Source: Octopus vulgaris (lineage: Eukaryota). Taken from it: 64,000 nucleotides of DNA. Under the pieces are notes generated by a model. That model had not been told where the DNA came from. It saw nothing but the letters and a program-made list of their open reading frames with translations, and searched no databases. The stretch lies in assembly GCA_951406725.2 (NCBI GenBank), contig OX597834.1, positions 10,354,001 to 10,418,000 on the forward strand, read 5' to 3'. Of the stretch, positions 1 through 64,000 are shown piece by piece. The first letter of the stretch is position 1. Each line of letters opens with the position of its first letter. The translations under genes were made by a program, and so were the position numbers.

Positions 1-501
1 CAGAATGAAAACTTCAGATACATCAAAGGGTTATAATTAAGTAAACACATCATATAGCCATCAGTTCTAATCTCACTCATTGTTACATCTATAAGATGTT
101 GCAACATCGCATAATTGAAAACACCTACTGAAAGTAGACACTGTCTTAAGCATAAAGAAAACCACCTGTGCTTCTGACACTGTAATTTATATAATCTATA
201 CTTACTGAGAGAGCTGAAATTGTAGAGTTCATATTTTCGACTGCGGGGGCAGACGTCTCGACTTTTCAGCTCATAAACAAGCAATAGTGTCACTAATTAC
301 CAAGTCGGTAATGATCATGTTTGTTCCCACATTCATACGTGTATTTACATAAATATATGCAGACTTTTATATATGCAGATATATACAGACTTATATATAT
401 GCAAGCTTAAACATAAATGCATATATGCGCAAATATATAATGTAATGCATATATATGCGCAAATATATAATGTTATGCATACACATATATATATAAATAT
501 A

Positions 502-695
502 AAGGCTGGAGGCATCGCTGTTGATAGAAGGTTTAACCACAGTTCTTTTACAAATGCGTCTTGTATGTTAGATTTTGTGGGTGATTCTAGGAACTGGTAT
601 GGGGCAGAGGCGTATTTCTTCAGCTCACAATTAGAAAGACATATTTTGTTGAATGATTGGCAGGCATGCGTTCTTTTTATGTAACAATGACCGAT
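502..695 (-). mobile_element. Possible Penelope-like GIY-YIG C-terminal remnant between microsatellites
   Basis: Minus-strand [23 protein letters not shown]...KSNIQDA loosely resembles the 'Y-x5-C-x-L-C-x2-EK' end of Penelope endonucleases. Degenerate. Confidence 0.35.
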
Positions 696-703
696 CATTA
701 TAA

Positions 704-740
<37 letters not shown>

Positions 741-1332
741 CATACATGCATATATACATACATACATGCATATATACATACATACATGCATATATACATA
801 CATACATACATATACATACATACATTTACATACATGCATACATATATATATATATATATATATACACATACATATATATATATATACACATGAGTATATA
901 TATACATATATATGCATATATAGGTATATATATATTTATATAAATAAGGAGAAGATCATACATACATACATATGTACATATAGATGTGTGTGTGTGTGTG
1001 TGTTTGTTTGTGTGTGTGTTTGTGTGTGAATGCGTTTACATTGATTGGTACTGGTATTATTGTTTACCTCCCATAGATGTAGCATTCGGCAAAGAGGAAT
1101 ACATAAAAATTATATAGAATGCAACTAATTATTAAGTGAATATTATCGTTCGATTTGGCGAAATATTTTGCCGGCTCTCTATGATTGAAACAAGAAAATT
1201 CACTTACAAAACTAAAAGTTTATTACGAATCTCCCAAGTAAGGGACCTTAAGGGATTCAGCTTTGAATACAGCGTTTTTTACTCCATCCAGCTCGTTTTT
1301 CTCAAGCCCAACTTTACAAACGGCTGGTTTCC

Positions 1333-1656
1333 CGAGCTGGCAGGAACGTTAGCACGCAGGGCGAAATGCTAAGCGGTATTTCGTCTGCCGTTACGTTCTG
1401 AGTTCCAATTCCGCCGAGGTCGACTTTGCCTTTCATCTTTTCCCCTCTATGTTTAGCCCCTTGTGGGTAGTAAAGAAATAGGTATTTCGTCTGCCGTTAC
1501 GTTCTGAGTTCAAATTCCGCCGAGGTCGACTTTGCCTTTCATCCTTTCGGGGTCAATAAATTAAGTACCAGTTACGCACTGGGGTCGATGTAATCGACTT
1601 AATATGTTTGTCTGTCCCTTCTATGCTTAGCCCCTTTTGGGTAGTAAAGAAATAGG
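1333..1656 (+). mobile_element. SINE family B (MetaSINE-like core) with internal tandem duplication
   Basis: Core GACTTTGCCTTTCATCCTTTCGGGGTCGATAAATTAAGTACCAG; the body is repeated after AAAGAAATAGG. Flanking GGTTTCC duplication. Confidence 0.85.
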
Positions 1657-2610
1657 TTTCCGGATTTCCATGCCAAGATCACATTTCTCTGAACGGGACG
1701 CTGTTCTGTTTTAGGGTTCAAGGCAGGAAATTTTGAAGGGATGGTATAAGATGATTACATCAACTCCAGCACTTAGCTGGTACTTTTTTTTTCTTCCATC
1801 CGAAAGTAATGAGAAGCAAATTTGCTTTCTGCGGGATTTGACCTCTTAATGTAAAGTGTCGGATTAAATGTCAATTAGCATTTTGTCCAACATCGTTGCG
1901 ATAATACCAGCTCGTCACCTCTTATCTAACAGTATTGAATAATATTTTATTGTTTTATTCAATATTAATTTTTAGTGGGGAAACCAAAATTGATTTTCTC
2001 ATTCTTATTCTTTGTCTGTCTGTCTACCCGTTCGATTATCTTGATCACTGGAAGCTCAAGTTTCCTCTCACTACCTATACACACATTCTACTAGTTGACT
2101 AAACTATAAGCAAAACTTGAATCGCCAAATTTACTATAAATTTGACTCTACACTCAACTTTGTCTTTGCACAACGGTAAATATTGTATAGCTTTAAAATG
2201 ATTAACTTTAATTCATTATTTATCTATATATAGTCGTTCAATTATTTTTATATACATCTGTGGTCATGGTGAGATATCGTCATGTCAGCCATCTTTTACT
2301 TTACTATTATCATACATTTTAAATGAGAGAGTTCCAAGCTGTCACCTTCGTCATTGTCACCTGCTGCGAAGTGGTCTCGTCTGCGATTAAACACAGTAGA
2401 CTGTTTACATATTTGCTGTACGCATCGACACAACACATCACATATGTGAGTGTACTGAGCTTTGTATATTCAAATATATGCATGCGACCACGGGCGAGAA
2501 CGCACACATAACTCATACAGACAGAGAAAAACACTCAAACACTCGCATATACGTGTGCGTGTGAGTGTGTGTGTCTTTGTGTGCCTGTGTGCACAGTATA
2601 TACGTGTATG

Positions 2611-3933
2611 TACAGAGTGTGTCGAATAAACTGCCGTTTAAATTACGCAAATATGAAAATAACACTGGCATCTCATTTTCAAACATATATTTACCAAAAT
2701 TTCAAACAAATATCTTGAAATATTGAAGAGTAAATTTATTCAATAAAATCGGCATTGGCTTCAACCACGGCCTCCAGCCGACTCCAAAACCTCCTGCAAC
2801 TCTTCTGTCAATCTCCTTGTTTAATTTGGTGACTGCTGTCATAATCCTTGCCTTGAATTCATCTTTGGTGTTACAAGGGGTTTTGTTGGTTTCTCGCTCA
2901 AGTGTGCTCCACACATAATAATGAAGTGGATTTCAGTCTATGAAGTTTGGTGACGAGATTTTAGGGGTGATATGGTCGCAGAAATTGTCTAACGGCTATG
3001 ACTGGGTTCCCTTGCTTGTGTGACATGCCACAGGAGTGGCATATAAGAGCAGGAGTGGCTGTGTGGTAAGTAGCTTGCTTACCAACCACATGATTCCGGG
3101 TTCAGTCCCACTGCGTGGCACCTTGGGCAGGTGTCTTCTACTATAGCCTCGGGCCGACCAAAGCCTTGTGAGTGGATTTGGTAGACGGAAACTGAAAGAA
3201 GCCCGTCGTATATATGTATATATATATGTATGTGTGTGTGTTTGTTGTCTGTGTTTGTCCCCCCAACATCGCCTGACAACCGATGCTGGCGTGTTTACGT
3301 CCCCGTAACTTAGCGGTTCGGCAAAAGAGACCGATAGAATAAGTGGTAGTCTTACAAAGACTAAGTCCTGGTGGTCGATTTGCTCGACTAAAGGCGGTGC
3401 TCCAGCATGGCCGCAGTCAAATGACTGAAACAAGTAAAAGAGTAAAAAGAGTATGGTGCAGAGTCCTGTCGCCAGATATATGGTCTTCCAGCCGCCGCCA
3501 TCTTTACCCGCAGCAGCATTACCTCCTCCAGGTACTTGATGTAGACCTCCGTGTTGAGGATGAGGATGAGGCCGTGTGGGAAGTTGAATGAAGCCATAAC
3601 GTCACCATCCCTAATGATCTCTCGAAACACCTTGAGGTTGACTGGATATTTGATTTTTATCACTCTCGATATATGTCCTCAAATTGCACTATCATCAGAT
3701 TGTCACCCATACACTGAAATATTCGTATTGGAGCTTCTAGCGCAAATGCCAAGCAGTAGAGCACATCGTTTCCAAATTTCTGGGAGAGTGACTTGCGTCA
3801 TAGTGCTGTTGTTCTCACAGATGGCGCGCAACTGACCGTACTATGGGACGAAGTCGACAAAAACAAAACGAATAATGTGCATGCACAAAAATGAAAGTAA
3901 AAATGGCGACAATTTACGTATCTCACGGTGTAT
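2611..3933 (-). mobile_element. Decayed Tc1/mariner-superfamily transposon interrupted by a SINE
   Basis: Minus-strand fragments LNTEVYIKYLEEVML...GRPYIWRQDSAP | CHTSKGTQS and WSTLERETNKTPCNTKDEFKARI resemble the DDD/E catalytic region (QQDxAPxH). Weak TA-flanked terminal inverted similarity at about 2611 and 3933. Confidence 0.7.
3048..3452 (+). mobile_element. SINE family A (tRNA-derived head, internal microsatellite, (AAGAGTA)n tail)
   Basis: A-box-like TGGCTGTGTGGT, B-box-like GGTTCAGTCCC, shared body ending CAAATGACTGAAACAAGTAAAAGAG. At least 9 near-identical copies in the window. Confidence 0.9.
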
Positions 3934-4537
3934 ATGTATTTAGTTGCATAGATATGTGTACATATATGCATATAGATCTATGTGTGTGTGTGTGAGTATT
4001 TATACATATATATATATATATGATACGTTTGGTTTGGTTTCGTTTCGTTTCTTCTTCTCTAAGCTGGTTTATATATATATATATATATAGGGAGATAGAG
4101 AGAGAGAGAGAGAAATAGACAGAGTGAAAGAGTTTGTGCTGTAGTGTTATTATTATACGAATCTCCTTTCTATTTGATATAAAATTATAAACCTACCACA
4201 ATCAATCACTCAGCAACATAGCCCTTGATTTACACATGAACTGCAATTATCTCACTCGGGGAGATACAGAACAGAGTAAGATGATACGTGATACAGTGCA
4301 ACTGTAACTATCATAATTCTTATTTATGCAAGCTTTGTTTTAACAATCACTTGTAATGGTATGGAGGATATGACGAGTGAAGAGAAACACACGTGTTATA
4401 CATGCATATGCATGTATGTGTGCGTGCGTGCATACGTGTGTGTGTATATCTATATATATATATATATGTATACACACATATATACATATATATATATACA
4501 TCTATATACATGTGTGTATATACATATATACACATAC

Positions 4538-4576
<39 letters not shown>

Positions 4577-4757
4577 AATGTGTATATACATATATACATG
4601 TGTGTATATACATATATACATATACAGATATATATATATATATATATACATGTGTGTATATACATATATACATGTGTGTATATACATATATACATATACA
4701 GATATATATATATATATATATATACATATGTGTGTATATACATATATACACATACAG

Positions 4758-4791
<34 letters not shown>

Positions 4792-5997
4792 TACATATGT
4801 GTGTATATACATATATATCGATACATATGTTGTATATACATATATACACATACATATATACACATATATATGTGATACATATGTGTGTATATACATATAT
4901 ACACATACATATATATATATACATATATATATATGACCTATTCTTGAATGTTTACAAGCTCACAAAGACATGTGTTTGAGCGTATGTGACCTATCTATGT
5001 AATATGCGCTTGTGCGTGTGTGTGTGTGTGTGTGTGTGCGCACGCATACACACACACACAGACACACACACGCACTATATCGTTCACGTGTTTGCTCGTT
5101 TATGAGAACATATAACATGTGGTGCTCTTTACTACGATTGTGAGAATATCTGTAGGCGATTTGTTATTTGTCAAAACTTTTATAATATTTCTGTGTACAT
5201 AATTTTGTTTATTGATGACAAGGTTGAATCTCATAATTCCAGCGGAATCCACATAAACAAACTTCTTAATTCAATATGTTATTACTCTTTCAGAAACATC
5301 CGTTAAGGGCATTGTTCAGAATATAAGACATGATCGTTTGAACTAGACTTAAGGAGTGTTAGATAAATAACGAACAATAGTTTGCTTGGCTACCAGCATC
5401 TTTGAGAATAGTATTGATGATATCAAAGAGGTTTCTTCAATTTTATTTTTATTCTTTATATATATTTTATATCGTAATTAGTGAATGGTAGCGTATTTAG
5501 TTACAGGAAACCAATGGCTCATTTGCTGGACCCGTTACTGATTTCTCAAGACAAGGGAGAAAAGAATGATTTTCAACAGATGTAAAAGTATAACTGCACA
5601 TAGATCGATGCGAATATATCCTAACACTCCACAGACGCATACCTACTCAGGCATATCCCTTTACATATCCCTATGTGTGCGCTTATGTACTCAGATATAT
5701 GTGTGCATATATATACATATATGTGTGTGTGTGTGTGTGTACATAAATGTATGTATAAATGTGTACATGTTTGTTGGTAGGGTGTATATTGTGTATGTGT
5801 GTGCATGTGTATATAAGTATCACATAGATATCTTAGAAATCTATTCCGCGCATACAAAAACAGCCATACTAACAATCCGTCATACCCCCACCATCAGCTG
5901 TCCCACGGATATCACTATGGTTTCGACACCTGGGCAGAACCATTCAAACCGGTGGTGTTAACATTACTAACATAAGTGTTGTTTAGTAACAAGCATA

Positions 5998-6044
<47 letters not shown>

Positions 6045-7846
6045 CACACTCATTCAATCTTAATTCTAGGAAGGATTAAACACTAACATTATTAATTAAA
6101 TTTTTTTGTCTGTCTGTCTGTCTCTTTTTTACTCTTGTGGATTCTAAGTAGTTAGCATCAGTTAGTTTGATATGAATTTTTGTCTTTGATTGTTTAAGCA
6201 GCAGTAGTAGTAGAGAAAGGAGGCGAATAATGATAATAATAACAATAACAATAACAATAATAATAAGAAGAAGAAGCATGGTCTACGCTGTCTGAAGAGT
6301 AAAGCCTTTAAGTGAGCAAATTGCACCATCACTTCGCCATTTTTTTTCATCTATGGACCCCTTTGACTACTGTTTCATTCTGGTGCCCACCCGCCACATA
6401 ACTATCTGCTGTTTAAACCCTAGAGTTATTGATACGTCTTTCAGAATTCTTGTTTTGTTATTCACTCATTAACAAAACTTTTCTTGCAATAAATACTTCT
6501 GAATTAAAACTTTTTCATTGGTCCTTAATATACTATTACGGATCTCCAATTTACTATTTTTCTGGCGTGGGCCGTTCCTATCCCATCAAAGGAACAATAA
6601 CCTTATATGGCACCCCTGCGGTCATATGGACTTTAATTCAGAACCTCTAAATTAGTCGTTTCATATTCTGACAATAAACAGGAATGTCAACATATTTGTG
6701 TCATGAACACTGCGTATGTTATACATTGCTTCGAAACTTTCTGAAAGAACGTATCAGTGCTTTGGGAATTGTCACATTCTATCCTTGGTTATTGAATGTT
6801 AGACATCTATTTGTATTTGCAAATATAAATTTCAGTTGATGCAAGCACTTATTCAATAGCAGGTGTTGTATTCAGATAATAGATGGAAAAATATCTCTAA
6901 GATTAGGCTATAGCACGCATGCGAAATATACAGAATGGGAAGATTATTTGCAATATATGAAGTGAATGCTGTTTAACATTACTGACGCTGGCATTCATTG
7001 CGCTGCTAAAAGTACTTTACACTGTCAAGATTATACAGCAAGGAAACCGGAGAACGAAGTATCTTACTAAAGGTCGGAAGCATGTCAACGATCTGTTAAT
7101 ATATAAGGTTTTTCTTTCTTATACTACACCCGCTTTTAACCTCTGAACATACATTTTTTTTTTTCAATTTCCATAAAGAAATATATATTTTTTTTATTAT
7201 TTATTTTGCATCTGTAAATAAAGAAGAATAAATACACAAGTTATTTTCGATCAGTTATGATTTATTTGTAATTTACTTATTGTTAATTGTAGAACACGGG
7301 AATAACATCATGAATGAAGTATTTCGTATTAAAAATAAGTGACAGATGCCTTAGAGTACAGTGAAAGTATATTTTCGTTTAGATATATATTTACTAGACA
7401 TTTCTGAATGAAAATATACGAGATAATATGTTAAGAGGTTAATTCTCTTCGGCTTCCCATCCAACCTTAATTTTATTCCTTTAATATGCCCTCACCCACT
7501 TCTCTTCCTATTTTTTCTCCCCACATTTTTTCTTTGTCACTTATCCAATTTCTATCTCCTTGTATTTTCTGTTTGAGTGCAAAGGTCTCGTTGTCTTGCG
7601 TTCATCATTTGCAGCCAGTTTCTCAAACAAAGTGTATGGCAAACTCTGCCGTTTTGTTTCCATTTTTCATTCTTGTAAATTTTTACATAGAAAAGGAGCT
7701 TTGACAGAAACGTTGGACATGTTACTCTATATTTTCACTGTTCTGCTTCTATGGCGTTTTCTAAAACCTTTGGAGCCATCTCTATAACATGTTGTGTGAA
7801 TTACCGTTGAAACAAGTGGAGGTTACCATTCATTACAACGATATAC

Positions 7847-8068
7847 GTGGAGGCACCATGATCGTAAGGTTGTGGTTTCCATTCCTGGATCGGGTGACGC
7901 GTTGTGTTCTTGAGCAAAACACTTCATTTCACATTGCTCCAGTCCACTCAGCTGGCAAAAATGAGTAACGCTCCGATAGACTGGCGTCCCGTCCAGCTGG
8001 GGAACACATACGCCATAGAAACCGGGAAACCGAGCCCATGAGCCTGGCTAGGCTTTAAAAGGGCTCAT

Positions 8069-8070
<2 letters not shown>
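7847..8070 (+). mobile_element. tRNA-derived SINE with tail related to 56450-56759, ending in (ATCT)n
   Basis: gtggaggcac...ggtttccattcc head; tail gaaaccgggaaaccgagcccatgagcctggctaggct. Confidence 0.7.
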
Positions 8071-8104
<34 letters not shown>

Positions 8105-9289
8105 TCACACATACATACTTTCAAACATGTATGCTGAAATGTATACCTATATCTATGTGCACATATGTGCCTGTATGAGGATGCACGTGCACATATTCGT
8201 AAGCGTATATATGTATGAAGGTGATCCAATCCGTGTCCACCACCAACGATTTTCTGTTTCTGATTTTGTATGTCGAGAACTACATTATGGCGTATAACCT
8301 ATATTGAAGATAGTAAGGCGTAGATTTCTTTGCTGTTATTATTGCTGATGGAGAGAGAGAGGGGGAAGGAAGGAGAGAGTGGGGAGGGTGGGAGTAAAAT
8401 ACAGAGGTAAACTCTTAATTATGCCGATGTCTAAAAGCATATTAATTTCTATAGACTAAATGCTGTGATGTTGATTATGGCACTTTAATTCGAAGTGTTC
8501 ATGAATGAAAAGAATTAATGGACGTGTTTAATTGCAACTGAAATGAATTATGAAACTAATAATAGAATTAAAATAAAGGCCGATGGACACACATACAGTG
8601 AAGGAGAGGGAGAGAAAGAGAGAGTGGGAGAGGGGAATATAACAAGAGAAAAAGGGAGATAAATGCTGAGTGTTTATATTAGAGAACAATGCATGAACGC
8701 TAAAGATGATATTCAACTTAGCGTTGTATTATATTTTGTTTTAAATACTTTTTAATTTTTAATGTTTCATGAAGGCAGCGAGGTGGCTATATCGTTAGCA
8801 AGCCGGACATGTCGACTCTGCCATTCATCCGTTCTGTGTTGATGAAATAAGCACCGGTTGAGTATTATAGTTGATGTAATCAAATAGCCCACCTCTTCCA
8901 GCCACCATCTCAGGCCTTTTTGCCTGTGACAGAAAGATTACATTACTCATACATTCAAAATATTTGTTTTTGTCAAGATGTAGCTTCTGTGGTTTCGATT
9001 GACATCAGACACAGACAAAAGATATCAGAGAAAATCCAAGTTTCAATACACTATGTTTTTTTTCTTATATTTTAGTTAGTATATAAAGATATATAATATT
9101 CTAAGAGTCATTTCCTTTTTAAGATGATATATAGTTTCATGTTATCTCTGTTGTGAAACACCTATCATGCCATAGGGTGTATATAACCAACGGGAAGCTT
9201 TCCCTACCAATTAATAATTTTGATTTAAAGAATGTTATATATATATATATATATATAATGTGTGTGTGTGTATGTATATATAATATATA

Positions 9290-9470
9290 AGGGAAGGTTT
9301 ACGAAAATAAGCAAAAGACGAAGGCAGGTGGAGTACAAACAAACAAATGTATTAGTATAGCGGTCAGGAATAGAAAAAGTCTTGTACGTTTCGAGCCCAC
9401 GCTCTTCGACAGAAAGATACACAGAAAGAAAAAAGGAGAGAAAAAATGCGTGTAGGAGCTAACGATCATT
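9290..9470 (-). mobile_element. Penelope-like pseudo-LTR fragment with minimal hammerhead motif (9380-9417)
   Basis: Minus strand TCTTT-CTGTCGA-A-GAGC gtgg GCTC-GAAAC-GT-A-CAAGA. Homologous to 17035-17210 and 13480-13610, and adjacent to (TA)n. Confidence 0.7.
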
Positions 9471-9599
9471 CGAATGGATTTCCTTTGTTTTAAGCTTAGT
9501 CTGACTATCATCATTAATTCCAATGGGTTTAATCTGGAAAGAAAACAGCATCAATTGAGCTATCAGCTGCTAAAGTGTGCATACAATTTTTGGAACACC

Positions 9600-9640
<41 letters not shown>

Positions 9641-9641
<1 letters not shown>

Positions 9642-9732
9642 CTTCTTCCCTTCTTTCCTGAGCGTCCAATAATACTTCATTTGTTCCACATCCTTGCGTT
9701 GTTGTTATTTTGTTTTCTTGTTTGGATTAACT
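9641..9732 (+). mobile_element. 5'-truncated copy of the 53110-53295 element between (TA)n arrays
   Basis: High similarity to 53212-53293; lacks the hammerhead portion. Confidence 0.65.
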
Positions 9733-10263
9733 ATATATATATATATATATATATGTGGGAGGGGGCTAAATTTAGTCCAGGGTTGAGGCTGGATATTTTC
9801 ATCAACTAATTCTCAACAGATGAAAATATATCGTTAAAATGCAGAATATTAAAATGCGAACTATATTGTAACAAGCAGAATAAACAGGAATGGTAAATTT
9901 TATCTTGTTTTCACTTGATGGGTGAAGGTATCTTAAAAAAAAAATTAAATATTTCAATAATGCATAGAATTGCCTCTCAAGGAAGTGTTTAGCAAACCTG
10001 AACGCGGTTACCTTCATAAGGTGGCACCGTAGAAACTAAATAATCTTGTATGTAAAATATTAGATAACGACGCTTCTCATGAATTTATGAATGCATGAAA
10101 TGCTATTATTCATGACAACTGCAACAGAAGAGTAGTTGAGAACTGTATTCAGACATTAGCTGCCACAGCTTTGAAATCCATTTTTCGCATCGATAAGAAG
10201 TAGTAACAATAATACTGCGTGAAACGCTTCTGGTATTACATTGGTGAATTTCAATTGGTTACT

Positions 10264-10532
10264 TACATATACGCAGATGTATATATATATACACATACAT
10301 ACATATGTATACATACATACATATGTATACATATACACATATATGCATACATACATACATATGTATACATATACACATATATGCATACATATATACACAT
10401 ATGTATACATATACACATATATGCATACATATATACACATATACATACATACATACACATATACATACATACATATATACACATATACATACATACATAC
10501 ATACACATATACATACATACATACATACACAT

Positions 10533-10577
<45 letters not shown>

Positions 10578-10989
10578 TACACATATATATACATATACAT
10601 ACATATATACACATATATATACATATACATACATATATACACATATATATACATATACATACATATATACACATATATATACATATACATACATATATAC
10701 ACATATATATATATACATACATATATATACATATACATACATATATACACATATATATATATACATACATATATATACATATACATACATATATACACAT
10801 ATATATATATACATACATATATATACATATACATACATATATACACATATACATACATATATACACATATACATACATATATATATGCATACACATATAT
10901 ACATATACACATATATACATATACACATAAATACATATACACATAAATACATATACACATATATACATATATACACACACACATATGTA

Positions 10990-11022
<33 letters not shown>

Positions 11023-11083
11023 ATATGTATATATATATATATATAATATATATAATTATGTATCTTACAATATCTATCTTACG

Positions 11084-11115
<32 letters not shown>
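10264..11115. repeat. Compound (TA/CA/TACA)n micro/minisatellite (similar arrays at about 700-1030, 4395-4935, 14670-15260, 19080-19350, 34525-35110, 37805-38180, 41500-42240, 58915-59265)
   Basis: Low-complexity purine-pyrimidine alternation with higher-order units; the source of the Y/I/H/T/C/V/M-rich ORFs. Confidence 0.97.
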
Positions 11116-11442
11116 GGATTTAACGATAGAAATTTTCGTCTATTAGAAAAAAATATAACAAAATATGTATTCAAGACGTATATTGGAAAATTGTTGTACG
11201 TTGATGGATTATCTGATGATGTCCTGATGTAAAGTTCTAATGTTGTAATGCATTGATGCATGCTAGTTGCATGTTTGGTTCCTGTTTGATTCATCCAAAC
11301 CATTATTACAAAACAAGGAATATGATTATTAAGTTAATGCTATTGATACTGACGATTGTAAACATGCATATGAGATGATGACGATGAGAATAATATAAAC
11401 ATAATGTTCATACTATTCTCAACATCATTATCTCATAAACTC

Positions 11443-11679
11443 ATAATAATAATGATAATGATAATAATGATAATAATGATAATAATATTAATAATAATAG
11501 TAATAATACTAATAACAATAATAATAATGATAATAATAATAATAATAATAATGATAATAATAATAATGATAATAGTGATAATTATAATAACAATAATAAT
11601 AATGATAATATTAATAATAATAATAATAACAATAATAATAAGGATAATAATAATAATGATGATGATGATGATGATGATG
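11443..11679. repeat. (AAT/GAT)n trinucleotide array (similar at 43815-44005)
   Basis: Direct reading of the sequence. Confidence 0.97.
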
Positions 11680-11682
11680 CAA

Positions 11683-12208
11683 TACCAGGCAGTGGCTCTC
11701 ATGGCTTCTGATCTTAACTGATTGGAAGTGTTATCATGTACATTGTTTTGTCTAGTATAAAAGTTGGGCTACAGCAAATATTCTGCTCAATACCAAAGAT
11801 TTGACCATAACCAGTTGAGCATGTCCCTTAGTGGCTGACGATATGTGCATCTCTGATCACAAGCAGAAGTAGTGGGGGAGCATCATAGCCATGTGTTGAA
11901 AGGAATTTTTAGAGGTTTGGATAATTCACCTTTGGAAACATTGGTGGTTCGTTCAACATCCTTAAACAATCCTTATTCGGGACCATTTGAGCGGGATGGG
12001 TTACTCGGCCAGAAGAAAATTTTAACTGGGCTCCACCTGCAAGGTCATGCGCTGTTTATCTTTATATACGATCACCCTGTCGCGCACATACAGTTGTGAT
12101 GCATGTGCCTAGTGTACCCTTATGAGACGGGTAGTCATGATGAGTATACAAGGCTTCGTAAATTTTACCCCAGTGTCACTTTCTTGGCATGGACTGCTCT
12201 CTCACTCA
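11683..12208. mobile_element. Unclassified interspersed repeat inserted in (AAT)n; diverged second copy at about 44262-44680
   Basis: Both copies share cagcaaatattctgct...gaccataacca...agcagaagtagtgg..ggagcatcatagccatg...ggataattcacct and both are flanked by (AAT)n. Confidence 0.75.
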
Positions 12209-12239
12209 ATAATAATAATAATAATGATAATAATAATAA

Positions 12240-12450
12240 TGGTTTCAAATTTTGGCATGAGGTCAAAAATTTCGTGGTAGGGTTTAAGTCGATTACATCG
12301 AACTCACTGTTCAACTGGTATTTATGTTATCGACCCTGAAGGAATGAAAGGCAAAGTAGACATCAGCGGAATTTGAACTCTGAACGTAGCGACATGCTAA
12401 TACTGCTAAGCAGTTCGTCAAGCGCGCTAACGTTTCTGCCGGATCGCCAA
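12240..12450 (-). mobile_element. Older, diverged family B-related SINE (similar relics near 1720-1920, 8772-8940, 27303-27505, 30830-30980, 52650-52855)
   Basis: Degenerate atcgaccc..aaggaatgaaaggcaaagt.gac..cagcggaatttgaactc core. Confidence 0.7.
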
Positions 12451-12969
12451 TATTTATAATTATGGTTTAAAATTTTCGCACAAGATAAAAAGCTCTAGGT
12501 AAGGAGGAAAGTTGATTATATCGACATCAGTAAATCACAAATACACTTCATTTATCGACCTGTACGGATGAAAGATAACATTGACGTAGGAGTGGATTGA
12601 ACATTGAAAGGAAAGTATCGAAGCAACACATACAAACACATATTGAAGCACACACAGGCACACAGAAATACACACACACCCATACACATACACGCATTCA
12701 CACTCTCACATATGATTTGTGTCCAATGCGTTGCTCTCTGTCACATTTACTCACCTGGAATTAGTATGGAAAAATAATTTATGTTCTGGAAATGAAATAT
12801 ATCCAGATGTCATGCATTATAAAGACAAATTTACAGCTATGTGCTATTATGGTGGCTGCGTGCAAGCGGTGAACGCACAAGTTTTGCATCATTTGATATT
12901 TGTGCTAAAAGCTACTAGAAGAGTTTAACTTCACGTATAGATATAATAATTCTTTTCTAAAAAGCTACA

Positions 12970-13010
<41 letters not shown>

Positions 13011-13106
13011 CAAGGGTTCCATGTTGCCTGTTAGAAGTACCACGCAAGACTGCTTCATTAACCATCTGATTTCCTATCTATCTATCCATCTATATGTATG
13101 TCTGTC

Positions 13107-13147
<41 letters not shown>

Positions 13148-13479
13148 TGTATATTGTCACTATTTCGCAGAACTAAGAGTGTGACACAAACAACGAGATA
13201 TTCGTGCGTTAGCACTTATGGAACTAGTTAAAAAATCAAGGCGTTCTAAATTTATACACCGCTGATAGTACTGTTTTTCTGGATTGTTCTTGAACATTTA
13301 AAAAAAAAAAGACAAAAAAAAAACAGAAACGATATTTCCTGATAGCTGAAAAAAGTAAAAGATTAAAGTAAAGCAATCTCCTCTGCCCCTGAGTCTTGTT
13401 ACTTCTAAATATTAATATATATACATACACACATACACACAGCAACACACACACACACACACACACATAATCGATCTAT

Positions 13480-13611
13480 TTTCTCTTATTTCTTTCTGTT
13501 GAAGAGCCAAAGCTCGAAACATAAAAACGTTTTCATTTACCTGACCCTCAAACTAATATACTTTCTTGTTATTCATACGCCTGCCTTCGTCTTTTTCTAT
13601 AAATTCCAACA

Positions 13612-13612
<1 letters not shown>
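13480..13612 (+). mobile_element. Degenerate Penelope-like pseudo-LTR fragment with minimal hammerhead motif (13491-13527)
   Basis: TCTTT-CTGTTGA-A-GAGC caaa GCTC-GAAAC-AT-A-AAAA, followed by cctgccttcgtctttt shared with the 9290 and 17035 copies. Confidence 0.6.
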
Positions 13613-13654
<42 letters not shown>

Positions 13655-14706
13655 CATGTCTAAATATGCACTTATATGCATAGGAATTCATACAAATAAA
13701 CATACATAAGACATACAAATCTGCACATACATACATGGATGGACACATATATACATTCATACAAAAATACTCTGTTGTTGGTGTTGAAATTGCAATGAGG
13801 GATCATTGGATCTAGGTTAGAAACCGGTTTTTTCTCTGTTGGCTAGGGATCTTGAAATAAACTCAATGACATACATACATAGAAAGAGATGTAGATATGG
13901 AGTTGAGTGTTTGATAAAATGGTAAATAGCTCCATATATAGAGCTACATATAGATAAATTTACACGATCAAACACTGACATGTGAATGCATGTACGTATA
14001 TAAGATGCTGTTAAATAGGACTTCGTTTCTGCTAACACGATAAGAGATTCCAAACGTAAATCTTTCGCTCAATCTTATTCATTACGTCCTAAACCAGAAA
14101 TCCTGAAACCGTTTCGAAATACAATGTTGAGAGTCTCTAAACTTTGATTTTACTTCAATGCCAGACGATTTGGATGGATAGACTTCAATGGGCAAAGAAA
14201 CACATGATTTATAGATATAATATATAAATATTTAATGAAACTCTTTTCATATAACCCATCATAAAACATATTTAAAACCAGTGTAATAGCGCTTCATACT
14301 CATCTAAATGTTTTTTGCTATTTTTGTTCATTTTTTTTTGTTAGTTACCTTTCTTAAAACATAATTTCAATTGTTGATACTTACGTTCAGTATGATTTTC
14401 ATTAAATGTTATTTTTACTATATATATATATGCCTTCATATGTACGTATGTATGTATATATGTATGTATGCATGTATGTATTCATACATGGGTTTTCGGT
14501 ATATATATATTTTATATCTGTTATATTCCTCGCTATTATAGATATTCATCTCTTTATGTAATAAAATAAAATATTTCTGCTTTCTATCATAATTTTTTTA
14601 TTTCTAAATACAAAATATATATGTCGAGTTTATTTTATCATATTAGTAAGACATATTTAAACACCATAAACATACATATATATATATATATATATACACA
14701 TGTATG

Positions 14707-14746
<40 letters not shown>

Positions 14747-14888
14747 TATATACATGTATGTAAATATATATATATATATAAGTATATACATGTATGTAAA
14801 TATATATATATACGTGTATGTAAAAATATATAAATATATACATGTATGTAAATATATATAAATATATACATTCCACACATTTATGTAA

Positions 14889-14934
<46 letters not shown>

Positions 14935-15689
14935 GCCCATGTATGAAAATATATATAAATATATATATAAATGTATATATACACATGTATGAAGATATAT
15001 ATAAATATATATATGTATATATACACATGTATGAAAATATATATAAATATATATATGTATATATACACATGTATGAAAATATATATAAATATATATATAT
15101 GTATATATACACTTGTATGAAAATATATATAAATATATATATGTATATATACACTTGTATGAAAAAAATATATGTATATACACATGTATGTAAATATATA
15201 TATATATGTATATACACATGTATGTAAATTTATCTTTATATATACACACAGATATGTAAACATATATTAATATATTGCATAAACTTTATTGCATGTTTTA
15301 TGATATTTCATTATGCGGTAGTATTTTATTAGGTGCTTTGTTGCATTTTATATAATATATTTGTTTTATCGATTTTATTACGGTTAGTTATTATCCATTA
15401 TATTCATTTCAATTCTACTTCGCGACAATGTATGGATGTATGTAAATTGTACATGCCTATATACGAGCGCAGAGCATTTGTGAAGTTGTGTATGCATATG
15501 TATATGCTTAGACACACATCATGCACACATAGATGTATACTGTCAAATGGATGCATAATTGAACCGTCTGAATACAAATTTGTAAGTTGGTTATATAAGC
15601 ATGCATATATATATATATAGATAGATAGATAGACATACATATATATATATTCAAACCCCCACAGACATATACACACACAGATATCTCTA

Positions 15690-16052
15690 ACTCTTTTACT
15701 TGTTTCAGTCATTTGACTGCAGCCATGCTGAAGCACCGTCTTTAATCGAGCAAATCGACCCCAGGACTTATTCTTTGTAAGTCTAGTACTTATTCTATCG
15801 GTCTCATTTGCCGATACGCTAGGTTACGAAGACGCAAACACACCAGCATTGGTTGTGGGGACAAACACAGACACACAAACACACACACACATATATATTG
15901 CTATACCTATATACGACGAGCTTCTTTCAGTTTCCGTCTACCAAATCCACTGACACGGCTATAGAAGAAAACACTTACCCAAGGTGTTGCGCAGTGGGAC
16001 TGAACCCGGATCCATGTTTTTGGCAAGCAAGCTCCGTACCACACAGCCTCTT
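15690..16052 (-). mobile_element. SINE family A copy
   Basis: Reverse complement of 3048-3452 with internal deletions. Confidence 0.88.
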
Positions 16053-16072
16053 CTAGTCTACAATGCATGTAT

Positions 16073-16148
<76 letters not shown>

Positions 16149-16926
16149 GAACAAATACATACACACATATATGCATACAATTACATACGTACATTATTAT
16201 TTGGCTACGGTGAATATAATCTTGCAAACTTAGCAACTTAAATCTGGTGTGCAGTACAGAAACAAATGTTGTGCCCAACCATTATAGCCTGATATCTTCC
16301 GTCCTCATGTTATATTTATTTGGCAAAGACGTTAGGTACCATTATTCGAAAGTTATGATAATGGGACCAGGTGCACTGTGAACGTAGATGTATAACATCT
16401 GATTGTCATGTCGATACAGTGAGAAAGTGATGTGCGTCTGTGTTTTTGTTTGTCTGTATTTGTTTGTATTTATGTGTGTGTAAATTGCATAGATATGTGT
16501 GTGTGTGTGTGTGTGTTTAGGTAGTGTGTATTGTTGTGTTGTCTATTTCTTTTTGGTTGTTTACGAACGTGTATACCGCGATATATATGCTTACCTATAA
16601 GTGCTAAAATGCATTTGAATATCACCCTTTCTGTGCGATTGTAAAGGCAGGATGTTAGACGTGAGAAAAGAAATGAAAGAAAGAAGATAGATTGATAGAT
16701 ATTTAGAAGATAGGTAGATAGATAGATAAAGAGATATGTAGATAGGTAAGCTGGTAGATATGTAGGTAGATAAATAAAAAAATAGATACATAGCAAGATT
16801 GTTAGAAAACTGATAGATAAGTAAATAGAGAGACAGACATAGATTGTCAGATAGATAGATAGATAGATAGGTAGGTAGGTAAGTTGGAAGGTAGATAGAT
16901 ACAAATTAGTTAATTAGTCATATAAC

Positions 16927-17016
<90 letters not shown>

Positions 17017-17034
17017 GGGAAGCTTTATGAAAAT

Positions 17035-17212
17035 AGACAAAAGACGAAGGCAGGTGGAATACAAACAAACAATTGTATTAGTATGGCGCTCAGGAATATA
17101 AATAAAACAAGTCTTTAACGTTTCGAGCCTACGCTCTGCAACAGAAAGATACTCAGAGAAGAAACACAGAAAGAAGGAGAGAAAAAAAATGCGTGCAGAG
17201 GCTAGCGAATCA
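17035..17212 (-). mobile_element. Penelope-like pseudo-LTR fragment with minimal hammerhead motif (17112-17149)
   Basis: Minus strand TCTTT-CTGTTGC-A-GAGC gtag GCTC-GAAAC-GT-T-AAAGA. Embedded between (TA)n arrays and closely similar to 9290-9470. Confidence 0.7.
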
Positions 17213-17230
17213 AAATATATATATATATAT

Positions 17231-17308
<78 letters not shown>

Positions 17309-17309
<1 letters not shown>

Positions 17310-18350
17310 TGTTTCTTTATTAGCCACACAGGGCTGCACACAGATAGAACAAATTACAAGGTAGAGCTTTTCTTTTGAAGGTTTAAAAAAAAAAAAATAA
17401 TAAAAATAAAAATAAAGGAAGGGGGAGTTTCGATCAAAAGGGATCGTAAAAGGAGAGAAAGAAGACAAAAAAAGGGGGTTAAAAAAAGGGGGAGAGGAAA
17501 AAAAAAAAAAAATTGATCAATAGGGATCGTTATCACAGAAATGTCAATATGAAGTGTAAAGGGGAGGACAGGTGAGGTTTACCCGTGGAAAGAAAAGCCT
17601 ACGGAAAAGACCACGGTAACCTCGGTCAATGAAGTCACATTTTATATTTCTTTTTTTTTTTTTTTTGCAAATAAGCAACTCTCTGTTTTCGATTTCTGGG
17701 TTCATAGGACTATGCTCAAGGTGGCTTCGTCATTCATACGTGCCATTCTTGCTACATTCACCCATCTTTTTTAAAACATTCGCTAGACAAAACTTGCCTC
17801 TCTACTCTCACTTTCCTTTTCAAGTGGTACTTGAAGAAGTTGATGAGAGATTGACCAGAGAGGAAAGTGTTTGTCTCCAATCCTTTCAGACGCGTCCACC
17901 AGATACATTCTTTCGCCATAGCCACAAGGATGATGAAAATAGCTCTTCCTTCCCGTTTGAAGGAAGGAGGCGTGACAATATTGACGATAGACTCAGCTGA
18001 TAAACCGACTCGTCCCACACGTGACAGCAGTTGTTCGACATAAGCCCACAGGTCGGAAATTGTTGGACACTGAACGAGTGCGTGCAGAACGGTTTCGTCG
18101 CTCTGACCGCATCTCGGGCAGGTCGGCCCCGTGTTTCTCGAGCCGTGTCTGTAGAGCTTATCCCGAACGGGTAGCGCTTCTCGGTAGCACTGCCAGGCCA
18201 GGGATCTCTGGAAGTTGTCCATGGGCCCTGGCCCGAAAGTCGTCCTGAACAGGCGGGTCAGGTACTCCTCGTCGACGTCCAGGTTCGCCCCGAGCTCGTC
18301 GTCGTACCTCCCCTCCACTAAACCCCTATAGAATGCTTTGGTTGTGTTGA
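17309..18350 (-). mobile_element. 3' fragment of an L1/Tx1-like LINE within a (GATA)n array
   Basis: ORF 17758-18318 contains the CCHC zinc-binding motif CPRCGQSDETVLHALVQCP typical of LINE ORF2 C-termini. The 3' UTR ends AATAAAGAAAC followed by (ATCT)n. GC-rich relative to flanks. Confidence 0.85.
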
Positions 18351-18351
18351 A

Positions 18352-18412
<61 letters not shown>

Positions 18413-18413
18413 G

Positions 18414-18452
<39 letters not shown>

Positions 18453-18453
18453 G

Positions 18454-18492
<39 letters not shown>

Positions 18493-18493
18493 G

Positions 18494-18532
<39 letters not shown>

Positions 18533-18533
18533 G

Positions 18534-18580
<47 letters not shown>

Positions 18581-18625
18581 CAGAGAGAGAGATAGATAGA
18601 TAGATAGATAGATAGACAGAGAGAG

Positions 18626-18703
<78 letters not shown>

Positions 18704-18710
18704 AAAGATA
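18352..18710. repeat. (GATA/GACA)n tetranucleotide array
   Basis: Direct reading; partner array at 17231-17308 on the other side of the LINE fragment. Confidence 0.97.
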
Positions 18711-18986
18711 GACCGATGAAGTAACTTTATAGAGTAAGTCACAAATTTATCACACAGGTGTATATTTATGGAAAGTAAGTGAATAAAATGAACTAGCGTC
18801 ATGAATGACGCGTTTATCATTTGAGTTTTACCTTTATTTTATCATAGTGCAAACACAAACACACTTCCAGAAATATATGTGTATATACATATACGTTTGG
18901 TGGTCGAAGCAGGATAAATGGATGTTGCTACGCCAAAAAAAGTGGCCTATGCATATTTTATGATTCAGGTGTAAACATACAATGAC

Positions 18987-19028
<42 letters not shown>

Positions 19029-19086
19029 GCAACAGTATTAGTCGTAGTATAACTTTTGTTCTACTGTCACTTCAATGTGTATGTAC

Positions 19087-19157
<71 letters not shown>

Positions 19158-20659
19158 TACATACTTATATATATATATAATATATATATATGCATACATA
19201 CTTATATATATATATATAATATATATATATGCATACATACTTATATATATATATATTTTATATATATATATATTATACACATACATATTTGTATCTTCAT
19301 ATATACATTTATACATATGCACACAAACATATCTATATATATGTATATTCATAAATACTTACATATGTATAGTATGCGTTTGATTTTGTATGTACGTATG
19401 TGTTTGTAGGCATTTCGCAAGTGAGAAATTACCAAGAGAATCGAATATGTTGTTGGATATGAAAGATTGGTATTAAGATATTCCGTTAAAAATCAATATA
19501 TTTATCATATCTTCAGGTTTATCCATGGCAGTTTTTGAAATTCAATTTCTTGTCGCTACTTAATATTCTCTAACCGATTCGAGAATATATTACCATTCAT
19601 AATACACATTAGCGGACACACAGAAACTGAAGAAATAAAATTATGACGTATATTACCCAAGGATTTATTTTTTATTGTTATTTTCCTCAGCTACCATTAC
19701 GTTCTACATTTGTGGATGCAGGTATGGCGAGTGGAAGTGTGTGTGTGAGAGAGAGATACATTAATATTCACAGGAAAAAACACACTAATATATAAATATA
19801 ACATTCATATAATTCACTAAGTGGAACACACGAGAAGCCATTCACTATATCATGTCTATCTTTGTTTAAATTTATTTCCGTCAGCAGAAAAGAAATACAA
19901 GTCACTAACTTATTCAAAATGTACCTAGAAAATCCCACCAAACATTCGTAGTAAAGCTGCCTTCACAAGATGTCTCCTTCACAGAATATTATTTCTCTTG
20001 CATGAATGAAGATGTGAAATTTGTAAAATAGCTATAATAAGTTTTGCCGTTAAAAGAAAATTCTTAGTTTATTGCAGAATTCTGGCCAATACTCCTGTAC
20101 TAAAGCACCGACCTGACTTACACATTGTGAGTGAATTTTGTTATCTGAAATATTCTAGAAGATCGTCACGCACCCGAGCGCGGGCGTGTGTTTATGTGAA
20201 TGTACGTATGTATACATGTTTGTTTTCGGGTCGGTTTCCTCACCGCTGGGAAACAGGTCTCGATTTTTTAGCGACTCCATAACTTAACTGTTCGGCCAAA
20301 GATACTTGCAGACAGTGAACAACTCTTAAAATGAGTATTGGGTTCGTTTCGTTTCGCAGACCTTAACAGATGGTACTTCAGCGTAGAGGCGATCCAGTAA
20401 CCGAAACAGGTAAAAAAAAAAAACAAAAAAACATCACAATTACATGCAAGCATAAAGCAGGGCACACACACTGATATACCTACATCAATTCACACCAAAC
20501 CACAATTTTTATCCTCACAATATAGATTCATACGTTTTCCTATGTCATAAATTCACAGGTCTATACAGCAGTATATTTAAGCAAGAGCCGGTATATGATT
20601 GCATTTTCTGAATACGGATGATATTAACTGACTCACATTATCCAAATTCAATTTGTTAC

Positions 20660-21066
20660 TCTCTCTTTTACTCTTTTACTTGTTTCAGTCATTCGATTGC
20701 GGCCATGCTGGAGCACCACCTTTAGTCGAGCAAATCGACCCCGGGACTTATTCTTTGTAAGCCCAGTACTTATTCTATCGGTCTCTTTTGCCGAACCGCT
20801 AAGTGACGGGGACGTAAACACACCAGCATCGGTTGTCAAGCAATGCTAGGGAGACAAACACAGACACACAAACACACAAACATACATATATATACATATA
20901 TACGACAGGCTTCTTTCAGTTTCCGTCTACCAAATCTACTCACAAGGCATTGGTCGGCCCGGGGCTATAGCAGAAGACACTTGCCCAAGATGCCACGCAG
21001 TGGGACTGAACCCGGAACCATGTGGTTGGTTAGCAAGCTACTTACCACATAGCCACTCCTGCGCCT
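20660..21066 (-). mobile_element. SINE family A copy
   Basis: Full-length reverse-complement match to the family. Confidence 0.9.
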
Positions 21067-21740
21067 ATTGTTAGTCACAAATATGGAAAACACTTCTAAA
21101 ATTATCCAACTGAGATTGCTAAAAAATTATATAACTGATTTTGACATTATTCTGACAGGATACACAGACATCACATTAAATATTTAAATATTCTCAATGA
21201 AACTTTTTCGTTGAAGATTTATACAATGAGTTAGACGCAAGCGCCCACGTTACTGTCTCTGAAAATCCCAAATAGTCGGAGTGAGAGCTGTATCAAATAT
21301 AATACGCGCATTTCTATCATGTAGCCGAAAAAAAAGCGTAAAGTACATATAACTTTCTGGACCTCTAAGAATAATGCAAGGGAGGGGATATTTTCTCATC
21401 CCAGATACTTGGATGAAGTGTTTACAATAGAATGATCCCTGCTACAGTCATTGAAGGCAAGTGTTGGATACGAAGGGGAAAATTAAAACTAAAAATTAAA
21501 ACTGAAAGGCGAGTGTTGGATTCGAAGGGGAAACTTAAAAGAAATCAGAGACTAATGCCTTGTCCGATGCTTTCACCAGTCCAGTACCTTAGGCAGGTTA
21601 TTTATCGACTGCAGAATTATGTAAGCAATGTAGATCCTAGCAGGAATTGAACTCGGGACGTAAGAAACTGGAATAACTATCTCCAGGTATTTCGTCCGAC
21701 GCTCCACGGTTTCTAACAGTTCGGTAGCTCTATAACAAAA

Positions 21741-22138
21741 AGGCGGTGAGCTGGCAGAAACGTTAGCACGCCGGGCGAAATGCTCTGCTGTATTTCGTCT
21801 GCCGCTACGTTCACAGTTCAAATTCCGCCGAGGTCGACTTTGCCTTTCATCCTTTCGGGGTCGAATAAATAAGTACCAGTTACGCACTGGGGTCGATGTA
21901 ATCGACTTAATACCTATGTCTGTCCTTGTTTGTCCCCTCTGTGTTTAGCTCCTTGTGGGTAATAAAGAAATAGGTATTTCGTCTGCCGCTACGTTCTGAG
22001 TTCAAATTCCGCCGACGTCGACTTTGCCTTTCATCCTTTCGGGGTCGATTAAATAAGTACCAGTTACGCACTAGAGTCGGTAGAACCGACTTAATCCGTT
22101 TGTCTGTCCTTGTTTGTCCCCTCTGTGTAAAGAAATAG
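21741..22138 (+). mobile_element. SINE family B, two tandem body units
   Basis: Head GGCGGTGAGCTGGCAGAAACGTTAGC plus two about 170-bp units. TSD GGTAGCTCTAT(A/G)ACAAA. Confidence 0.9.
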
Positions 22139-22360
22139 GTAGCTCTATGACAAAGAAATTATGTTCACAAAGTTTCATGAGACATGAATAAATATATTAT
22201 TTGTCTATGCTAACTTATTCCTAATTCAATTATGTTGCATCATATTATCCTAGCTTGCATTTTTCGTGTATTCATACTAACGACAATAGAAATCAATACA
22301 GGGCGTGATTATTCAATATGTAGATATGTCATGACCGAGTGGCTTAGAAGTTATTTTTAC

Positions 22361-22923
22361 AAAGGCGGCGAGCTGGTAGAAACGTCAGCACGCCGGGCGA
22401 AATGCTTAGCAGTTATTTCGTCTGCCGCTACGTTCTGAGTTCAAATTCCACCGAGGTCGACTTTGCCTTTCATCCTTTCAAGGTCGATAAAATAAGTACC
22501 AGTTACGCACTGGGGTCGATATAATCGACTTAATCCGTTTGTCTGTCCTTATTTGTCCTCTCTGTGTGTAGCCCCTTGTAGGCAGAAAAGAAATAGGTAT
22601 TTGGTCTGCCGTTTCGTTCTGATTTCAAATTCCACCGAGGTCGTCTTTGCCTTTCATCCTTTCGGAGTCGATTAAAAAAGTACCATGTCCTTGTGTGTCC
22701 CCTCTGTGTTTATCCCCTTTGTGGGTAGTAAAGAAACAAGTACTTTCGTCTGCCGCTGCGTTCTGAGTTCAAATTCCGCCGAGGTCGACTTTGCCTTTCA
22801 TCCTTCCGGAGTCGATAAATTAAGTACCAGTTACACACTGGGGTTGATGTAATCGACTTAATCCGTTTGTCTGTCCTTGTTTGTTGCCTGTATGTTTAGC
22901 CCTATGTGGGTAATAAAGAAATA
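22361..22923 (+). mobile_element. SINE family B, three tandem body units
   Basis: Head plus three units (the middle one deleted internally). TSD AGAAGTTATTTT(T/C)AC. Confidence 0.9.
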
Positions 22924-23253
22924 AGAAGTTATTTTCACACTCACAGGGATCCGTGTTCTATACAATTTCCCGGCACCTACATTTTTAAAAATCATAACTC
23001 CACATCCACTTGGGGCTATAAAATTGGTTGTATGGAATCTGTGTAGAAGCCAATCGAGTAGATTGTAACCCTAATTAAAATGTCTATACTTGTCACACAT
23101 TGTACCTCACCGATACTGCCTGAGGATTAATGGAAATCTATACTGATTTGGAATATTCAACCTATTATAGGCTGAAGCAATGAGCAAGGAATTCAGTCGA
23201 TAGGGCTAATGAATACACATCCTCGAAACCGACAGGGATGCATTTACCTTTTA

Positions 23254-23654
23254 TGATCTTTTCGGTTTGAACGGCAGTTTTTTCTAGCGGTGTCACCCAT
23301 AAATATGACCCTAGTATCGATCTATTGCATTTCGATCTGTTTTACGGTTAGGGTTAGGGGTGAGGGAAAGGGTATCTTTTTTTCTTCACAAATGTAAATA
23401 AACCCAATCTGTTTCTTAAACGAGGGACATATTCATACGGCACAGAATGTTTTCACCTCAATATACGTCATTGATTGGTTGAAATTTTAGAAATTGAAGA
23501 GAAAAATCAACAAATATCTTACAAACTATAGAGTTTTCTCATTAACGCACAGAGAAAAATATGTTTTATAAACACATTGTACCAGTATACGAAGTTTAAA
23601 AGTGTTTAGTTAGGTGGAAATTTTAAAAAACTGCCGTTCAAACCGAAAAGATCC
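23254..23654 (+). mobile_element. MITE with about 30-bp TIRs and 8-bp TSD (hAT-like)
   Basis: TIR (G)GATCTTTTCGGTTTGAACGGCAGTTTTT at both ends. Flanks ACCTTTTA / ACCTCTTA. Internal TTAGGG repeats. Confidence 0.88.
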
Positions 23655-24074
23655 ACCTCTTATGTTACATGTCCTGTCCACATTTAAATTGGGGAAACGT
23701 GATTTAGTGAAACGTTATTACAATTTATCACAGTTCGAAAGATCTCAAGAAGGATCGATTGCCGTATGCATGCCATAACTTTCAGGAATTTGTACATAGG
23801 TTTGATTCACGAAACTAATTTTGGAAGATTGTGGTTGTAGGAGAAAAAAAAAAGGTGAAGTATCCGGAGGTTGTTTACTGTTATCATAAAATGTGGATAA
23901 TATTATCAATATATTATCAATAGATTATAGTATTTTTACTTTTAAATAAATTCTGCAGAGAAATTCCGGCTGCAAGCTTTGGCGATATTAAGAGAAGATA
24001 AGTTTTCATATGTTATTCAGTACTGATTTTCGGTTCCATCTCCAAGATAAAAAATATAATTGCGACATCTAGAT

Positions 24075-24618
24075 AAACATGTCTCTTTGAGTTTTTTTAA
24101 TGAAGAGTTGGGCCTGCTCGGTGATTGATATTTAACAGCTGCGGTATTATAACTGTACTAAGGTAGCGTGATCTATAAATTGTGGCTAGAATGAATGGTT
24201 TCACGAAAATTTAACTGTCTCTATTTTATTTATTAGAAATTAATTTTTATAGCGAAAAAGCTTGAATTATTTAAAGGGACGAAAATACCCTACTGAGCTT
24301 TTATCATTATTTAAATTATATATATATATATATAGTACGTTTAAATATTTGTTGTCCAAGATTTTACTTATTTGTGTGTCTCCTAACTAACCGTCACAAA
24401 ATGGCTGACGGTTAGTAAGGAGAGACACAAATAAGTAAGAAGAAAACAAAGGCCCACTGATGCGGTCACAGGAGTGTGACGAAAGAACTCTGGCCGAAAT
24501 AAGATTAAGATTAATGTAAAAAATATATAACACTGAAGCAAAATAACACCAAATATATAGTGCGTGTGTTTTTATTGGCTAAACTGGCAATATGACTATT
24601 CCGAAATATAACAATATT

Positions 24619-24649
<31 letters not shown>

Positions 24650-24690
24650 TGTAAATAATTTTGGTTGGGGTGATCAAGGAATTAAGAATA
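24075..24690 (+). pseudogene. rrnL: NUMT: mitochondrial 16S rRNA (rrnL) fragment, split by an insertion (pieces about 24075-24320 and 24641-24690)
   Basis: Conserved mt-16S motifs in the correct order: AAACATGTCTCT, GGGCCTGCTCGGTGA, AACAGCTGCGGTATTATAACTGTACTAAGGTAGC, GGCTAGAATGAATGGTTT, GGGACGAAAA-ACCCTA-TGAGCTT, then after the insert TAATTTTGGTTGGGGTGATCAAGGAA. Short and indel-bearing, so nuclear. Confidence 0.9.
24334..24617 (+). mobile_element. (TA)n-flanked element inserted into the NUMT, with a 33-bp hairpin and a degenerate hammerhead motif
   Basis: Inverted repeat 24364-24396/24406-24438 (2 mismatches). GGCCCA-CTGATGC-G-GTCAC aggagt GTGAC-GAAAG-AA-CTC-TGGCC at 24451-24495. The 3' about 110 bp match 52931-53042. 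Confidence 0.65.
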
Positions 24691-25141
24691 TTTAAATGTA
24701 AGCCATTCTCTTAGCGCAGTACTGTCCGGGATTTCCTCTCTTGGTAAATTATTTGAATTTTTAATAAATATTCGAATATAACTCGACACAAGTGATGTTA
24801 CAAGCATATAACTTATTGATAAGAATTCCAAAGTTAGTGATAAGAATGAGTTCAATACTAGTGCCTGTTCTGCCCTCTCTATGCTTCTGGCTATCCACCA
24901 CTCTTCTTCTCTTTCGGTCTTTCTTACGTGTATCAGTCACATAGATGGCTGGACTTCGTTACATCGGAATGTTCTTTATCTCATTTTATGTTTCGACGTT
25001 ATTCTCTGCAGCTTCAGTAGGTTTATCAAATGTATGGGAGAATGGTGTAATCCTTCTTTCACCAAATTACTCGAAATTCACCAACATGAGCCGGTGTAAT
25101 CCGCACTGCAGACCAATGAACGAGTTGCTAATTTTGCTTTG

Positions 25142-25561
25142 GGATCTTTTCGGTTTGAACGGCAGTTTTTAACATAATTTCTAGGTAACTAAAAAATTTT
25201 AAACTTCGTATACTGGTAGAATATGTTTATAAAACATCTTTTTCCCTTGGCTTTATTGTGAAAATTCTATAGTTTGTAAGATTTTGCTGTTTTTCTTTTC
25301 TTCAATTTCTGCAATTTCAACCAATCGATGACGTCCATTGAGTTAAAAAACATTCTGTGCCGTATGAATATGTCCCTCGTTTAAGAAACAGATTGGGTTT
25401 ATTTACATTTGTGAAGAAAAAAAAGATACCCCACCGCTAACCCTAACTAAATCTAACCCTAAAACAGATTGAAATGCAATATATCGATACTAGAGTCATA
25501 ATTATGGGTGACAATTTCATGACACCACTAGAAAAAACTGCCGTTGAAACCGAAAAGATCC
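25142..25561 (-). mobile_element. Second copy of the same MITE, in inverted orientation
   Basis: Same TIRs; perfect 8-bp TSD TTGCTTTG (25134-25141 and 25562-25569). The interior is the reverse complement of 23254-23654. Confidence 0.9.
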
Positions 25562-26599
25562 TTGCTTTGTTATTGGTAGTTTACGCCTCAGTCTATATTC
25601 TATTTTTGTATAATCATTATAACCTCTAGTAGCTTGGATTGTTACATTAGGCACGAAATACCTATGGCTACTTTGATAACCCATAATCATTCAGATTATC
25701 AACAGATCGAAAACTGTGTTAGAATCGCACATTTCTGTAGTTTCACTGAACACAGAATTCCTCGATAGAAACATGGGAAGAATCAAATGCATGTAGCAGG
25801 TATCGTAGGCGGAATTCAATTTAAAACTTCAAGGAATAAAGCAATGCTTTATTAGGGAATCGCAGCTGTACACGAGTATTGCTTTATGCATTAGAACATA
25901 CAACGATATCAGAGAGCTATCTATGAAGGATTTTATCCTTTATCTGTGGCACCTTTATTAGAAAGATGCAGCCTACAGCAGCATTAAAGCGACCCTATGA
26001 AGTCTGCAGGACATGTTCTGTAGTACATTTATATAACTATCTCATTGAAACGGTTCTAGAGGCTCTGGGAATCTGTCTGTAGAGGAAACAATATAAAGCC
26101 CGGTGATATGATATAAAATGTTACGCTCTTGTTTTGCAGTACCCAGAGAAGTGAAATGAAAGAATTACTAGATTTCTTCCTTTCTTTGTCTATATAACTT
26201 ATTAACATAAGCGATATGAAATATATATCAAAACACGGAATTTAATATAGTTCTTGAATTTCACCTCGATAGAAATTTGCTTCAGCGAACATACAACATA
26301 TTGTTACATGGGAGGCAGTATTTGATCATAGTTATGAAACAAACTTCGATTTATTTGCTTTTGGAACTTTGCTACTCTGCTACAAATAAGTTAATATGTC
26401 CTTTTAAGATAATAAACGCTGAATTCAATATTGTAAACAAACAAACAAACAAACAAAACCGTCCTAACATGCGATATAGAGTTTATAGATGAACAAGAAA
26501 CGCAAAACAATTCATGATTTAAAGAATATTGGAACTGGAGATATCCGTGCATTTGTCTAGGAAAACTGAACTGAAGCAATTCCTACCTAGATATTATAT

Positions 26600-27014
26600 A
26601 TGTCTTTACTACCCACAAGGGGCTAAACACAGAGGGGACAAACAAGGACAGACAAACGGATTAAGCCGATTACATCGTCCCCAGTGCATAACTGGTACTT
26701 AATTTATCGACCCGAAAGGATGAAAGGCTAAGTCGACCTCGGCAGAATTTGAACTCAGAACGTAACGGCAGACGAAATACCTATTTCTTTACTACCGACA
26801 AGGGGCTAAACATAGAAGGGACAAATAAGGACAGACAAACGGATTAAGTCGATTACATCTTCCCCAGTGCGTAACTGGTACTTAATTTATCGACCTCGTT
26901 AGGATGAAAGGCTAAGTCGACCTCGGCGGAATTTGAACTCAGAACGTAACGGCAGACGAAATACGGCTACGCATTTCGCCCAGCGTGCTAACGTTTCTGC
27001 CAGCTCGCCGCCTT
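26600..27014 (-). mobile_element. SINE family B, two tandem body units
   Basis: Reverse complement of the family. 15-bp TSD TACCTAGATATTATA (26584-26598 and 27015-27029). Confidence 0.9.
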
Positions 27015-28321
27015 TACCTAGATATTATAATACTTTCTCCTACACATAAACATCGTTTATCACGACACGTTTAAGTATGCATTCATTTTCCTTGTGTTTA
27101 GGGTTCCCGTTTTGTATACGGAGTACAAAAGTTCAGTATCTAATATTGCAATATCTGTTTATTAATTCCAAAAGGTTCATAGTATCAGAGTGTTTCGACC
27201 AGATATCGGAGATGATTCCGAATTCCTAGTTAACTGAAAGTTTTCCTCAGCTTAAATAATTCCCTGTAACGTGCAAATTTATAAATACACTTTTAGTTAA
27301 ACTGGCGAGCTGGCATAATCGTTGGCACGGCACATAAAATGCTTAACAACATTCCTTTTATCTCTACGATTAAATTCCTCCGAGGTCAAATTTGCCTTTC
27401 TTCCTTTCAGATCGATTAATTGACAGTCGAGCACAGGGACAGATGAAATCGAGTAGCTCCCTCACTCAAAATTTCAAGCCTTATTCCTATAATAGGAAGG
27501 GTTATTAAACTTACAGTTACTCTAAAGTGTATTACTGCGAAGAATAATTTTCTCGTACGTAATCGTGTTTAGGGAGAATAGTTCGACATCGGACAAGAGG
27601 CATTTACGATATTCAATACTGTTCTTCGATATTCTAGAAACATAGACAAAATAGCTCCCACCTCTGCATTCTTAAACATTTAAGGAAATAAATACCAGTA
27701 AGTTATTTGGGTTAATTTTAGTGAATCTATACAGGAAGTTTTCAATTTCGAAAAGAAATTAATATTGAAAACAATAAACCGATATTAATAAAATTATGAC
27801 CTTGTATGTGTATTCATAGCTAGTGGATACTTGAATAATCATCTCAACAAGAAACCATACACATTTTATACGCTAAGCATTATAGAATATGTATGAAGAT
27901 CAAATATGCATACACACATACATATAGTTATTAAAATATTATAATAAATATACGCCTGTGTACTTATGTGTGTGTTTACTAGACGCCGGTATTCATAGAA
28001 AACGCTGTTCTAGGAACCTAATTATACTGAGAATGGATGTAAATTTTCGCTATATTTTATGTGTTCTCAATGAATATATTCTGAAGTTTTATATTCGGCA
28101 ACTTATTGTAATTCCTACCAAATGAAATAAAGAATACACGATTGATATTAACATGCGACAAGAAACAATAACAGTGGTGAATATAATATCATTCCGAAAA
28201 GTAATATCAGTATTTTGTAATATGTACCCCATTCCTGGCAACTTGTACAGCCGATTGGTAAGTAAGACTACCATTCAGTCAGGAGATTGGTAGTTCTTAT
28301 AAGTTCACTTTCTCTATTTTG

Positions 28322-28507
28322 GGTAGTGGCTGTGTGGTAAGTAGCTTGCTTACCAACCACATGGTTTCGGGTTCAGTCCTACTGCGTGGCACCTTGGGCA
28401 AGTGTCTTTTACTATAGCCTCGGGTCGATCAAAGCCTTGTGAGTGGATTTGGTAGACGGAAACTGAAAGAAGCTTGTCGTATGTATGTATGTATGTATGT
28501 ATGTATG

Positions 28508-28566
<59 letters not shown>

Positions 28567-28599
28567 TTTTGCCCTCCCCCAACATCGCTTGACAACCGC
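28322..28599 (+). mobile_element. SINE family A copy, 3'-truncated
   Basis: Matches head and microsatellite region; similarity stops after cttgacaaccg. Confidence 0.88.
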
Positions 28600-31033
28600 T
28601 ACGAAATTTCTTGAACCACAATTGTACTGTACATTCATTAGTGGCTCCTGGGCCAAACGCATCGTTGATATCGCGAAATGTTTCAGCAGCTTTTCAGCCT
28701 AGCTTGAACTGGAATAAGAAAATTGTGCGAATTTGCTTTTTGTCCCTGTTGTATTCAACGTTCTGGAAAAAATGGTCTAATTATTAGAAAAGAAAAAGAG
28801 TAATACAATTAGATAAAGCGATAAACGTAACTTAAAATGATATATAAAATCAAAGTAATTTAGCGAAAATTAATTTTAAAATACATAATTTAAAACCAAA
28901 ATCGAAAATTCCGTAAGAACTTTCTTGACAACCTAATGCATAGTTTTTCTCGAGAACACAATATGTCATCTGGTACAGGAATCGAAACTACGACCTTACG
29001 ATCTCAACATTTCTATAAGTTTAGTTTGTCCTTCGGATTATATTAGTAGGAAATTTAAAAACGGCATAAAAATTAAAACCAAGAAAATTCTTGCTATAAA
29101 TGCAATAGTACCAAAGAAATATCTCTCATACATTAATTAGTTAAGGATGTCTCGTTATCTTATAGGTAATTAGTGCAGTTGATAAGACAATGTTAAGTAT
29201 TCCATATATAGAAATGCATGGTGATGACGGGAAAATATATCTAGAGAAGAGATAGAGTCGGTTCGAACCAGATGCTCTTTCTGGCAAATTGGCCAAATTA
29301 AAAAAAAACCCCAAAAAACCAACCATGTCGCTTTGCTCAGGAGCTTAGGATGTGTTTTCTATGCCGAAAATTTAACTCAGGTCTGCCGTGTTACGTCCAT
29401 AATACTCACAACTGTTATACTTAGGAACACTTTGCTCTGTGATGAACATGCTTTTCTATGCTAAAAGCCTTCTTCCATTAGCTTTAAGTATTTTCTCTAG
29501 TTCTGTATATATTTTCTTAATTCTGAGCTGTCACAAAAAACCAAATTCGTATTTTAGGAATACAAGCAAGACGTGGCTTATGGGATCTGTCAGAAATCTG
29601 AAGCCAGACCACAGTACATTTATTTAATATTTTATCTTCGATAAACTCAATATAGTGACTTTGATTTATTACATACGACTACAGGTGTACACAAAATTTC
29701 CTGTTATCTCACTTTGTGACATTTTTAGCAAAATATATCCGGGTCTATATTCCTAACTTTTTTTATAATACAACCAATAATATATGATTTCTTATTGGTG
29801 TTTAACCACGTAATTTGTCATCATTATATGAAAGAGGAAATTCCATCTGTGACCATCCAGATATTTTCTTTTTCTTTCTTATAGAAGGCTTTATCTTATG
29901 TATCCGTTCATTAAAGATTTAGGGTGTTATGTTTGACTGTTGTTTGAAGTAAGTCGAGTCAGCCGCCTTTGTTTTATCAGTATATGAATGCAAATACAGA
30001 CTACGAGGTTTTTAAGTTCATGTACAAATTCTGTTGCTTGTGGACGTTCCATAATTCTCAATGAAGATCATTTCTTATTTCTCTATCCACACCATCCCTT
30101 ACTCATAAACCAAGCATAGAAACTAGTAAATATTGTATCAACACGTTTATCTCTCTATGTATAAACGGAAAAATATATGTGTGTGTGTGTATCCTTTGTA
30201 CAAATCCACAATTTTTCAGTTAGAGGGCTCGCACTTTCTAGGGTCATTCAAAACCGTCCAAGGATGGTCGTGCACATCTTTATATTTCCCCAGTCATCCC
30301 GCAATGCCCTTAAAATATCAATAGAAGTGACATCAAAATGCCCAAAACTTGATACGCCAATTCAATGCCAGCTAGCTGTATTTGATTGGTCGGAGATTAG
30401 GACATCACTCGCGTGTATGTGCGCACGCACGCAGCTCTATATCCATGCACTAGCACTATGACCCGGGTCATAATGCTAATCGTTAAATAAAATCATTAGT
30501 CCAAATCGACGCAACACATTTTGACAAGGCTGTGCTTCTGGATTACGCATAAACGACAGAAAGAAATAGAGAGATGAAAGGCATCAATATTAAGATGATA
30601 CATAATCAACACCGGTACTTTATTAATAAACTGTGTTACATTTATTTGAGCTGAAAAATGAGTTAAAGGTACACTAGTCTGGGGATAATCCAGTTGTTTA
30701 TGCGTTAATTCCAGAAACAAGGAATATAAAACAGCTGCATAAACTTAATCGAAACCAACGGAAATCGACTTTAATTAATTTAATACCCCACATTACTCCA
30801 CAATGCTGATGATCCTTTCTGTTATAGGCATACTAATCATTATGACCCCAGTGCTTAACTGGTACTTGTTTTAACGACCCGAAATGATAAAGTCGACGTC
30901 AGTGCTATCTGAACACTGGACGTAAAGACAGACGAAATACCGCAAAACATTTCGTCCGGCGTGATAACGATTCTGCCACCTTTTCAGATAATCTGAATGC
31001 GATAATCTGCTTATATCTCGTTATATGCATCTA

Positions 31034-31403
31034 GTGGAGGCGCAATGGCCCAGTGGTTAGGGCAGCGGACTCGCGGTCATAGGATCGCGGTTTCGATTCC
31101 CAGACCGGGCGTTGTGAGTGTTTATTGAGAGAAAGCACCTAAAGCTCCACGAGGCTCCGGCAGGGGATGTACTCTTCATCACAACTTTCTCTCACTCTTA
31201 CTTCCTGTTTCTGTTGTACCTTGTATTTCAAAGGGCCGGCCTTGTCACTCTCTCTGTCACGCTGAATATCCCCGAGAACTACGTTAAGGGTGCACGTGTC
31301 TGTGGAGTGCTCAGCCACTTACACGTTAATTTCACGAGCAGGCTGTTCCGTTGATTCGGATCAACCGGAACCCTCGTCGTCGTAACCGACGGAGTGCTTC
31401 CAT
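31034..31403 (+). mobile_element. SINE family C (tRNA-Arg-like head)
   Basis: GGCGCAATGGCCCAGTGGTTAGGGCAGCGGACTCGCGG...GGTTTCGATTCCC head (A/B boxes), shared body ending GTCGTAACCGACGGAGTG. TSD ATATGCATCTA. Confidence 0.9.
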
Positions 31404-31677
31404 CCATATGCATCTATCATTGATTTGCGTTGATCCGTGACTTCTTTTAACGATAAAAGTGTGCAGACGTTTCTACATTTAAATTACAAGTTCAATTTGA
31501 TTACAATTTCATAACTTATTCGGTATATCATAGGAAATAAACGAAAAGATCGCCAACAACAAAATTTCAATATTAATTTACGATTCTGTATTTCAATCCG
31601 CTGCGTAATTTGTCTCTCGAACTCATCACAAGACACTGGACCATCCTGGGCTATAGTACAAAATTGCTGCACAATAA

Positions 31678-31855
31678 GCGTAGGAGTGGATGTGTGGTAA
31701 GTATCTTGCTTACGAACCATATGGTTCTGGGTTCAGTCCCACTGCCTGGCACCTTGGGCAAGTGTCTTCTACTATAGCCTCGGGCCGACCAAAGCCTTGT
31801 AAGTGGATTTGGTAGACGGAAACTGAAAGACGCCCGTCGTACATATGTATGTATG

Positions 31856-31898
<43 letters not shown>

Positions 31899-32125
31899 AT
31901 GTATTTATGTTTGTGTGTCTGTGTTTGTCCCCAATCATCGCTTCACAACCGATACTGGTGTTTTTATGTCCCCGTAGCTTAGCGGTTCGGCAAAAGAGAC
32001 CGATGCAATAAGTACTAGGCTTACAAAGAATAAGTCCCGAGATCGATATGCTCGACTAAAGGCGGTGCTCCAGCATGGCCGCAGTCAAATGACTGAAACA
32101 AGTAAAAGAGTAAAGAATAAAGAGT
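31678..32125 (+). mobile_element. SINE family A copy
   Basis: Full-length match to the family. Confidence 0.9.
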
Positions 32126-32878
32126 AACTCGCCGTGGGACTAAACTAGAAGCTACGTACTCGTAAAGTGAAACTACTAAAATTCACAACATCTACGTCTG
32201 TACCTTAATGATTTAAACCAGCACTGTTGACGAGATTTCGAGAGATTCTTCTCTGTTTGTTAAAGTCGAAATTCTCTTAAATAAAACTTAACTTCGGGGT
32301 CATTTTCTGTTTCTGATTAATGAAAAGAAATGCTTCTATATAACCACTCACTGCTGGAAAATGTTAAATTATGAAATCATCATAAACAACACTTCTCTTG
32401 TTGATAGTGTAGCTGGAATATATTTTTTTCTATTTAATATTCTTCATTATTCTTTCAAATCTGAATTTTACTAAATCATATTCTCTCAAACAGAGGATCT
32501 GTGTCTGTGGGAGTATGTGTGCATCTGTGTGTGTTTGTGTATTTATTTGCGCTTGTTTGTGGTTTTTGTATATCTTACTTGTTCAAAAAATATATCCCGG
32601 TGCTGTATTCATGTTGTGTTTCTCAGACTGTAAATTAATTGTTTGAGAAATACTGAGGAACAAAAATCTGTACGAGACTAGAATAGTTCCTGCTACGTTA
32701 TGCTTGGTAACAACTTAGGAGGAGGTAACCCAGCATGATTTGCTGACATAGAAGTGAAACTAATTAAATAATAATAAAAACGATGAGTTAAACTTCACAG
32801 TGAAATATATTTTGCTTCCCGTTTTATATACTCACTCGCTCTCAGTTCAAGTGTTTAAAATTTGCCATAGCATATTCA

Positions 32879-33265
32879 TTGTTGTTGGCACTCCGTCGGT
32901 TGCGACGACGAGTGTTCCAATTGATCCGATCAATGGAACAGCCTGCTCGTGAAATTAACGTGCAAATGGCTGAGCACTCCAAAGTAACGTGTATCCTTAA
33001 CGTAGTTCTCGGCGAGATTCAGCGTGACACAGAGTGTGACAAGGTGGGCCCTTTGGAATACAGGTACAACAGAAACACGAAAGAGTGAGAGAAAGTTGTG
33101 GTGAAAGAGTACAGCAGGGCTCGCCACCATCCCCTGCCGGAGGCTTGTGGAACTTTAGGTGTTTTCGCTCAATAAACACTTCACAACGCCCACTCTGGGA
33201 ATCAAAACCGCGATCCTGCGACCGCGGGTCCGCTGCCCTAACCACTGGGGCGGTGCGCCTCCACA
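32879..33265 (-). mobile_element. SINE family C copy
   Basis: Reverse-complement match to 31034-31403. Confidence 0.9.
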
Positions 33266-33334
33266 CCATATTTATACATTTATTATTTACTATGTTTGTC
33301 TGTTTACTTAGTTTCTTAAAACACACATACACAC

Positions 33335-33396
<62 letters not shown>

Positions 33397-33401
33397 ATCT
33401 A

Positions 33402-33760
33402 TCTATCTATCCGCTCAGTCGAAGTCGACTCTCGGTTACTCGTTGGATCAGTGTCCTCCAGTCAGTTTTATCCTGGACCGCTTCTTTCAGACTGGCTATG
33501 GCCATTCCGGTATCACTCTTGATGGTGTTAAGCAAGCGAGTTATTGGTCGGCCTCTTCCTCTCTTGCCACTGACCATTCCGTGCATGATGTCCTTGCCCA
33601 GGGATTTTCTCCGTATAAAACGACAGAAATATGCCAATCTATGTTTGGTGATCCTAGCTTCTAGCGACATTTTCGGCCTGATCTGCTTAAGAACTTCTCC
33701 ATTGGTGAGCCTCGCTGTCCATGAAATCCGTAAAAGTCTTCTCCAACACCAAAACTCGAA
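33402..33760 (-). mobile_element. RTE-clade LINE 3' fragment
   Basis: MSLEARITKHRLAYF...KDIMHGMVSGKRGRGRP...WRTLIQRVTESRLRLSG* with a (GATA)n tail. Near-identical to 49395-49840. Confidence 0.88.
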
Positions 33761-33884
33761 TGTATATCTATCTATCTATCTATCTATCTATATATATATA
33801 TATACACATAGATATATAGATATAGATAGATATATATATCTATCTATCTATTTATCTATATATATATCTATCTATTTATCTATA

Positions 33885-33918
<34 letters not shown>

Positions 33919-34541
33919 CATACACACATTGCTTGCTGCTTTCAGCAGATTAACAGATCCGTGTTTAGTGATCTTGCAATGTAGCTGTGCCACGTAAATT
34001 TTCTTTAGAAATTAGGTATAGATTTCGCATAAAAAAAAATTCAGATCCCCACCCACCCAACTATATAAGTAGTTCGATCGTACACAGAATGTCATTAACA
34101 ACGTTTGTATTCAGGTGTTGTTACTCCGTATTGACAATTGTCGTCAGTTCCAGTGTTAATGTATGCACTACAAAGAGCCTGATGTATACTCTCAACAAGT
34201 ATTTAGATAATGGTTATATACTTTTTTTAATGTCTGAATGTTGATAGATGTAATAAAACATTTTGCATATTACATTACATTGCATTACAAATCCGTCATC
34301 TAGAAAATGTCCATTAACGTAAGGACAAAATGCATAAAATTTATATCTGTACCAAATACAGAAATGAATGAATGAATATATAAATAAATAAATAAATAAA
34401 TAAATAAATATAAATGGTATAAAATCGATTTTCAACAATCTTCAAGCGAATGAGAATAAAATATACAACATTCAGTGTATAAAGCGGTACAATCTTCATT
34501 TCATGTCATAAGATTATACATACATATGTGCGTGTGTATGC

Positions 34542-34574
<33 letters not shown>

Positions 34575-34626
34575 CATGTATGTATATATATGCACATATG
34601 TATATATATAAATATGTATGTATATG

Positions 34627-34697
<71 letters not shown>

Positions 34698-34816
34698 GCA
34701 TGTATATATATATATGCATGTATATATATATGTATGTATATATATATATATGCATGTATATATATATGTATGTATATATATATATACATGTATATATATA
34801 TGTATATATATATATG

Positions 34817-34847
<31 letters not shown>

Positions 34848-35031
34848 GCATGTATATATATATGCATGTATATATATATATATGTATGTAATGTATATAT
34901 ATATATGTATGTATATATATGTATATATAAATATGTATGTATATATATGTATATATATGTATGTATATATATATGTATATATATATATATGTATATATGT
35001 ATGTATGTGTATATATATATATGTATATATG

Positions 35032-35080
<49 letters not shown>

Positions 35081-35464
35081 GTATATATATATATATTTAT
35101 GTATATATATGTAAAAACGTATACTCACACACATATAGCTACAATAAAATGTACTGTAATTCTTCGCTAAATGTAATTTCATTGAATATCATAGAACTTT
35201 ACATGACCTTTATCCACAGGTTGATCCTCCTCAGGCCGACCTGTGATTAAAAATAATCAAGCTGTGATGACACTGTTTACATCATTTCACAGAAGATCAA
35301 TAGCATTAAAATAGATTTTTTAACCTTGGAATAGTTAAACTTGACATATATCACAGAACGTGATTTGTATCTTGATGGAGATGATTGGAAAGAGATTTGA
35401 CAAACAAATTTTTGCGGGTTCACTGCCAACGCGAGGCTTACTGAAGTGGGGTATACAAAGGCTC

Positions 35465-35693
35465 CGGCGAGCTGGCAGACACGTTAGCACGCCGGGCGAA
35501 ATGCTTAGCGGTATTTTGTCTGCCGTTACATTCTGAGTTCAAATTCCGCCGAGGTCGACTTTGCCTTTCATCCTTTCGGGGTCGATAATTTAAGTACCAG
35601 TTACGCACTGGGGTCGATGTAATCGACTTAATACCTATGTCTGTCCTTGTTTGTCCCCTCTATGTTTAGCCCCTTGTGGGTAATAAAGAAATA
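35465..35693 (+). mobile_element. SINE family B, single unit
   Basis: Head plus one unit. TSD GGTATACAAAGGCTC. Confidence 0.9.
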
Positions 35694-37803
35694 GGTATAC
35701 AAAGGCTCATATTTGTAGCATTTTATGTATTAAATGTTATGATCCTTAATTATTTTATGATAATATAGTTGATTTTATATTCATCGAAACCCTCAAAGGG
35801 GAAGCTTCCGTGCCATCTTCTTCCTTCTACATCTTTTATTCTGAAGTCAATTGTTGTAAGTCTTTGGATATGTGATTGATGGCGGCCCAAATGTCTGCAG
35901 GAAGTTAGTTAGATATGGCTGCCACCATTAACAGTTTAATTCTAGGTTGAATTGAAGCAGATTTTATGTAACCTGTGTTGTAACAGGGATTAGAATATAT
36001 AGCGCAATATGAACCACCAACTCTGAATACACACGTGATTTTTAGTCAACTTGAAAGAAAGCCAAATTTCTCTCACATATCATCGACCATACCGTCTTAG
36101 ATCAGAGAGTTCACTCTGACCAATTTGAAATACAAAAAAAAAAGAAGAAAAAATAGCATGCTGAAACCTGTACTGTATTGATCTGGTTTAATATGAGATT
36201 AAACTACATTTCGCTCTAGAATACCGGATTAAGATCAGTCAGTCACGTATTAGAACTACTGTACGGAGATAGGAATCAGGCGCATATGCTACCAATTCGA
36301 AATATTTGCAAATAGATATATGATTTCCATGAAATACATACACACTGACACACTTTATATAGCAATTTACATATTGTGTGTAAAGTGTAGCAAATTCACT
36401 TTGGCAAAGTAGAATACAAGCAGCTTGTTTGGAATTTACAAAATTTAGAACAATTCAACATAGGAGTTGAGTCTTTTAAAAGGCATCTGCAGATGTGTCA
36501 GCGCACAGGCAATAACTTAACGCTTTGCAGAAGCAATACGTAGGCGTTTGCAAACACAAATTTAACATTCGAATTTCTCAACTGTTAACAGTTTATAGCA
36601 TGATTTGAATATCGCAGCCCAAACATCTTTGCACGCTGTGCATCTCTGCACATGTCATAAAGTTTAATGTTGTTTACAGTTTAGTTCCTATTTCGAGTGA
36701 TATTCTGTTCAAGAATAAGGATTCTTAAAACCAAAACATCGAATAAATTTGTTTTGCTTCAGCTCTATATTATTAAGGTGTCTTTTATTACCTTTCAATT
36801 TTTATAACTGAAACGACAATGCTTCAAGTAAATTACAAGATCCTATTTTAACAGGATTTTTGTTTTCATTTCTACCATTAGCGCTAAAAACATCGTACAC
36901 GTTCCTATCAAATGCATGCACACAAATACAAGCTGATATATGCGCGCATGCACGCACACAGACACAAACGCACACAGATATACACACACACAAACACACA
37001 TTACTACATAGAGACCAACACAAACACACATATATTGGCAAATTTATAAACATAATACTTATCTGAAGCTGTTAGGTTTGAGGTGAGTGTTCGTACATTT
37101 GTATGCAAGCGCATGTGTGTATTACGTGTAGAAAGATTACGAGTGTGTGAATGTGACTTGTGCGTGTATATGTTCGTGTGTACACATATAAATATGTAAA
37201 TATATGTATATAGGAAATAGGTATACGAGACATAGAGGTGCAGATATATAGACACACACATAAATATATAATGAGTTTATAAACATTATCAATGATGTTG
37301 CCAGCAGCGCGAACACTACGATTGTTTCATTATGTGTTGCTAAAAAAGAAGGGAGAGTTAATGGGCTGAAATGTGGAATGTAAATGTAGAGCCAGGTTAT
37401 AAACAATGAAGCTAGAGTAAAATCTTTAGGAAACGTTTCAGAAAAAAAAAAGCATAAATAGATCTTCTGTAGTTTAACAAACTGCTAAAGAGTAAATACA
37501 GGAGAGTAATTTTTAAAAAAAAATAAGCGAAACAAAAGACAACAAAAATATTCTTCATGTGAATACAAAATATTTGTTATTAGTTGAGATATATCGAGGA
37601 AAGAGGGTCGAAAGAAGGTGATTGGAAGAGTTATATGTAATAAAGGTAGAGAAAGAAATGTGGATCATAGAAGTAGAATGCAACTGTATGCAACAGTCCA
37701 AATGCGTGATTGTAGCAAATTTTCCATGAATTATTCGGTTGGAGAATTGTGCAAGTACGTAAGAAGAATTCGAGTATATAGGTAACTAATCACACATAAA
37801 TTA

Positions 37804-37849
<46 letters not shown>

Positions 37850-38137
37850 GCATATATTTATATATATATATCATATATGTATGTATATATATATATATAT
37901 CATAATATATGTATGTATATATATATCATAATATATGTATGTATATATATATATATCATAATATATGCATGTATGTATACATATATATATCATATAATAT
38001 ATGTATGTATATATATATATATCATAATATATGTATGTATATATATCATAATATATGTATGTATATATATATATCATAATATATGTATGTATATATATAT
38101 CATATAATATATATATATATATCATAATATATGTATG

Positions 38138-38175
<38 letters not shown>

Positions 38176-39384
38176 TATATTTCTGTTAATCTCTGTGAAT
38201 GTATGAATACGGATGTACATAAAAACACATGCATTCATACATAAATTATATATTGATATGAATGTATGAATATGTATATGCCTATGAATATATGAATATT
38301 TACATATAAAACCTCATAAGCACACAATTACATACCGAGAAACACCATTTTCAGTAAAGTACTAATTACACGTTGACCTGTAAAGTTTACATATATTTCC
38401 GTTAACTACTCAAAGAAATACATATATAGTACTAATAAATTCTACTAATTACAATTTTGCATATTTTTATTGTACATCTTTCTATCTTTCTCAGCAAAAA
38501 GAACAACATAGTATTTTTTTTTTCACTACATGTTGAATTATATTTGTAAAGTTTTATTTTTCCTACCAGAATTACTCTCTTGCATTCATAATACAGTGAT
38601 TTATATTTTTACAATGTTATCACCACTGTTTCCTTTCCTCTAACCCTTTCAGCTTCCTGTTCTCTCATATCTTATTTTTATAATTCTAATCCGCTTGTTG
38701 TTCATGTGTTTTGCCTTGTCTCTATTGTATAGTTTCGTGTCATATATATATATGTATAAAAATCCAACAGTCGAGCAAGCTGTTGGAACACAATTCAAAC
38801 GCATATTGCTAACAAGAAATTTGCATGATTTATGTTTAATTTTTTACGGCTTGGCTTTTGTTATGTCATTTGCAATATCACTCCAGGTCAATTATTGTCC
38901 TAGGGGTGCAATAATGTTCCAGCTTTTGGCTGTAGTTTTTCAAAATTAATGCATGTATTATCAGACTGTTCAATATGTTCTGATTATTATTTTTAAGAGC
39001 TTTGAATGTGATTTGGAAAATGCGTCATCGTTGGTATTTGTAAATTGTCTATGGACCTCGTGGAGGTATCTTCAAAAACGCTTCAAAATATATGCATGGA
39101 TGATGCTTAAGTGACTTCAATCAAACAAAAGTTATTGACATTTAGTTCATTGATGATAATTAAATAATTATTTCTAGAGGCACAATGTATTTAGGACAAC
39201 AGTATCGTTAGAATTTATGTTTGAATTTCTTCAAATTGTAATTTGCGACAATAGGATTTATTACTATTAATTAGGAAAAAATAAATATGCGAATACACTA
39301 CGTGCAGTCACAAGCAGCAAAATATATTTGCCTTTTAATATTAACTCTTTGTTTTGCTTTGTTTTCTGTTCTTACATTATTAAT

Positions 39385-39950
39385 GCTGAAACGAGCAGCC
39401 ATATTCCTACCGCTCTATGTCACGCTGGTGAGACCCATATTGGAGTACGGGATTCAAGCCTCTTCTCCTTAACTCCTCAAAGACATACAGCATCTCGAAA
39501 TAGTCCAGAAGCTGGTTACCCGCATGGTTCTTGGTCTCAGGCATTTGTCTTATGAAGAAAGGCTGAGGACGCTCGACCTTTATTCTCTAAAAAAACGCCG
39601 CCGCCGTGGTGATCTCATTCTTGTTCAGAACATCATAAGCGGAAAGTGTAACCTCTCGAAAGAGCTGTTCTTCACTCCTGCTCCAGAGCGTCGGCTGCGG
39701 GGTCACTCCGAAAAGCTCTATCTGCGACGATTTCATCTCAATAGAAGGAGAGGGGCTTTCTCCGTCCGGGTTGCGGATCCGTGGAATAAGCTGCCGGACG
39801 AGATAGTGAAGATGCCGACGACCGCTCGGTTCAAGTCTCCCTTGACCACAAGTGGCCTGAACTCTTTACATGAACACCACCCTGTACATAACCCCATGTC
39901 CCCCTAAATGGCCTTGCTTTTTGCTTTTTGAGCCAAAAAATTAACTAAGT
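39385..39950 (+). mobile_element. CR1-clade LINE 3' fragment
   Basis: LYVTLVRPILEYG...P, then RMVLGLRHLSYEERLRTLDLYSLKKRRRRGDLI...LRGHSEKL...FSVRVADPWNKLP, the typical CR1 ORF2 C-terminus, with stops or frameshifts. Confidence 0.9.
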
Positions 39951-40280
39951 TGCGACAAGATCCAACCAAAGGGAGGAAAGGCGAAAGTAATTGATTTACC
40001 ACTATTATTTAATACAGTTGGGTGTTTTTTGCAAAGGATATGGGGACTATCTTTAGCAATCAGATCGAACCCGTTCGTCCTCCATAATAGTATCACAGTA
40101 GATGGAGAACTGAGACAGCGATATATGTAAATATTGAGTTATGAGAAACTGCACATCCTGAATTCCATTAACAAAAACATTGCCGGAATCTCCTTTGTCA
40201 AAAGCGAAATATTCTTTCTAAATAATCAAATCTCGGAATATATGCTTATAGTGTACGGTTTTTCAGATAAACTATTTAAT

Positions 40281-40549
40281 CATTAACCACCAACGTAAGG
40301 GGTATTAGCCATCTGAATGTGGCTAGCCACTGGGGGGGGGGGGGGTTACTGATGCTTTTAGCCCCAGGCGATCAACGTCACCAGAAGGACCTTAGACACT
40401 ATCTCAGTGCCCTTGTGTTATTTGCAAAGGGAGGTCATCCTCCCTCGAAGACCCGAGTACTACATACGGACTATAGTTTCAAGGTAATTGCCTCTCGTCA
40501 ACGCATGGTAAGCGCCGGTCTTCGACGAAGGAGTCTCCTTGCAAATAAC
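40281..40549 (-). mobile_element. Second, divergent retrozyme-like element (structural homolog of 57565-57879)
   Basis: Same order of motifs downstream of the hammerhead rod (GTGTC(T)AAGG, hairpin, GGGCTAAA(T)AGC, hairpin with CATTNAGN loop). Flanked by an 11-bp direct repeat AACTATTTAAT (40270-40280 and 40547-40557). Confidence 0.6.
40463..40507 (-). ncRNA. Type I hammerhead ribozyme, C3U core variant
   Basis: Minus strand reads CATGCG-TTGACGA-GAGG caatta CCTT-GAAA-C tata G-TC-CGTATG: stem I CAUGCG/CGUAUG, stem II GAGG/CCUU, palindromic stem III ACTATAGT, GUC site. Sits at the tip of an imperfect inverted repeat 40417-40549. Confidence 0.8.
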
Positions 40550-40862
40550 TATTTAATGTTTTTCACAGCAGCCAGTGTCAATTGTTATTTAATCATTGTT
40601 TTCGTGAATTGGTTTATTGTAAACGAGAATGGAAGAAGCGGAACATGTGTGTCTATATGTAAGGAGTTAGTCCGCATTACTCCATAAAGAGCTTGAGGCT
40701 GATTTCTCGGTTTTCTTTGGCGTAGGATTACTCGGTTTTGACAGCTGAGTGTTCTGGACAGACGTGAAATAAAGTGGTCTGCTCAAGAACACAATGCATC
40801 GCTCAGTCTAGGAATCGAAACAGTTATCTTACGAACATGAGTGTAACACCTTAACCACTAGG

Positions 40863-41229
40863 TCCAGTGGTTAGAGCTACGGACTCGCGATCATAGGATC
40901 GCAGTTTCGATTCACAGACCGAGCGTTGTGAGCGTTTATTGAGCTAAACCACCTAAACTCCATGAAGCTCCGGCAGTGGGTGTTGGCGAACCCTGCTGTA
41001 CTCTTTCACCAAACATTTACCCCACTCTTTTCTCCTGTTTCTGTTGTACCTATATTTCAAAGAGCCAGCCTTGTCACACTCTGTGTCAACTGAATCTCCC
41101 GGAGAACTACAAGAAGGGTTACACGTGTCTGTGGAGTGCACAGCCACATGCAAATTAATTGCACGAGCAGGCTGTTCAATTGATCGGATCAACTGGAACC
41201 CTCGTCTACGTAACCGACGGAGTGACACA
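40863..41229 (+). mobile_element. SINE family C copy, head-to-head with a minus-strand SINE relic (about 40690-40862)
   Basis: Matches the family from ccagtggttag onward. The junction forms taaccact..agtggtta. Confidence 0.85.
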
Positions 41230-42781
41230 ATATATTTGCGTACATGACAGTATTTCAAAAGGGAAATTACATCTATTCAAAAGTCCTAAGCATATGCATA
41301 CGATCACATGCATATGGTTTTCTACTGTTTTAAATGGGGTTTTAGGGAGCAAAAGGTATCGGGAAAATTTAGTCTCGGCGTAAAGGTCTTTTATCAGGTG
41401 CGTAAAGAAATGCCAAAGCAAAGGAGGTCATTCGCAGTTCACCGGCAGAAAATTGTATCATGACATGATAGCAGTTCCTTTTCTAATGTACTGGATTATA
41501 CATATATATAAATATATATATATATGTATGTATACATATATATATATAAATATATATATATATGTATGTATACATATATATATATATAAATATATATATA
41601 TGTATGTATACATATATATATATAAATATATATATGTATGTATACATATATATATATATATAAATATATATATGTATGTATACATATATATATATATAAA
41701 TATATATATGTATGTATACATATATATACATATATATAAATATATATATGTATGTATACATATATATATATATATAAATATATATATGTATGTATACATA
41801 TATATATATATATAAATATATATATGTATGTATACATATATATATAAATATATATATGTATGTATACATATATATAAATATGTATGTATACATATATATA
41901 AATATGTATGTATACATATATATAAATATGTATGTATACATATATATAAATATGTATGTATACATATATATATATATATGTATGTATACATATATATATA
42001 TATGTATGTATACATATATATAAATATATATATATGTATGTATACATATATATAAATATATATATATGTATGTATACATATATATATGTATGTATACATA
42101 TATATAAATATATATATATGTATGTATACATATATATATATGTATGTATACATACATATATATATATATTTGTATGTATGTGTATATATATGCATTTGTA
42201 TATATATATGTATGTATATATGTATATATATGTATGTATTAGTTCAGCAGTATTGGTCTTTGCTAGCGTCAGTCAAAAGTTTGTAAAACATCAGTGATAC
42301 AAAAGATTTAAGCAGTTGCAACTTCGTTCCAAATGTTGTTAGGGATAGAAGCGGGACTAAAAAAAGGCCCTACTTTACAATTTCATCTTATGGCAATAAT
42401 AAGATTCACAGACACACGAATGTATGAATTCATGTATATACATGCATATGTAAGTATGTACGCATGCCTGTATTCCTGTATAATATTAATCTATGTTTGT
42501 ACACAAGAAAGCATGCAACTGTATGTATGGGTAGATGTAGCAACGCTTAACATATGTGTTTGTGTATGTAAATGATAATATATGCATAAAAATATACGCG
42601 TGCATGTTATTTCGTGTGAGTTCGAAGCAGTTTTGTTTTGCATACAAAATATTCTCATCGGTCTAAGAATTTGAGAGGAATAATAATGAGGAAACATCGT
42701 AAGATATTCGCTGACAGATCTCTAAAGAATTTTGTGGATAAAGAAAACGGTTAATATTTTTTTGTAAAGCAATGTATCGCC

Positions 42782-42817
<36 letters not shown>

Positions 42818-43315
42818 GTCCAGGCGAAAAGAAAGAGAGAGAAAGAGAAACAAAATATTATTGTAAAGAAGAAGAATATGATTCTGAAATTGTGATATGC
42901 TAGATACGATATGTTTGGCACTATATACTCACGTGCAAGAAAACATCAAATTTTCGAGCGTAACTCATGCAAACTGTGATTGCATATGCTTCGAAATTCC
43001 ATTCCAAGCCCCAGGTTTCTAAGCTATAAAATGGATGAAGAAATCTGTAATGTGTCGTTCAGTGATGCCATCCCTCTTCTTACTTGAAAATATATTCCCC
43101 CTCCAAAACGTACGTATATATGGTAACAAAAAAAAATATCCAAAAATAAAAAGAAAGAAAAAATATAAGAAAAATATTTTAAATTACAACAAAAAAAAAA
43201 TGTAATATTAAATGATGAACAGAAAAAAAAGAGAAAAAGTACTGAAAATGTAGTTGTTTTTTTGTAGTGTTAGTCGTCGTAAATTGTTGTAGTAGTAGTA
43301 ATAAGAACAACAATG

Positions 43316-43355
<40 letters not shown>

Positions 43356-43963
43356 TACTGAGTTGTGTGTTGAAAGATAATAAAACTTGTTGCAACGCAT
43401 CATGCAATGTAATTTTTATGTTAACGTTGTCGTTCGTGAAAAGTTTTTTCCCTTTTCTTTTTCCTTCGGTAATTTATTTCGGCAATAATATTCTAAATTG
43501 GTCAAGAGAATTGACTAAAGTGAAATTGCAGAATTTCATGCGGAAAAATATTTAATATGACACTATGACTATAATAATATTCGGCAAATTTCTTTTTACA
43601 TTTTCTAAAGTAATTACCTTTCATGAACGAAAATTAGATGAATATATACAACAACAACAACAACAAAAAAAAAAGGAATAAAAGAAAAGTGTAAAACAAA
43701 AAAAAAGGGGGTAATTTGTTAATTTTAATGATGATGAACATGAAGTTCTTGATGAAATGTATTGAAATATAACATAATAATAACTACAAAACATAGTAGT
43801 AGGAATGTTAAAAATAGAGATGATAATGATGATGAGACTGAAGATGATGATGATGATAATGATAATAATAATAATAGTAGTAATAGTAATAATAATAATA
43901 ATAATAATAGTAATAAATATAATAGTAGTAATAGTAGCTATAATAATAATAATAATAATAATA

Positions 43964-43998
<35 letters not shown>

Positions 43999-44738
43999 CG
44001 TTATTATTTCTACTGTAAAGACAAGGCCTGGAATTTGCGAGAAGAGACTATGTTGATTTCATCGGCCCCAGTACTCAACTGGTACATATCTCATCGATTC
44101 GGAATCGATGAAAGGCAAAGTCTACACTTTCTTTCTTCTATTATCACAAGGCCTGGAATTCGTGGGAGGGCATGGGCTAAGTCAATCACCGCGTTAATAA
44201 TAATGATAATAATAATAAATATAATAATTATAATAATACTGGTAATAATATCAATAATAATACAGCAGATATTCTGCTGGATACCACAGATTAGCATGTC
44301 AGTTGTTTGACCGTAACCAATTTAGTATGACGATATGGCTGACGATAAGAGTATCTCTGATCAAGAGCAGAAGTAGTGGTGGGGAACATCATAGCCATGC
44401 AATGAGAGTAGTTGTTTGGGCTTTGGATAATTCACCTCTAGAAACATGGGTGTTTCGTTCATTATCCTTCAGTAGCCCTTACATAGGGACATCTTGGTCG
44501 CACTGGTCTATTCGATCTGGAGAAAATCCTACTCGGGCATGAGCTAATTGTTTTAATAGTTTTGGTGCATGTGACTGGTGTACCACAATCAGACATGTAT
44601 ATACTCATGATGGATTACTTAGGCATCGGATATTTTTGTATCGACCATCTCTTTGATTGGCGTGTACTGCTTTCTCACTGATTAATAATATTGATGAAAA
44701 TAAAAAGTCGGTGACTGAGCTGCAATGCAGCTGAGAAA

Positions 44739-44774
<36 letters not shown>

Positions 44775-45019
44775 ACATACCATGATATACACTTAATATA
44801 TCAAAATGGTTTAAAATGTGCTTACTGTAGTATGCACAGGACTACTCATACATCCACTATGCATGTATGCATATATATATATATATATAAGTTCATGAAA
44901 ATTTAGATTCAGATGAATATGGTACTTAAGTTAAAGGCACCAGAATTTAGTATGGTATTATCGATATAATTCAAAATGAGGTGATTATAATCAAAATAAG
45001 CTATCCAGAGGTGTGTATG

Positions 45020-45055
<36 letters not shown>

Positions 45056-45316
45056 TCTGTGAACGGATCGATTTAAATTACTCTTCAGTGCTTGTAGCAG
45101 CCATAGAAAGTGGACATAATTTAACAAATGTATATTATATGCAATATTGCCGGTTATGTTGTAAATGTAGGCAAAACGAGCATTAGTTAAGAACACACAC
45201 ACACACACAGAAACACACAGACACATATGAAGTATATTAGAAGTGTGAATAGAAGATAATGATAAATCACATACTCAGAAGTATTTAGATTCACAAAGAA
45301 AGATAATATATGTACC

Positions 45317-45364
<48 letters not shown>

Positions 45365-45824
45365 TATTTAAATATATATATATGATATATATTTAAATAT
45401 ATATATATATGATATATATTTAAATATATATATATATATGATATATATAAATTAGAGAAAAACCAGTATTATGCAATTCAAACAATGATAGACATAAACC
45501 AAATCATAAATAAAAAAATATATTTTAAAATATAACTAGAACACATATATATATATTCGTTTTCGCATGTTATAATAGACATAATGGGAACTCATAAAAA
45601 TATTTATTAATAAAATATTTCTTAACAAGTTAATTTTTTTTCTTAAATATTTAATATTCTCTTAATATATAAAAGCGAGACACCATTTTAAACGCAACAT
45701 ATATTGCTCATTACATTAAATATAAAGAAATCATTATATTATATAAATATTGATATGTTTTGTGTTTATGCATTATCTTGTGCCCTTACTGATTTTTCGT
45801 ATCACATTTTTTTTTTTCGTCCAG

Positions 45825-46042
45825 GATCTGAAGTTGCTCCCCGAGCTGTTTCAACCCGGATTGTCAGCGGAATTTGGTGGTTCTTCACTCTAATAATGAT
45901 ATCCTCTTATACGGCGAATTTAGCCGCCTTCTTAACCATTGACCGGTTGGATACCACGATTGAGAGCGTCGAAGATCTTGCCAAACAGACGGATGTACAC
46001 TACGGGACATTGGAAGGGGGATCATCTAAACAGTTCTTCGAG
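45825..46042 (+). CDS. Ionotropic glutamate receptor (kainate-type/non-NMDA) internal exon: end of pore loop, M3 helix and start of S2
   Basis: Translates (G)[72 protein letters not shown], containing the iGluR hallmark SYTANLAAF. Acceptor ttttttcgtccag|GA (phase 1), donor GAG|gtaaca (phase 0). 218 bp. Confidence 0.97.
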
Positions 46043-46237
46043 GTAACATTCTTACATTTTATACATTTTATTACCACCTTGGTTTAGCGCACTCTCTCAG
46101 AACATCTATTCATCTATGCCTGTAAATATGTATAAAATAAATGTATGATATATCTTAAGATGTAGTAGACCATCATGAATATAAAATGGGTTTTAAATTT
46201 TGACACCAGACCAGCAATTTCGGAGATGGTAACATAG

Positions 46238-46323
46238 GCCTCGGTAGCGCAGTAGGCAGCGCGTCAGTCTCATAATCCAAAGTTATCGTCGAGCCATCGG
46301 GAGTTCGATCCTCACCCGGGGCA
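46238..46323 (+). pseudogene. Elongator tRNA-Met(CAT) pseudogene with a 13-nt insertion
   Basis: GCCTCGGTAGCGCAGTAGGCAGCGCGTCAGTCTCATAATC...GAGTTCGATCCTCACCCGGGGCA. Acceptor stem GCCTCGG/CCGGGGC and anticodon CAT at 46271-46273 are intact. The 3' side of the anticodon stem is mutated, length is 86 nt versus about 73, and a T9 run follows. Confidence 0.85.
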
Positions 46324-47215
46324 GATTTTTTTTAAAGGCGGTGCTCCAGCATGGCCACAGTCAAATGACTGAAACAAGTAAGCGAGTATAGGTGATTAAG
46401 GCGGCGAGCGGACAGAAACGTTCGCACGCCGGTCGAAATGCTTAACAGTATTTCGTCTGCCGAGGTCAATTTTACCTTTCATCCTTAAAATAAATTACAG
46501 ACGTTCTAATTTACCAAGATTATATAAATAAGCTAGAATTATTCAAAATTCTATTGAAATCTCTCATACATCATTAATCCGTTGCAATTATGATCTATGT
46601 ATTCCCTTATACTAATGTATTTATCAGATGGGGTAAAATTGTCCAATACTGATTGGAAGTTATGGCATAATGCAGACGGAAATTTCTCATAAATGTTAAA
46701 TTTTCTTTACGAATACAGCGTAATCTCTGAAAATTTTCGATTATATAAGGTTTATTTCCATTTATAATGCGTATGGTTTTTAGGGAGAACGTAACTAAAT
46801 CATTCGTCAGTAAATTCTTCTCTTTTACTTGTATTCGTACCGTGTAAGCGTTCTCATTCCAAAGGCCAATGAAACGAAAATTGGGTACAGTGACAGGTCA
46901 TGTTCATAGTCTGCTCTTTTAATGTATAGCAATATAAGCGCACTGCCCTCTTAAGACACGGGCACACTAGGCCTAGGTGTCTCGCAGATATACGGGCCTA
47001 AATTGGATCTATGTCTGCTGTGGCTAGTTGTTGACAAATGAATAATATAGGGTTCATTGCGACGGACCTCGACAAAGTTTACGTCTACAAAATTCACTCG
47101 CAAAGTATTGGTCAGCCAGGGCTTTAGAAGGAGACGTTATACCAAGTGCCGCCCATCAGGACTGAATCTGAAAACGCGTAGTTGCGAAGTAGTCGTCTAT
47201 GCAGCAATGTGTTTT

Positions 47216-47252
<37 letters not shown>

Positions 47253-49394
47253 GGAAAGAGAGGGAGGGAGGGAGAGAGATAGATAGATAGTTATCAATAA
47301 TATATAAATATATGCATATATATTTACATACATGTACATACCTATATATATGTATATATACATGCATATATGGGTGCAGGACATTAAAAAAAAACGAAAA
47401 AACGTTGAACAAAATGAGAAACGAAAACATAAAAACAAAAATAGAAACGAACTTTTTCCCGAACAACGAAAAAATTAAAAACATACAAACAGAGAAACGA
47501 GAAATACAACATAAAGAATATTCCCTTTCTTAAGTTGTCCCTGTTTCAAGTATTCCACGTGTAGAGGGCAAGGACAAGACGCAACTTCTTGAAACAGTCC
47601 TTCCCGCAAATCAAATTAAATAAAATTGGGATTTTTTGCGGAGGGTGAAAGTGGTAACAAGAACAGGACAGTGAGAGCAAAAAAAGTAAAAACAATAAAA
47701 AAATAAAAACAGTAAAAAACAGTACAATGAGAACAAAACAGTAAAAACAAATGGTGAGGGTTGTTAAGCCAAGACGATGGGAAAATTATTCTGAATATTT
47801 AAGAAGACGAGCTTATGAAGGGACAGTATAAGCACGTTTAGTCTTTACGAAGGTAGTAGTCAGAAAGATAGATTCCCTCTCGTCACATGTCAATGACGAG
47901 GGAGCCGAGGAGAAGGAGTGAGAGAGAGGGAGTGGTGAAGTGGAGAGGAGAAGAATAGGGAAGGGTGGGAGAGGAAAGCAGAAAGAATGAAGAACAAGAG
48001 GGGGGGGAAAGATAAACAGAGAAGAGATAGTAAAGATAGAAGAGCGCGCATCGTAATTATTAAGATAAAACTTGGAAAATGATGCGTGGCGTTCGATCAT
48101 ATAATAACATAAATAATATATATATATACGGACACATAAATATATATGTATATAGATATATACTTAGATCGATCGATCGATAAATAGATAGATAGATAGA
48201 GGGGAGAGAGATATAAAGAGAGAGATTTTTTATAATTCAATCTTATGATGTTACATATTTAAAGAAAGGAAATATTAAAAAAGAAAAAAATTAGGCAGTG
48301 AGTTCTAAGTCCCAATGAAGCTATGCGTGTTTTGTTTTTAGTGTAAAACGATTTATGAACAAGAAATATGTGTGTGCGTGTGTAAATATATGTATATATT
48401 TGTGTATGTTTTTGTGCGAATATGTGTGCGTGTTTGAACGTATGTATGTAAGTATGTGTATCTTTTATCCGTGCTATTTGACGGAAGAAAAATCTATATT
48501 TGTATATTGGGAGCTAATATATGTCTGTACTGTACAAAATAACTTTTTCCAGAAAACATACGAAATATAATAAAAAATGAGCTATATTAAATAAAAAAGA
48601 AATCTATAAGGCAATAGCCGAATAAGAATACATATATACAAAACATGATTGTTAGTAATTCCCAAGAAGATAATAATTTTTTTGTCCAAAAAATATATTT
48701 ATAAGAAAATATTATCAACGCTGCTAGATGAAGACAAGAATAGCATTATATTAAGAAAATATAATGTTGAATATTCTTTAATTTTCCGTTTTCCTTATGA
48801 TGGAATGATATCAAACCTTCTTATATGTCTAAACACTTATCCATACAAAAGCAACTGGAAGTAAATGTCATTTTATTTCCCGAAAAACTTGAATGCCTCG
48901 GCATTTTTTAAATAATTTTTCTATAAAATAAAATGATTCGTCGGTATTTTTTCTTAGGCAAAGAAATAATGTAGAATATCCAAATATGATAAAAAAAGAA
49001 ATACCGAAAGAAAAAAGAAAAATAATAAATAAAATACACAAAAATATTTGGAATGGATCCATGCACTTCGCCAGTTTAGCTGTCCTTATTGTTCTTTGAA
49101 ATAACTTTACAAGGCAGACAAATCAATGTATGAAATATTTTCATGATTTGAGAGTCATAATAGTAATGAAAGAAACGATGTAACATCATTAAAGAGACAG
49201 CGTATGTTACGCTTATAGAGGAAACTTCTAAGAAAGCGTTGTGCTTGAATCGTAGTAGACAAAATCTATGATACTAAATACCAAGGCTAGATGCATGCAT
49301 ATAGTGACGCGAATCCACGCTCACAAGCACACATTTAATATGTACGTGTGTGGGCGTAGCTCTCTCTTCCTCTTCCCCTTATTCTCTATATATT

Positions 49395-49840
49395 TAGTGA
49401 ATGCAATTGTCTTCCCAATAGCAACATATGAATGCGAGACCTGGACACTAAAGAAAGCTGACCAGAAGAGAATTAATGCATTCAAGCATTGGTGTTGGAG
49501 AAGACTTTTACGGATTTCATGGACAGCGAGGCTCACCAATGGAGAAGTTCTTACGCAGATCAGGCCGAAAATGTCGCTAGAAAATGTCACCAAGCATAGA
49601 TTGGCATATTTCGGTCATATTATGCGGAGAAAATCCCTGGAGAAAGACATCATGCTCGGAATGGTCCGTGGCAAGAGAGGAAGAGGCCGACCAAGAACCC
49701 ACTGGCTTGACACCATCAAGAGTGATACCGGAATGGACATAGCCAATCTGAAGGAAGCGGCCCAGGATAGCACTGACTGGAGGACACTGATCCAACGAGT
49801 AACCGAGAGACGACTTCGACTGAGCGGATAGATAGATAGT
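49395..49840 (+). mobile_element. RTE-clade LINE 3' fragment
   Basis: VFPIATYECETWTLKKADQKRINAFKHWCWRRLLRISWTAR...YFGHIMRRKSLEKDIMLGMVRGKRGRGRP, the RTE/Bov-B-type C-terminus, followed by a (GATA)n tail. Confidence 0.9.
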
Positions 49841-49857
49841 AGATATAGATGGACGGA

Positions 49858-50232
49858 AGAACTCCGTCGGTTACGACGATGAGGGTTCCGGTTGATCCGA
49901 ATCAACGGAACAGCCTGCTCGTGAAATTAACGTGTAAGTGGCTGAGCACTCCACAGACACGTGTACCCTTAACGTAGTTCTCGGAGATATTCAGCGTGAC
50001 AGAGAGAGTGACAAGGCCGGCCCTTTGAAATACAGGTACAACAGAAACAGGAAGTAAGAGTGAGAGACAGTTGTGGTGAAAGAGTACAGCAGGGATCACC
50101 ACCGCTGCCGGAGCCTCGTGGAGCTTTTAGGTGTTTTCGCTCAATAAACACTCACAACGCCCGGCCTAGGAATCGAAACCGCGATCCTATGACCGCGAGT
50201 CCGCTGCCCTAACCACTGGGCCATTGCGCCTC
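49858..50232 (-). mobile_element. SINE family C copy abutting the RTE tail
   Basis: Full-length reverse-complement match. Confidence 0.9.
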
Positions 50233-50354
50233 CTAGATATAGATATGTAAAGATACGATCCGAGGATCAAGTCAATGAGCTGAAGCAGTCTGCAGAGAAT
50301 ATGAAAAGAATAATAACTCCTTTCAGGGATAATAGTGGTTTATTTTCGCAGGTT

Positions 50355-50747
50355 CTCTTTTACTCTCTTTTACTTGTCTAAGTCATTTGACTGCGCCCAT
50401 GCTGGAGCACCGCCTTTAGTCGAGCAAATAGAACCCCAGGACTTAATATTTGGAAGCCTAGTACTTATTCTATCGGTCTCTTTTGCCGAATCGCTAAGTT
50501 ACGGAGACGTAAACGCACCACCATCGGGTGTCAAGCGATGTTTGGAGAAAACACACACACACACACACAAACACACACATATATACACGATGGGCTTATT
50601 TCAGTTTCCGTCTACCAAATCTACTCACAAGGCTTTGGTTGGCCCAGGATATAGTAGAAGACACTTGCCCAAGGTGCTACGCAGTGGGAATGAAACCGGA
50701 ACCATGTGCTTCGTAAGCAAGCTACTTACCACACAGCCACTTCTGCC
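50355..50747 (-). mobile_element. SINE family A copy
   Basis: Full-length reverse-complement match. Confidence 0.88.
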
Positions 50748-50835
50748 CAGAATGTAGCGATTAGAGGCTTCGAATGACCCCTTCCGTATTTTTTTTTTGG
50801 TCTATTTGAATGTTTTGCGTTCTTGTCCCATTTTG

Positions 50836-50883
<48 letters not shown>

Positions 50884-51107
50884 GGCGTTATTTTTTTGTG
50901 TGCGTGCGTGCGTTCTTGCGCTCGATGGTGCGTGTGTGTGTATGCGCGTATAGGTGTTGGAGTTCTAAAGGAATTGGCAACAAATCTTCTCAACTAATTC
51001 AAAGATATCATTCTACAATACACATGAAATCACTATCTATATCCTCTCGTTTTCTAATTGAAGTGAAAAATACCACTCGCACTCCGAAACAAACACATAT
51101 TTACGTT

Positions 51108-51167
<60 letters not shown>

Positions 51168-51222
51168 TATATCCGCACGTGTTTGTGTGTGTGACAGACA
51201 AGGAAAAGAAGAGAGAAAATGA

Positions 51223-51257
<35 letters not shown>

Positions 51258-52200
51258 CATATATATGCATACTACAAGAGGGAAAGTGCGGATGAAAGAC
51301 ATTTCTTATCATTTTTCCATCCTTTTTGTTGTCATCATCGTATACGAATATAATGACTTTTGTCTTTTTTTATCTAGTTAGGCTATACACAAAAACTAGC
51401 ATTTAACAGTTTCATTTTCTTTGAGACTGTCTCCACGTCGTTTATTTTATCACTAAATACATATAAATACATTTGTATGAACAGTATGCAACACAAGGTC
51501 TTTTATTTCTTATCTTCTTAATGATATAGTGAGCCGTTATAATCTTTTCTAGAATATTACCATTTGATTATTCACTTAATTCTACTTATACAATTTCTAA
51601 GATTTAACATCGTTAAAATATTTGTTTGTTTCCTCGGTCTCCGTTTTTCGCGAATTTTGTGAGATGAAAATACGCGCATATATTCCTAGTAGTGAAATAT
51701 ATATTTGGTGACTTAGCATGGAGACACGTGTGTTTCACAAGTGGGCATATAGTTCTTTGTACAATACGGTAAATAATAATTAGTGATGCACTCAGTTTAG
51801 AGTCGTAGCAAAGGAAAGATACAAGGACAATTTTAGATTTCAATCAAAAATAATTAGCTGAAAACATAGGACGTGTTATCATCCTTGTCACTTCTATGAG
51901 TATATAACTACTGACCGTGGATAAGCCGGGGTCTGTATTGGAGGGAAGGCTCTTAATGCAAAGATCTAAACGGAAGCCTTTACGTTGCTAAAATCCTGAA
52001 GCATGTTTGTGGAAGGCAGGCACATTGGGTGTATTTCTGTAAAGCCATTGACGTATTAGGCGTCATGAACGCTATTTATTTCATTTTCACGTATTGAGAC
52101 AATAAATGATTCATTTACAAAGCAAAATAAATTCGTAAACCTCGTTCTATTTTGGGGTCCCTATTTGTTCTAAATAAAAATATATTCTAAATAAAAATAT

Positions 52201-52625
52201 AGGCACAGGAGTAGCTGTGTGGTAAGTAGCTTGCTAACCAACCACATGGTTCCGGGTTCAGTCCCACTGCGTGGCATCTTGGGCAAGTGTCTTCTACTAT
52301 AGCCCCGGGCCGACCAATGCCTTGTGAGTGGATTTGGTAGACAGAAACTGAAAGAAGCCTGTCGTATATATGTATATATATATAAGTGTGTGTGTGTGTG
52401 TATATGTTTGTGTGTCTGTGTTTGTCCCCCTAGCATTGCTTGACAACCGATGCTGGTGTGTTTACGTCCCTGTCACTTGGCGGTTCGGCAAAAGTTACCG
52501 ATAGAATAAGTACTGGGCTTACAAAGAATAAGTCCCGGGGTCGATTCGCTCGACTAAAGGCGGTGCTCCAGCATGGCCGCAGTCAAATGACTGAAACAAG
52601 TAAAAGAGTAAAAGAGAGTAAGAGA
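52201..52625 (+). mobile_element. SINE family A copy
   Basis: Full-length match. Confidence 0.9.
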
Positions 52626-52895
52626 CAGTGTTAAAATACTAAATAATGGTTCGGCAGTGAGGTCGCTACACCTTTAACACACCGGGTAGAATGCTTAGCG
52701 GCGTTTACGTTCTGAGTTCAAATTCCACTGAGGATAATTTTACTTTTATCCTTTCAGGGTCTGTAAAATAAATATTAGCAGAGAACTGGGGTCGATGTAA
52801 TCGGCTTGACCCTCTCCGGAAATTAATGGTCTTGCGCTAAAATTTGAAATCAATGTTAATTAACGGTTTTATAGTACTTTTGTTGTATTTGTTGT

Positions 52896-53040
52896 ATTGT
52901 TGTATTTAGGAATGGTCATTTTGCCAGTTTAAGATTAATTTAAAAAATAAATAACGCTGAAGCAAAGTAACACCAAATATATAGTGCATGTGTTTTTAAT
53001 TGGCTAAACTGGCAAAATGACCATTCCGAAATACAACAAT
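52896..53040. repeat. Fold-back fragment of the NUMT-insert family: 36-bp inverted repeat
   Basis: 52896-52931 is the reverse complement of 53005-53040 (1 mismatch). The body matches 24507-24615. Confidence 0.8.
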
Positions 53041-53109
53041 ATCTGTTTCAGCACACGATTTCACATCAAAAATCTTGCAAAACAAATATATAAACGTAAT
53101 ATATGTGAC

Positions 53110-53295
53110 CTCGTGAGCACCGCCAGCAATTTCTTTTCCTCTGTCTTCCCTTCTCGGGATCTTTCCTTCTCCTTTGTTTCCGACGAAGAGCTCCGCTGGA
53201 AACGTTAAACCCTCCTTCTTCTTTCCTGAGCGTCCAATAATACTTTATTTGTTCCACGTCCTCGCGTTGCTGTATTTTCTTGTTTGGATTAACTT
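53110..53295 (+). mobile_element. Penelope-like pseudo-LTR fragment with minimal hammerhead motif (53176-53210)
   Basis: GTTT-CCGACGA-A-GAGC tcc GCTG-GAAAC-GT-T-AAAC. The downstream part (ttcctgagcgtccaataatact...tttggattaact) is repeated at 9641-9732. Ends in (TA)n. Confidence 0.65.
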
Positions 53296-54460
53296 TATAT
53301 ATATATATATATATGCTTATAGATATTTGGGTTTGTGTGTACCCAAATGACAATGAGTCCATGACCAATTTTGACAATTAGCATTCAATTAGTTAAATTA
53401 ATGATCTGTTGAATTGATATATGAAGGGCATGAGTACTCAACACACCACCTGCTCTCACTACTTGCACGGATTCCCTTCGACTCTCTGTTGCCATCTTTT
53501 ACTGCACATCATATTTGGTAGGTCAGAAGGACTGCAGTTTATGTCGTCACAAATCTGCTCCCTCTTTCTTTTGTAAGTTCCCACAAAAGAACTTCTCAAA
53601 TGATTTCGTATTTACATCTCTAGTAATGGTATGTTAACCTATGTTCTTTGCTGATGTCTGATACTGAACCAATGGCTTCCATGCGGATACATATTAAAAA
53701 TAACCCACGGAATGACGACCGTGCTCTGCATAGTTACGTGTTGCCATTTGGCAAGGCATAGCACCCATTTAGTAATCCTGCCAGGGATTCGGTGAAATCG
53801 TGGGACCACTGCATCGCGGATTGTGAAGAGGCAGTGGAAATGCTCAAATGAGCCAACGGTGCTCTTACATCGAGGCTCAGCGGGGTTGAGTAATGCTCGA
53901 AACTCAACGACCAGGATCACAATACTCTATCAAGAGTGTTACCGAAACGCACCCATGGGGTCACCGTCGATAGTTGTATAATCAGCTATTGAAAGAGTTA
54001 TTATGATTCAAGTTCTATTTTCATGCACCAGTGAACGCTTAATGACATTTCCAGAGAGAAATAGAGTTATATAGGTTGAAAGATTGATATTTTGAATTAC
54101 ATGGGTGATCGAACTTTAGGCCAGCCAAACAGTTTCCATCTAAACAATTTCTCTCTCGGCACTGAATTCTTCCGAGGCTACCGTAAAAACACTCGGCTAG
54201 ATCGTGAATTTCTTTCATCGGTTATATATCGGCTAGAAAGATTCATGAGCGGTCATTTAAAAAAAAAAAAAAAATCTTTGCTTTTCTATCAAATATAACC
54301 CGGCGCATCAAGAACTGTGACTGTTTCTGCTAAACCATATATGTTCTGTTCGCTATCTATCTATCTATCTATCAAAAAATGCAATATATACAAATATGTG
54401 TGAATGTGGATGTGGTATATATTGTATGTGTGCACATATGAGTAAGTTTGTGGGTGGGTG

Positions 54461-54512
<52 letters not shown>

Positions 54513-54515
54513 TAC

Positions 54516-54820
54516 GTGGGGGCGCAATGGCCAGTCGTTAGGGCAACGTACTCGCGGTCGTAGGATCGAGGTTTCGATTCCCAGACCGGGCGTTGTGAGT
54601 GTTTATTGAATGAAAACACTCAAAGATCCACGAGGCTCCGGCAGGAGGTGTTGGTGGCGATCCCTGCTGTACTCTTTCGCCACAACTTCCTCTCACTCTT
54701 TCTTCTGTTGGCCAGCTCGCTTAGCCAACGAGATGGCGTCATTTGAAGGCTAAACCAATGCGAAGCGCATTGTGACCAGCGATGTTTAACAACATCTGAG
54801 AGCCTGGTTGATCACGTGAT
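54516..54820 (+). mobile_element. SINE family C head with an alternative 3' tail
   Basis: Same head and body up to cacaacttcctctcactctt, then a different tail (ggccagctcgcttagcc...ggttgatcacgtgat). Confidence 0.85.
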
Positions 54821-55009
54821 ACACACACGCACACATATATGAATGAATAATGATAATACACGTACACACACGCCCTCATGCACAGGTACATATATATTTT
54901 GTTTGCGCTTTGTTCATACATCTTCCACTGTTTCATGAATATCATTTTAATCATTTACCTGGAATTCTGCAGTGTTTTATTGAATATTATTCAAATATAT
55001 TTTTTCCAG

Positions 55010-55235
55010 GATTCTGATGTCCCAACATATAAAAAAATGGCAAACTTTATGCAATCCACGACACCGTCTGTGTACGTCTCCTCTTCGCGGGAGGCAGTAC
55101 AGCGAGTACTCAAAGAGAATTACGCTTATCTTGGAGAATCAACATCAATTGATTACCAGGTGCAAAGAAACTGCCAACTTATGCAAGTTGGTGGTTTGCT
55201 GGATTCCAAAGGATACGGAATTGCTACTCCAAGGG
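55010..55235 (+). CDS. Same iGluR gene, S2 ligand-binding domain exon
   Basis: Translates DSDVPTYKKMANFMQSTTPSVYVSSSREAVQRVLKENYAYLGESTSIDYQVQRNCQLMQVGGLLDSKGYGIATPR(G). Acceptor tttttccag|GAT (phase 0, matching the previous donor), donor AGG G|gtaagt (phase 1). 226 bp. Confidence 0.97.
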
Positions 55236-55489
55236 GTAAGTAAGATACGCAGTTTCTGGTCCTTTTTTACAAACTATTCTTCCTCATCGCCTTCTACTTC
55301 TGTGTTAATAATAAGAACATTAACGATAGTTGAGATGCAGATAAAGAAAGAACAAAAATTAGTGGATAACGAAATTGCAGGCAAATTTATTTACATCACT
55401 CTACAATTCCCGTTTTTAATACTTTGAAATTGTACAATATTTAAACTGTGGCTCATTTATACACGCACAAACAAAACCCACACACACTC

Positions 55490-55858
55490 ATTTACTTGTG
55501 ACTGTGGCCATACTGGAGCATCGCTTTAGTCTAGCAAATCGACCCCAGGACTTATTCTTTGTAAGCCTAGTACATATTCTATCGGTCTCTTTTGCCGAAC
55601 CGTTAAGGTTGTCAAGCGATGTAGGAGGGCACACACACACAAACACACACACATATGTATCTATATATATATATATATCTATATGCATATATATGACGGG
55701 TTTCTTTCAGTTTCCGTCTACCAAATCCACTCAAAAGATTTTTGGTTGGCCCGGGGCTATAGTAGAAGACACTTGCCCTTGGTGCCACGCAGTGGGACTG
55801 AACCCGGATCAATGTGGTTCGTGAGCAAGCTAATTACCGCACAGCCACTTCTACGCCT
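55490..55858 (-). mobile_element. SINE family A copy
   Basis: Reverse-complement match with small deletions, about 255 bp downstream of the S2 exon. Confidence 0.88.
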
Positions 55859-55863
55859 ATACA

Positions 55864-55899
<36 letters not shown>

Positions 55900-56449
55900 T
55901 ATATATACATACAAACACACATGCATACAGACACACACACACATATATATATATACTGCATGTAGATACTTTATTCATCAATTGATATAAACCTATCTCA
56001 CGGCAAAAGAAGCGAAAGTATCTAGAAAGGCTATAGCTACTCCTTTGCTTCGTGTATAAGAATATCAAATGGATATTCACTAAGAACCGCTTTGGGTTTC
56101 TGACTTACGCCGTATCAAAGGTTATGGCCCTCAAGGAATTTCATGCAAATTAATCAAATAAGGTTGTTGTTTATTTAATTCAATACCTGTTATTGCCAGC
56201 TAATTAGTATTTGAATTAACGCAATTTTTTATGAATAATTAAAGTGTTACAAAATTACATTAGCATATTGATTCAAAACTGAACAGAATAAAAATTAAAG
56301 AATATATAGGTAAATGAAAATATTAAGCAATTATATTGCGGAGGAAATTTATTAGTAATTAGAAATACGTCACTGAATTGTGAAATATTCAATCGCAGTT
56401 TTGCAACCTTGTCACGGATGCAATTATGCTGCATTTGAGATGGTCCGTT

Positions 56450-56759
56450 TTGTTTGCTCCTTCTCGAGCCATGCCTGGCTCATTAGGGCCGGATTTCCGG
56501 TTTCCTTGGCGGCGTGTAGGTTCCCCTCCTGGACGGGTCGCCGGTCCGTCGCAGGTGAGCTGCAAGATGCAGGAGGGAAAGAGTGAGAGAAAGTTGTGGC
56601 GAAAGAGTCAGTAGAAGTTAATCATTACCTTTGAGGCCGGAGCCGCGTGGAGCTTAGGTGTTTTGCTCATAAACACACACATCGCCCGGTCTGAGATTCG
56701 AACCCGCGATCCATCGACCGCGAGTCTGCTGCTCTAACCACTAGGCCATGTGCCTCCAC
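56450..56759 (-). mobile_element. Family C-related SINE with a third tail type
   Basis: tRNA-like head at 56690-56759 and shared gagtgagagaaagttgtgg. The tail resembles 7975-8065. TSD AGATGGTCCGTT. Confidence 0.85.
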
Positions 56760-57405
56760 AGATGGTCCGTTGAAGGATATTGTCCACGATGTAACAATTT
56801 ACATCTGTCATTCGCAACACTAACCCACAATACTGGTTTTGCACCTCCCTTCATTAATACTCAAATGGAAATTAAGTTTTATATGCCTTTCATTTAAGTT
56901 CGATGCAACGAATAGTTTATACTATGGCTGTGTGGATAAGAGGCTTGCTTTGCAACCATGTGGTTTTGGGTTCAGTTCTAGTATGTGGCACCTTGGGCAA
57001 GTGTTTACTTCTATATGAAATTTATGTCACTTATTTTACTCTTTGTTTTGAGACGTCTTCGCTTTTGTAATTCATCCCGTCTCAGTATAATAACAAAATA
57101 TGGAAATCCAGCCAGTCATCTATACCACCTCTGAAACTATCCTACTACGTACTCAGTAAATATATTTATCTCTAAGATTATTATTTTCGGATTGCCCAAG
57201 GGACAACTTTACGTCAGAGCGATAAAATATTCTCTGTCCATATCAGACAATTGTAAAATGAAACAATCATAAAGTCAATATAACATTTATTACTGTTTCT
57301 TAAATGCGTAGATATGACATTACTATTGCGAAGTTTTTAAATTTCAATAAGGTCTCATTTCAAGTCACATTCTAAAGAAGTATTTGTCCGATGTATCTCT
57401 CTAAT

Positions 57406-57517
57406 TCACATTAAGTTGATAGTATGCAACCACTCTATCGCTCCAACACCGCACATATCTCTGAGATATTTAGAAATTTAATATTTCTGAATTTGGTGAT
57501 CAGTGAATAAACTTCAC

Positions 57518-57573
<56 letters not shown>

Positions 57574-57879
57574 TACGAAGTCTAGACACATATCTTCAGC
57601 TAGCAGGCCTTGCTACTCTAGACTGATGATGGGCAAGACCCAGAAACATGTATGTCTCTAGATGCAGGCCTAGCTGTTGGGGCTGTTTGTCTCCCCTTCG
57701 TAAATATATAAGGATATAGGAAATGTGTCAAGGCCGGCAGGAAGCGTCGATGCTTCCTAGGGCTAAATAGCGGTGGTGTCATTCCATTTACGGGACTGTC
57801 ACATTAAGTTGACAGTATACAACCACTCTATCTCCACCACCGCACATATCTCTATGAGATATTTAGAAATTTAATATTT
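57406..57879 (+). mobile_element. Retrozyme-like small non-coding element: about 393-bp unit plus about 80-bp terminal redundancy, containing the hammerhead
   Basis: Imperfect direct repeats at 57406-57486 and 57799-57879 (tcacattaagttga...gagatatttagaaatttaatattt). Between them: (TA)n, the hammerhead rod and several hairpins. No ORF. Confidence 0.65.
57617..57662 (+). ncRNA. Type I hammerhead ribozyme with intact catalytic core, sense to the iGluR intron
   Basis: TCTAGA-CTGATGA-TGGG caaga CCCA-GAAA-CAT gt ATG-TC-TCTAGA: stem I TCTAGA/TCTAGA, core CUGAUGA, 4-bp stem II, GAAA, short stem III, GUC triplet (predicted cut after C57656). Stem I extends imperfectly out to about 57565/57710. Confidence 0.88.
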
Positions 57880-57915
57880 ACGAATAAATATATAGATTAT
57901 AATTTACTATCATAT

Positions 57916-57963
57916 GCCTTGTTAGTGGATTTGTGAGACGGAAACTGAAAGAAGCCTGTCGTA

Positions 57964-58014
<51 letters not shown>

Positions 58015-58238
58015 GTGTTTGTTTGTGTGTCTGTGTTTGTGTGTCTGTGTTTGTCCCTCTAGCATTGCTTGACAACCGATGCTGGTGTGTTTGTGTCTCC
58101 GTTACTTAGCGGTTCGGCAAAAGAGACCGATAGAATAAGTACTAGGCTTACAAAAGTATAAGTCCGGGGTCGAGTTGCTCGATTAAAGGCGGTGCTCCAG
58201 CATGACCGCAGTCAAATGACTGAAACAAGTAATAGAAT
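57916..58238 (+). mobile_element. SINE family A copy, 5'-truncated
   Basis: Begins at gccttgttagtggatttg and runs to the tail. Confidence 0.88.
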
Positions 58239-58597
58239 ATGTTTATGTATACATGGCTGTTCCTTTCTGTAATTACAACAAAATTTGAAGGTAATCAATA
58301 AATGAAAGAATAATGGTATAAATTATCCTACTTTATCAGGTATTAATCATTTACGAATGTCTATTATATTTAAAATGTTATTTCTTTCGAGACTGTATAC
58401 ATTTCAGCACTTTTGACAATAATCTCGCTCCATCATTCTAGGTGTAGTAAGCCTCCTTTAGATTCAAACTCCGATTTTGGTGAACAGTTGTCAGTTACAA
58501 AATTCTAGTGTATAATAGTTTAGCCAAGATAATCGCTTTTGCTTTTGTTACGTTGCAAATAATTATTGTGTCTTTTCTTTTGTTATATTTTAAACAG

Positions 58598-58863
58598 GAT
58601 CTCCTTATCGGGATATGATCTCAGAGAAAATATTATTTCTTCAAGAAAGACAAGAAATTAGCAAGCTTTACACCAAATGGTGGAAAGAAAAAGCAGCTAA
58701 TAAGTGTGACAATGAGTCCAAAGGAAAGCAAAACGCGAACGAGCTAGGCCTTCAGAACGTTGGGGGCGTTTTCGTGGTGCTTATGGCCGGAGTGGTCGCT
58801 GGCACAATTATGGCTATTTTTGAATTCTTGTGGAAGTCATGGAGAAATTCCAGAATTGACAAG
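58598..58863 (+). CDS. Same iGluR gene, end of S2 plus M4 transmembrane exon
   Basis: Translates (G)SPYRDMISEKILFLQERQEISKLYTKWWKEKAANKCDNESKGKQNANELGLQNVGGVFVVLMAGVVAGTIMAIFEFLWKSWRNSRIDK. Acceptor taaacag|GA (phase 1, matching), donor AAG|gtaaga. 266 bp. GSPYRD and LGLQNVGGVF resemble kainate-type subunits. No downstream C-terminal exon was recognised in the window. Confidence 0.96.
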
Positions 58864-58918
58864 GTAAGAGTTTGCTAAAGACTAATTGATATTTTTTTGT
58901 GACGATGATGATTATGAT

Positions 58919-58963
<45 letters not shown>

Positions 58964-59097
58964 CATACAACCACACACACATATATATATATATATATGT
59001 CTATGTATATATATATATGTCTATGTGTATATACGTATATGTATGTATATATATATATATATATATGTATGTATATATATATGTATGTATGTATATA

Positions 59098-59138
<41 letters not shown>

Positions 59139-59213
59139 ATATGTATGTATATATATATATATATATATATGTGTGTATGTATATATATATGTGTGTGTAT
59201 GTATATATATATA

Positions 59214-59251
<38 letters not shown>

Positions 59252-59978
59252 CATACATATCTATATTATGGGCTAGATTTTTGAGTGACATTGTTACATT
59301 GAGTGACGGCATATGGTCTCATATGCGGTTAACGTTGTGTTTGTAGGAACATTAACGTTAATAATAAAATTACCTGCAATGGGAACCAATACTTTTGACA
59401 ATTGATCAGAAACATGTATGAAATAAGTAACATAGAAAGAAAGGCAAATATCTCAATATTTACACATCACCCAATGCATGTGTATTGTTAGAACATTCTA
59501 CAAAGCATTTAAGGTACACGGTATAATGAGTATAGCTCATTAAAATCGAAAAAAAAAATCGAATAATAGGGAATTAGGACGTATTTTTTGTAAAACCCTG
59601 ATGTTTGGTTACAATAAAATTTTTTCCACACTTCTCTTCTGCGTGCAGTATGACAATAACAAATCAAATAACTTTGTAGCGTAACGTGAGGAGTTAAAAC
59701 CAGAGGTTGAAAACGGTGTGGGGGACACCGTTTTCAACCTCTGCATAGGATACGAACGTTTCGTCCAGGTCACAGACGTTACAATGTTAACCAGAGGAGG
59801 CTACTATAGAAGCCGACAGTGCCATAGGACATTCAGGTTGCACATTAGCAAAAATCAGCATACCTAAACTCAACTATGTTATCAATAGCTAAATATATAA
59901 TATTTTTTTCATATAAACACACACGAACGTAGTACAAACACGCATGTACATATCTATGTATAACTATATATCAATATG

Positions 59979-60011
<33 letters not shown>

Positions 60012-60117
60012 ATATATATATATGTGTATGCATACATATGTATGTATATATAAGTATGTATATATATATATATATATATATACACGTGTATATATATCTA
60101 TATCACTCTCTCTCTCT

Positions 60118-60170
<53 letters not shown>

Positions 60171-60549
60171 AGACGGAAAATATGCAAATACGGGCTTCAC
60201 TTATTTTAAACTTGACAAGTTTATAATATCGCTTACTGAATAGATAAATGGAAATTTGAATGCCCATATTGCAAAAAAAAAAATGTGTCTGTATTTTCAC
60301 GAAATACATGCTCAGCATTTCTTACATTCGGTAGGGGTTTGACGTATGCGTTTGAATTTAAAGCTAATCTGAATATGCAATTTATATGCGTGATTCAATG
60401 AAACCGAACATCATTACTTTTGGAGAGTGATGTGGGTATAATATATAAAAGGTATGACTTCATGTGCATTTATGCATTAACTTACTCACTCATTCACATA
60501 CGTTTATATATATATATATATATGTGTATATATATATATATATATATAA

Positions 60550-60615
<66 letters not shown>

Positions 60616-61083
60616 TCATACTTTTCAATATGTCCTTTAGTGTATATTAAACACAGTTCATCTGTCTGTTAGTTCATACACACACTCACACACAGAAACA
60701 GGGACACACATACATATATATACACACGCACACACATGCATATAAATTCGTAAAGACATGTTTACGTTCAGTGAATCATTCGCTTAGTGCTCGACGTATG
60801 ATTTGGGGTGAAATTAAAACTAAAACTACGATACTTTGGGTGCTGTCCTCTGTCGGATATGTAGATGAAATTCCAGAACTGAGGAAAAGGAGAAGGGTAT
60901 AGGAGATTGGAAGGGGCAGAAAAAATACGATCCCGTAGGTACGTGATCGAAAACTCTACTGACCATTCCAATATGGCAGTCCAGAAATATAGGACTAATG
61001 CCGCCATTGATTAGCTCCAAAGCTAATCATTAGTCCTATATTTCTATTTCCTATATTTCAATACTCCATCACAGCGTTACTTA

Positions 61084-61278
61084 AGAAACAGGAAGAGAGA
61101 GTGAGAGAAAGTTGTGGCGAAAGAGTACAACAGGGGTCGCCACCACCCCCTGCCGGAGCCTCGTGGGGCTTCTATGTGTTTTCGCTCAATAAGCACACAC
61201 ATCGCCCGGTCTTGGAATCGAAACCGCGATCCTCCGACCGCGTGTCCGCTGCCCTAACCACAGGGCCATTGCGCCTCT
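61084..61278 (-). mobile_element. SINE family C, 5' half
   Basis: Reverse-complement match to head and first body segment. Confidence 0.85.
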
Positions 61279-61334
61279 ACATCGATATGTATATGTGTAT
61301 ATGTATATATATATATATATGTATATGTGTGTGT

Positions 61335-61368
<34 letters not shown>

Positions 61369-62074
61369 TATACACACACACACCCACATTCACGGCGCGC
61401 GCACAGATACACACATACGTATACATCGGGCTCAAAGAAAAAGGGTGCTTGCTTCGACATTTATGTTCGTTCGTTACAATTGCATTTATCTTGTCAAGAA
61501 TTTAAGCAGCTGCTTTGTGTTAAGTGCCATTGAGAATTTATCAGTTCATATTTCCTGGATGTTCTACGTTAGTATTTCTCTCATTTAATATTTCACATCA
61601 TTTAAATTAAATATATATCACATATGTAAGCACGTTATTCTGTATCTACATTATCTGAATCCACTTTGCTAATCACTCTCAATAATTTGTATGCATAAAA
61701 AATTCATACGTAAGCGACTATAATTATACCCAAGCAATAAATTAAATTATCGAAAAGCACAATTATTTTTCTATATAAGTTTTAAGAGATTGGCAATCAG
61801 CCTGCATGTCAAATGTAGTCAGTCGAAAATACAACACATGGGACACAAGTACGTTTCAGGGATCATCAGGAGAGAATGCGCTTCTTTTCGGGTGTTTCCC
61901 CCCGACGATTTTACAGGTGTAGTGTCTCCTCATATCACAGATGTGAAACCCCTTACCAACTAGATCGACTGATTTATTCGACCTTATCTCCATATCGGAT
62001 CATCACCAACATTCAAATTATGAAATCGTGCAAGTCTGATTTACTTTATAAGCAAATAGATACATCACACCTAT

Positions 62075-62175
62075 ACATCACCTCTCGGGTCTGGTCTCAT
62101 TAGTTTTAAGCCATATCGAATGGCTGGCTCGCTCAGTTATTGCCTGGAGTTCTTTCAAGACAGCGTTTCCTTGAC
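62075..62175 (-). mobile_element. Possible 3' end of a restriction-like-endonuclease non-LTR element (HERO/NeSL-like)
   Basis: Minus-strand AVLKELQAITERASHSIWLK resembles the AExAS-x-WxWxKR C-terminus of such elements. Short. Confidence 0.35.
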
Positions 62176-63121
62176 GATACAGAATGATACAATTGATATC
62201 ATATCGAATGATAGAGAATTTCAATATCATATTCAATTCCAATATGATATCAAATAATATCATATTGGAATTGTATTACAAATATATACCCGAGCCGTAA
62301 AATCACGTCTGTATGAAACAACATTTAATGGCGACTGTCTCAATTGTGCTCGAATCAATTGTAATAGGTGTATTACTTTGATACCAGTTTATGGCCATGA
62401 CGATTAGGTTGATTAACAGAAGAATATATTTTCCATAAGCGTTCTGTATCGCAATTGATTGACTACACTTTTTGATAATTTAAATTCAATTTAACATACT
62501 TAAGGCTAACACAGAAACTTAGATGAGCTTAGGATAAAATCATCCAAGCAAAATTGTTCAAATATCAATTTCAAATTTTGGCAATTTCGGAAGAAGGGAC
62601 AAATTGATTACATTGAAACCAGTGCTCAACGGGTAGCTATTTTACCAACTCTGATAAATTAGTCAAATTTTAGTGTTATTTTGAGAGAGGAAGTTGTTTT
62701 GGTTCGATATAACATAGTAAATTATAGGCTTCACCGTACTTGCTGATGAAACAGAGCATTCTCAGTTTTTCTCGCAATAAAGAAATAAAAATGTGTTCCT
62801 GAGACATTAGACTGCCCAGTTCTCGTGGAAAATCAAAATACTGAACAACTCTACAAAGGTTAATTTTTATGGGGTGAGACTGGCTCCGACATAGTGAAGA
62901 CAGTATGTTGCTCCAAATAAAATAGTGAAGTTAGCGTGAAAACATTTAATGCAGATATCATAAAAAGCTAACTATAAAATATTATGGGCAATGTTTTTAC
63001 ACCATTTTCTACCACTTGAATAGAGAAAACAGATTTTAGGATATAGCATATAATATACTTATGCAATATATGTATGTATGTATATATATATATATATAGG
63101 TATAAGTATGTATATGTGAAC

Positions 63122-63167
<46 letters not shown>

Positions 63168-64000
63168 GCGTACGCATACACCCGCGGACTCACTCACGAA
63201 CACTCATATATTCTACATCTTCGATGTTTTCATGAAACACAAACCTCGGTTATAGAATCCTATTAAAGTCAGTATTTACCGGTGAATATATAACTAGGTC
63301 GATCCATGATTATTACTGGTGTGGCAGAGTGTCTGAGAGGTTCGTATCCAGGGCTGAACCTACTGCAAGACTACTTCGGAAAGTGCATCCTCTTATAGTT
63401 TATCTTTGATTGATAACGTATGAGGAAAATGATACACATATACACAATTTTGGTGAAATATCGATAACTGATATAAATATTCCCCAAAATGCAGGATCAA
63501 TGATCGACGAGAAATATCCCTGGATATATTTGTTCTGTATCCATTTACATATAATTTATTTTTGTATCTAGCACAACATAAGAAATGAATAAATAGATAA
63601 TCGTTACGCATACATATATATTCACAAGCTGACACCTATATGCACACATACACGAATATGCATATAGACATGACTATAGAAACACACACATATATTTATG
63701 CATGAATACATACATATATATACATACCGTAATTATTATTTTGTATTGTTGTTGAGAGAGGCTCCCTTTCTTTCCTGATGAGAAGATTGCATCTTACACC
63801 GTTTATTCCTTTGGAATAAAACCATGTTGTCTTCGAAACATATGTCGAAAGTAAAGGAATTTTGTTAACATCTTCGTTCAACTCCATTTATTTATTTATT
63901 CATATATATACTTATATATATATATAGAGAGAGAGAGATATCAGTAAATTGTTAAATAAATTATAAATTGCTTCAGTGCTTACAACAGAAAAATAGATTC

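Follow-up and report, generated by a model that had tools for sequence, protein, structure and literature searches.

Non-LTR retrozymes of metazoans have been described by Cervera and de la Pena in 2020 (PMC7229834, accessible part) and by Li, Clavereau and Pollet in 2026 (bioRxiv 10.64898/2026.07.22.740005); in the latter study eight of nine predicted Xenopus retrozymes showed no cleavage in vitro. The movement of animal retrozymes has so far been hypothesised from their co-occurrence with Penelope-like elements (PLEs) and, in frogs, from sequence likeness, and the accessible part of a review holds that animal retrozyme repeats possess no conserved motif pointing to a partner (PMC7761336). 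A 'tail' with two start points has been demonstrated in vitro for a Penelope-like protein (PMC11167929), and the same two-start tail is drawn for PLEs in the accessible part of another paper (PMC8557442). Also close are newt satellite 2, for which an internal snRNA-type promoter is reported (Coats, Zhang and Epstein 1994, as cited in a section of PMC2220036), and the target-specific LINEs of the Tx1 clade, such as Tx1L in Tx1D, Keno in U2 and Tx1-Mar (sections of PMC4494074 and PMC4640811).

The window, that is, the whole stretch of 64,000 nt of Octopus vulgaris DNA that was analysed, contains two homologous, truncated copies of small non-coding hammerhead repeats, E1 and E2, and a fragment of a third lineage. 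Their features are given below in window positions.

40285..40580, minus strand: E1, a lineage A retrozyme copy, 0.87 of the 352-bp unit, with its 5' end cut inside the promoter motif
40418..40548, minus strand: E1 rod, a long helix tipped by the hammerhead (fold prediction)
40515..40526, minus strand: predicted from homologous family copies, transcription start of E1 (+1 = 40526) and LINE target site
40463..40507, minus strand: E1 type I hammerhead with U3-G8 core and palindromic stem III, predicted cut between 40469 and 40468
40395..40411, minus strand: E1 hairpin H1
40360..40393, minus strand: E1 two-stem hairpin P2, equal to AAGG, hairpin 2 and GGGCT of the preliminary description
40345..40351, minus strand: E1 helix P3, 5' strand, the partner strand missing in E1
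40306..40325, minus strand: E1 hairpin P4, formerly hairpin 3
40292..40302, minus strand: fixed end point 1 of E1 (40292), 14 nt past P4, putative first RT start
40273..40284, minus strand: 12-bp sequence repeat with a second copy at 40586-40597, possible target-site duplication of E1
57407..57879, plus strand: E2, a retrozyme insertion of lineage B, 1.23 units long (unit about 365 bp)
57499..57506, plus strand: E2 PSE-like motif, common to U1/U2 promoters, 93 bp from +1
57522..57569, plus strand: expanded (TA)n run within E2
57592..57600, plus strand: predicted transcription start of E2 and LINE target site
57617..57662, plus strand: E2 type I hammerhead with standard core, predicted cut between 57656 and 57657
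57713..57764, plus strand: E2 hairpins H1 (57713-57729) and P2 (57731-57764)
57770..57843, plus strand: E2 9-bp helix P3, strands 57770-57778 and 57835-57843
Enclosed by P3 of E2, plus strand: P3a (57782-57795), P4 (57796-57815) and an AC-rich strand with end point 1 (about 57829)
57846..57879, plus strand: E2 'tail', hairpin P5 (57846-57862) and end point 2
60939..61019, minus strand: lineage D fragment, P2 to P4 region (E 7e-10)

The motifs that the preliminary description listed are all found where it placed them, and E1 and E2 align with a score of 104, far above that of shuffled sequences (53 +/- 10; best of 300 shuffles 83). The start of E2, however, moves from 57565 to 57407, and the element contains a direct repeat (57406-57492 and 57799-57885). 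The strand absent from E1 is the 3' strand of P3, the longest shared helix. The long distance between motif and +1 in E2 is due to the TA expansion. Each copy has one hammerhead and a damaged promoter, and both are therefore probably dead. An 11-bp repeat at the base of the E1 rod was considered as a target duplication and rejected, because it belongs to the element. Our best explanation, to which we give a probability of about 0.7, is that E1 and E2 are truncated copies of tandem non-LTR retrozymes with a likely snRNA-type promoter and predicted self-cutting, likely copied by a Penelope-like (Neptune-type) enzyme into (TA)-rich DNA from two internal points.

Judged by its sequence, the family of E1 and E2 is one of non-LTR retrozymes. 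The units are non-coding, without LTR and dispersed, and tandem arrays contain the unit alone (352, 365 and 361 bp with 45, 41 and 43% G+C in lineages A, B and D, respectively), values that lie within the retrozyme ranges of 150-400 bp and G+C under 45-50%. The three lineages are 43-53% identical to each other and have more than a thousand copies apiece; the earlier proposal of subfamilies within one system is supported. A first look gave 1779 (A), 3305 (B) and 2608 (D) candidate copies in the genome, and exact motif matches number 2238, 882 and 1047, with none in reversed controls; family copies were extracted by profile, and strict regular expressions miss lineage A. Runs longer than one unit make up 18/26 A, 11/30 B and 13/25 D insertions. 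The multi-copy family with tandem multimers sought from the outset is confirmed. Motif spacings of 1.38 and 1.63 kb were rejected as longer units, being local duplications that include flanking DNA, and one of 3.6 kb is a duplicated fragment. Part of a lineage A array occurs in 20 sequencing runs, none of them listed as RNA; in three guessed-RNA runs and an unlabelled one, contigs cover 22-29 of the 29 array bins, which is no evidence of transcription, and such contigs, none on record as RNA, by nature cannot reveal circular RNA. Our literature searches found no cephalopod retrozyme, the supplement on other-invertebrate retrozymes (PMC7229834) may bear on novelty, and the words 'ribozyme' and 'hammerhead' are absent from the text and supplement of a 2026 Octopus repeat annotation (PMC13282606). 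As far as this literature goes, Repbase and Dfam aside, the family seems to be undescribed.

Both elements possess a type I hammerhead, read by eye against the consensus of PMC3088659. The core of E2 is fully standard, while in that of E1 U3 faces G8 and the basal pair of stem II is G-U; across the family, pairing between positions 3 and 8 is seen in 171 of 175 cores. Rfam returned no hammerhead or other family in E1, E2 or four family loci, and in its scan of the whole window microsatellite matches swamp the output. Self-cutting of the retrozyme RNA is predicted from the cores.

The E1 and E2 regions fold better than their shuffles (z = -3.0 and -4.5, respectively), and the shared fold behind the rod is larger than first described: H1 and P2 are followed by the 9-bp helix P3, which encloses P3a and P4 (hairpin 3), and then by P5. 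Also revised are the (T)AAGG and GGGCT 'linkers', which are mostly two strands of one helix, and the GATAT of hairpin 1, once taken for covariation, which is decay in the E2 copy, as the family of E2 has GACAC. The notion of kept loops and changed stems fails family-wide, with 36/78 stem versus 16/70 unpaired columns invariant over four groups; in C and D, moreover, the GUYGAU loop is replaced by GAUG. Conserved loops as RT recognition sites are unsupported as worded; what is kept is helix geometry and the distance to end point 1.

The claim of compensatory covariation stands in part. Between lineages it is upheld: both sides have changed in 16/31 and 15/42 pairs (1-9 in slid controls), and in comparisons of majority states 10/10 double changes pair for B versus D (null 2.3, P 5e-5) and 8/12 for B versus A (P 0.001). 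Pair by pair it is not, since a tree-aware test finds 3/49 pairs at E<0.05, all within the hammerhead, and 0/40 downstream of it (best E 0.075). In the A group alone both sides have changed in 4/34 pairs, matched by 143/500 shuffles. That no downstream pair is significant alone, and that the signal is carried by three deep lineages only, would suit a shared fold that is merely inherited from an old satellite or SINE, with dispersal as DNA and no current selection on RNA structure. We regard this as very improbable, because about 45% of aligned columns differ between lineages and yet 32-34/39 pairs are retained, because hammerhead core positions 3 and 8 covary, and because insertions that are dispersed and yet have fixed ends point to an RNA intermediate.

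These fixed ends also bear on the retrozyme reading that we prefer. Outer 3' ends cluster at two points 44-56 nt apart, with 21 and 18 of 43 A ends, 5 and 29 of 38 B ends and 7 and 23 of 32 D ends at points 1 and 2, respectively (39/43, 34/38 and 30/32 at either point); the query biases the B and D counts toward point 2, and some B loci resemble segmental duplicates. TA or CT repeats follow 27/43 A, 15/38 B and 11/32 D ends (53/113), and most other ends are followed by AT-rich DNA. Insertions with 5' inversions are found in 17/26 A, 8/30 B and 7/25 D cases, and 13 of the 17 in A reach point 1 with one end and point 2 with the other. Together with the inversions, the two fixed 3' ends give direct sequence support to the Penelope-type mobilisation assumed in the preliminary description, and copying by Penelope-type enzymes seems likely.

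A rather doubtful variant retains this mobilisation but lets the domain serve a host RNA-binding protein, RNA stability or ribozyme control, the fixed end being a product of local A/T-rich priming. The PLE ends examined share no such fold, newt repeat RNA resides in a host ribonucleoprotein (PMC2837043, accessible part), and some ends briefly match the flanking TA or CT repeat. Local sequence is nevertheless a poor explanation for end point 1, which lies 14 nt past P4 in A, B and D, in the same alignment column, with different letters around it. Because of this constant distance, we favour the domain as the part that the Penelope-type protein would bind and measure from.

Young elements with RT and GIY-YIG and intact 781-codon frames occur in the genome, and copies of these elements likewise have two end points next to (TA)n. 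The preliminary description had allowed that its elements might be the pseudo-LTR of a Penelope element, but none of 60 PLE loci examined has the unit as terminal repeat of an RT + GIY-YIG frame. PLE fragments are present in 7/110 other loci, with no join to the unit in the four inspected. A CUC...GAG hairpin in one Neptune-type tail resembles P5 and is too short to count. The units may still be imagined as solo or tandem pseudo-LTRs of an autonomous PLE missed by the searches, their fold being its terminal structure: they show every PLE end feature, Xenopus retrozymes are related to PLE terminal repeats (bioRxiv 10.64898/2026.07.22.740005), and the search scored the best 150 of 6136 endonuclease candidates. 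This is unlikely, however, as tandem arrays repeat the unit alone, as the domain profile matches strongly in 2/60 PLE loci, both times as a separate insertion beyond the element's (TA)n end, and as the PLEs examined are AT-rich at their ends and carry minimal hammerheads at a distance of 62-170 nt from these, rather than the 172-235 nt of the retrozymes.

Retrozyme transcription is likely to start from a built-in snRNA-type promoter. A PSE-like motif, chosen after it was noticed in retrozymes, occurs between -56 and -59 in every upstream region of U1 (27 distinct) and U2 (3). Counted from the LINE site, the best score of a U1/U2-derived matrix is at -58 in A and at -57 in D. Among eleven contexts, the motif spacing is -50 to -54 in five, two of these five weak, and -57 to -59 in A1, C and D as well as in two contexts of B. 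The matrix is low in two B subfamilies (0.4 and 3.2), and in lineage B it scores higher on the minus strand because the motif sits in an inverted repeat. Captured leaders on LINE copies point to the predicted +1; those on copies in U2 genes are 14 nt long and 13/14 identical to an A-group start, which argues that a donor RNA began there.

The LINE in question is a young L1/Tx1-type element which, with ORF1-only relatives, inserts at the predicted retrozyme start (24/30 copies) and at U2 genes (4/30); a share above 20% of copies in a single target marks a LINE of the Tx1 clade as target-specific. HAL1 elements are half-L1s with ORF1 only, and the target site of Keno lies within U2. Pfam identifies an APE-RT-zinc finger ORF2 and a knuckle ORF1 in the octopus LINE, domains by which it is provisionally placed in the Tx1 clade. 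It hits the same spot in hosts of unlike sequence, position +1 in U2. Units bearing the LINE may themselves be mobilised by the PLE: inversions within the inserted element occur in 4/20 loci, but LINEs also invert on their own. At one palindromic locus, identity between the LINE copies is 99.9% while the host arms differ at at least two places near the ends, which favours separate LINE insertions. L205/L211, tried as ORF2 partner of the ORF1-only element, is another LINE that inserts in SINE heads. Our literature searches found neither a LINE targeting a retrozyme nor a paper on a LINE-promoter link. Since the LINE is young and closely tied to the units, it might itself move them at their start site as SINE-like partners. 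This is hardly credible given the end structure: the units have no LINE 3' tail, and LINEs inside units have 15-20 bp target duplications (where scorable), whereas the units themselves end next to (TA)n, at two internal points.

For the preferred Penelope-type reading, the following course may be suggested. Driven by the PSE-like motif of a unit, transcription would begin some 25-36 nt before the next hammerhead core, and RNA running through two hammerheads would be cut to a monomer, which may circularise. The domain of H1, P2, P3 (with P3a and P4) and P5 would be what the Penelope-type protein binds and measures from, and a Neptune-type protein would reverse-transcribe the RNA into (TA)-rich DNA from the two points; a multimer or circle as template could yield insertions longer than one unit. 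A broader view is offered tentatively, as a possibility we would not rely on: retrozymes may be snRNA-like genes whose telomerase-RNA-style scaffold recruits a Penelope-type RT and places the start of this RT 14 nt from a hairpin, sharing no sequence with the RT's element, while the LINE would find retrozymes and U2 by their position behind an snRNA promoter (through a promoter-binding complex) and not by target sequence. Three tiers would result, namely mover, ribozyme circle and promoter parasite.

What is new here is that the two-start signature of Penelope is visible in the insertions themselves, and that its position goes with a conserved fold in three half-identical lineages. RNA features and start sites can be named for testing with purified protein of the same genome, which contains young intact candidates. 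The promoter motif and captured leaders indicate the likely transcription start, and the LINE landing there, in unlike sequences and in U2, provides a test case for promoter-guided targeting by an L1/Tx1-type element.

Compared with described metazoan non-LTR retrozymes, the octopus family is alike in its tandem, non-coding units of about 350 bp with 41-45% G+C, in one type I hammerhead per unit with short palindromic stem III, in strong self-pairing and in a genome with active PLEs (PMC7229834, accessible part; bioRxiv 10.64898/2026.07.22.740005). It is known here from sequence, cleavage and circles being predicted. Unlike the view in the accessible part of PMC7761336, lineages A, B and D share a fold and two fixed end points, and unlike in Xenopus, the units show no sequence link to terminal repeats of the PLEs examined. 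Two internal starts and an optional tail are shared with Poseidon of Anolis (Frangieh et al. 2024, PMC11167929). Inverted 5'-truncated copies and AT-rich or microsatellite targets are shared with PLEs (PMC11167929; Neptune clade, Craig et al. 2021, PMC8557442, in part), as are type I hammerheads, including the U3-A8 core (Cervera and de la Pena 2014, PMC4209133, in part). In contrast to PLEs, the unit has no reading frame, its tail measures 44-56 nt rather than 30-40, and its hammerhead is full-size on a long rod rather than minimal. Newt satellite 2 is likewise a hammerhead repeat, of about 330 bp (section of PMC2220036), but the octopus promoter is deduced from motif, spacing and captured leaders. 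The LINE resembles Tx1-clade elements, as described in the sections cited above, in its APE-RT-zinc finger ORF2, zinc-knuckle ORF1, target duplication and insertion in a multicopy RNA gene or other mobile element, and HAL1 in its ORF1-only derivatives; it differs from Tx1-clade LINEs in targeting a hammerhead retrozyme and position +1 of U2, hosts of unlike sequence.

Two elements of the window, E1 and E2, were recovered upon inspection of the sequence where the preliminary description had located them, and both possess a long rod whose tip is a type I hammerhead cut at GUC by prediction. The position proposed for E2 is correct, while its extent is larger than previously given (57407-57879) and is bounded by an 87-bp direct repeat at its ends. 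The window also contains a lineage D fragment, a probable SINE head, several SINE-like families in multiple copies and numerous (TA)/(TG) microsatellites:

40285..40580, minus strand: E1, a retrozyme copy of lineage A
57407..57879, plus strand: E2, a retrozyme copy of lineage B
60939-61019: fragment of lineage D, profile match
46238-46323, plus strand: Rfam tRNA match exceeding the gathering score, probably the head of a SINE
1333-1657, 3041-3453, 21748-22923, 26599-27009, 40861-41223, 50043-50746, 52197-52620, 57914-58239: SINE-like families and microsatellites

Alignment of E1 with E2 gives 145 identical positions and a score of 104 against 53 +/- 10 in shuffles, and hence the two are homologous. 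Neither was recognised in a search of Rfam. Folding z-scores against shuffles are -3.0 and -4.5 for the E1 and E2 regions, respectively. Compared by reading, the E2 core corresponds to the consensus in PMC3088659, and that of E1 departs from it at position 3, which is U, and by a G-U pair beneath stem II; among the cores collected, positions 3 and 8 are C-G (74), U-G (64) or U-A (33) in 171 of 175. In E1 the leading part of the promoter motif and the 3' strand of helix P3, behind the rod, are missing; the promoter motif of E2 lies 93 bp from the predicted transcription start (+1) after a TA expansion, and each copy has a single hammerhead. On these grounds neither copy is likely to be active.

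That the two elements represent repeat families is borne out by a search of the 2.8-Gb genome, where a first look gave 1779 candidates for E1 and 3305 for E2, the top copies of each family being 89-98% identical (40 candidates scored for each). An exact pattern of the central motif matches 2238 copies, and exact hammerhead patterns match 882 of B-type and 1047 of A-type, with no match for any of the reversed controls. Tandem multimers, which the preliminary description had advised looking for, also exist, in arrays with a period of 352 bp (A) or about 365 bp (B). Moreover, a profile search of selected loci revealed subfamilies and a third lineage, D (361-bp unit, 2608 candidates); identity between lineages is 43-53%. 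For proteins of elements in this genome, the closest named relatives are from Octopus bimaculoides and Argonauta hians, which makes an octopod host likely.

The three lineages seem to share an RNA fold. Behind the rod follow H1, the two-stem hairpin P2, the 9-bp helix P3 and the hairpin P5, and P3 closes a junction composed of a small hairpin, a further hairpin named P4 (the third hairpin of the preliminary description) and an unpaired strand. The minimum-energy circular fold of lineage B includes H1, P2, P3 with its junction and P5, and circular folding z-scores are -7.7 (A), -6.8 (B) and -3.8 (D; 60 shuffles). Both sides have changed in 16 of 31 pairs among 35 copies and in 15 of 42 pairs among 19 copies of B and D (P3 contributing 7 of its 9), both in sequence-only alignments, compared with 1-9 pairs in slid-register controls. 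Between B and D the majority state differs at 43% of columns, and all ten double changes pair (null 2.3, P = 5e-5), as do 8 of 12 between B and A and 8 of 11 between B and C, a further group that is sister to A. Taken by itself, group A gives a weak signal, with 4 of 34 pairs changed on both sides. When a tree-aware test of single pairs was applied to 44 of the 123 full-length copies, a set made non-redundant at 93%, 3 of 49 pairs passed, every one within the hammerhead, and 0 of 40 downstream of it; with three deep branches alone this test has little power, and we regard the predicted fold as well supported overall but not proven at the level of single pairs. The covariation formerly proposed holds between lineages, as in B versus D, with no downstream pair significant individually in the tree-aware test. 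The accompanying notion that loops are kept while stems change is not borne out, since 16 of 70 unpaired columns are invariant versus 36 of 78 paired ones.

Insertions tend to terminate at two fixed 3' points. Measured from the hammerhead cut, outer 3' ends lie at 170-175 (21/43) and 211-223 (18/43) in lineage A, at 171-179 (5/38) and 223-235 (29/38) in B, and at 177-178 (7/32) and 227-238 (23/32) in D, four overlapping A loci being merged and the query favouring point 2 in B and D. In all three lineages point 1 occupies one alignment column, 14 nt past P4. Inverted insertions are frequent (17/26 in A, 8/30 in B and 7/25 in D), 13 of the 17 in A having one end at each point, and TA or CT repeats follow 53 of 113 ends. 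A purified Penelope-like protein begins reverse transcription at two internal sites, leaving an optional tail of 30-40 bp (PMC11167929), and PMC8557442 describes 5' inversion of copies and insertion into microsatellites as traits of Penelope-like elements (PLEs). Young RT + GIY-YIG elements also occur in the genome; their 781-codon frames are intact and include a zinc-finger linker as in Neptune and Nematis, the clade being assigned by motif. Copies of these elements end 62-73 or 111 nt past a minimal hammerhead, and those of a second PLE family 137 or 169-170 nt past it, both beside (TA)n. From the two fixed ends, the inversions, the (TA)/(CT) targets and these young PLEs we infer a Penelope-type mover. 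Comparison with Penelope termini, which the preliminary description had advised, found the retrozyme domain in none of the own ends of the 60 PLE loci examined. Several PLE loci have features of their own:

L091:1245-3590, plus strand (also L072, L075): young Neptune-type family; a second open frame overlaps the RT frame upstream, and the optional 38-nt tail contains a short P5-like hairpin
L098:826-3985: second PLE family, inverted arrangement, larger minimal hammerhead, 30-nt tail
L341:3225-4113: frames like another Penelope-like clade, with a C-terminal endonuclease lacking the zinc linker (by eye)

Other elements insert at the predicted retrozyme start. Three of 50 motif loci carry inside the rod a 1.65-kb insert whose only frame, an ORF1 of 460 codons, includes a zinc knuckle. 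Exact matches to the tail of this ORF1-only element number 72, and at 46 of the 69 tail sites examined a retrozyme of A, B, C or D follows directly, 19-36 nt before the core; about nine further sites show, by eye, a target copy and then a nested element. Wherever the upstream junction was available, duplications of 15-20 bp match each host. The same site is occupied by a LINE of 5.5 kb whose endonuclease-RT-zinc finger frame, of 1129 codons, is intact; seven of its nine full copies are 98-100% identical. Thirty of its 41 matches were examined: a retrozyme hammerhead follows 20 of them, 4 more are nested at the same position, another 4 lie where U2 genes begin (by Rfam), and of the remaining two one is elsewhere and one truncated. 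Its insertion points are the predicted retrozyme start and the +1 of U2 snRNA genes; this LINE is probably a promoter parasite and not the retrozyme mover. Representative and related loci are:

L376:1113-4499, minus strand (also L344-L372, L360, L361): young 5.5-kb L1/Tx1-type LINE, intact ORF2
L179:1666-3048 and L171:1643-3034, both minus strand (also L193, L203, L221, L229, L324, L325): ORF1-only elements; several of about 1.65 kb exist, in at least two protein families, with a common retrozyme site and often nested in succession
L373 and L374: palindromic insertion of lineage A, each arm containing a full LINE, about 14 kb in total
L232-L255, L301: second LINE family (1134-codon ORF2), a sister system with a different target; the head of an abundant SINE follows its 3' ends in most of 24 loci
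L174, L197, L232: unidentified repeat struck near one spot by the ORF1-only element and the SINE-targeting LINE

Because LINE copies were found at U2 genes, we examined the upstream regions of U1 and U2. Each of the 27 distinct sequences upstream of U1 (from 30 loci) has an ATCAG-type motif at -56 to -59, and so do three U2 regions. Counted from the LINE site, retrozymes possess it at -57 to -59 in A1, C, D and two B contexts, and at -50 to -54 in five of the eleven contexts. When a matrix is built from eight snRNA promoter classes, the motif position is top-ranked on the sense strand in all three units (P = 0.0005, 0.003 and 0.0005), the motif having been chosen after it was seen in retrozymes and scoring low in two B subfamilies (0.4 and 3.2). 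Lineage B scores higher on the minus strand, and the motif lies within an inverted repeat. LINE copies in U2 genes bear a 14-nt leader identical at 13 of 14 positions to an A-group start, one ORF1-only copy bears the first 19 nt of U1, and another the start of a different B subfamily; such captured leaders most plausibly represent the opening nucleotides of donor RNAs begun at the host +1. An octamer-like motif occurs at the rod base (L382, L164), perfect in group C and 7/8 in others. At least 25 U1 snRNA genes are clustered on one contig (L387-L404, L408, L411-L415).

We propose a cycle in which the PSE-like motif (a promoter motif of U1/U2 type) of one unit likely directs transcription to start shortly ahead of the next hammerhead. 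An RNA across two hammerheads is predicted to be cleaved to the monomer, and ligation may follow. A Penelope-type protein would likely nick (TA)-rich DNA and copy the RNA from point 1 or 2, probably continuing beyond one unit on a multimer or circle, with frequent inversion of the 5' end. The likeliest role of the conserved domain would be that of a binding and measuring device, to which we assign roughly even odds (about 0.5); its main rival is that the domain instead serves a host protein or stability.

Our literature survey, with Repbase, Dfam and some supplements outside its scope, found no cephalopod retrozyme, no retrozyme shared fold with fixed ends and no retrozyme-targeting LINE. The retrozyme class itself is already known (PMC7229834; bioRxiv 10.64898/2026.07.22.740005), and according to the review PMC7761336 animal retrozyme repeats have no conserved motif indicating a partner. 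For newt satellite 2, PMC2220036 reports a promoter of snRNA type. Stem III is palindromic in the retrozyme families, resembling the hammerheads that act as dimers (PMC4209133).

What the first reader, a model, noticed from the sequence alone, without database searches (positions are those of the whole stretch)
57406..57879. Terminal redundancy (about 1.2 monomer) suggests insertion from a circular or multimeric RNA template
Seen: about 80-bp imperfect direct repeats 393 bp apart bracket the hammerhead. The repeated segment includes hairpin 3, which is also present in the 40.3-kb homolog, so it is element sequence and not a target-site duplication. Inference: a circularly permuted unit of about 345 nt plus (TA)n was copied slightly more than once, as expected from rolling reverse transcription of a circRNA or from a truncated tandem array.
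Basis: partly seen in the sequence, partly recalled or inferred. Interest (0 to 1): 0.75.

Follow-up and report, generated by a model that had tools for sequence, protein, structure and literature searches.

The report
Penelope-type retrozyme copied past one turn
The 87-base repeat is the overrun of a small protein-less jumping element with a predicted self-cutting RNA motif, one of hundreds of copies in this animal genome, which a Penelope-type enzyme likely copied from a fixed internal start on a wrap-around RNA (probably a circle, untested); the kind is known, but the copies give a clean footprint of how it is pasted in.

Summary
The repeat is real (87 bp, 89.9% identical, 393 bp apart) and is element sequence, not a target-site duplication. 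The locus is 1.23 turns of a ~360-nt non-coding unit carrying a minimal type I hammerhead, a dispersed family of hundreds of copies. Copies are not randomly permuted: 82 of 100 arms end at two fixed 3' sites ~55 nt apart, 5' ends vary, and 38 of 39 classifiable two-armed insertions pair one long with one short end, often inside 7-14-bp target duplications. That is the Penelope 'tail' signature; intact Penelope-like RT-GIY-YIG elements exist in the genome but share no DNA with the unit. 98 of 100 arms run through the ribozyme cut site with no pile-up or scar, and 17 of 100 run past the fixed end into the preceding unit, so the template wrapped around. Segments of one insertion share variants, pointing to one source. 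DNA cannot separate a circle (~0.5) from an uncut multimer (~0.37); no usable RNA data. The 40.3-kb homolog is a 65%-identical sister family with the same ends. Verdict: new member of known animal retrozymes; the scan noted the same footprint on other DNA of this genome.

The parts
57406..57492 (+). Upstream partial copy (unit 227-314): the overrun into the preceding unit, equivalent to a pseudo-LTR; 5'-truncated at 57406
57487..57520 (+). Linker (unit 310-343, hairpin TCAGTGAA/TTCACTGA) lying beyond the fixed long 3' end; present only in copies that read through the unit boundary
57521..57571 (+). Internal (TA)n of the unit, expanded to about 50 nt at this locus
57572..57703 (+). Long rod (unit 1-51 paired with 86-132) forming extended stem I of the hammerhead (predicted)
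57623..57656 (+). Minimal type I hammerhead core, predicted cut after GUC at 57656; stem II UGGG/CCCA; short stem III with near-palindromic loop (consensus ACAUGCAUGU self-duplex -13.3 kcal/mol)
   Evidence: activity not tested
57794..57813 (+). Hairpin (unit 222-241) conserved in the sister family, just 5' of the short start site
57823..57832 (+). Short fixed 3' end (unit 251-260, ACAACCACTCT), in an AC-rich single-stranded loop; inferred RT start site 1
57830..57885 (+). Tail of about 55 nt ending at the long fixed 3' end (unit 309-315); inferred RT start site 2, used by this copy
57799..57885 (+). Downstream copy of the repeat; shares the minor allele G231A with the upstream copy (19 of 236 family segments carry it)
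40291..40568 (-). Sister family B copy (unit 36-310 of a 353-nt unit), hammerhead variant TTGACGA..GAAACTATAGTC at 40501-40469, ending at B's short end

Best explanation
This is a 1.23-turn copy of a 360-nt non-coding hammerhead element (non-LTR retrozyme) that a Penelope-like RT-endonuclease likely wrote into the genome by target-primed reverse transcription, starting at a fixed internal site on a wrap-around RNA that is probably a ribozyme-made circle. Shown: dispersed family, two fixed 3' ends, variable 5' ends, seamless passage through the cut site and the unit boundary, one long plus one short end in two-armed insertions, TSDs, shared variants within an insertion. Inferred: the enzyme is a PLE (about 0.9); each cut DNA end primes at a different one of the two start sites on the same source RNA; the RNA is circular rather than an uncut multimer (about 0.55 of that). 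This copy started at the long site, ran once round and stopped 87 nt into the second turn; no second arm is present.
For: 3' ends: 48 short + 34 long of 100 arms chosen only for holding a 19-mer next to the cut site (first 100 of 287 matches). Two-armed insertions: 38 long+short, 1 long+long, 0 short+short among 39 classifiable (expected 19.5; p 7e-11), family B 13 of 14. TSD >=7 bp in 26 of 74 two-armed (control 1) and 10 of 91 one-direction loci (control 0). These match the two RT start sites = 'tail', AT-rich target, both strands extended, in PMC11167929 and the tandem/inverted/tail structure in PMC8557442. Intact 781-aa RT+GIY-YIG ORFs in G000. For a circle: 98 of 100 arms cross the cut site, 1 ends at 84-88, and indels there are below average, although the core and compensated stems are kept between families 65% alike; subfamily alleles agree within an insertion (A: tandem 53/61, opposite arms 118/153; between loci 20%) and 12 rare variants are shared by both arms; no hammerhead-to-hammerhead dimer of this family was found as a source (0 matches) and no host 5' flank is shared among 85 one-direction copies apart from LINE insertions; mussel retrozymes of 350-390 nt accumulate as circles.
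Against: No RNA evidence for expression, cleavage or a circle. In vitro the anole PLE uses uncleaved RNA and its hammerhead is dispensable; only 1 of 9 Xenopus dimers cleaved. The autonomous 4.7-kb PLE here also shows a 247-nt partial tandem (L179), so an overrun does not need a small circle. In family B rare variants are often carried by 2 of 3 or 3 of 4 units, and L138 differs between units at subfamily sites, which a single circle does not explain without later local duplication. No DNA homology links the unit to any of the 35 PLE-bearing stretches examined. The dimer search needed exact 11-mers and spacing 346-376, and has low power.
Confidence: 0.5

Rival explanations
1. Same Penelope-type priming at the two fixed sites, but the template is a linear, uncut tandem transcript from a multimeric source locus; the repeat is an ordinary pseudo-LTR from 5' truncation in the upstream unit.
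For: Uncleaved RNA is the dominant substrate for the anole PLE; minimal hammerheads cleave poorly as monomers; autonomous PLE copies here are partial tandems too; family B has arrays up to 3.5 units and 27 hammerhead-to-hammerhead matches with some unit heterogeneity.
Against: No dimer found for family A, longest run 1.49 units in 166 loci, no transduced host flank; daughters could only be as long as their source, so arrays would erode over subfamily turnover (inference).
Confidence: 0.37
2. Template is a ribozyme-cut linear monomer; the RT reaches its 5' end at the cut site and jumps to the 3' end of the same or another monomer.
For: The long rod holds both ends together; single junctions at the cut site in L145 and L058.
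Against: No excess of 5' ends (1 of 100 at 84-88) and no indel scar at the junction (A 0.0016 vs 0.0070 per nt; B 0 vs 0.0048).
Confidence: 0.06
3. Locus-specific accident: two independent insertions or a local DNA duplication produced the repeat.
For: The two copies differ by about 10%; the unit holds its own (TA)n target; some family B arrays show signs of later local duplication.
Against: The upstream piece is in exact phase through the linker and TA run; the linker cannot come from a sub-unit copy; both pieces share G231A (8% allele); each differs from the consensus by only 3-4% plus small indels; the same overrun recurs at 22 or more loci.
Confidence: 0.04
4. Mobilised by a LINE (for example the Tx1-like element found joined to the unit) or a Helitron-like DNA rolling circle rather than a PLE.
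For: LINE 3' ends abut unit position 20-34 in about 10 of 100 arms.
Against: Those LINEs are insertions into the unit with 15-25-bp duplications of unit sequence; no poly(A) or shared LINE 3' tail at the element's ends; two start sites and inverted arms are PLE traits.
Confidence: 0.03

Closest known systems
Metazoan non-LTR retrozymes (Cervera and de la Pena 2020, PMC7229834; sections 14, 17 and passages read)
   Same: Non-coding 350-390-nt class unit, type I hammerhead, low GC, highly self-paired (z -9.9), dispersed and partly tandem, co-existing with PLEs; tandem cDNA from a circle by a PLE RT was proposed there.
   Different: Family A is almost all sub- to 1.5-mer, no full dimer found; stem III is of the minimal, palindromic-loop type; cleavage and circle not shown here; the passages read did not describe fixed start sites or two-armed insertions.
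Penelope-like elements: PAc of Anolis (Frangieh et al. 2024, PMC11167929; main text read) and PLE structure in Craig et al. 2021 (PMC8557442; passages)
   Same: Two internal RT start sites bounding a tail, AC-rich loop at the start site, AT-rich/(TA)n targets, partial tandems, inverted 5'-truncated arm, hammerhead upstream of the start sites, cut site read through.
   Different: No ORF; tail about 55 nt (family B 46) against 30-40; the near-absolute one-long-one-short rule per insertion (38 of 39) is sharper than 'often only at one end'; no sequence homology to an autonomous partner found.
Retrozymes as non-autonomous PLE derivatives (Li, Clavereau, Pollet 2026, 10.64898/2026.07.22.740005; abstract to discussion read, supplements closed)
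   Same: Same conclusion of PLE dependence.
   Different: Their evidence is co-occurrence and pLTR homology in vertebrates; here it is insertion anatomy, without pLTR homology.

Membership tests
Non-LTR retrozyme | Type I hammerhead in the unit | tested here: met
   Core motif and stems I-III by sequence and constrained fold; no Rfam hit
Non-LTR retrozyme | Non-coding unit of 150-450 nt without LTR, PBS, PPT | tested here: met
   345 nt + (TA)n, closes on itself; no ORF >=100 aa over it
Non-LTR retrozyme | Tandem copies with two hammerheads | tested here: inconclusive
   Family A: 0 exact matches at spacing 346-376, up to 1.49 units; sister family B: 27 matches, up to 3.5 units
Non-LTR retrozyme | Self-cleavage in vitro | not testable with these tools
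   needs run-off transcription
Non-LTR retrozyme | Expressed as a circular RNA | not testable with these tools
   no run on record as RNA, contigs only
Penelope-like element (structure) | Two fixed 3' ends with optional tail | tested here: met
   82 of 100 arms; homologous sites in family B
Penelope-like element (structure) | Partial tandems and inverted 5'-truncated arm | tested here: met
   74 two-armed of 166 loci; 22 or more over-length runs
Penelope-like element (structure) | AT-rich or microsatellite target, TSD | tested here: met
   flanks; TSDs 36 of 165 vs 1 control
Penelope-like element (autonomous) | RT + GIY-YIG ORF | tested here: not met
   no ORF; tblastn of 6 PLE proteins hit flanks of 7 loci only, as separate pieces; so at most a non-autonomous passenger
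Non-autonomous PLE derivative | Sequence homology to the pLTR of an autonomous partner | tested here: inconclusive
   none in 35 stretches around GIY-YIG hits, out of 6136 candidates

The most novel reading that the evidence does not exclude
A dimeric Penelope-type enzyme loads on one ribozyme-made RNA circle and primes the two ends of a staggered DNA cut at two different fixed sites, rolling past the ligated ribozyme junction from both; the terminal redundancy and the one-long-one-short rule are the fossil record of circRNA-templated, two-ended retrotransposition.
Probability: 0.35. Interest if true: 0.7.

Novelty: new member of a known kind. Interest (0 to 1): 0.42.

Why it matters
How animal retrozymes get back into DNA has been proposed (circle plus PLE enzyme) rather than shown. 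The copies give quantitative genomic support for the PLE part and define exact start sites (unit 257 and 314) and a per-insertion asymmetry that an existing in vitro PLE assay can test with circular versus linear RNA. The terminal redundancy by itself is the ordinary PLE partial tandem and does not prove a circle.

Tried and rejected
Rfam: no hammerhead model hit; E-value hits are TA-repeat noise. RNA: no RNA holder listed; four runs laid were contigs only and cannot show ends, strand or circles. Autonomous partner: a recalled Pfam accession was not in the library; GIY-YIG search found intact PLEs, none homologous to the unit; the two family-B-like hits beside PLEs are separate insertions. A shared upstream sequence first read as the partner's 3' UTR proved to be Tx1-like LINEs inserted into the unit. 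Pile-up of 5' ends or scars at the cut site: none. A-to-G or T-to-C bias among shared rare variants (RNA editing lead from e1-8662707): no clear bias in 17 (A) and 42 (B) variants. Core-position conservation within family A is not significant on its own. First run of the mapping script failed on gap costs and was repeated. Literature: 'hammerhead ribozyme'+'octopus' and 'retrozyme'+'cephalopod' returned no listing describing this family; subscription papers, Repbase/Dfam and bioRxiv supplements were not searchable, so it may be catalogued there.

Full report
Observation. Between the copies lie a 34-nt linker, (TA)25 and a 308-nt body with a hammerhead core at 57623-57656. Rfam has no matching model; the assignment rests on the CUGAUGA/GAAAC/GUC core, stems I-II in a constrained fold and a short stem III. 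The window is an intron of an ionotropic glutamate receptor gene (Lig_chan on the 45.8-kb exon; flanking exons read by eye).

Family. The body has 3306 first-look candidates in G000, the best 40 at 90-96% identity; a 19-mer has 287 exact matches. Mapping loci on a circular reference shows a closed unit of 345 nt + (TA)n in which the linker follows the end of the body. The window copy covers unit 227 to 309/313 of the next turn, 1.23 units. The repeat is therefore element sequence. The 40.3-kb homolog is a colinear sister family B (353 nt, 65% identity, same hairpins, core TTGACGA..GAAACTATAGTC with fully changed but paired stems), with arrays up to 3.5 units.

Ends. In 100 arms chosen only by a 19-mer just 3' of the cut site (the first 100 of 287, contigs C1-C7), 48 end at unit 243-263, 34 at 301-318 and 18 elsewhere; 5' ends are spread smoothly. 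Family B has two ends too, the short one at the homologous position. Among 166 distinct family A loci (duplicates and four segmental or paired duplicates dropped; gathered by several queries, some selecting the long end), 74 have two outward-pointing arms; of the 39 with both ends at a fixed site, 38 pair long with short (expected 19.5 from the marginals, p 7e-11); 35 have one or both ends elsewhere. Family B: 13 of 14. TSDs of 7-14 bp were found in 26 of 74 two-armed and 10 of 91 one-direction loci against 1 and 0 in shifted controls; none at the window locus. So the family is not freely permuted, and neither end is the ribozyme cut site.

This anatomy is that of Penelope-like elements. PMC11167929 (main text read) shows a PLE protein cutting and extending both strands of AT-rich DNA and starting reverse transcription at two internal sites in an AC-rich stem-loop, the interval being the 'tail'; cleavage by its hammerhead was dispensable. 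PMC8557442 (passages) describes partial tandems, inverted truncated copies and a tail often at one end only. Here the short site lies in an AC-rich loop of the predicted fold. G000 holds many intact 781-aa RT+GIY-YIG ORFs with a CX4CX2C motif before the nuclease (Neptune/Nematis type by the passage), but none of 35 stretches examined shares DNA with either family. The partner is inferred, not identified.

Template. 98 of 100 arms cross the cut site, 1 stops at 84-88, the stopping rate there equals its neighbours, and indels at the junction are rarer than average: the template was not a cut linear monomer. 42 of 100 reach the TA run, 17 cross the long end into the previous unit, 7 exceed one unit (lower bounds, since LINE insertions interrupt some). 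L022 (1.45 units) and L094 (1.48) sit inside TSDs. Segments of one insertion come from one source: subfamily alleles agree in 53 of 61 tandem and 118 of 153 opposite-arm comparisons in A (20% between loci), 291 of 322 and 216 of 241 in B (17%); 12 rare variants in A and 6 in B are shared by both arms, against 158 and 166 rare variants seen in one segment only (later mutations). The two window copies share G231A, carried by 19 of 236 segments.

Circle or multimer. For a circle: a conserved ribozyme whose junction is nevertheless always intact; no hammerhead-to-hammerhead dimer of family A (low power) and no run above 1.49 units; no transduced host flank among 85 one-direction copies; molluscan retrozymes of this size are mostly circles (PMC7229834 section 14), and section 17 proposes this very cycle. 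For a linear multimer: the PLE in vitro result, weak cleavage by minimal hammerheads, partial tandems in the 4.7-kb autonomous PLE, and family B arrays in which rare variants mark only some units. I put the circle at 0.5, the uncut multimer at 0.37. RNA data could not be brought to bear.

Novelty. The class is known, PLE dependence was argued in a 2026 preprint from co-occurrence and pLTR homology, and the redundancy itself is the standard PLE partial tandem. What adds value is the sharp two-site, one-long-one-short footprint and the seamless junction, which make the circle hypothesis directly testable. Other agents of this scan reported the same footprint for related families in this genome (seen after my own counts; not independent support). 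Two paper searches found no description of this family; repeat databases were not available. Interest 0.42.

Noticed in passing
L279, L281, L282, L283, L288, L290 (e.g. G000:C1:117841499); unit positions 20-50: LINEs of L1/Tx1 type (APE, RVT_1, zf-RVT, zinc knuckle; clade name recalled) and a ~1.65-kb ORF1-only relative insert about 30 nt upstream of the hammerhead core with 15-25-bp duplications. For the ORF1-only element 25 of 30 top 3' ends scored as followed by family A or B (one is a spurious TA match; two more show a hammerhead by eye); for the RT-bearing group 9 of 30. The site lies 20-35 nt downstream of the TATATA run in both families. Already noted by the scan (e1-8669911, e1-8669681).
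   Followed up: partly
window 40291-40568, minus strand: Younger sister retrozyme family B (1786 candidates, top hits 93-98% identical), arrays to 3.5 units, core variant with U at position 3.
   Followed up: yes
L179:268-4960 and relatives (G000:C6:133343500-133349000): Intact, recent PLE with an extra upstream 479-aa ORF, 781-aa RT+GIY-YIG, 3' end in (TA)n, a ~38-nt tail variant (L182) and a degenerate minimal hammerhead-like motif about 65 nt from its 3' end (seen by eye).
   Followed up: partly
L322, L324, L327, L331, L336, L340, L182:284-378, L184:5322-5501: Further diverged hammerhead families with the same layout appear beside LINE ends and PLE loci; the genome holds a radiation of such units.
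   Followed up: no
L199, L222, L235, L262: Recurrent inverted-arm junction at the base of the long rod (TATATA at unit 133-138 with 355-360), suggesting the two cDNAs join through complementary stem sequence.
   Followed up: no
L058:1672-1790; L145:1143-1202: Pieces that end exactly at the GUC cut site and continue with other sequence (a diverged relative in L058); possible rare use of cleaved RNA ends.
   Followed up: partly
window 45800-46030, 54857-55243, 58600-58800: Exons of an ionotropic glutamate receptor gene; the 57.4-kb element is intronic on the sense strand.
   Followed up: partly
window 57914-58239 and 46238-46462: High-copy SINE-like repeats; a tRNA-like head scores 38.5 bits at 46238-46323.
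   Followed up: no

Follow-up and report, generated by a model that had tools for sequence, protein, structure and literature searches.

Non-LTR retrozymes of metazoans are the closest described counterparts of the element considered here, with units of 350-390 bp in mussels and 330/350 bp in the axolotl (Cervera and de la Pena 2020; PMC7229834). As characterized in the relevant sections of that account, they are non-coding units with a GC content below 50% and a canonical type I hammerhead with a short palindromic helix III, found as tandem and solo copies with a stable predicted circle and co-occurring Penelope-like elements. A family of Octopus vulgaris, with units of 348-366 nt, displays each of these features and, like HHR_Amex2 of the axolotl, a weak or mismatched 10.1-11.1 pair. 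Unlike the retrozymes of that account, the octopus family is new in sequence, is mostly solo or 5'-truncated with 2-3 units in the longest arrays seen, and shows a Penelope-type tail and inversions with no recognisable target-site duplications; its circle is predicted only. By its testable traits, the family is a non-LTR retrozyme, a new sequence family of a known element type.

Penelope-like elements offer a second comparison. Two preferred 3' ends and an optional tail by an AC-rich stem-loop, together with 5' truncation, inverted 5' copies, partial tandems, microsatellite flanks and a type I hammerhead, feature in the pertinent parts of three papers (PMC4209133, PMC8557442, PMC11167929) and in the octopus copies alike, whereas the octopus unit lacks an RT/GIY-YIG ORF and its hammerhead is canonical rather than minimal (PMC4209133). 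The octopus tail is ~48 nt long, compared to 30-40 nt in the portion of the literature that reports it for Penelope-like elements.

The third comparison is with the intronic ribozymes of vertebrates, namely the HDV-like ribozyme of CPEB3 and the amniote hammerheads, which share with the octopus locus a single self-cleaving motif in the sense orientation within an intron, in this case that of a neuronal receptor gene. These vertebrate ribozymes are single-copy and conserved across species, whereas the octopus motif lies among hundreds of 90-98% identical copies in a complete mobile unit, and it therefore lacks the single-copy state of a domesticated intronic ribozyme. The original prediction had implied a special status for it as a CPEB3-like neuronal regulator, a suggestion that lacks support, as it is one of hundreds of near-identical hammerheads lying equally on both strands. 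One section of a recent preprint puts the share of Xenopus retrozyme copies that overlap introns at 42-44% (bioRxiv 10.64898/2026.07.22.740005). No description of a cephalopod retrozyme was found in full-text literature searches, and supplementary datasets (e.g. Dataset S1 of PMC3088659) and repeat libraries may list one; the word "ribozyme" is absent from the main text of the 2026 Octopus vulgaris repeat paper (PMC13282606).

The window, the whole 64-kb stretch of O. vulgaris DNA that was analysed, contains a kainate-like ionotropic glutamate receptor (iGluR) gene on the + strand, whose M3 exon matches Lig_chan (E 4e-23, + strand). The hammerhead resides on the transcribed strand of one of its introns, as originally predicted, with the Lig_chan and GluK2 matches both on +. 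The host features around it are:

55010..55235, + strand: iGluR exon preceding the intron, which its translation and position mark as the S2 ligand-binding segment, with no Pfam ligand-channel match by itself
55236..58597, + strand: host intron, 3362 nt, GT..AG, phase 1
58598..58863, + strand: iGluR exon covering M4 and the end of S2, nearest among solved structures to kainate receptor GluK2 (E 2.5e-17)

The M4 exon begins 942 nt downstream of the predicted cut, in agreement with the distance of about 940 nt first given. Direct reading of the window sequence reveals a canonical type I hammerhead on the + (sense) strand, its core coordinates and type I anatomy exactly as originally predicted, and by the canonical core pattern it is the single hammerhead in the 64 kb. 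Its parts are:

57572..57704, + strand: bulged rod prolonging stem I, common to the whole retrozyme family
57611..57622, + strand: stem I 5' strand, comprising a distal 3 bp, the UAC bulge at 57614-57616 and a proximal 6 bp
57617-57622, + strand: stem I proximal helix, UCUAGA pairing with 57657-57662, 6 bp
57623-57629, + strand: hammerhead core CUGAUGA, read from sequence
57630-57642, + strand: stem II UGGG/CCCA (U-A and 3 G-C) with the 5-nt loop CAAGA, pair 10.1-11.1 variable across the family
57643-57646, + strand: GAAA core segment, read from sequence
57646-57655, + strand: stem III ACA/UGU, 3 bp, tetraloop UGUA, read from sequence
57654-57656, + strand: GUC site, C17 = 57656, predicted cut after 57656
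57657..57666, + strand: stem I 3' strand, U57663 unpaired and facing the UAC bulge, from sequence and family comparison

The motif contains the full conserved core set of type I hammerheads (C3 U4 G5 A6 N7 G8 A9, G12 A13 A14, A15.1-U16.1, H17), and its three helices, with helix I open, are backed by covariation, of which the invariant stem III gives none. Two caveats raised at the outset hold: stem III is short, with 3 bp and a tetraloop, and the first stem II pair is U-A, a family trait, the 10.1-11.1 pair being UA in 31, UU in 19, CA in 15 and GA in 1 of 66 copies. The extension of stem I into a bulged rod, likewise anticipated, is matched by a rod fold of -55.1 kcal/mol (z = -4.29; 0/200 shuffles as stable). 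The folding check proposed with the prediction thus bore out an unusually stable rod and did not bear out the active hammerhead as the favoured monomer fold, which in all contexts tried lies 1.4 kcal/mol above the minimum under a model that omits tertiary energy; in the monomer ensemble, stem III has a pair probability of 0.03-0.04 under a model omitting tertiary contacts. The UAC bulge presumably contacts loop II. Its T and A are invariant in 40/40 rows of a hand-picked alignment of four subfamilies, its position 6 bp from the core is kept across subfamilies, and its geometry fits the canonical description in the corresponding section of PMC4209133.

A loose core pattern matches once in the 64-kb window, where 4.86 matches would be expected, and is not beyond chance alone; judged by covariation across relatives, the hammerhead stems are beyond chance. 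The Rfam scan of the window returned no hammerhead match at the gathering score or at E<=10, the same outcome as for the Hammerhead_1 check that had been recommended, and the Hammerhead_1 and clan models gave no match to the family hammerhead in four family loci. MiRNA-like Rfam matches were rejected as artefacts of AT repeats.

The original prediction overlooked the larger dispersed repeat that contains the motif. Within the 2.8-Gb genome (227 contigs), a search with the 141-nt rod gave 1307 first-look candidates, and scoring of 40 candidates gave 40 other near-full-length copies of 95-98% identity on many contigs. An exact 33-mer across the core has 60 genome matches, a subfamily-specific 16-mer 93 (at least one, L073, a chance match), and an exact 26-mer of the subfamily C core 470. 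An exact 18-nt hammerhead word common to subfamilies A and B occurs 526 times (264+/262-; reversed control 1) and an exact 19-mer near the 3' end 958 times (492+/466-; reversed control 0), so that the strand balance of family words is even genome-wide.

The 3'-word search also yielded 223 unit-spaced head-to-tail pairs, mostly in subfamilies other than A/B; in the 30 of these that were fetched, units measure 348-366 nt and the longest arrays seen have 2-3 units. Two hammerheads stand in tandem at five distinct loci (L166/167, L169, L171/172, L184 and L190, among L161-L190), mainly in subfamilies C and D. The genome therefore contains head-to-tail repeats with at least two hammerheads, as retrozymes do, outside the window copy's own subfamily: exact words, which miss decayed arrays, find 0 two-hammerhead dimers in subfamilies A/B, the window copy's included; one older pair is L153. 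The unit is non-coding, falls within 150-450 bp and bears one type I hammerhead, and natural units, with a GC content of 37-44% and hence below 50%, fold as stable predicted circles (z -6.8 to -8.3, 40 shuffles each). The loci examined show no ORF tied to the unit, and the dispersed multicopy family has neither an ORF nor LTRs flanking an internal region, its terminal direct repeat being a partial unit. Some candidates were set aside: a 337-nt pair at L005 is not a clean dimer, its second copy being truncated, and same-strand hammerhead pairs 2-6 kb apart are not pLTR-ORF-pLTR elements, two being segmental duplications and a third consisting of separate copies with LINE ORFs between.

The copy in the window comprises the following features:

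57406..57879, + strand: non-LTR retrozyme insertion, 474 nt, 1.2 units
57406..57486, + strand: 5' partial unit, direct repeat of 57799-57879 with 3 substitutions and 2 small indels
57521..57571, no strand: (AT)n tract internal to the unit, longer than in most siblings
57808..57831, + strand: small stem-loop and AC-rich run, site of the first 3'-end cluster at +167..+178 from the cut
57832..57879, + strand: optional tail of ~48 nt, ending at the second 3'-end cluster at +223

The first 81 nt of the insertion repeat its last 81 nt, a wrap-around past one unit length, and no target-site duplication is recognised around 57406..57879. The unit is 393 nt long here, compared to 348-366 nt in other copies, because of the expanded (AT)n. 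The stem-loop at 57808..57831 would be a first start of reverse transcription, by analogy with elements described in part of PMC11167929, and the end of the tail a second. The 3' junction at window 57880-57895 resembles two rod ends joined with the interior skipped, possibly a short template jump during insertion.

Compared to the majority of 60 close alignments, the window copy differs at 11/308 positions, about 8 of them private (2.6%; private variants include those at 57589, 57651 and 57683), which would place its insertion roughly 7 My ago if the rate of PMC13282606 applies (JC 0.09 = 25 My). The sole private change inside its ribozyme is C>U at 57651, and among the 60 genome-wide matches of the 33-mer across the core, T at this position occurs in the window copy only. 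Stem III of most siblings is a perfect 10-nt palindrome, which this change breaks, and helix III of the dimer is predicted at -6.4 rather than -13.3 kcal/mol; no second hammerhead lies near the window copy. Of its differences, 1 falls in the 56-nt ribozyme and 10 in the 252 nt outside, a comparison without power (p = 0.70), and these differences give evidence for neither neutrality nor constraint of the copy itself. Family contigs from three sequencing runs, presumed to be RNA, all have C at 57651 and none the window T, although such contigs are uninformative as to ends, strand, circles or absence; one of them stops at 57657, where a graph branch point is as likely as a cleaved end.

Copy ends were mapped on the window copy, using 49 distinct loci chosen by similarity and 24 distinct loci in contig order, with same-place duplicates dropped. 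The 5' ends are ragged and the 3' ends form two clusters, at +167..+178 and at about +223 from the cut, ~48 nt apart. Among the contig-order loci, 12/24 carry an inverted 5' piece and 11/24 stop short of the hammerhead. An earlier figure of 10:1 for 5' truncation, from 958 vs 93, was rejected, as the 16-mer belongs to one subfamily; fairer measures are 958 vs 526 and the 11/24 loci. A script sorted 62 3' ends into 32 without the tail, 25 with it and 5 that continue into the next unit, and a microsatellite directly follows 30/57 copies that stop at the 3' end. Copies longer than one unit (L032, L033, L042, L161-L190) continue into the same unit and not into an ORF.

By analogy, these ragged ends, inversions, two 3' ends and microsatellite flanks are the footprint of Penelope-like retrotransposition, and the tail, 5' truncation, inversions and microsatellites match the copies described in the relevant parts of PMC8557442 and PMC11167929. 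According to those same parts, the enzyme of a Penelope-like element makes its cut in AT-rich DNA and has two start sites close together, both internal and in an AC-rich stem-loop; inversions, partial tandems and a tail that is optional are the products. The retrozyme has a like stem-loop at its first 3'-end cluster.

An endonuclease-like fragment, which has no Pfam match itself and which we take from its motifs to be Penelope-type, has 14,276 candidates in the genome; with this label, Penelope-like elements are plentiful and co-occur with the retrozyme. The fragment beside L048 was rejected as part of the unit, since a microsatellite separates the two and the fragment's relatives have no sequence in common with the unit. 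Comparison with 49 Penelope-like loci of one family likewise gave no shared sequence, and the partner enzyme is therefore putative; 31 recently active Penelope-like families are described in O. vulgaris (PMC13282606). A long-stem-II hammerhead motif occurs in 11/49 of the Penelope-like loci scanned (L114, L115, L118, L120, L123-L125, L127, L128; L116:3930-4010). This Penelope-like type I hammerhead lies a few hundred nt 3' of the end of the endonuclease-like ORF and has a stem II domain of ~55-60 nt and a palindromic helix III. An unrelated small type I hammerhead at L116:958-997 (Rfam Hammerhead_1 29.4 bits, E 0.001, below gathering) is a third hammerhead-bearing family of the genome.

Selection on the ribozyme was assessed in an alignment of 66 copies of subfamilies A and B, from which 28 truncated or redundant rows of 94 matches were left out, and in the hand-picked alignment, whose 40 copies represent four subfamilies only ~75% identical. 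Both sides of a pair have changed at 4/6 stem I pairs in the former; in the latter, where the changes are not independent events, the same is seen at 4/6 stem I and 3/4 stem II pairs, with pairing in 94.9% of cells compared to 13-47% in slid controls. Related sequences inflate such counts, yet the changes still separate the subfamilies cleanly. C3, G5, A6, G8, A9, G12, A13, A14, A15.1 and U16.1 are invariant in 40/40 rows, with U4 the only varying core letter. In the 66 copies, variants shared by at least three copies number 0.09 per column in the core, 0.36 in the stems and 0.50 elsewhere, whereas private changes number 0.82, 0.91 and 0.94, respectively. The covariation of the stems and the rarity of shared core variants indicate that the ribozyme was kept while the element copied itself, and on this comparison it was under selection in the element's lineage; private changes are equal in core and flanks, and inserted copies therefore appear to decay neutrally. 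The core is intact in 49/66 copies and the core and stems in 34/66, fractions inflated because likeness to the core helped to decide which copies were aligned.

The subfamilies differ in features that bear on cleavage. Subfamily C, a young sibling with a 365-nt unit and the commonest source of tandem arrays, has the core CCGAUGA (U4C) and an A-U first stem II pair (L162-L190, e.g. L166:1646-1730 and L166:2011-2095); U4C is present in 97/100 among the subfamily C matches listed, and a second U4C group lies within subfamily A (10/66 rows). As U4C is reported to cut slowly, its near-fixation suggests that low cleavage is tolerated or favoured, and part of PMC3088659 describes U-U at 10.1-11.1, weak palindromic stems III and, for U4C, an activity that is reduced but sufficient. 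Another subfamily (L161, L171-L173, L175, L179, L180, L183, L184) has a unit of ~352 nt and a minimal 6-nt palindromic helix III with two alternative palindromes, so that dimers would be required for cleavage, as in the newt and axolotl motifs.

Very probably, then, the window hammerhead is part of a 474-nt copy of a dispersed, non-coding non-LTR retrozyme of ~360 nt, likely copied from circular or multimeric RNA by a Penelope-like RT/endonuclease, and its presence in the iGluR intron is probably that of a neutral passenger. The family, its arrays, its copy ends and its covariation are observed, and upon them a mechanism can be proposed in which self-cleavage, the circle and the RT partner are predicted parts. 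Head-to-tail arrays with two hammerheads occur in sibling subfamilies, and their transcripts, to judge from published retrozymes, would cleave themselves as monomers or as dimers via the palindromic helix III, after which the cleaved unit would be ligated into a circle (as in the retrozymes covered in part of PMC7229834). The anatomy of the copies suggests a Penelope-type enzyme that nicks DNA where it is AT-rich or microsatellite, and reverse transcription that starts at +175 or +223 from the cut, ~48 nt apart; it would then run toward the 5' end with variable stops, sometimes past one unit, often leaving an inverted 5' piece. The window copy started at +223, extends over 474 nt and has one hammerhead and about 8 private changes in 308 nt. 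Because it is solitary, it presumably cannot excise a circle by itself and, if it cuts the pre-mRNA at all, would do so slowly, as a monomer, with splicing likely to proceed.

The most serious alternative, itself improbable, is co-option of the retrozyme copy, or a modifier role for it: in neurons it would cut the nascent iGluR transcript ahead of M4 exon synthesis, and would lower or shift splicing in the manner of CPEB3 (precedent in part of PMC10274809). The sense orientation, intact core, canonical stem I bulge and single hammerhead in the 64-kb window would suit such a role, as would the cleavage of invertebrate retrozyme monomers at 0.1-0.8 per min (a section of PMC7229834) and the view, put forward in part of PMC7761336, that intronic amniote hammerheads were domesticated from mobile ones. 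The copy nevertheless belongs to a young, high-copy family without genome-wide strand bias, intact cores are usual among its siblings (49/66), the private C>U is predicted to weaken its dimer helix and its active monomer fold is modelled at 1.4 kcal/mol above the minimum. Moreover, a polymerase covers 942 nt in well under a minute at ordinary elongation rates, and with the exon this near would arrive within that time. The corresponding distance at CPEB3 is 9931 nt, with a half-life of 2-3 min (the relevant section of PMC10274809). Hammerhead cuts in introns are reported second-hand not to block splicing, which stays largely efficient, whereas a fast HDV ribozyme does block it (part of PMC2995048, citing Dye 2006 and Fong 2009), and 8/9 predicted Xenopus retrozyme dimers were uncleaved in vitro (a section of bioRxiv 10.64898/2026.07.22.740005). 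An effect on the host gene of a solitary, probably slow hammerhead 942 nt before the exon is accordingly unlikely. Equally improbable is the broader proposal that the copy, inserted a few My ago, cuts nascent pre-mRNA in neurons and tunes receptor output as a ribozyme at an early stage of domestication, with hundreds of sibling insertions supplying cephalopod genes genome-wide with intronic cleavage sites specific to the lineage.

Sense-strand copies lie 0.2-0.9 kb from other host exons as well, one beside a C2H2 zinc-finger exon (L030:1377-1645) and one beside an STK11IP-like PH-domain exon (L049:1501-1824), and the arrangement in the window is therefore not unique. A Pfam scan covering 150/269 candidate ORFs near copies gave 5 host-type matches, 2 with a sense hammerhead (L030, L049), 2 antisense (L068, L080) and 1 without a hammerhead (L134), too few for a test of bias.

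A poorer prospect still is that the unit is the detached pseudo-LTR (pLTR) from the 3' end of an autonomous Penelope-like element, its copies being truncated products of that element with no independent circular RNA. The tail, inversions and partial tandems are indeed those of Penelope-like elements, and Xenopus retrozymes are related to pLTRs in part of the same preprint (bioRxiv 10.64898/2026.07.22.740005). Against this reading, all examined copies that extend beyond one unit run into the same unit and not an ORF, no homology links the unit to the 49 Penelope-like loci of one family, and an RT and GIY-YIG ORF attached to a terminal repeat, as an autonomous Penelope-like element would have, is absent in the loci examined. 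The hammerhead is also canonical, with a 6-bp helix I and bulge and a 4-bp helix II (as described in part of PMC4209133), whereas the Penelope-like motifs found here have a long stem II. That the unit is an ordinary SINE or satellite with incidental or long-dead hammerhead-like letters would accord with the missing Rfam hammerhead match to the window or family motif, an active fold that is not the predicted minimum and the U4C core change of one large subfamily, but is scarcely credible given ten core letters invariant in 40/40 rows and compensatory changes in stems I and II.

Read as one insertion of a mobile retrozyme family, the window locus is ordinary, and the family is of modest value. 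The two-start-site tail and the inversions provide footprint evidence for a so far hypothetical partnership of retrozymes with Penelope-like elements, and the four subfamilies, with natural variation in the 10.1-11.1 pair, the length of helix III and, for one young subfamily, core position 4 (U4C), form a ready-made set on the minimum cleavage that a retrozyme needs. Were the iGluR copy to regulate splicing, it would offer a rare snapshot of ribozyme domestication.

Other sequences of likely mobile origin also reside in the window. A tRNA-like sequence at 46238-46323 (+; Rfam tRNA 38.5 bits), ~190 nt past the M3 exon, is possibly a tRNA-derived SINE head or a pseudogene, and open frames at 17761-18726 (-) and 49259-49828 (+), within iGluR introns, presumably represent C-terminal parts of LINE reverse transcriptases, which they resemble.
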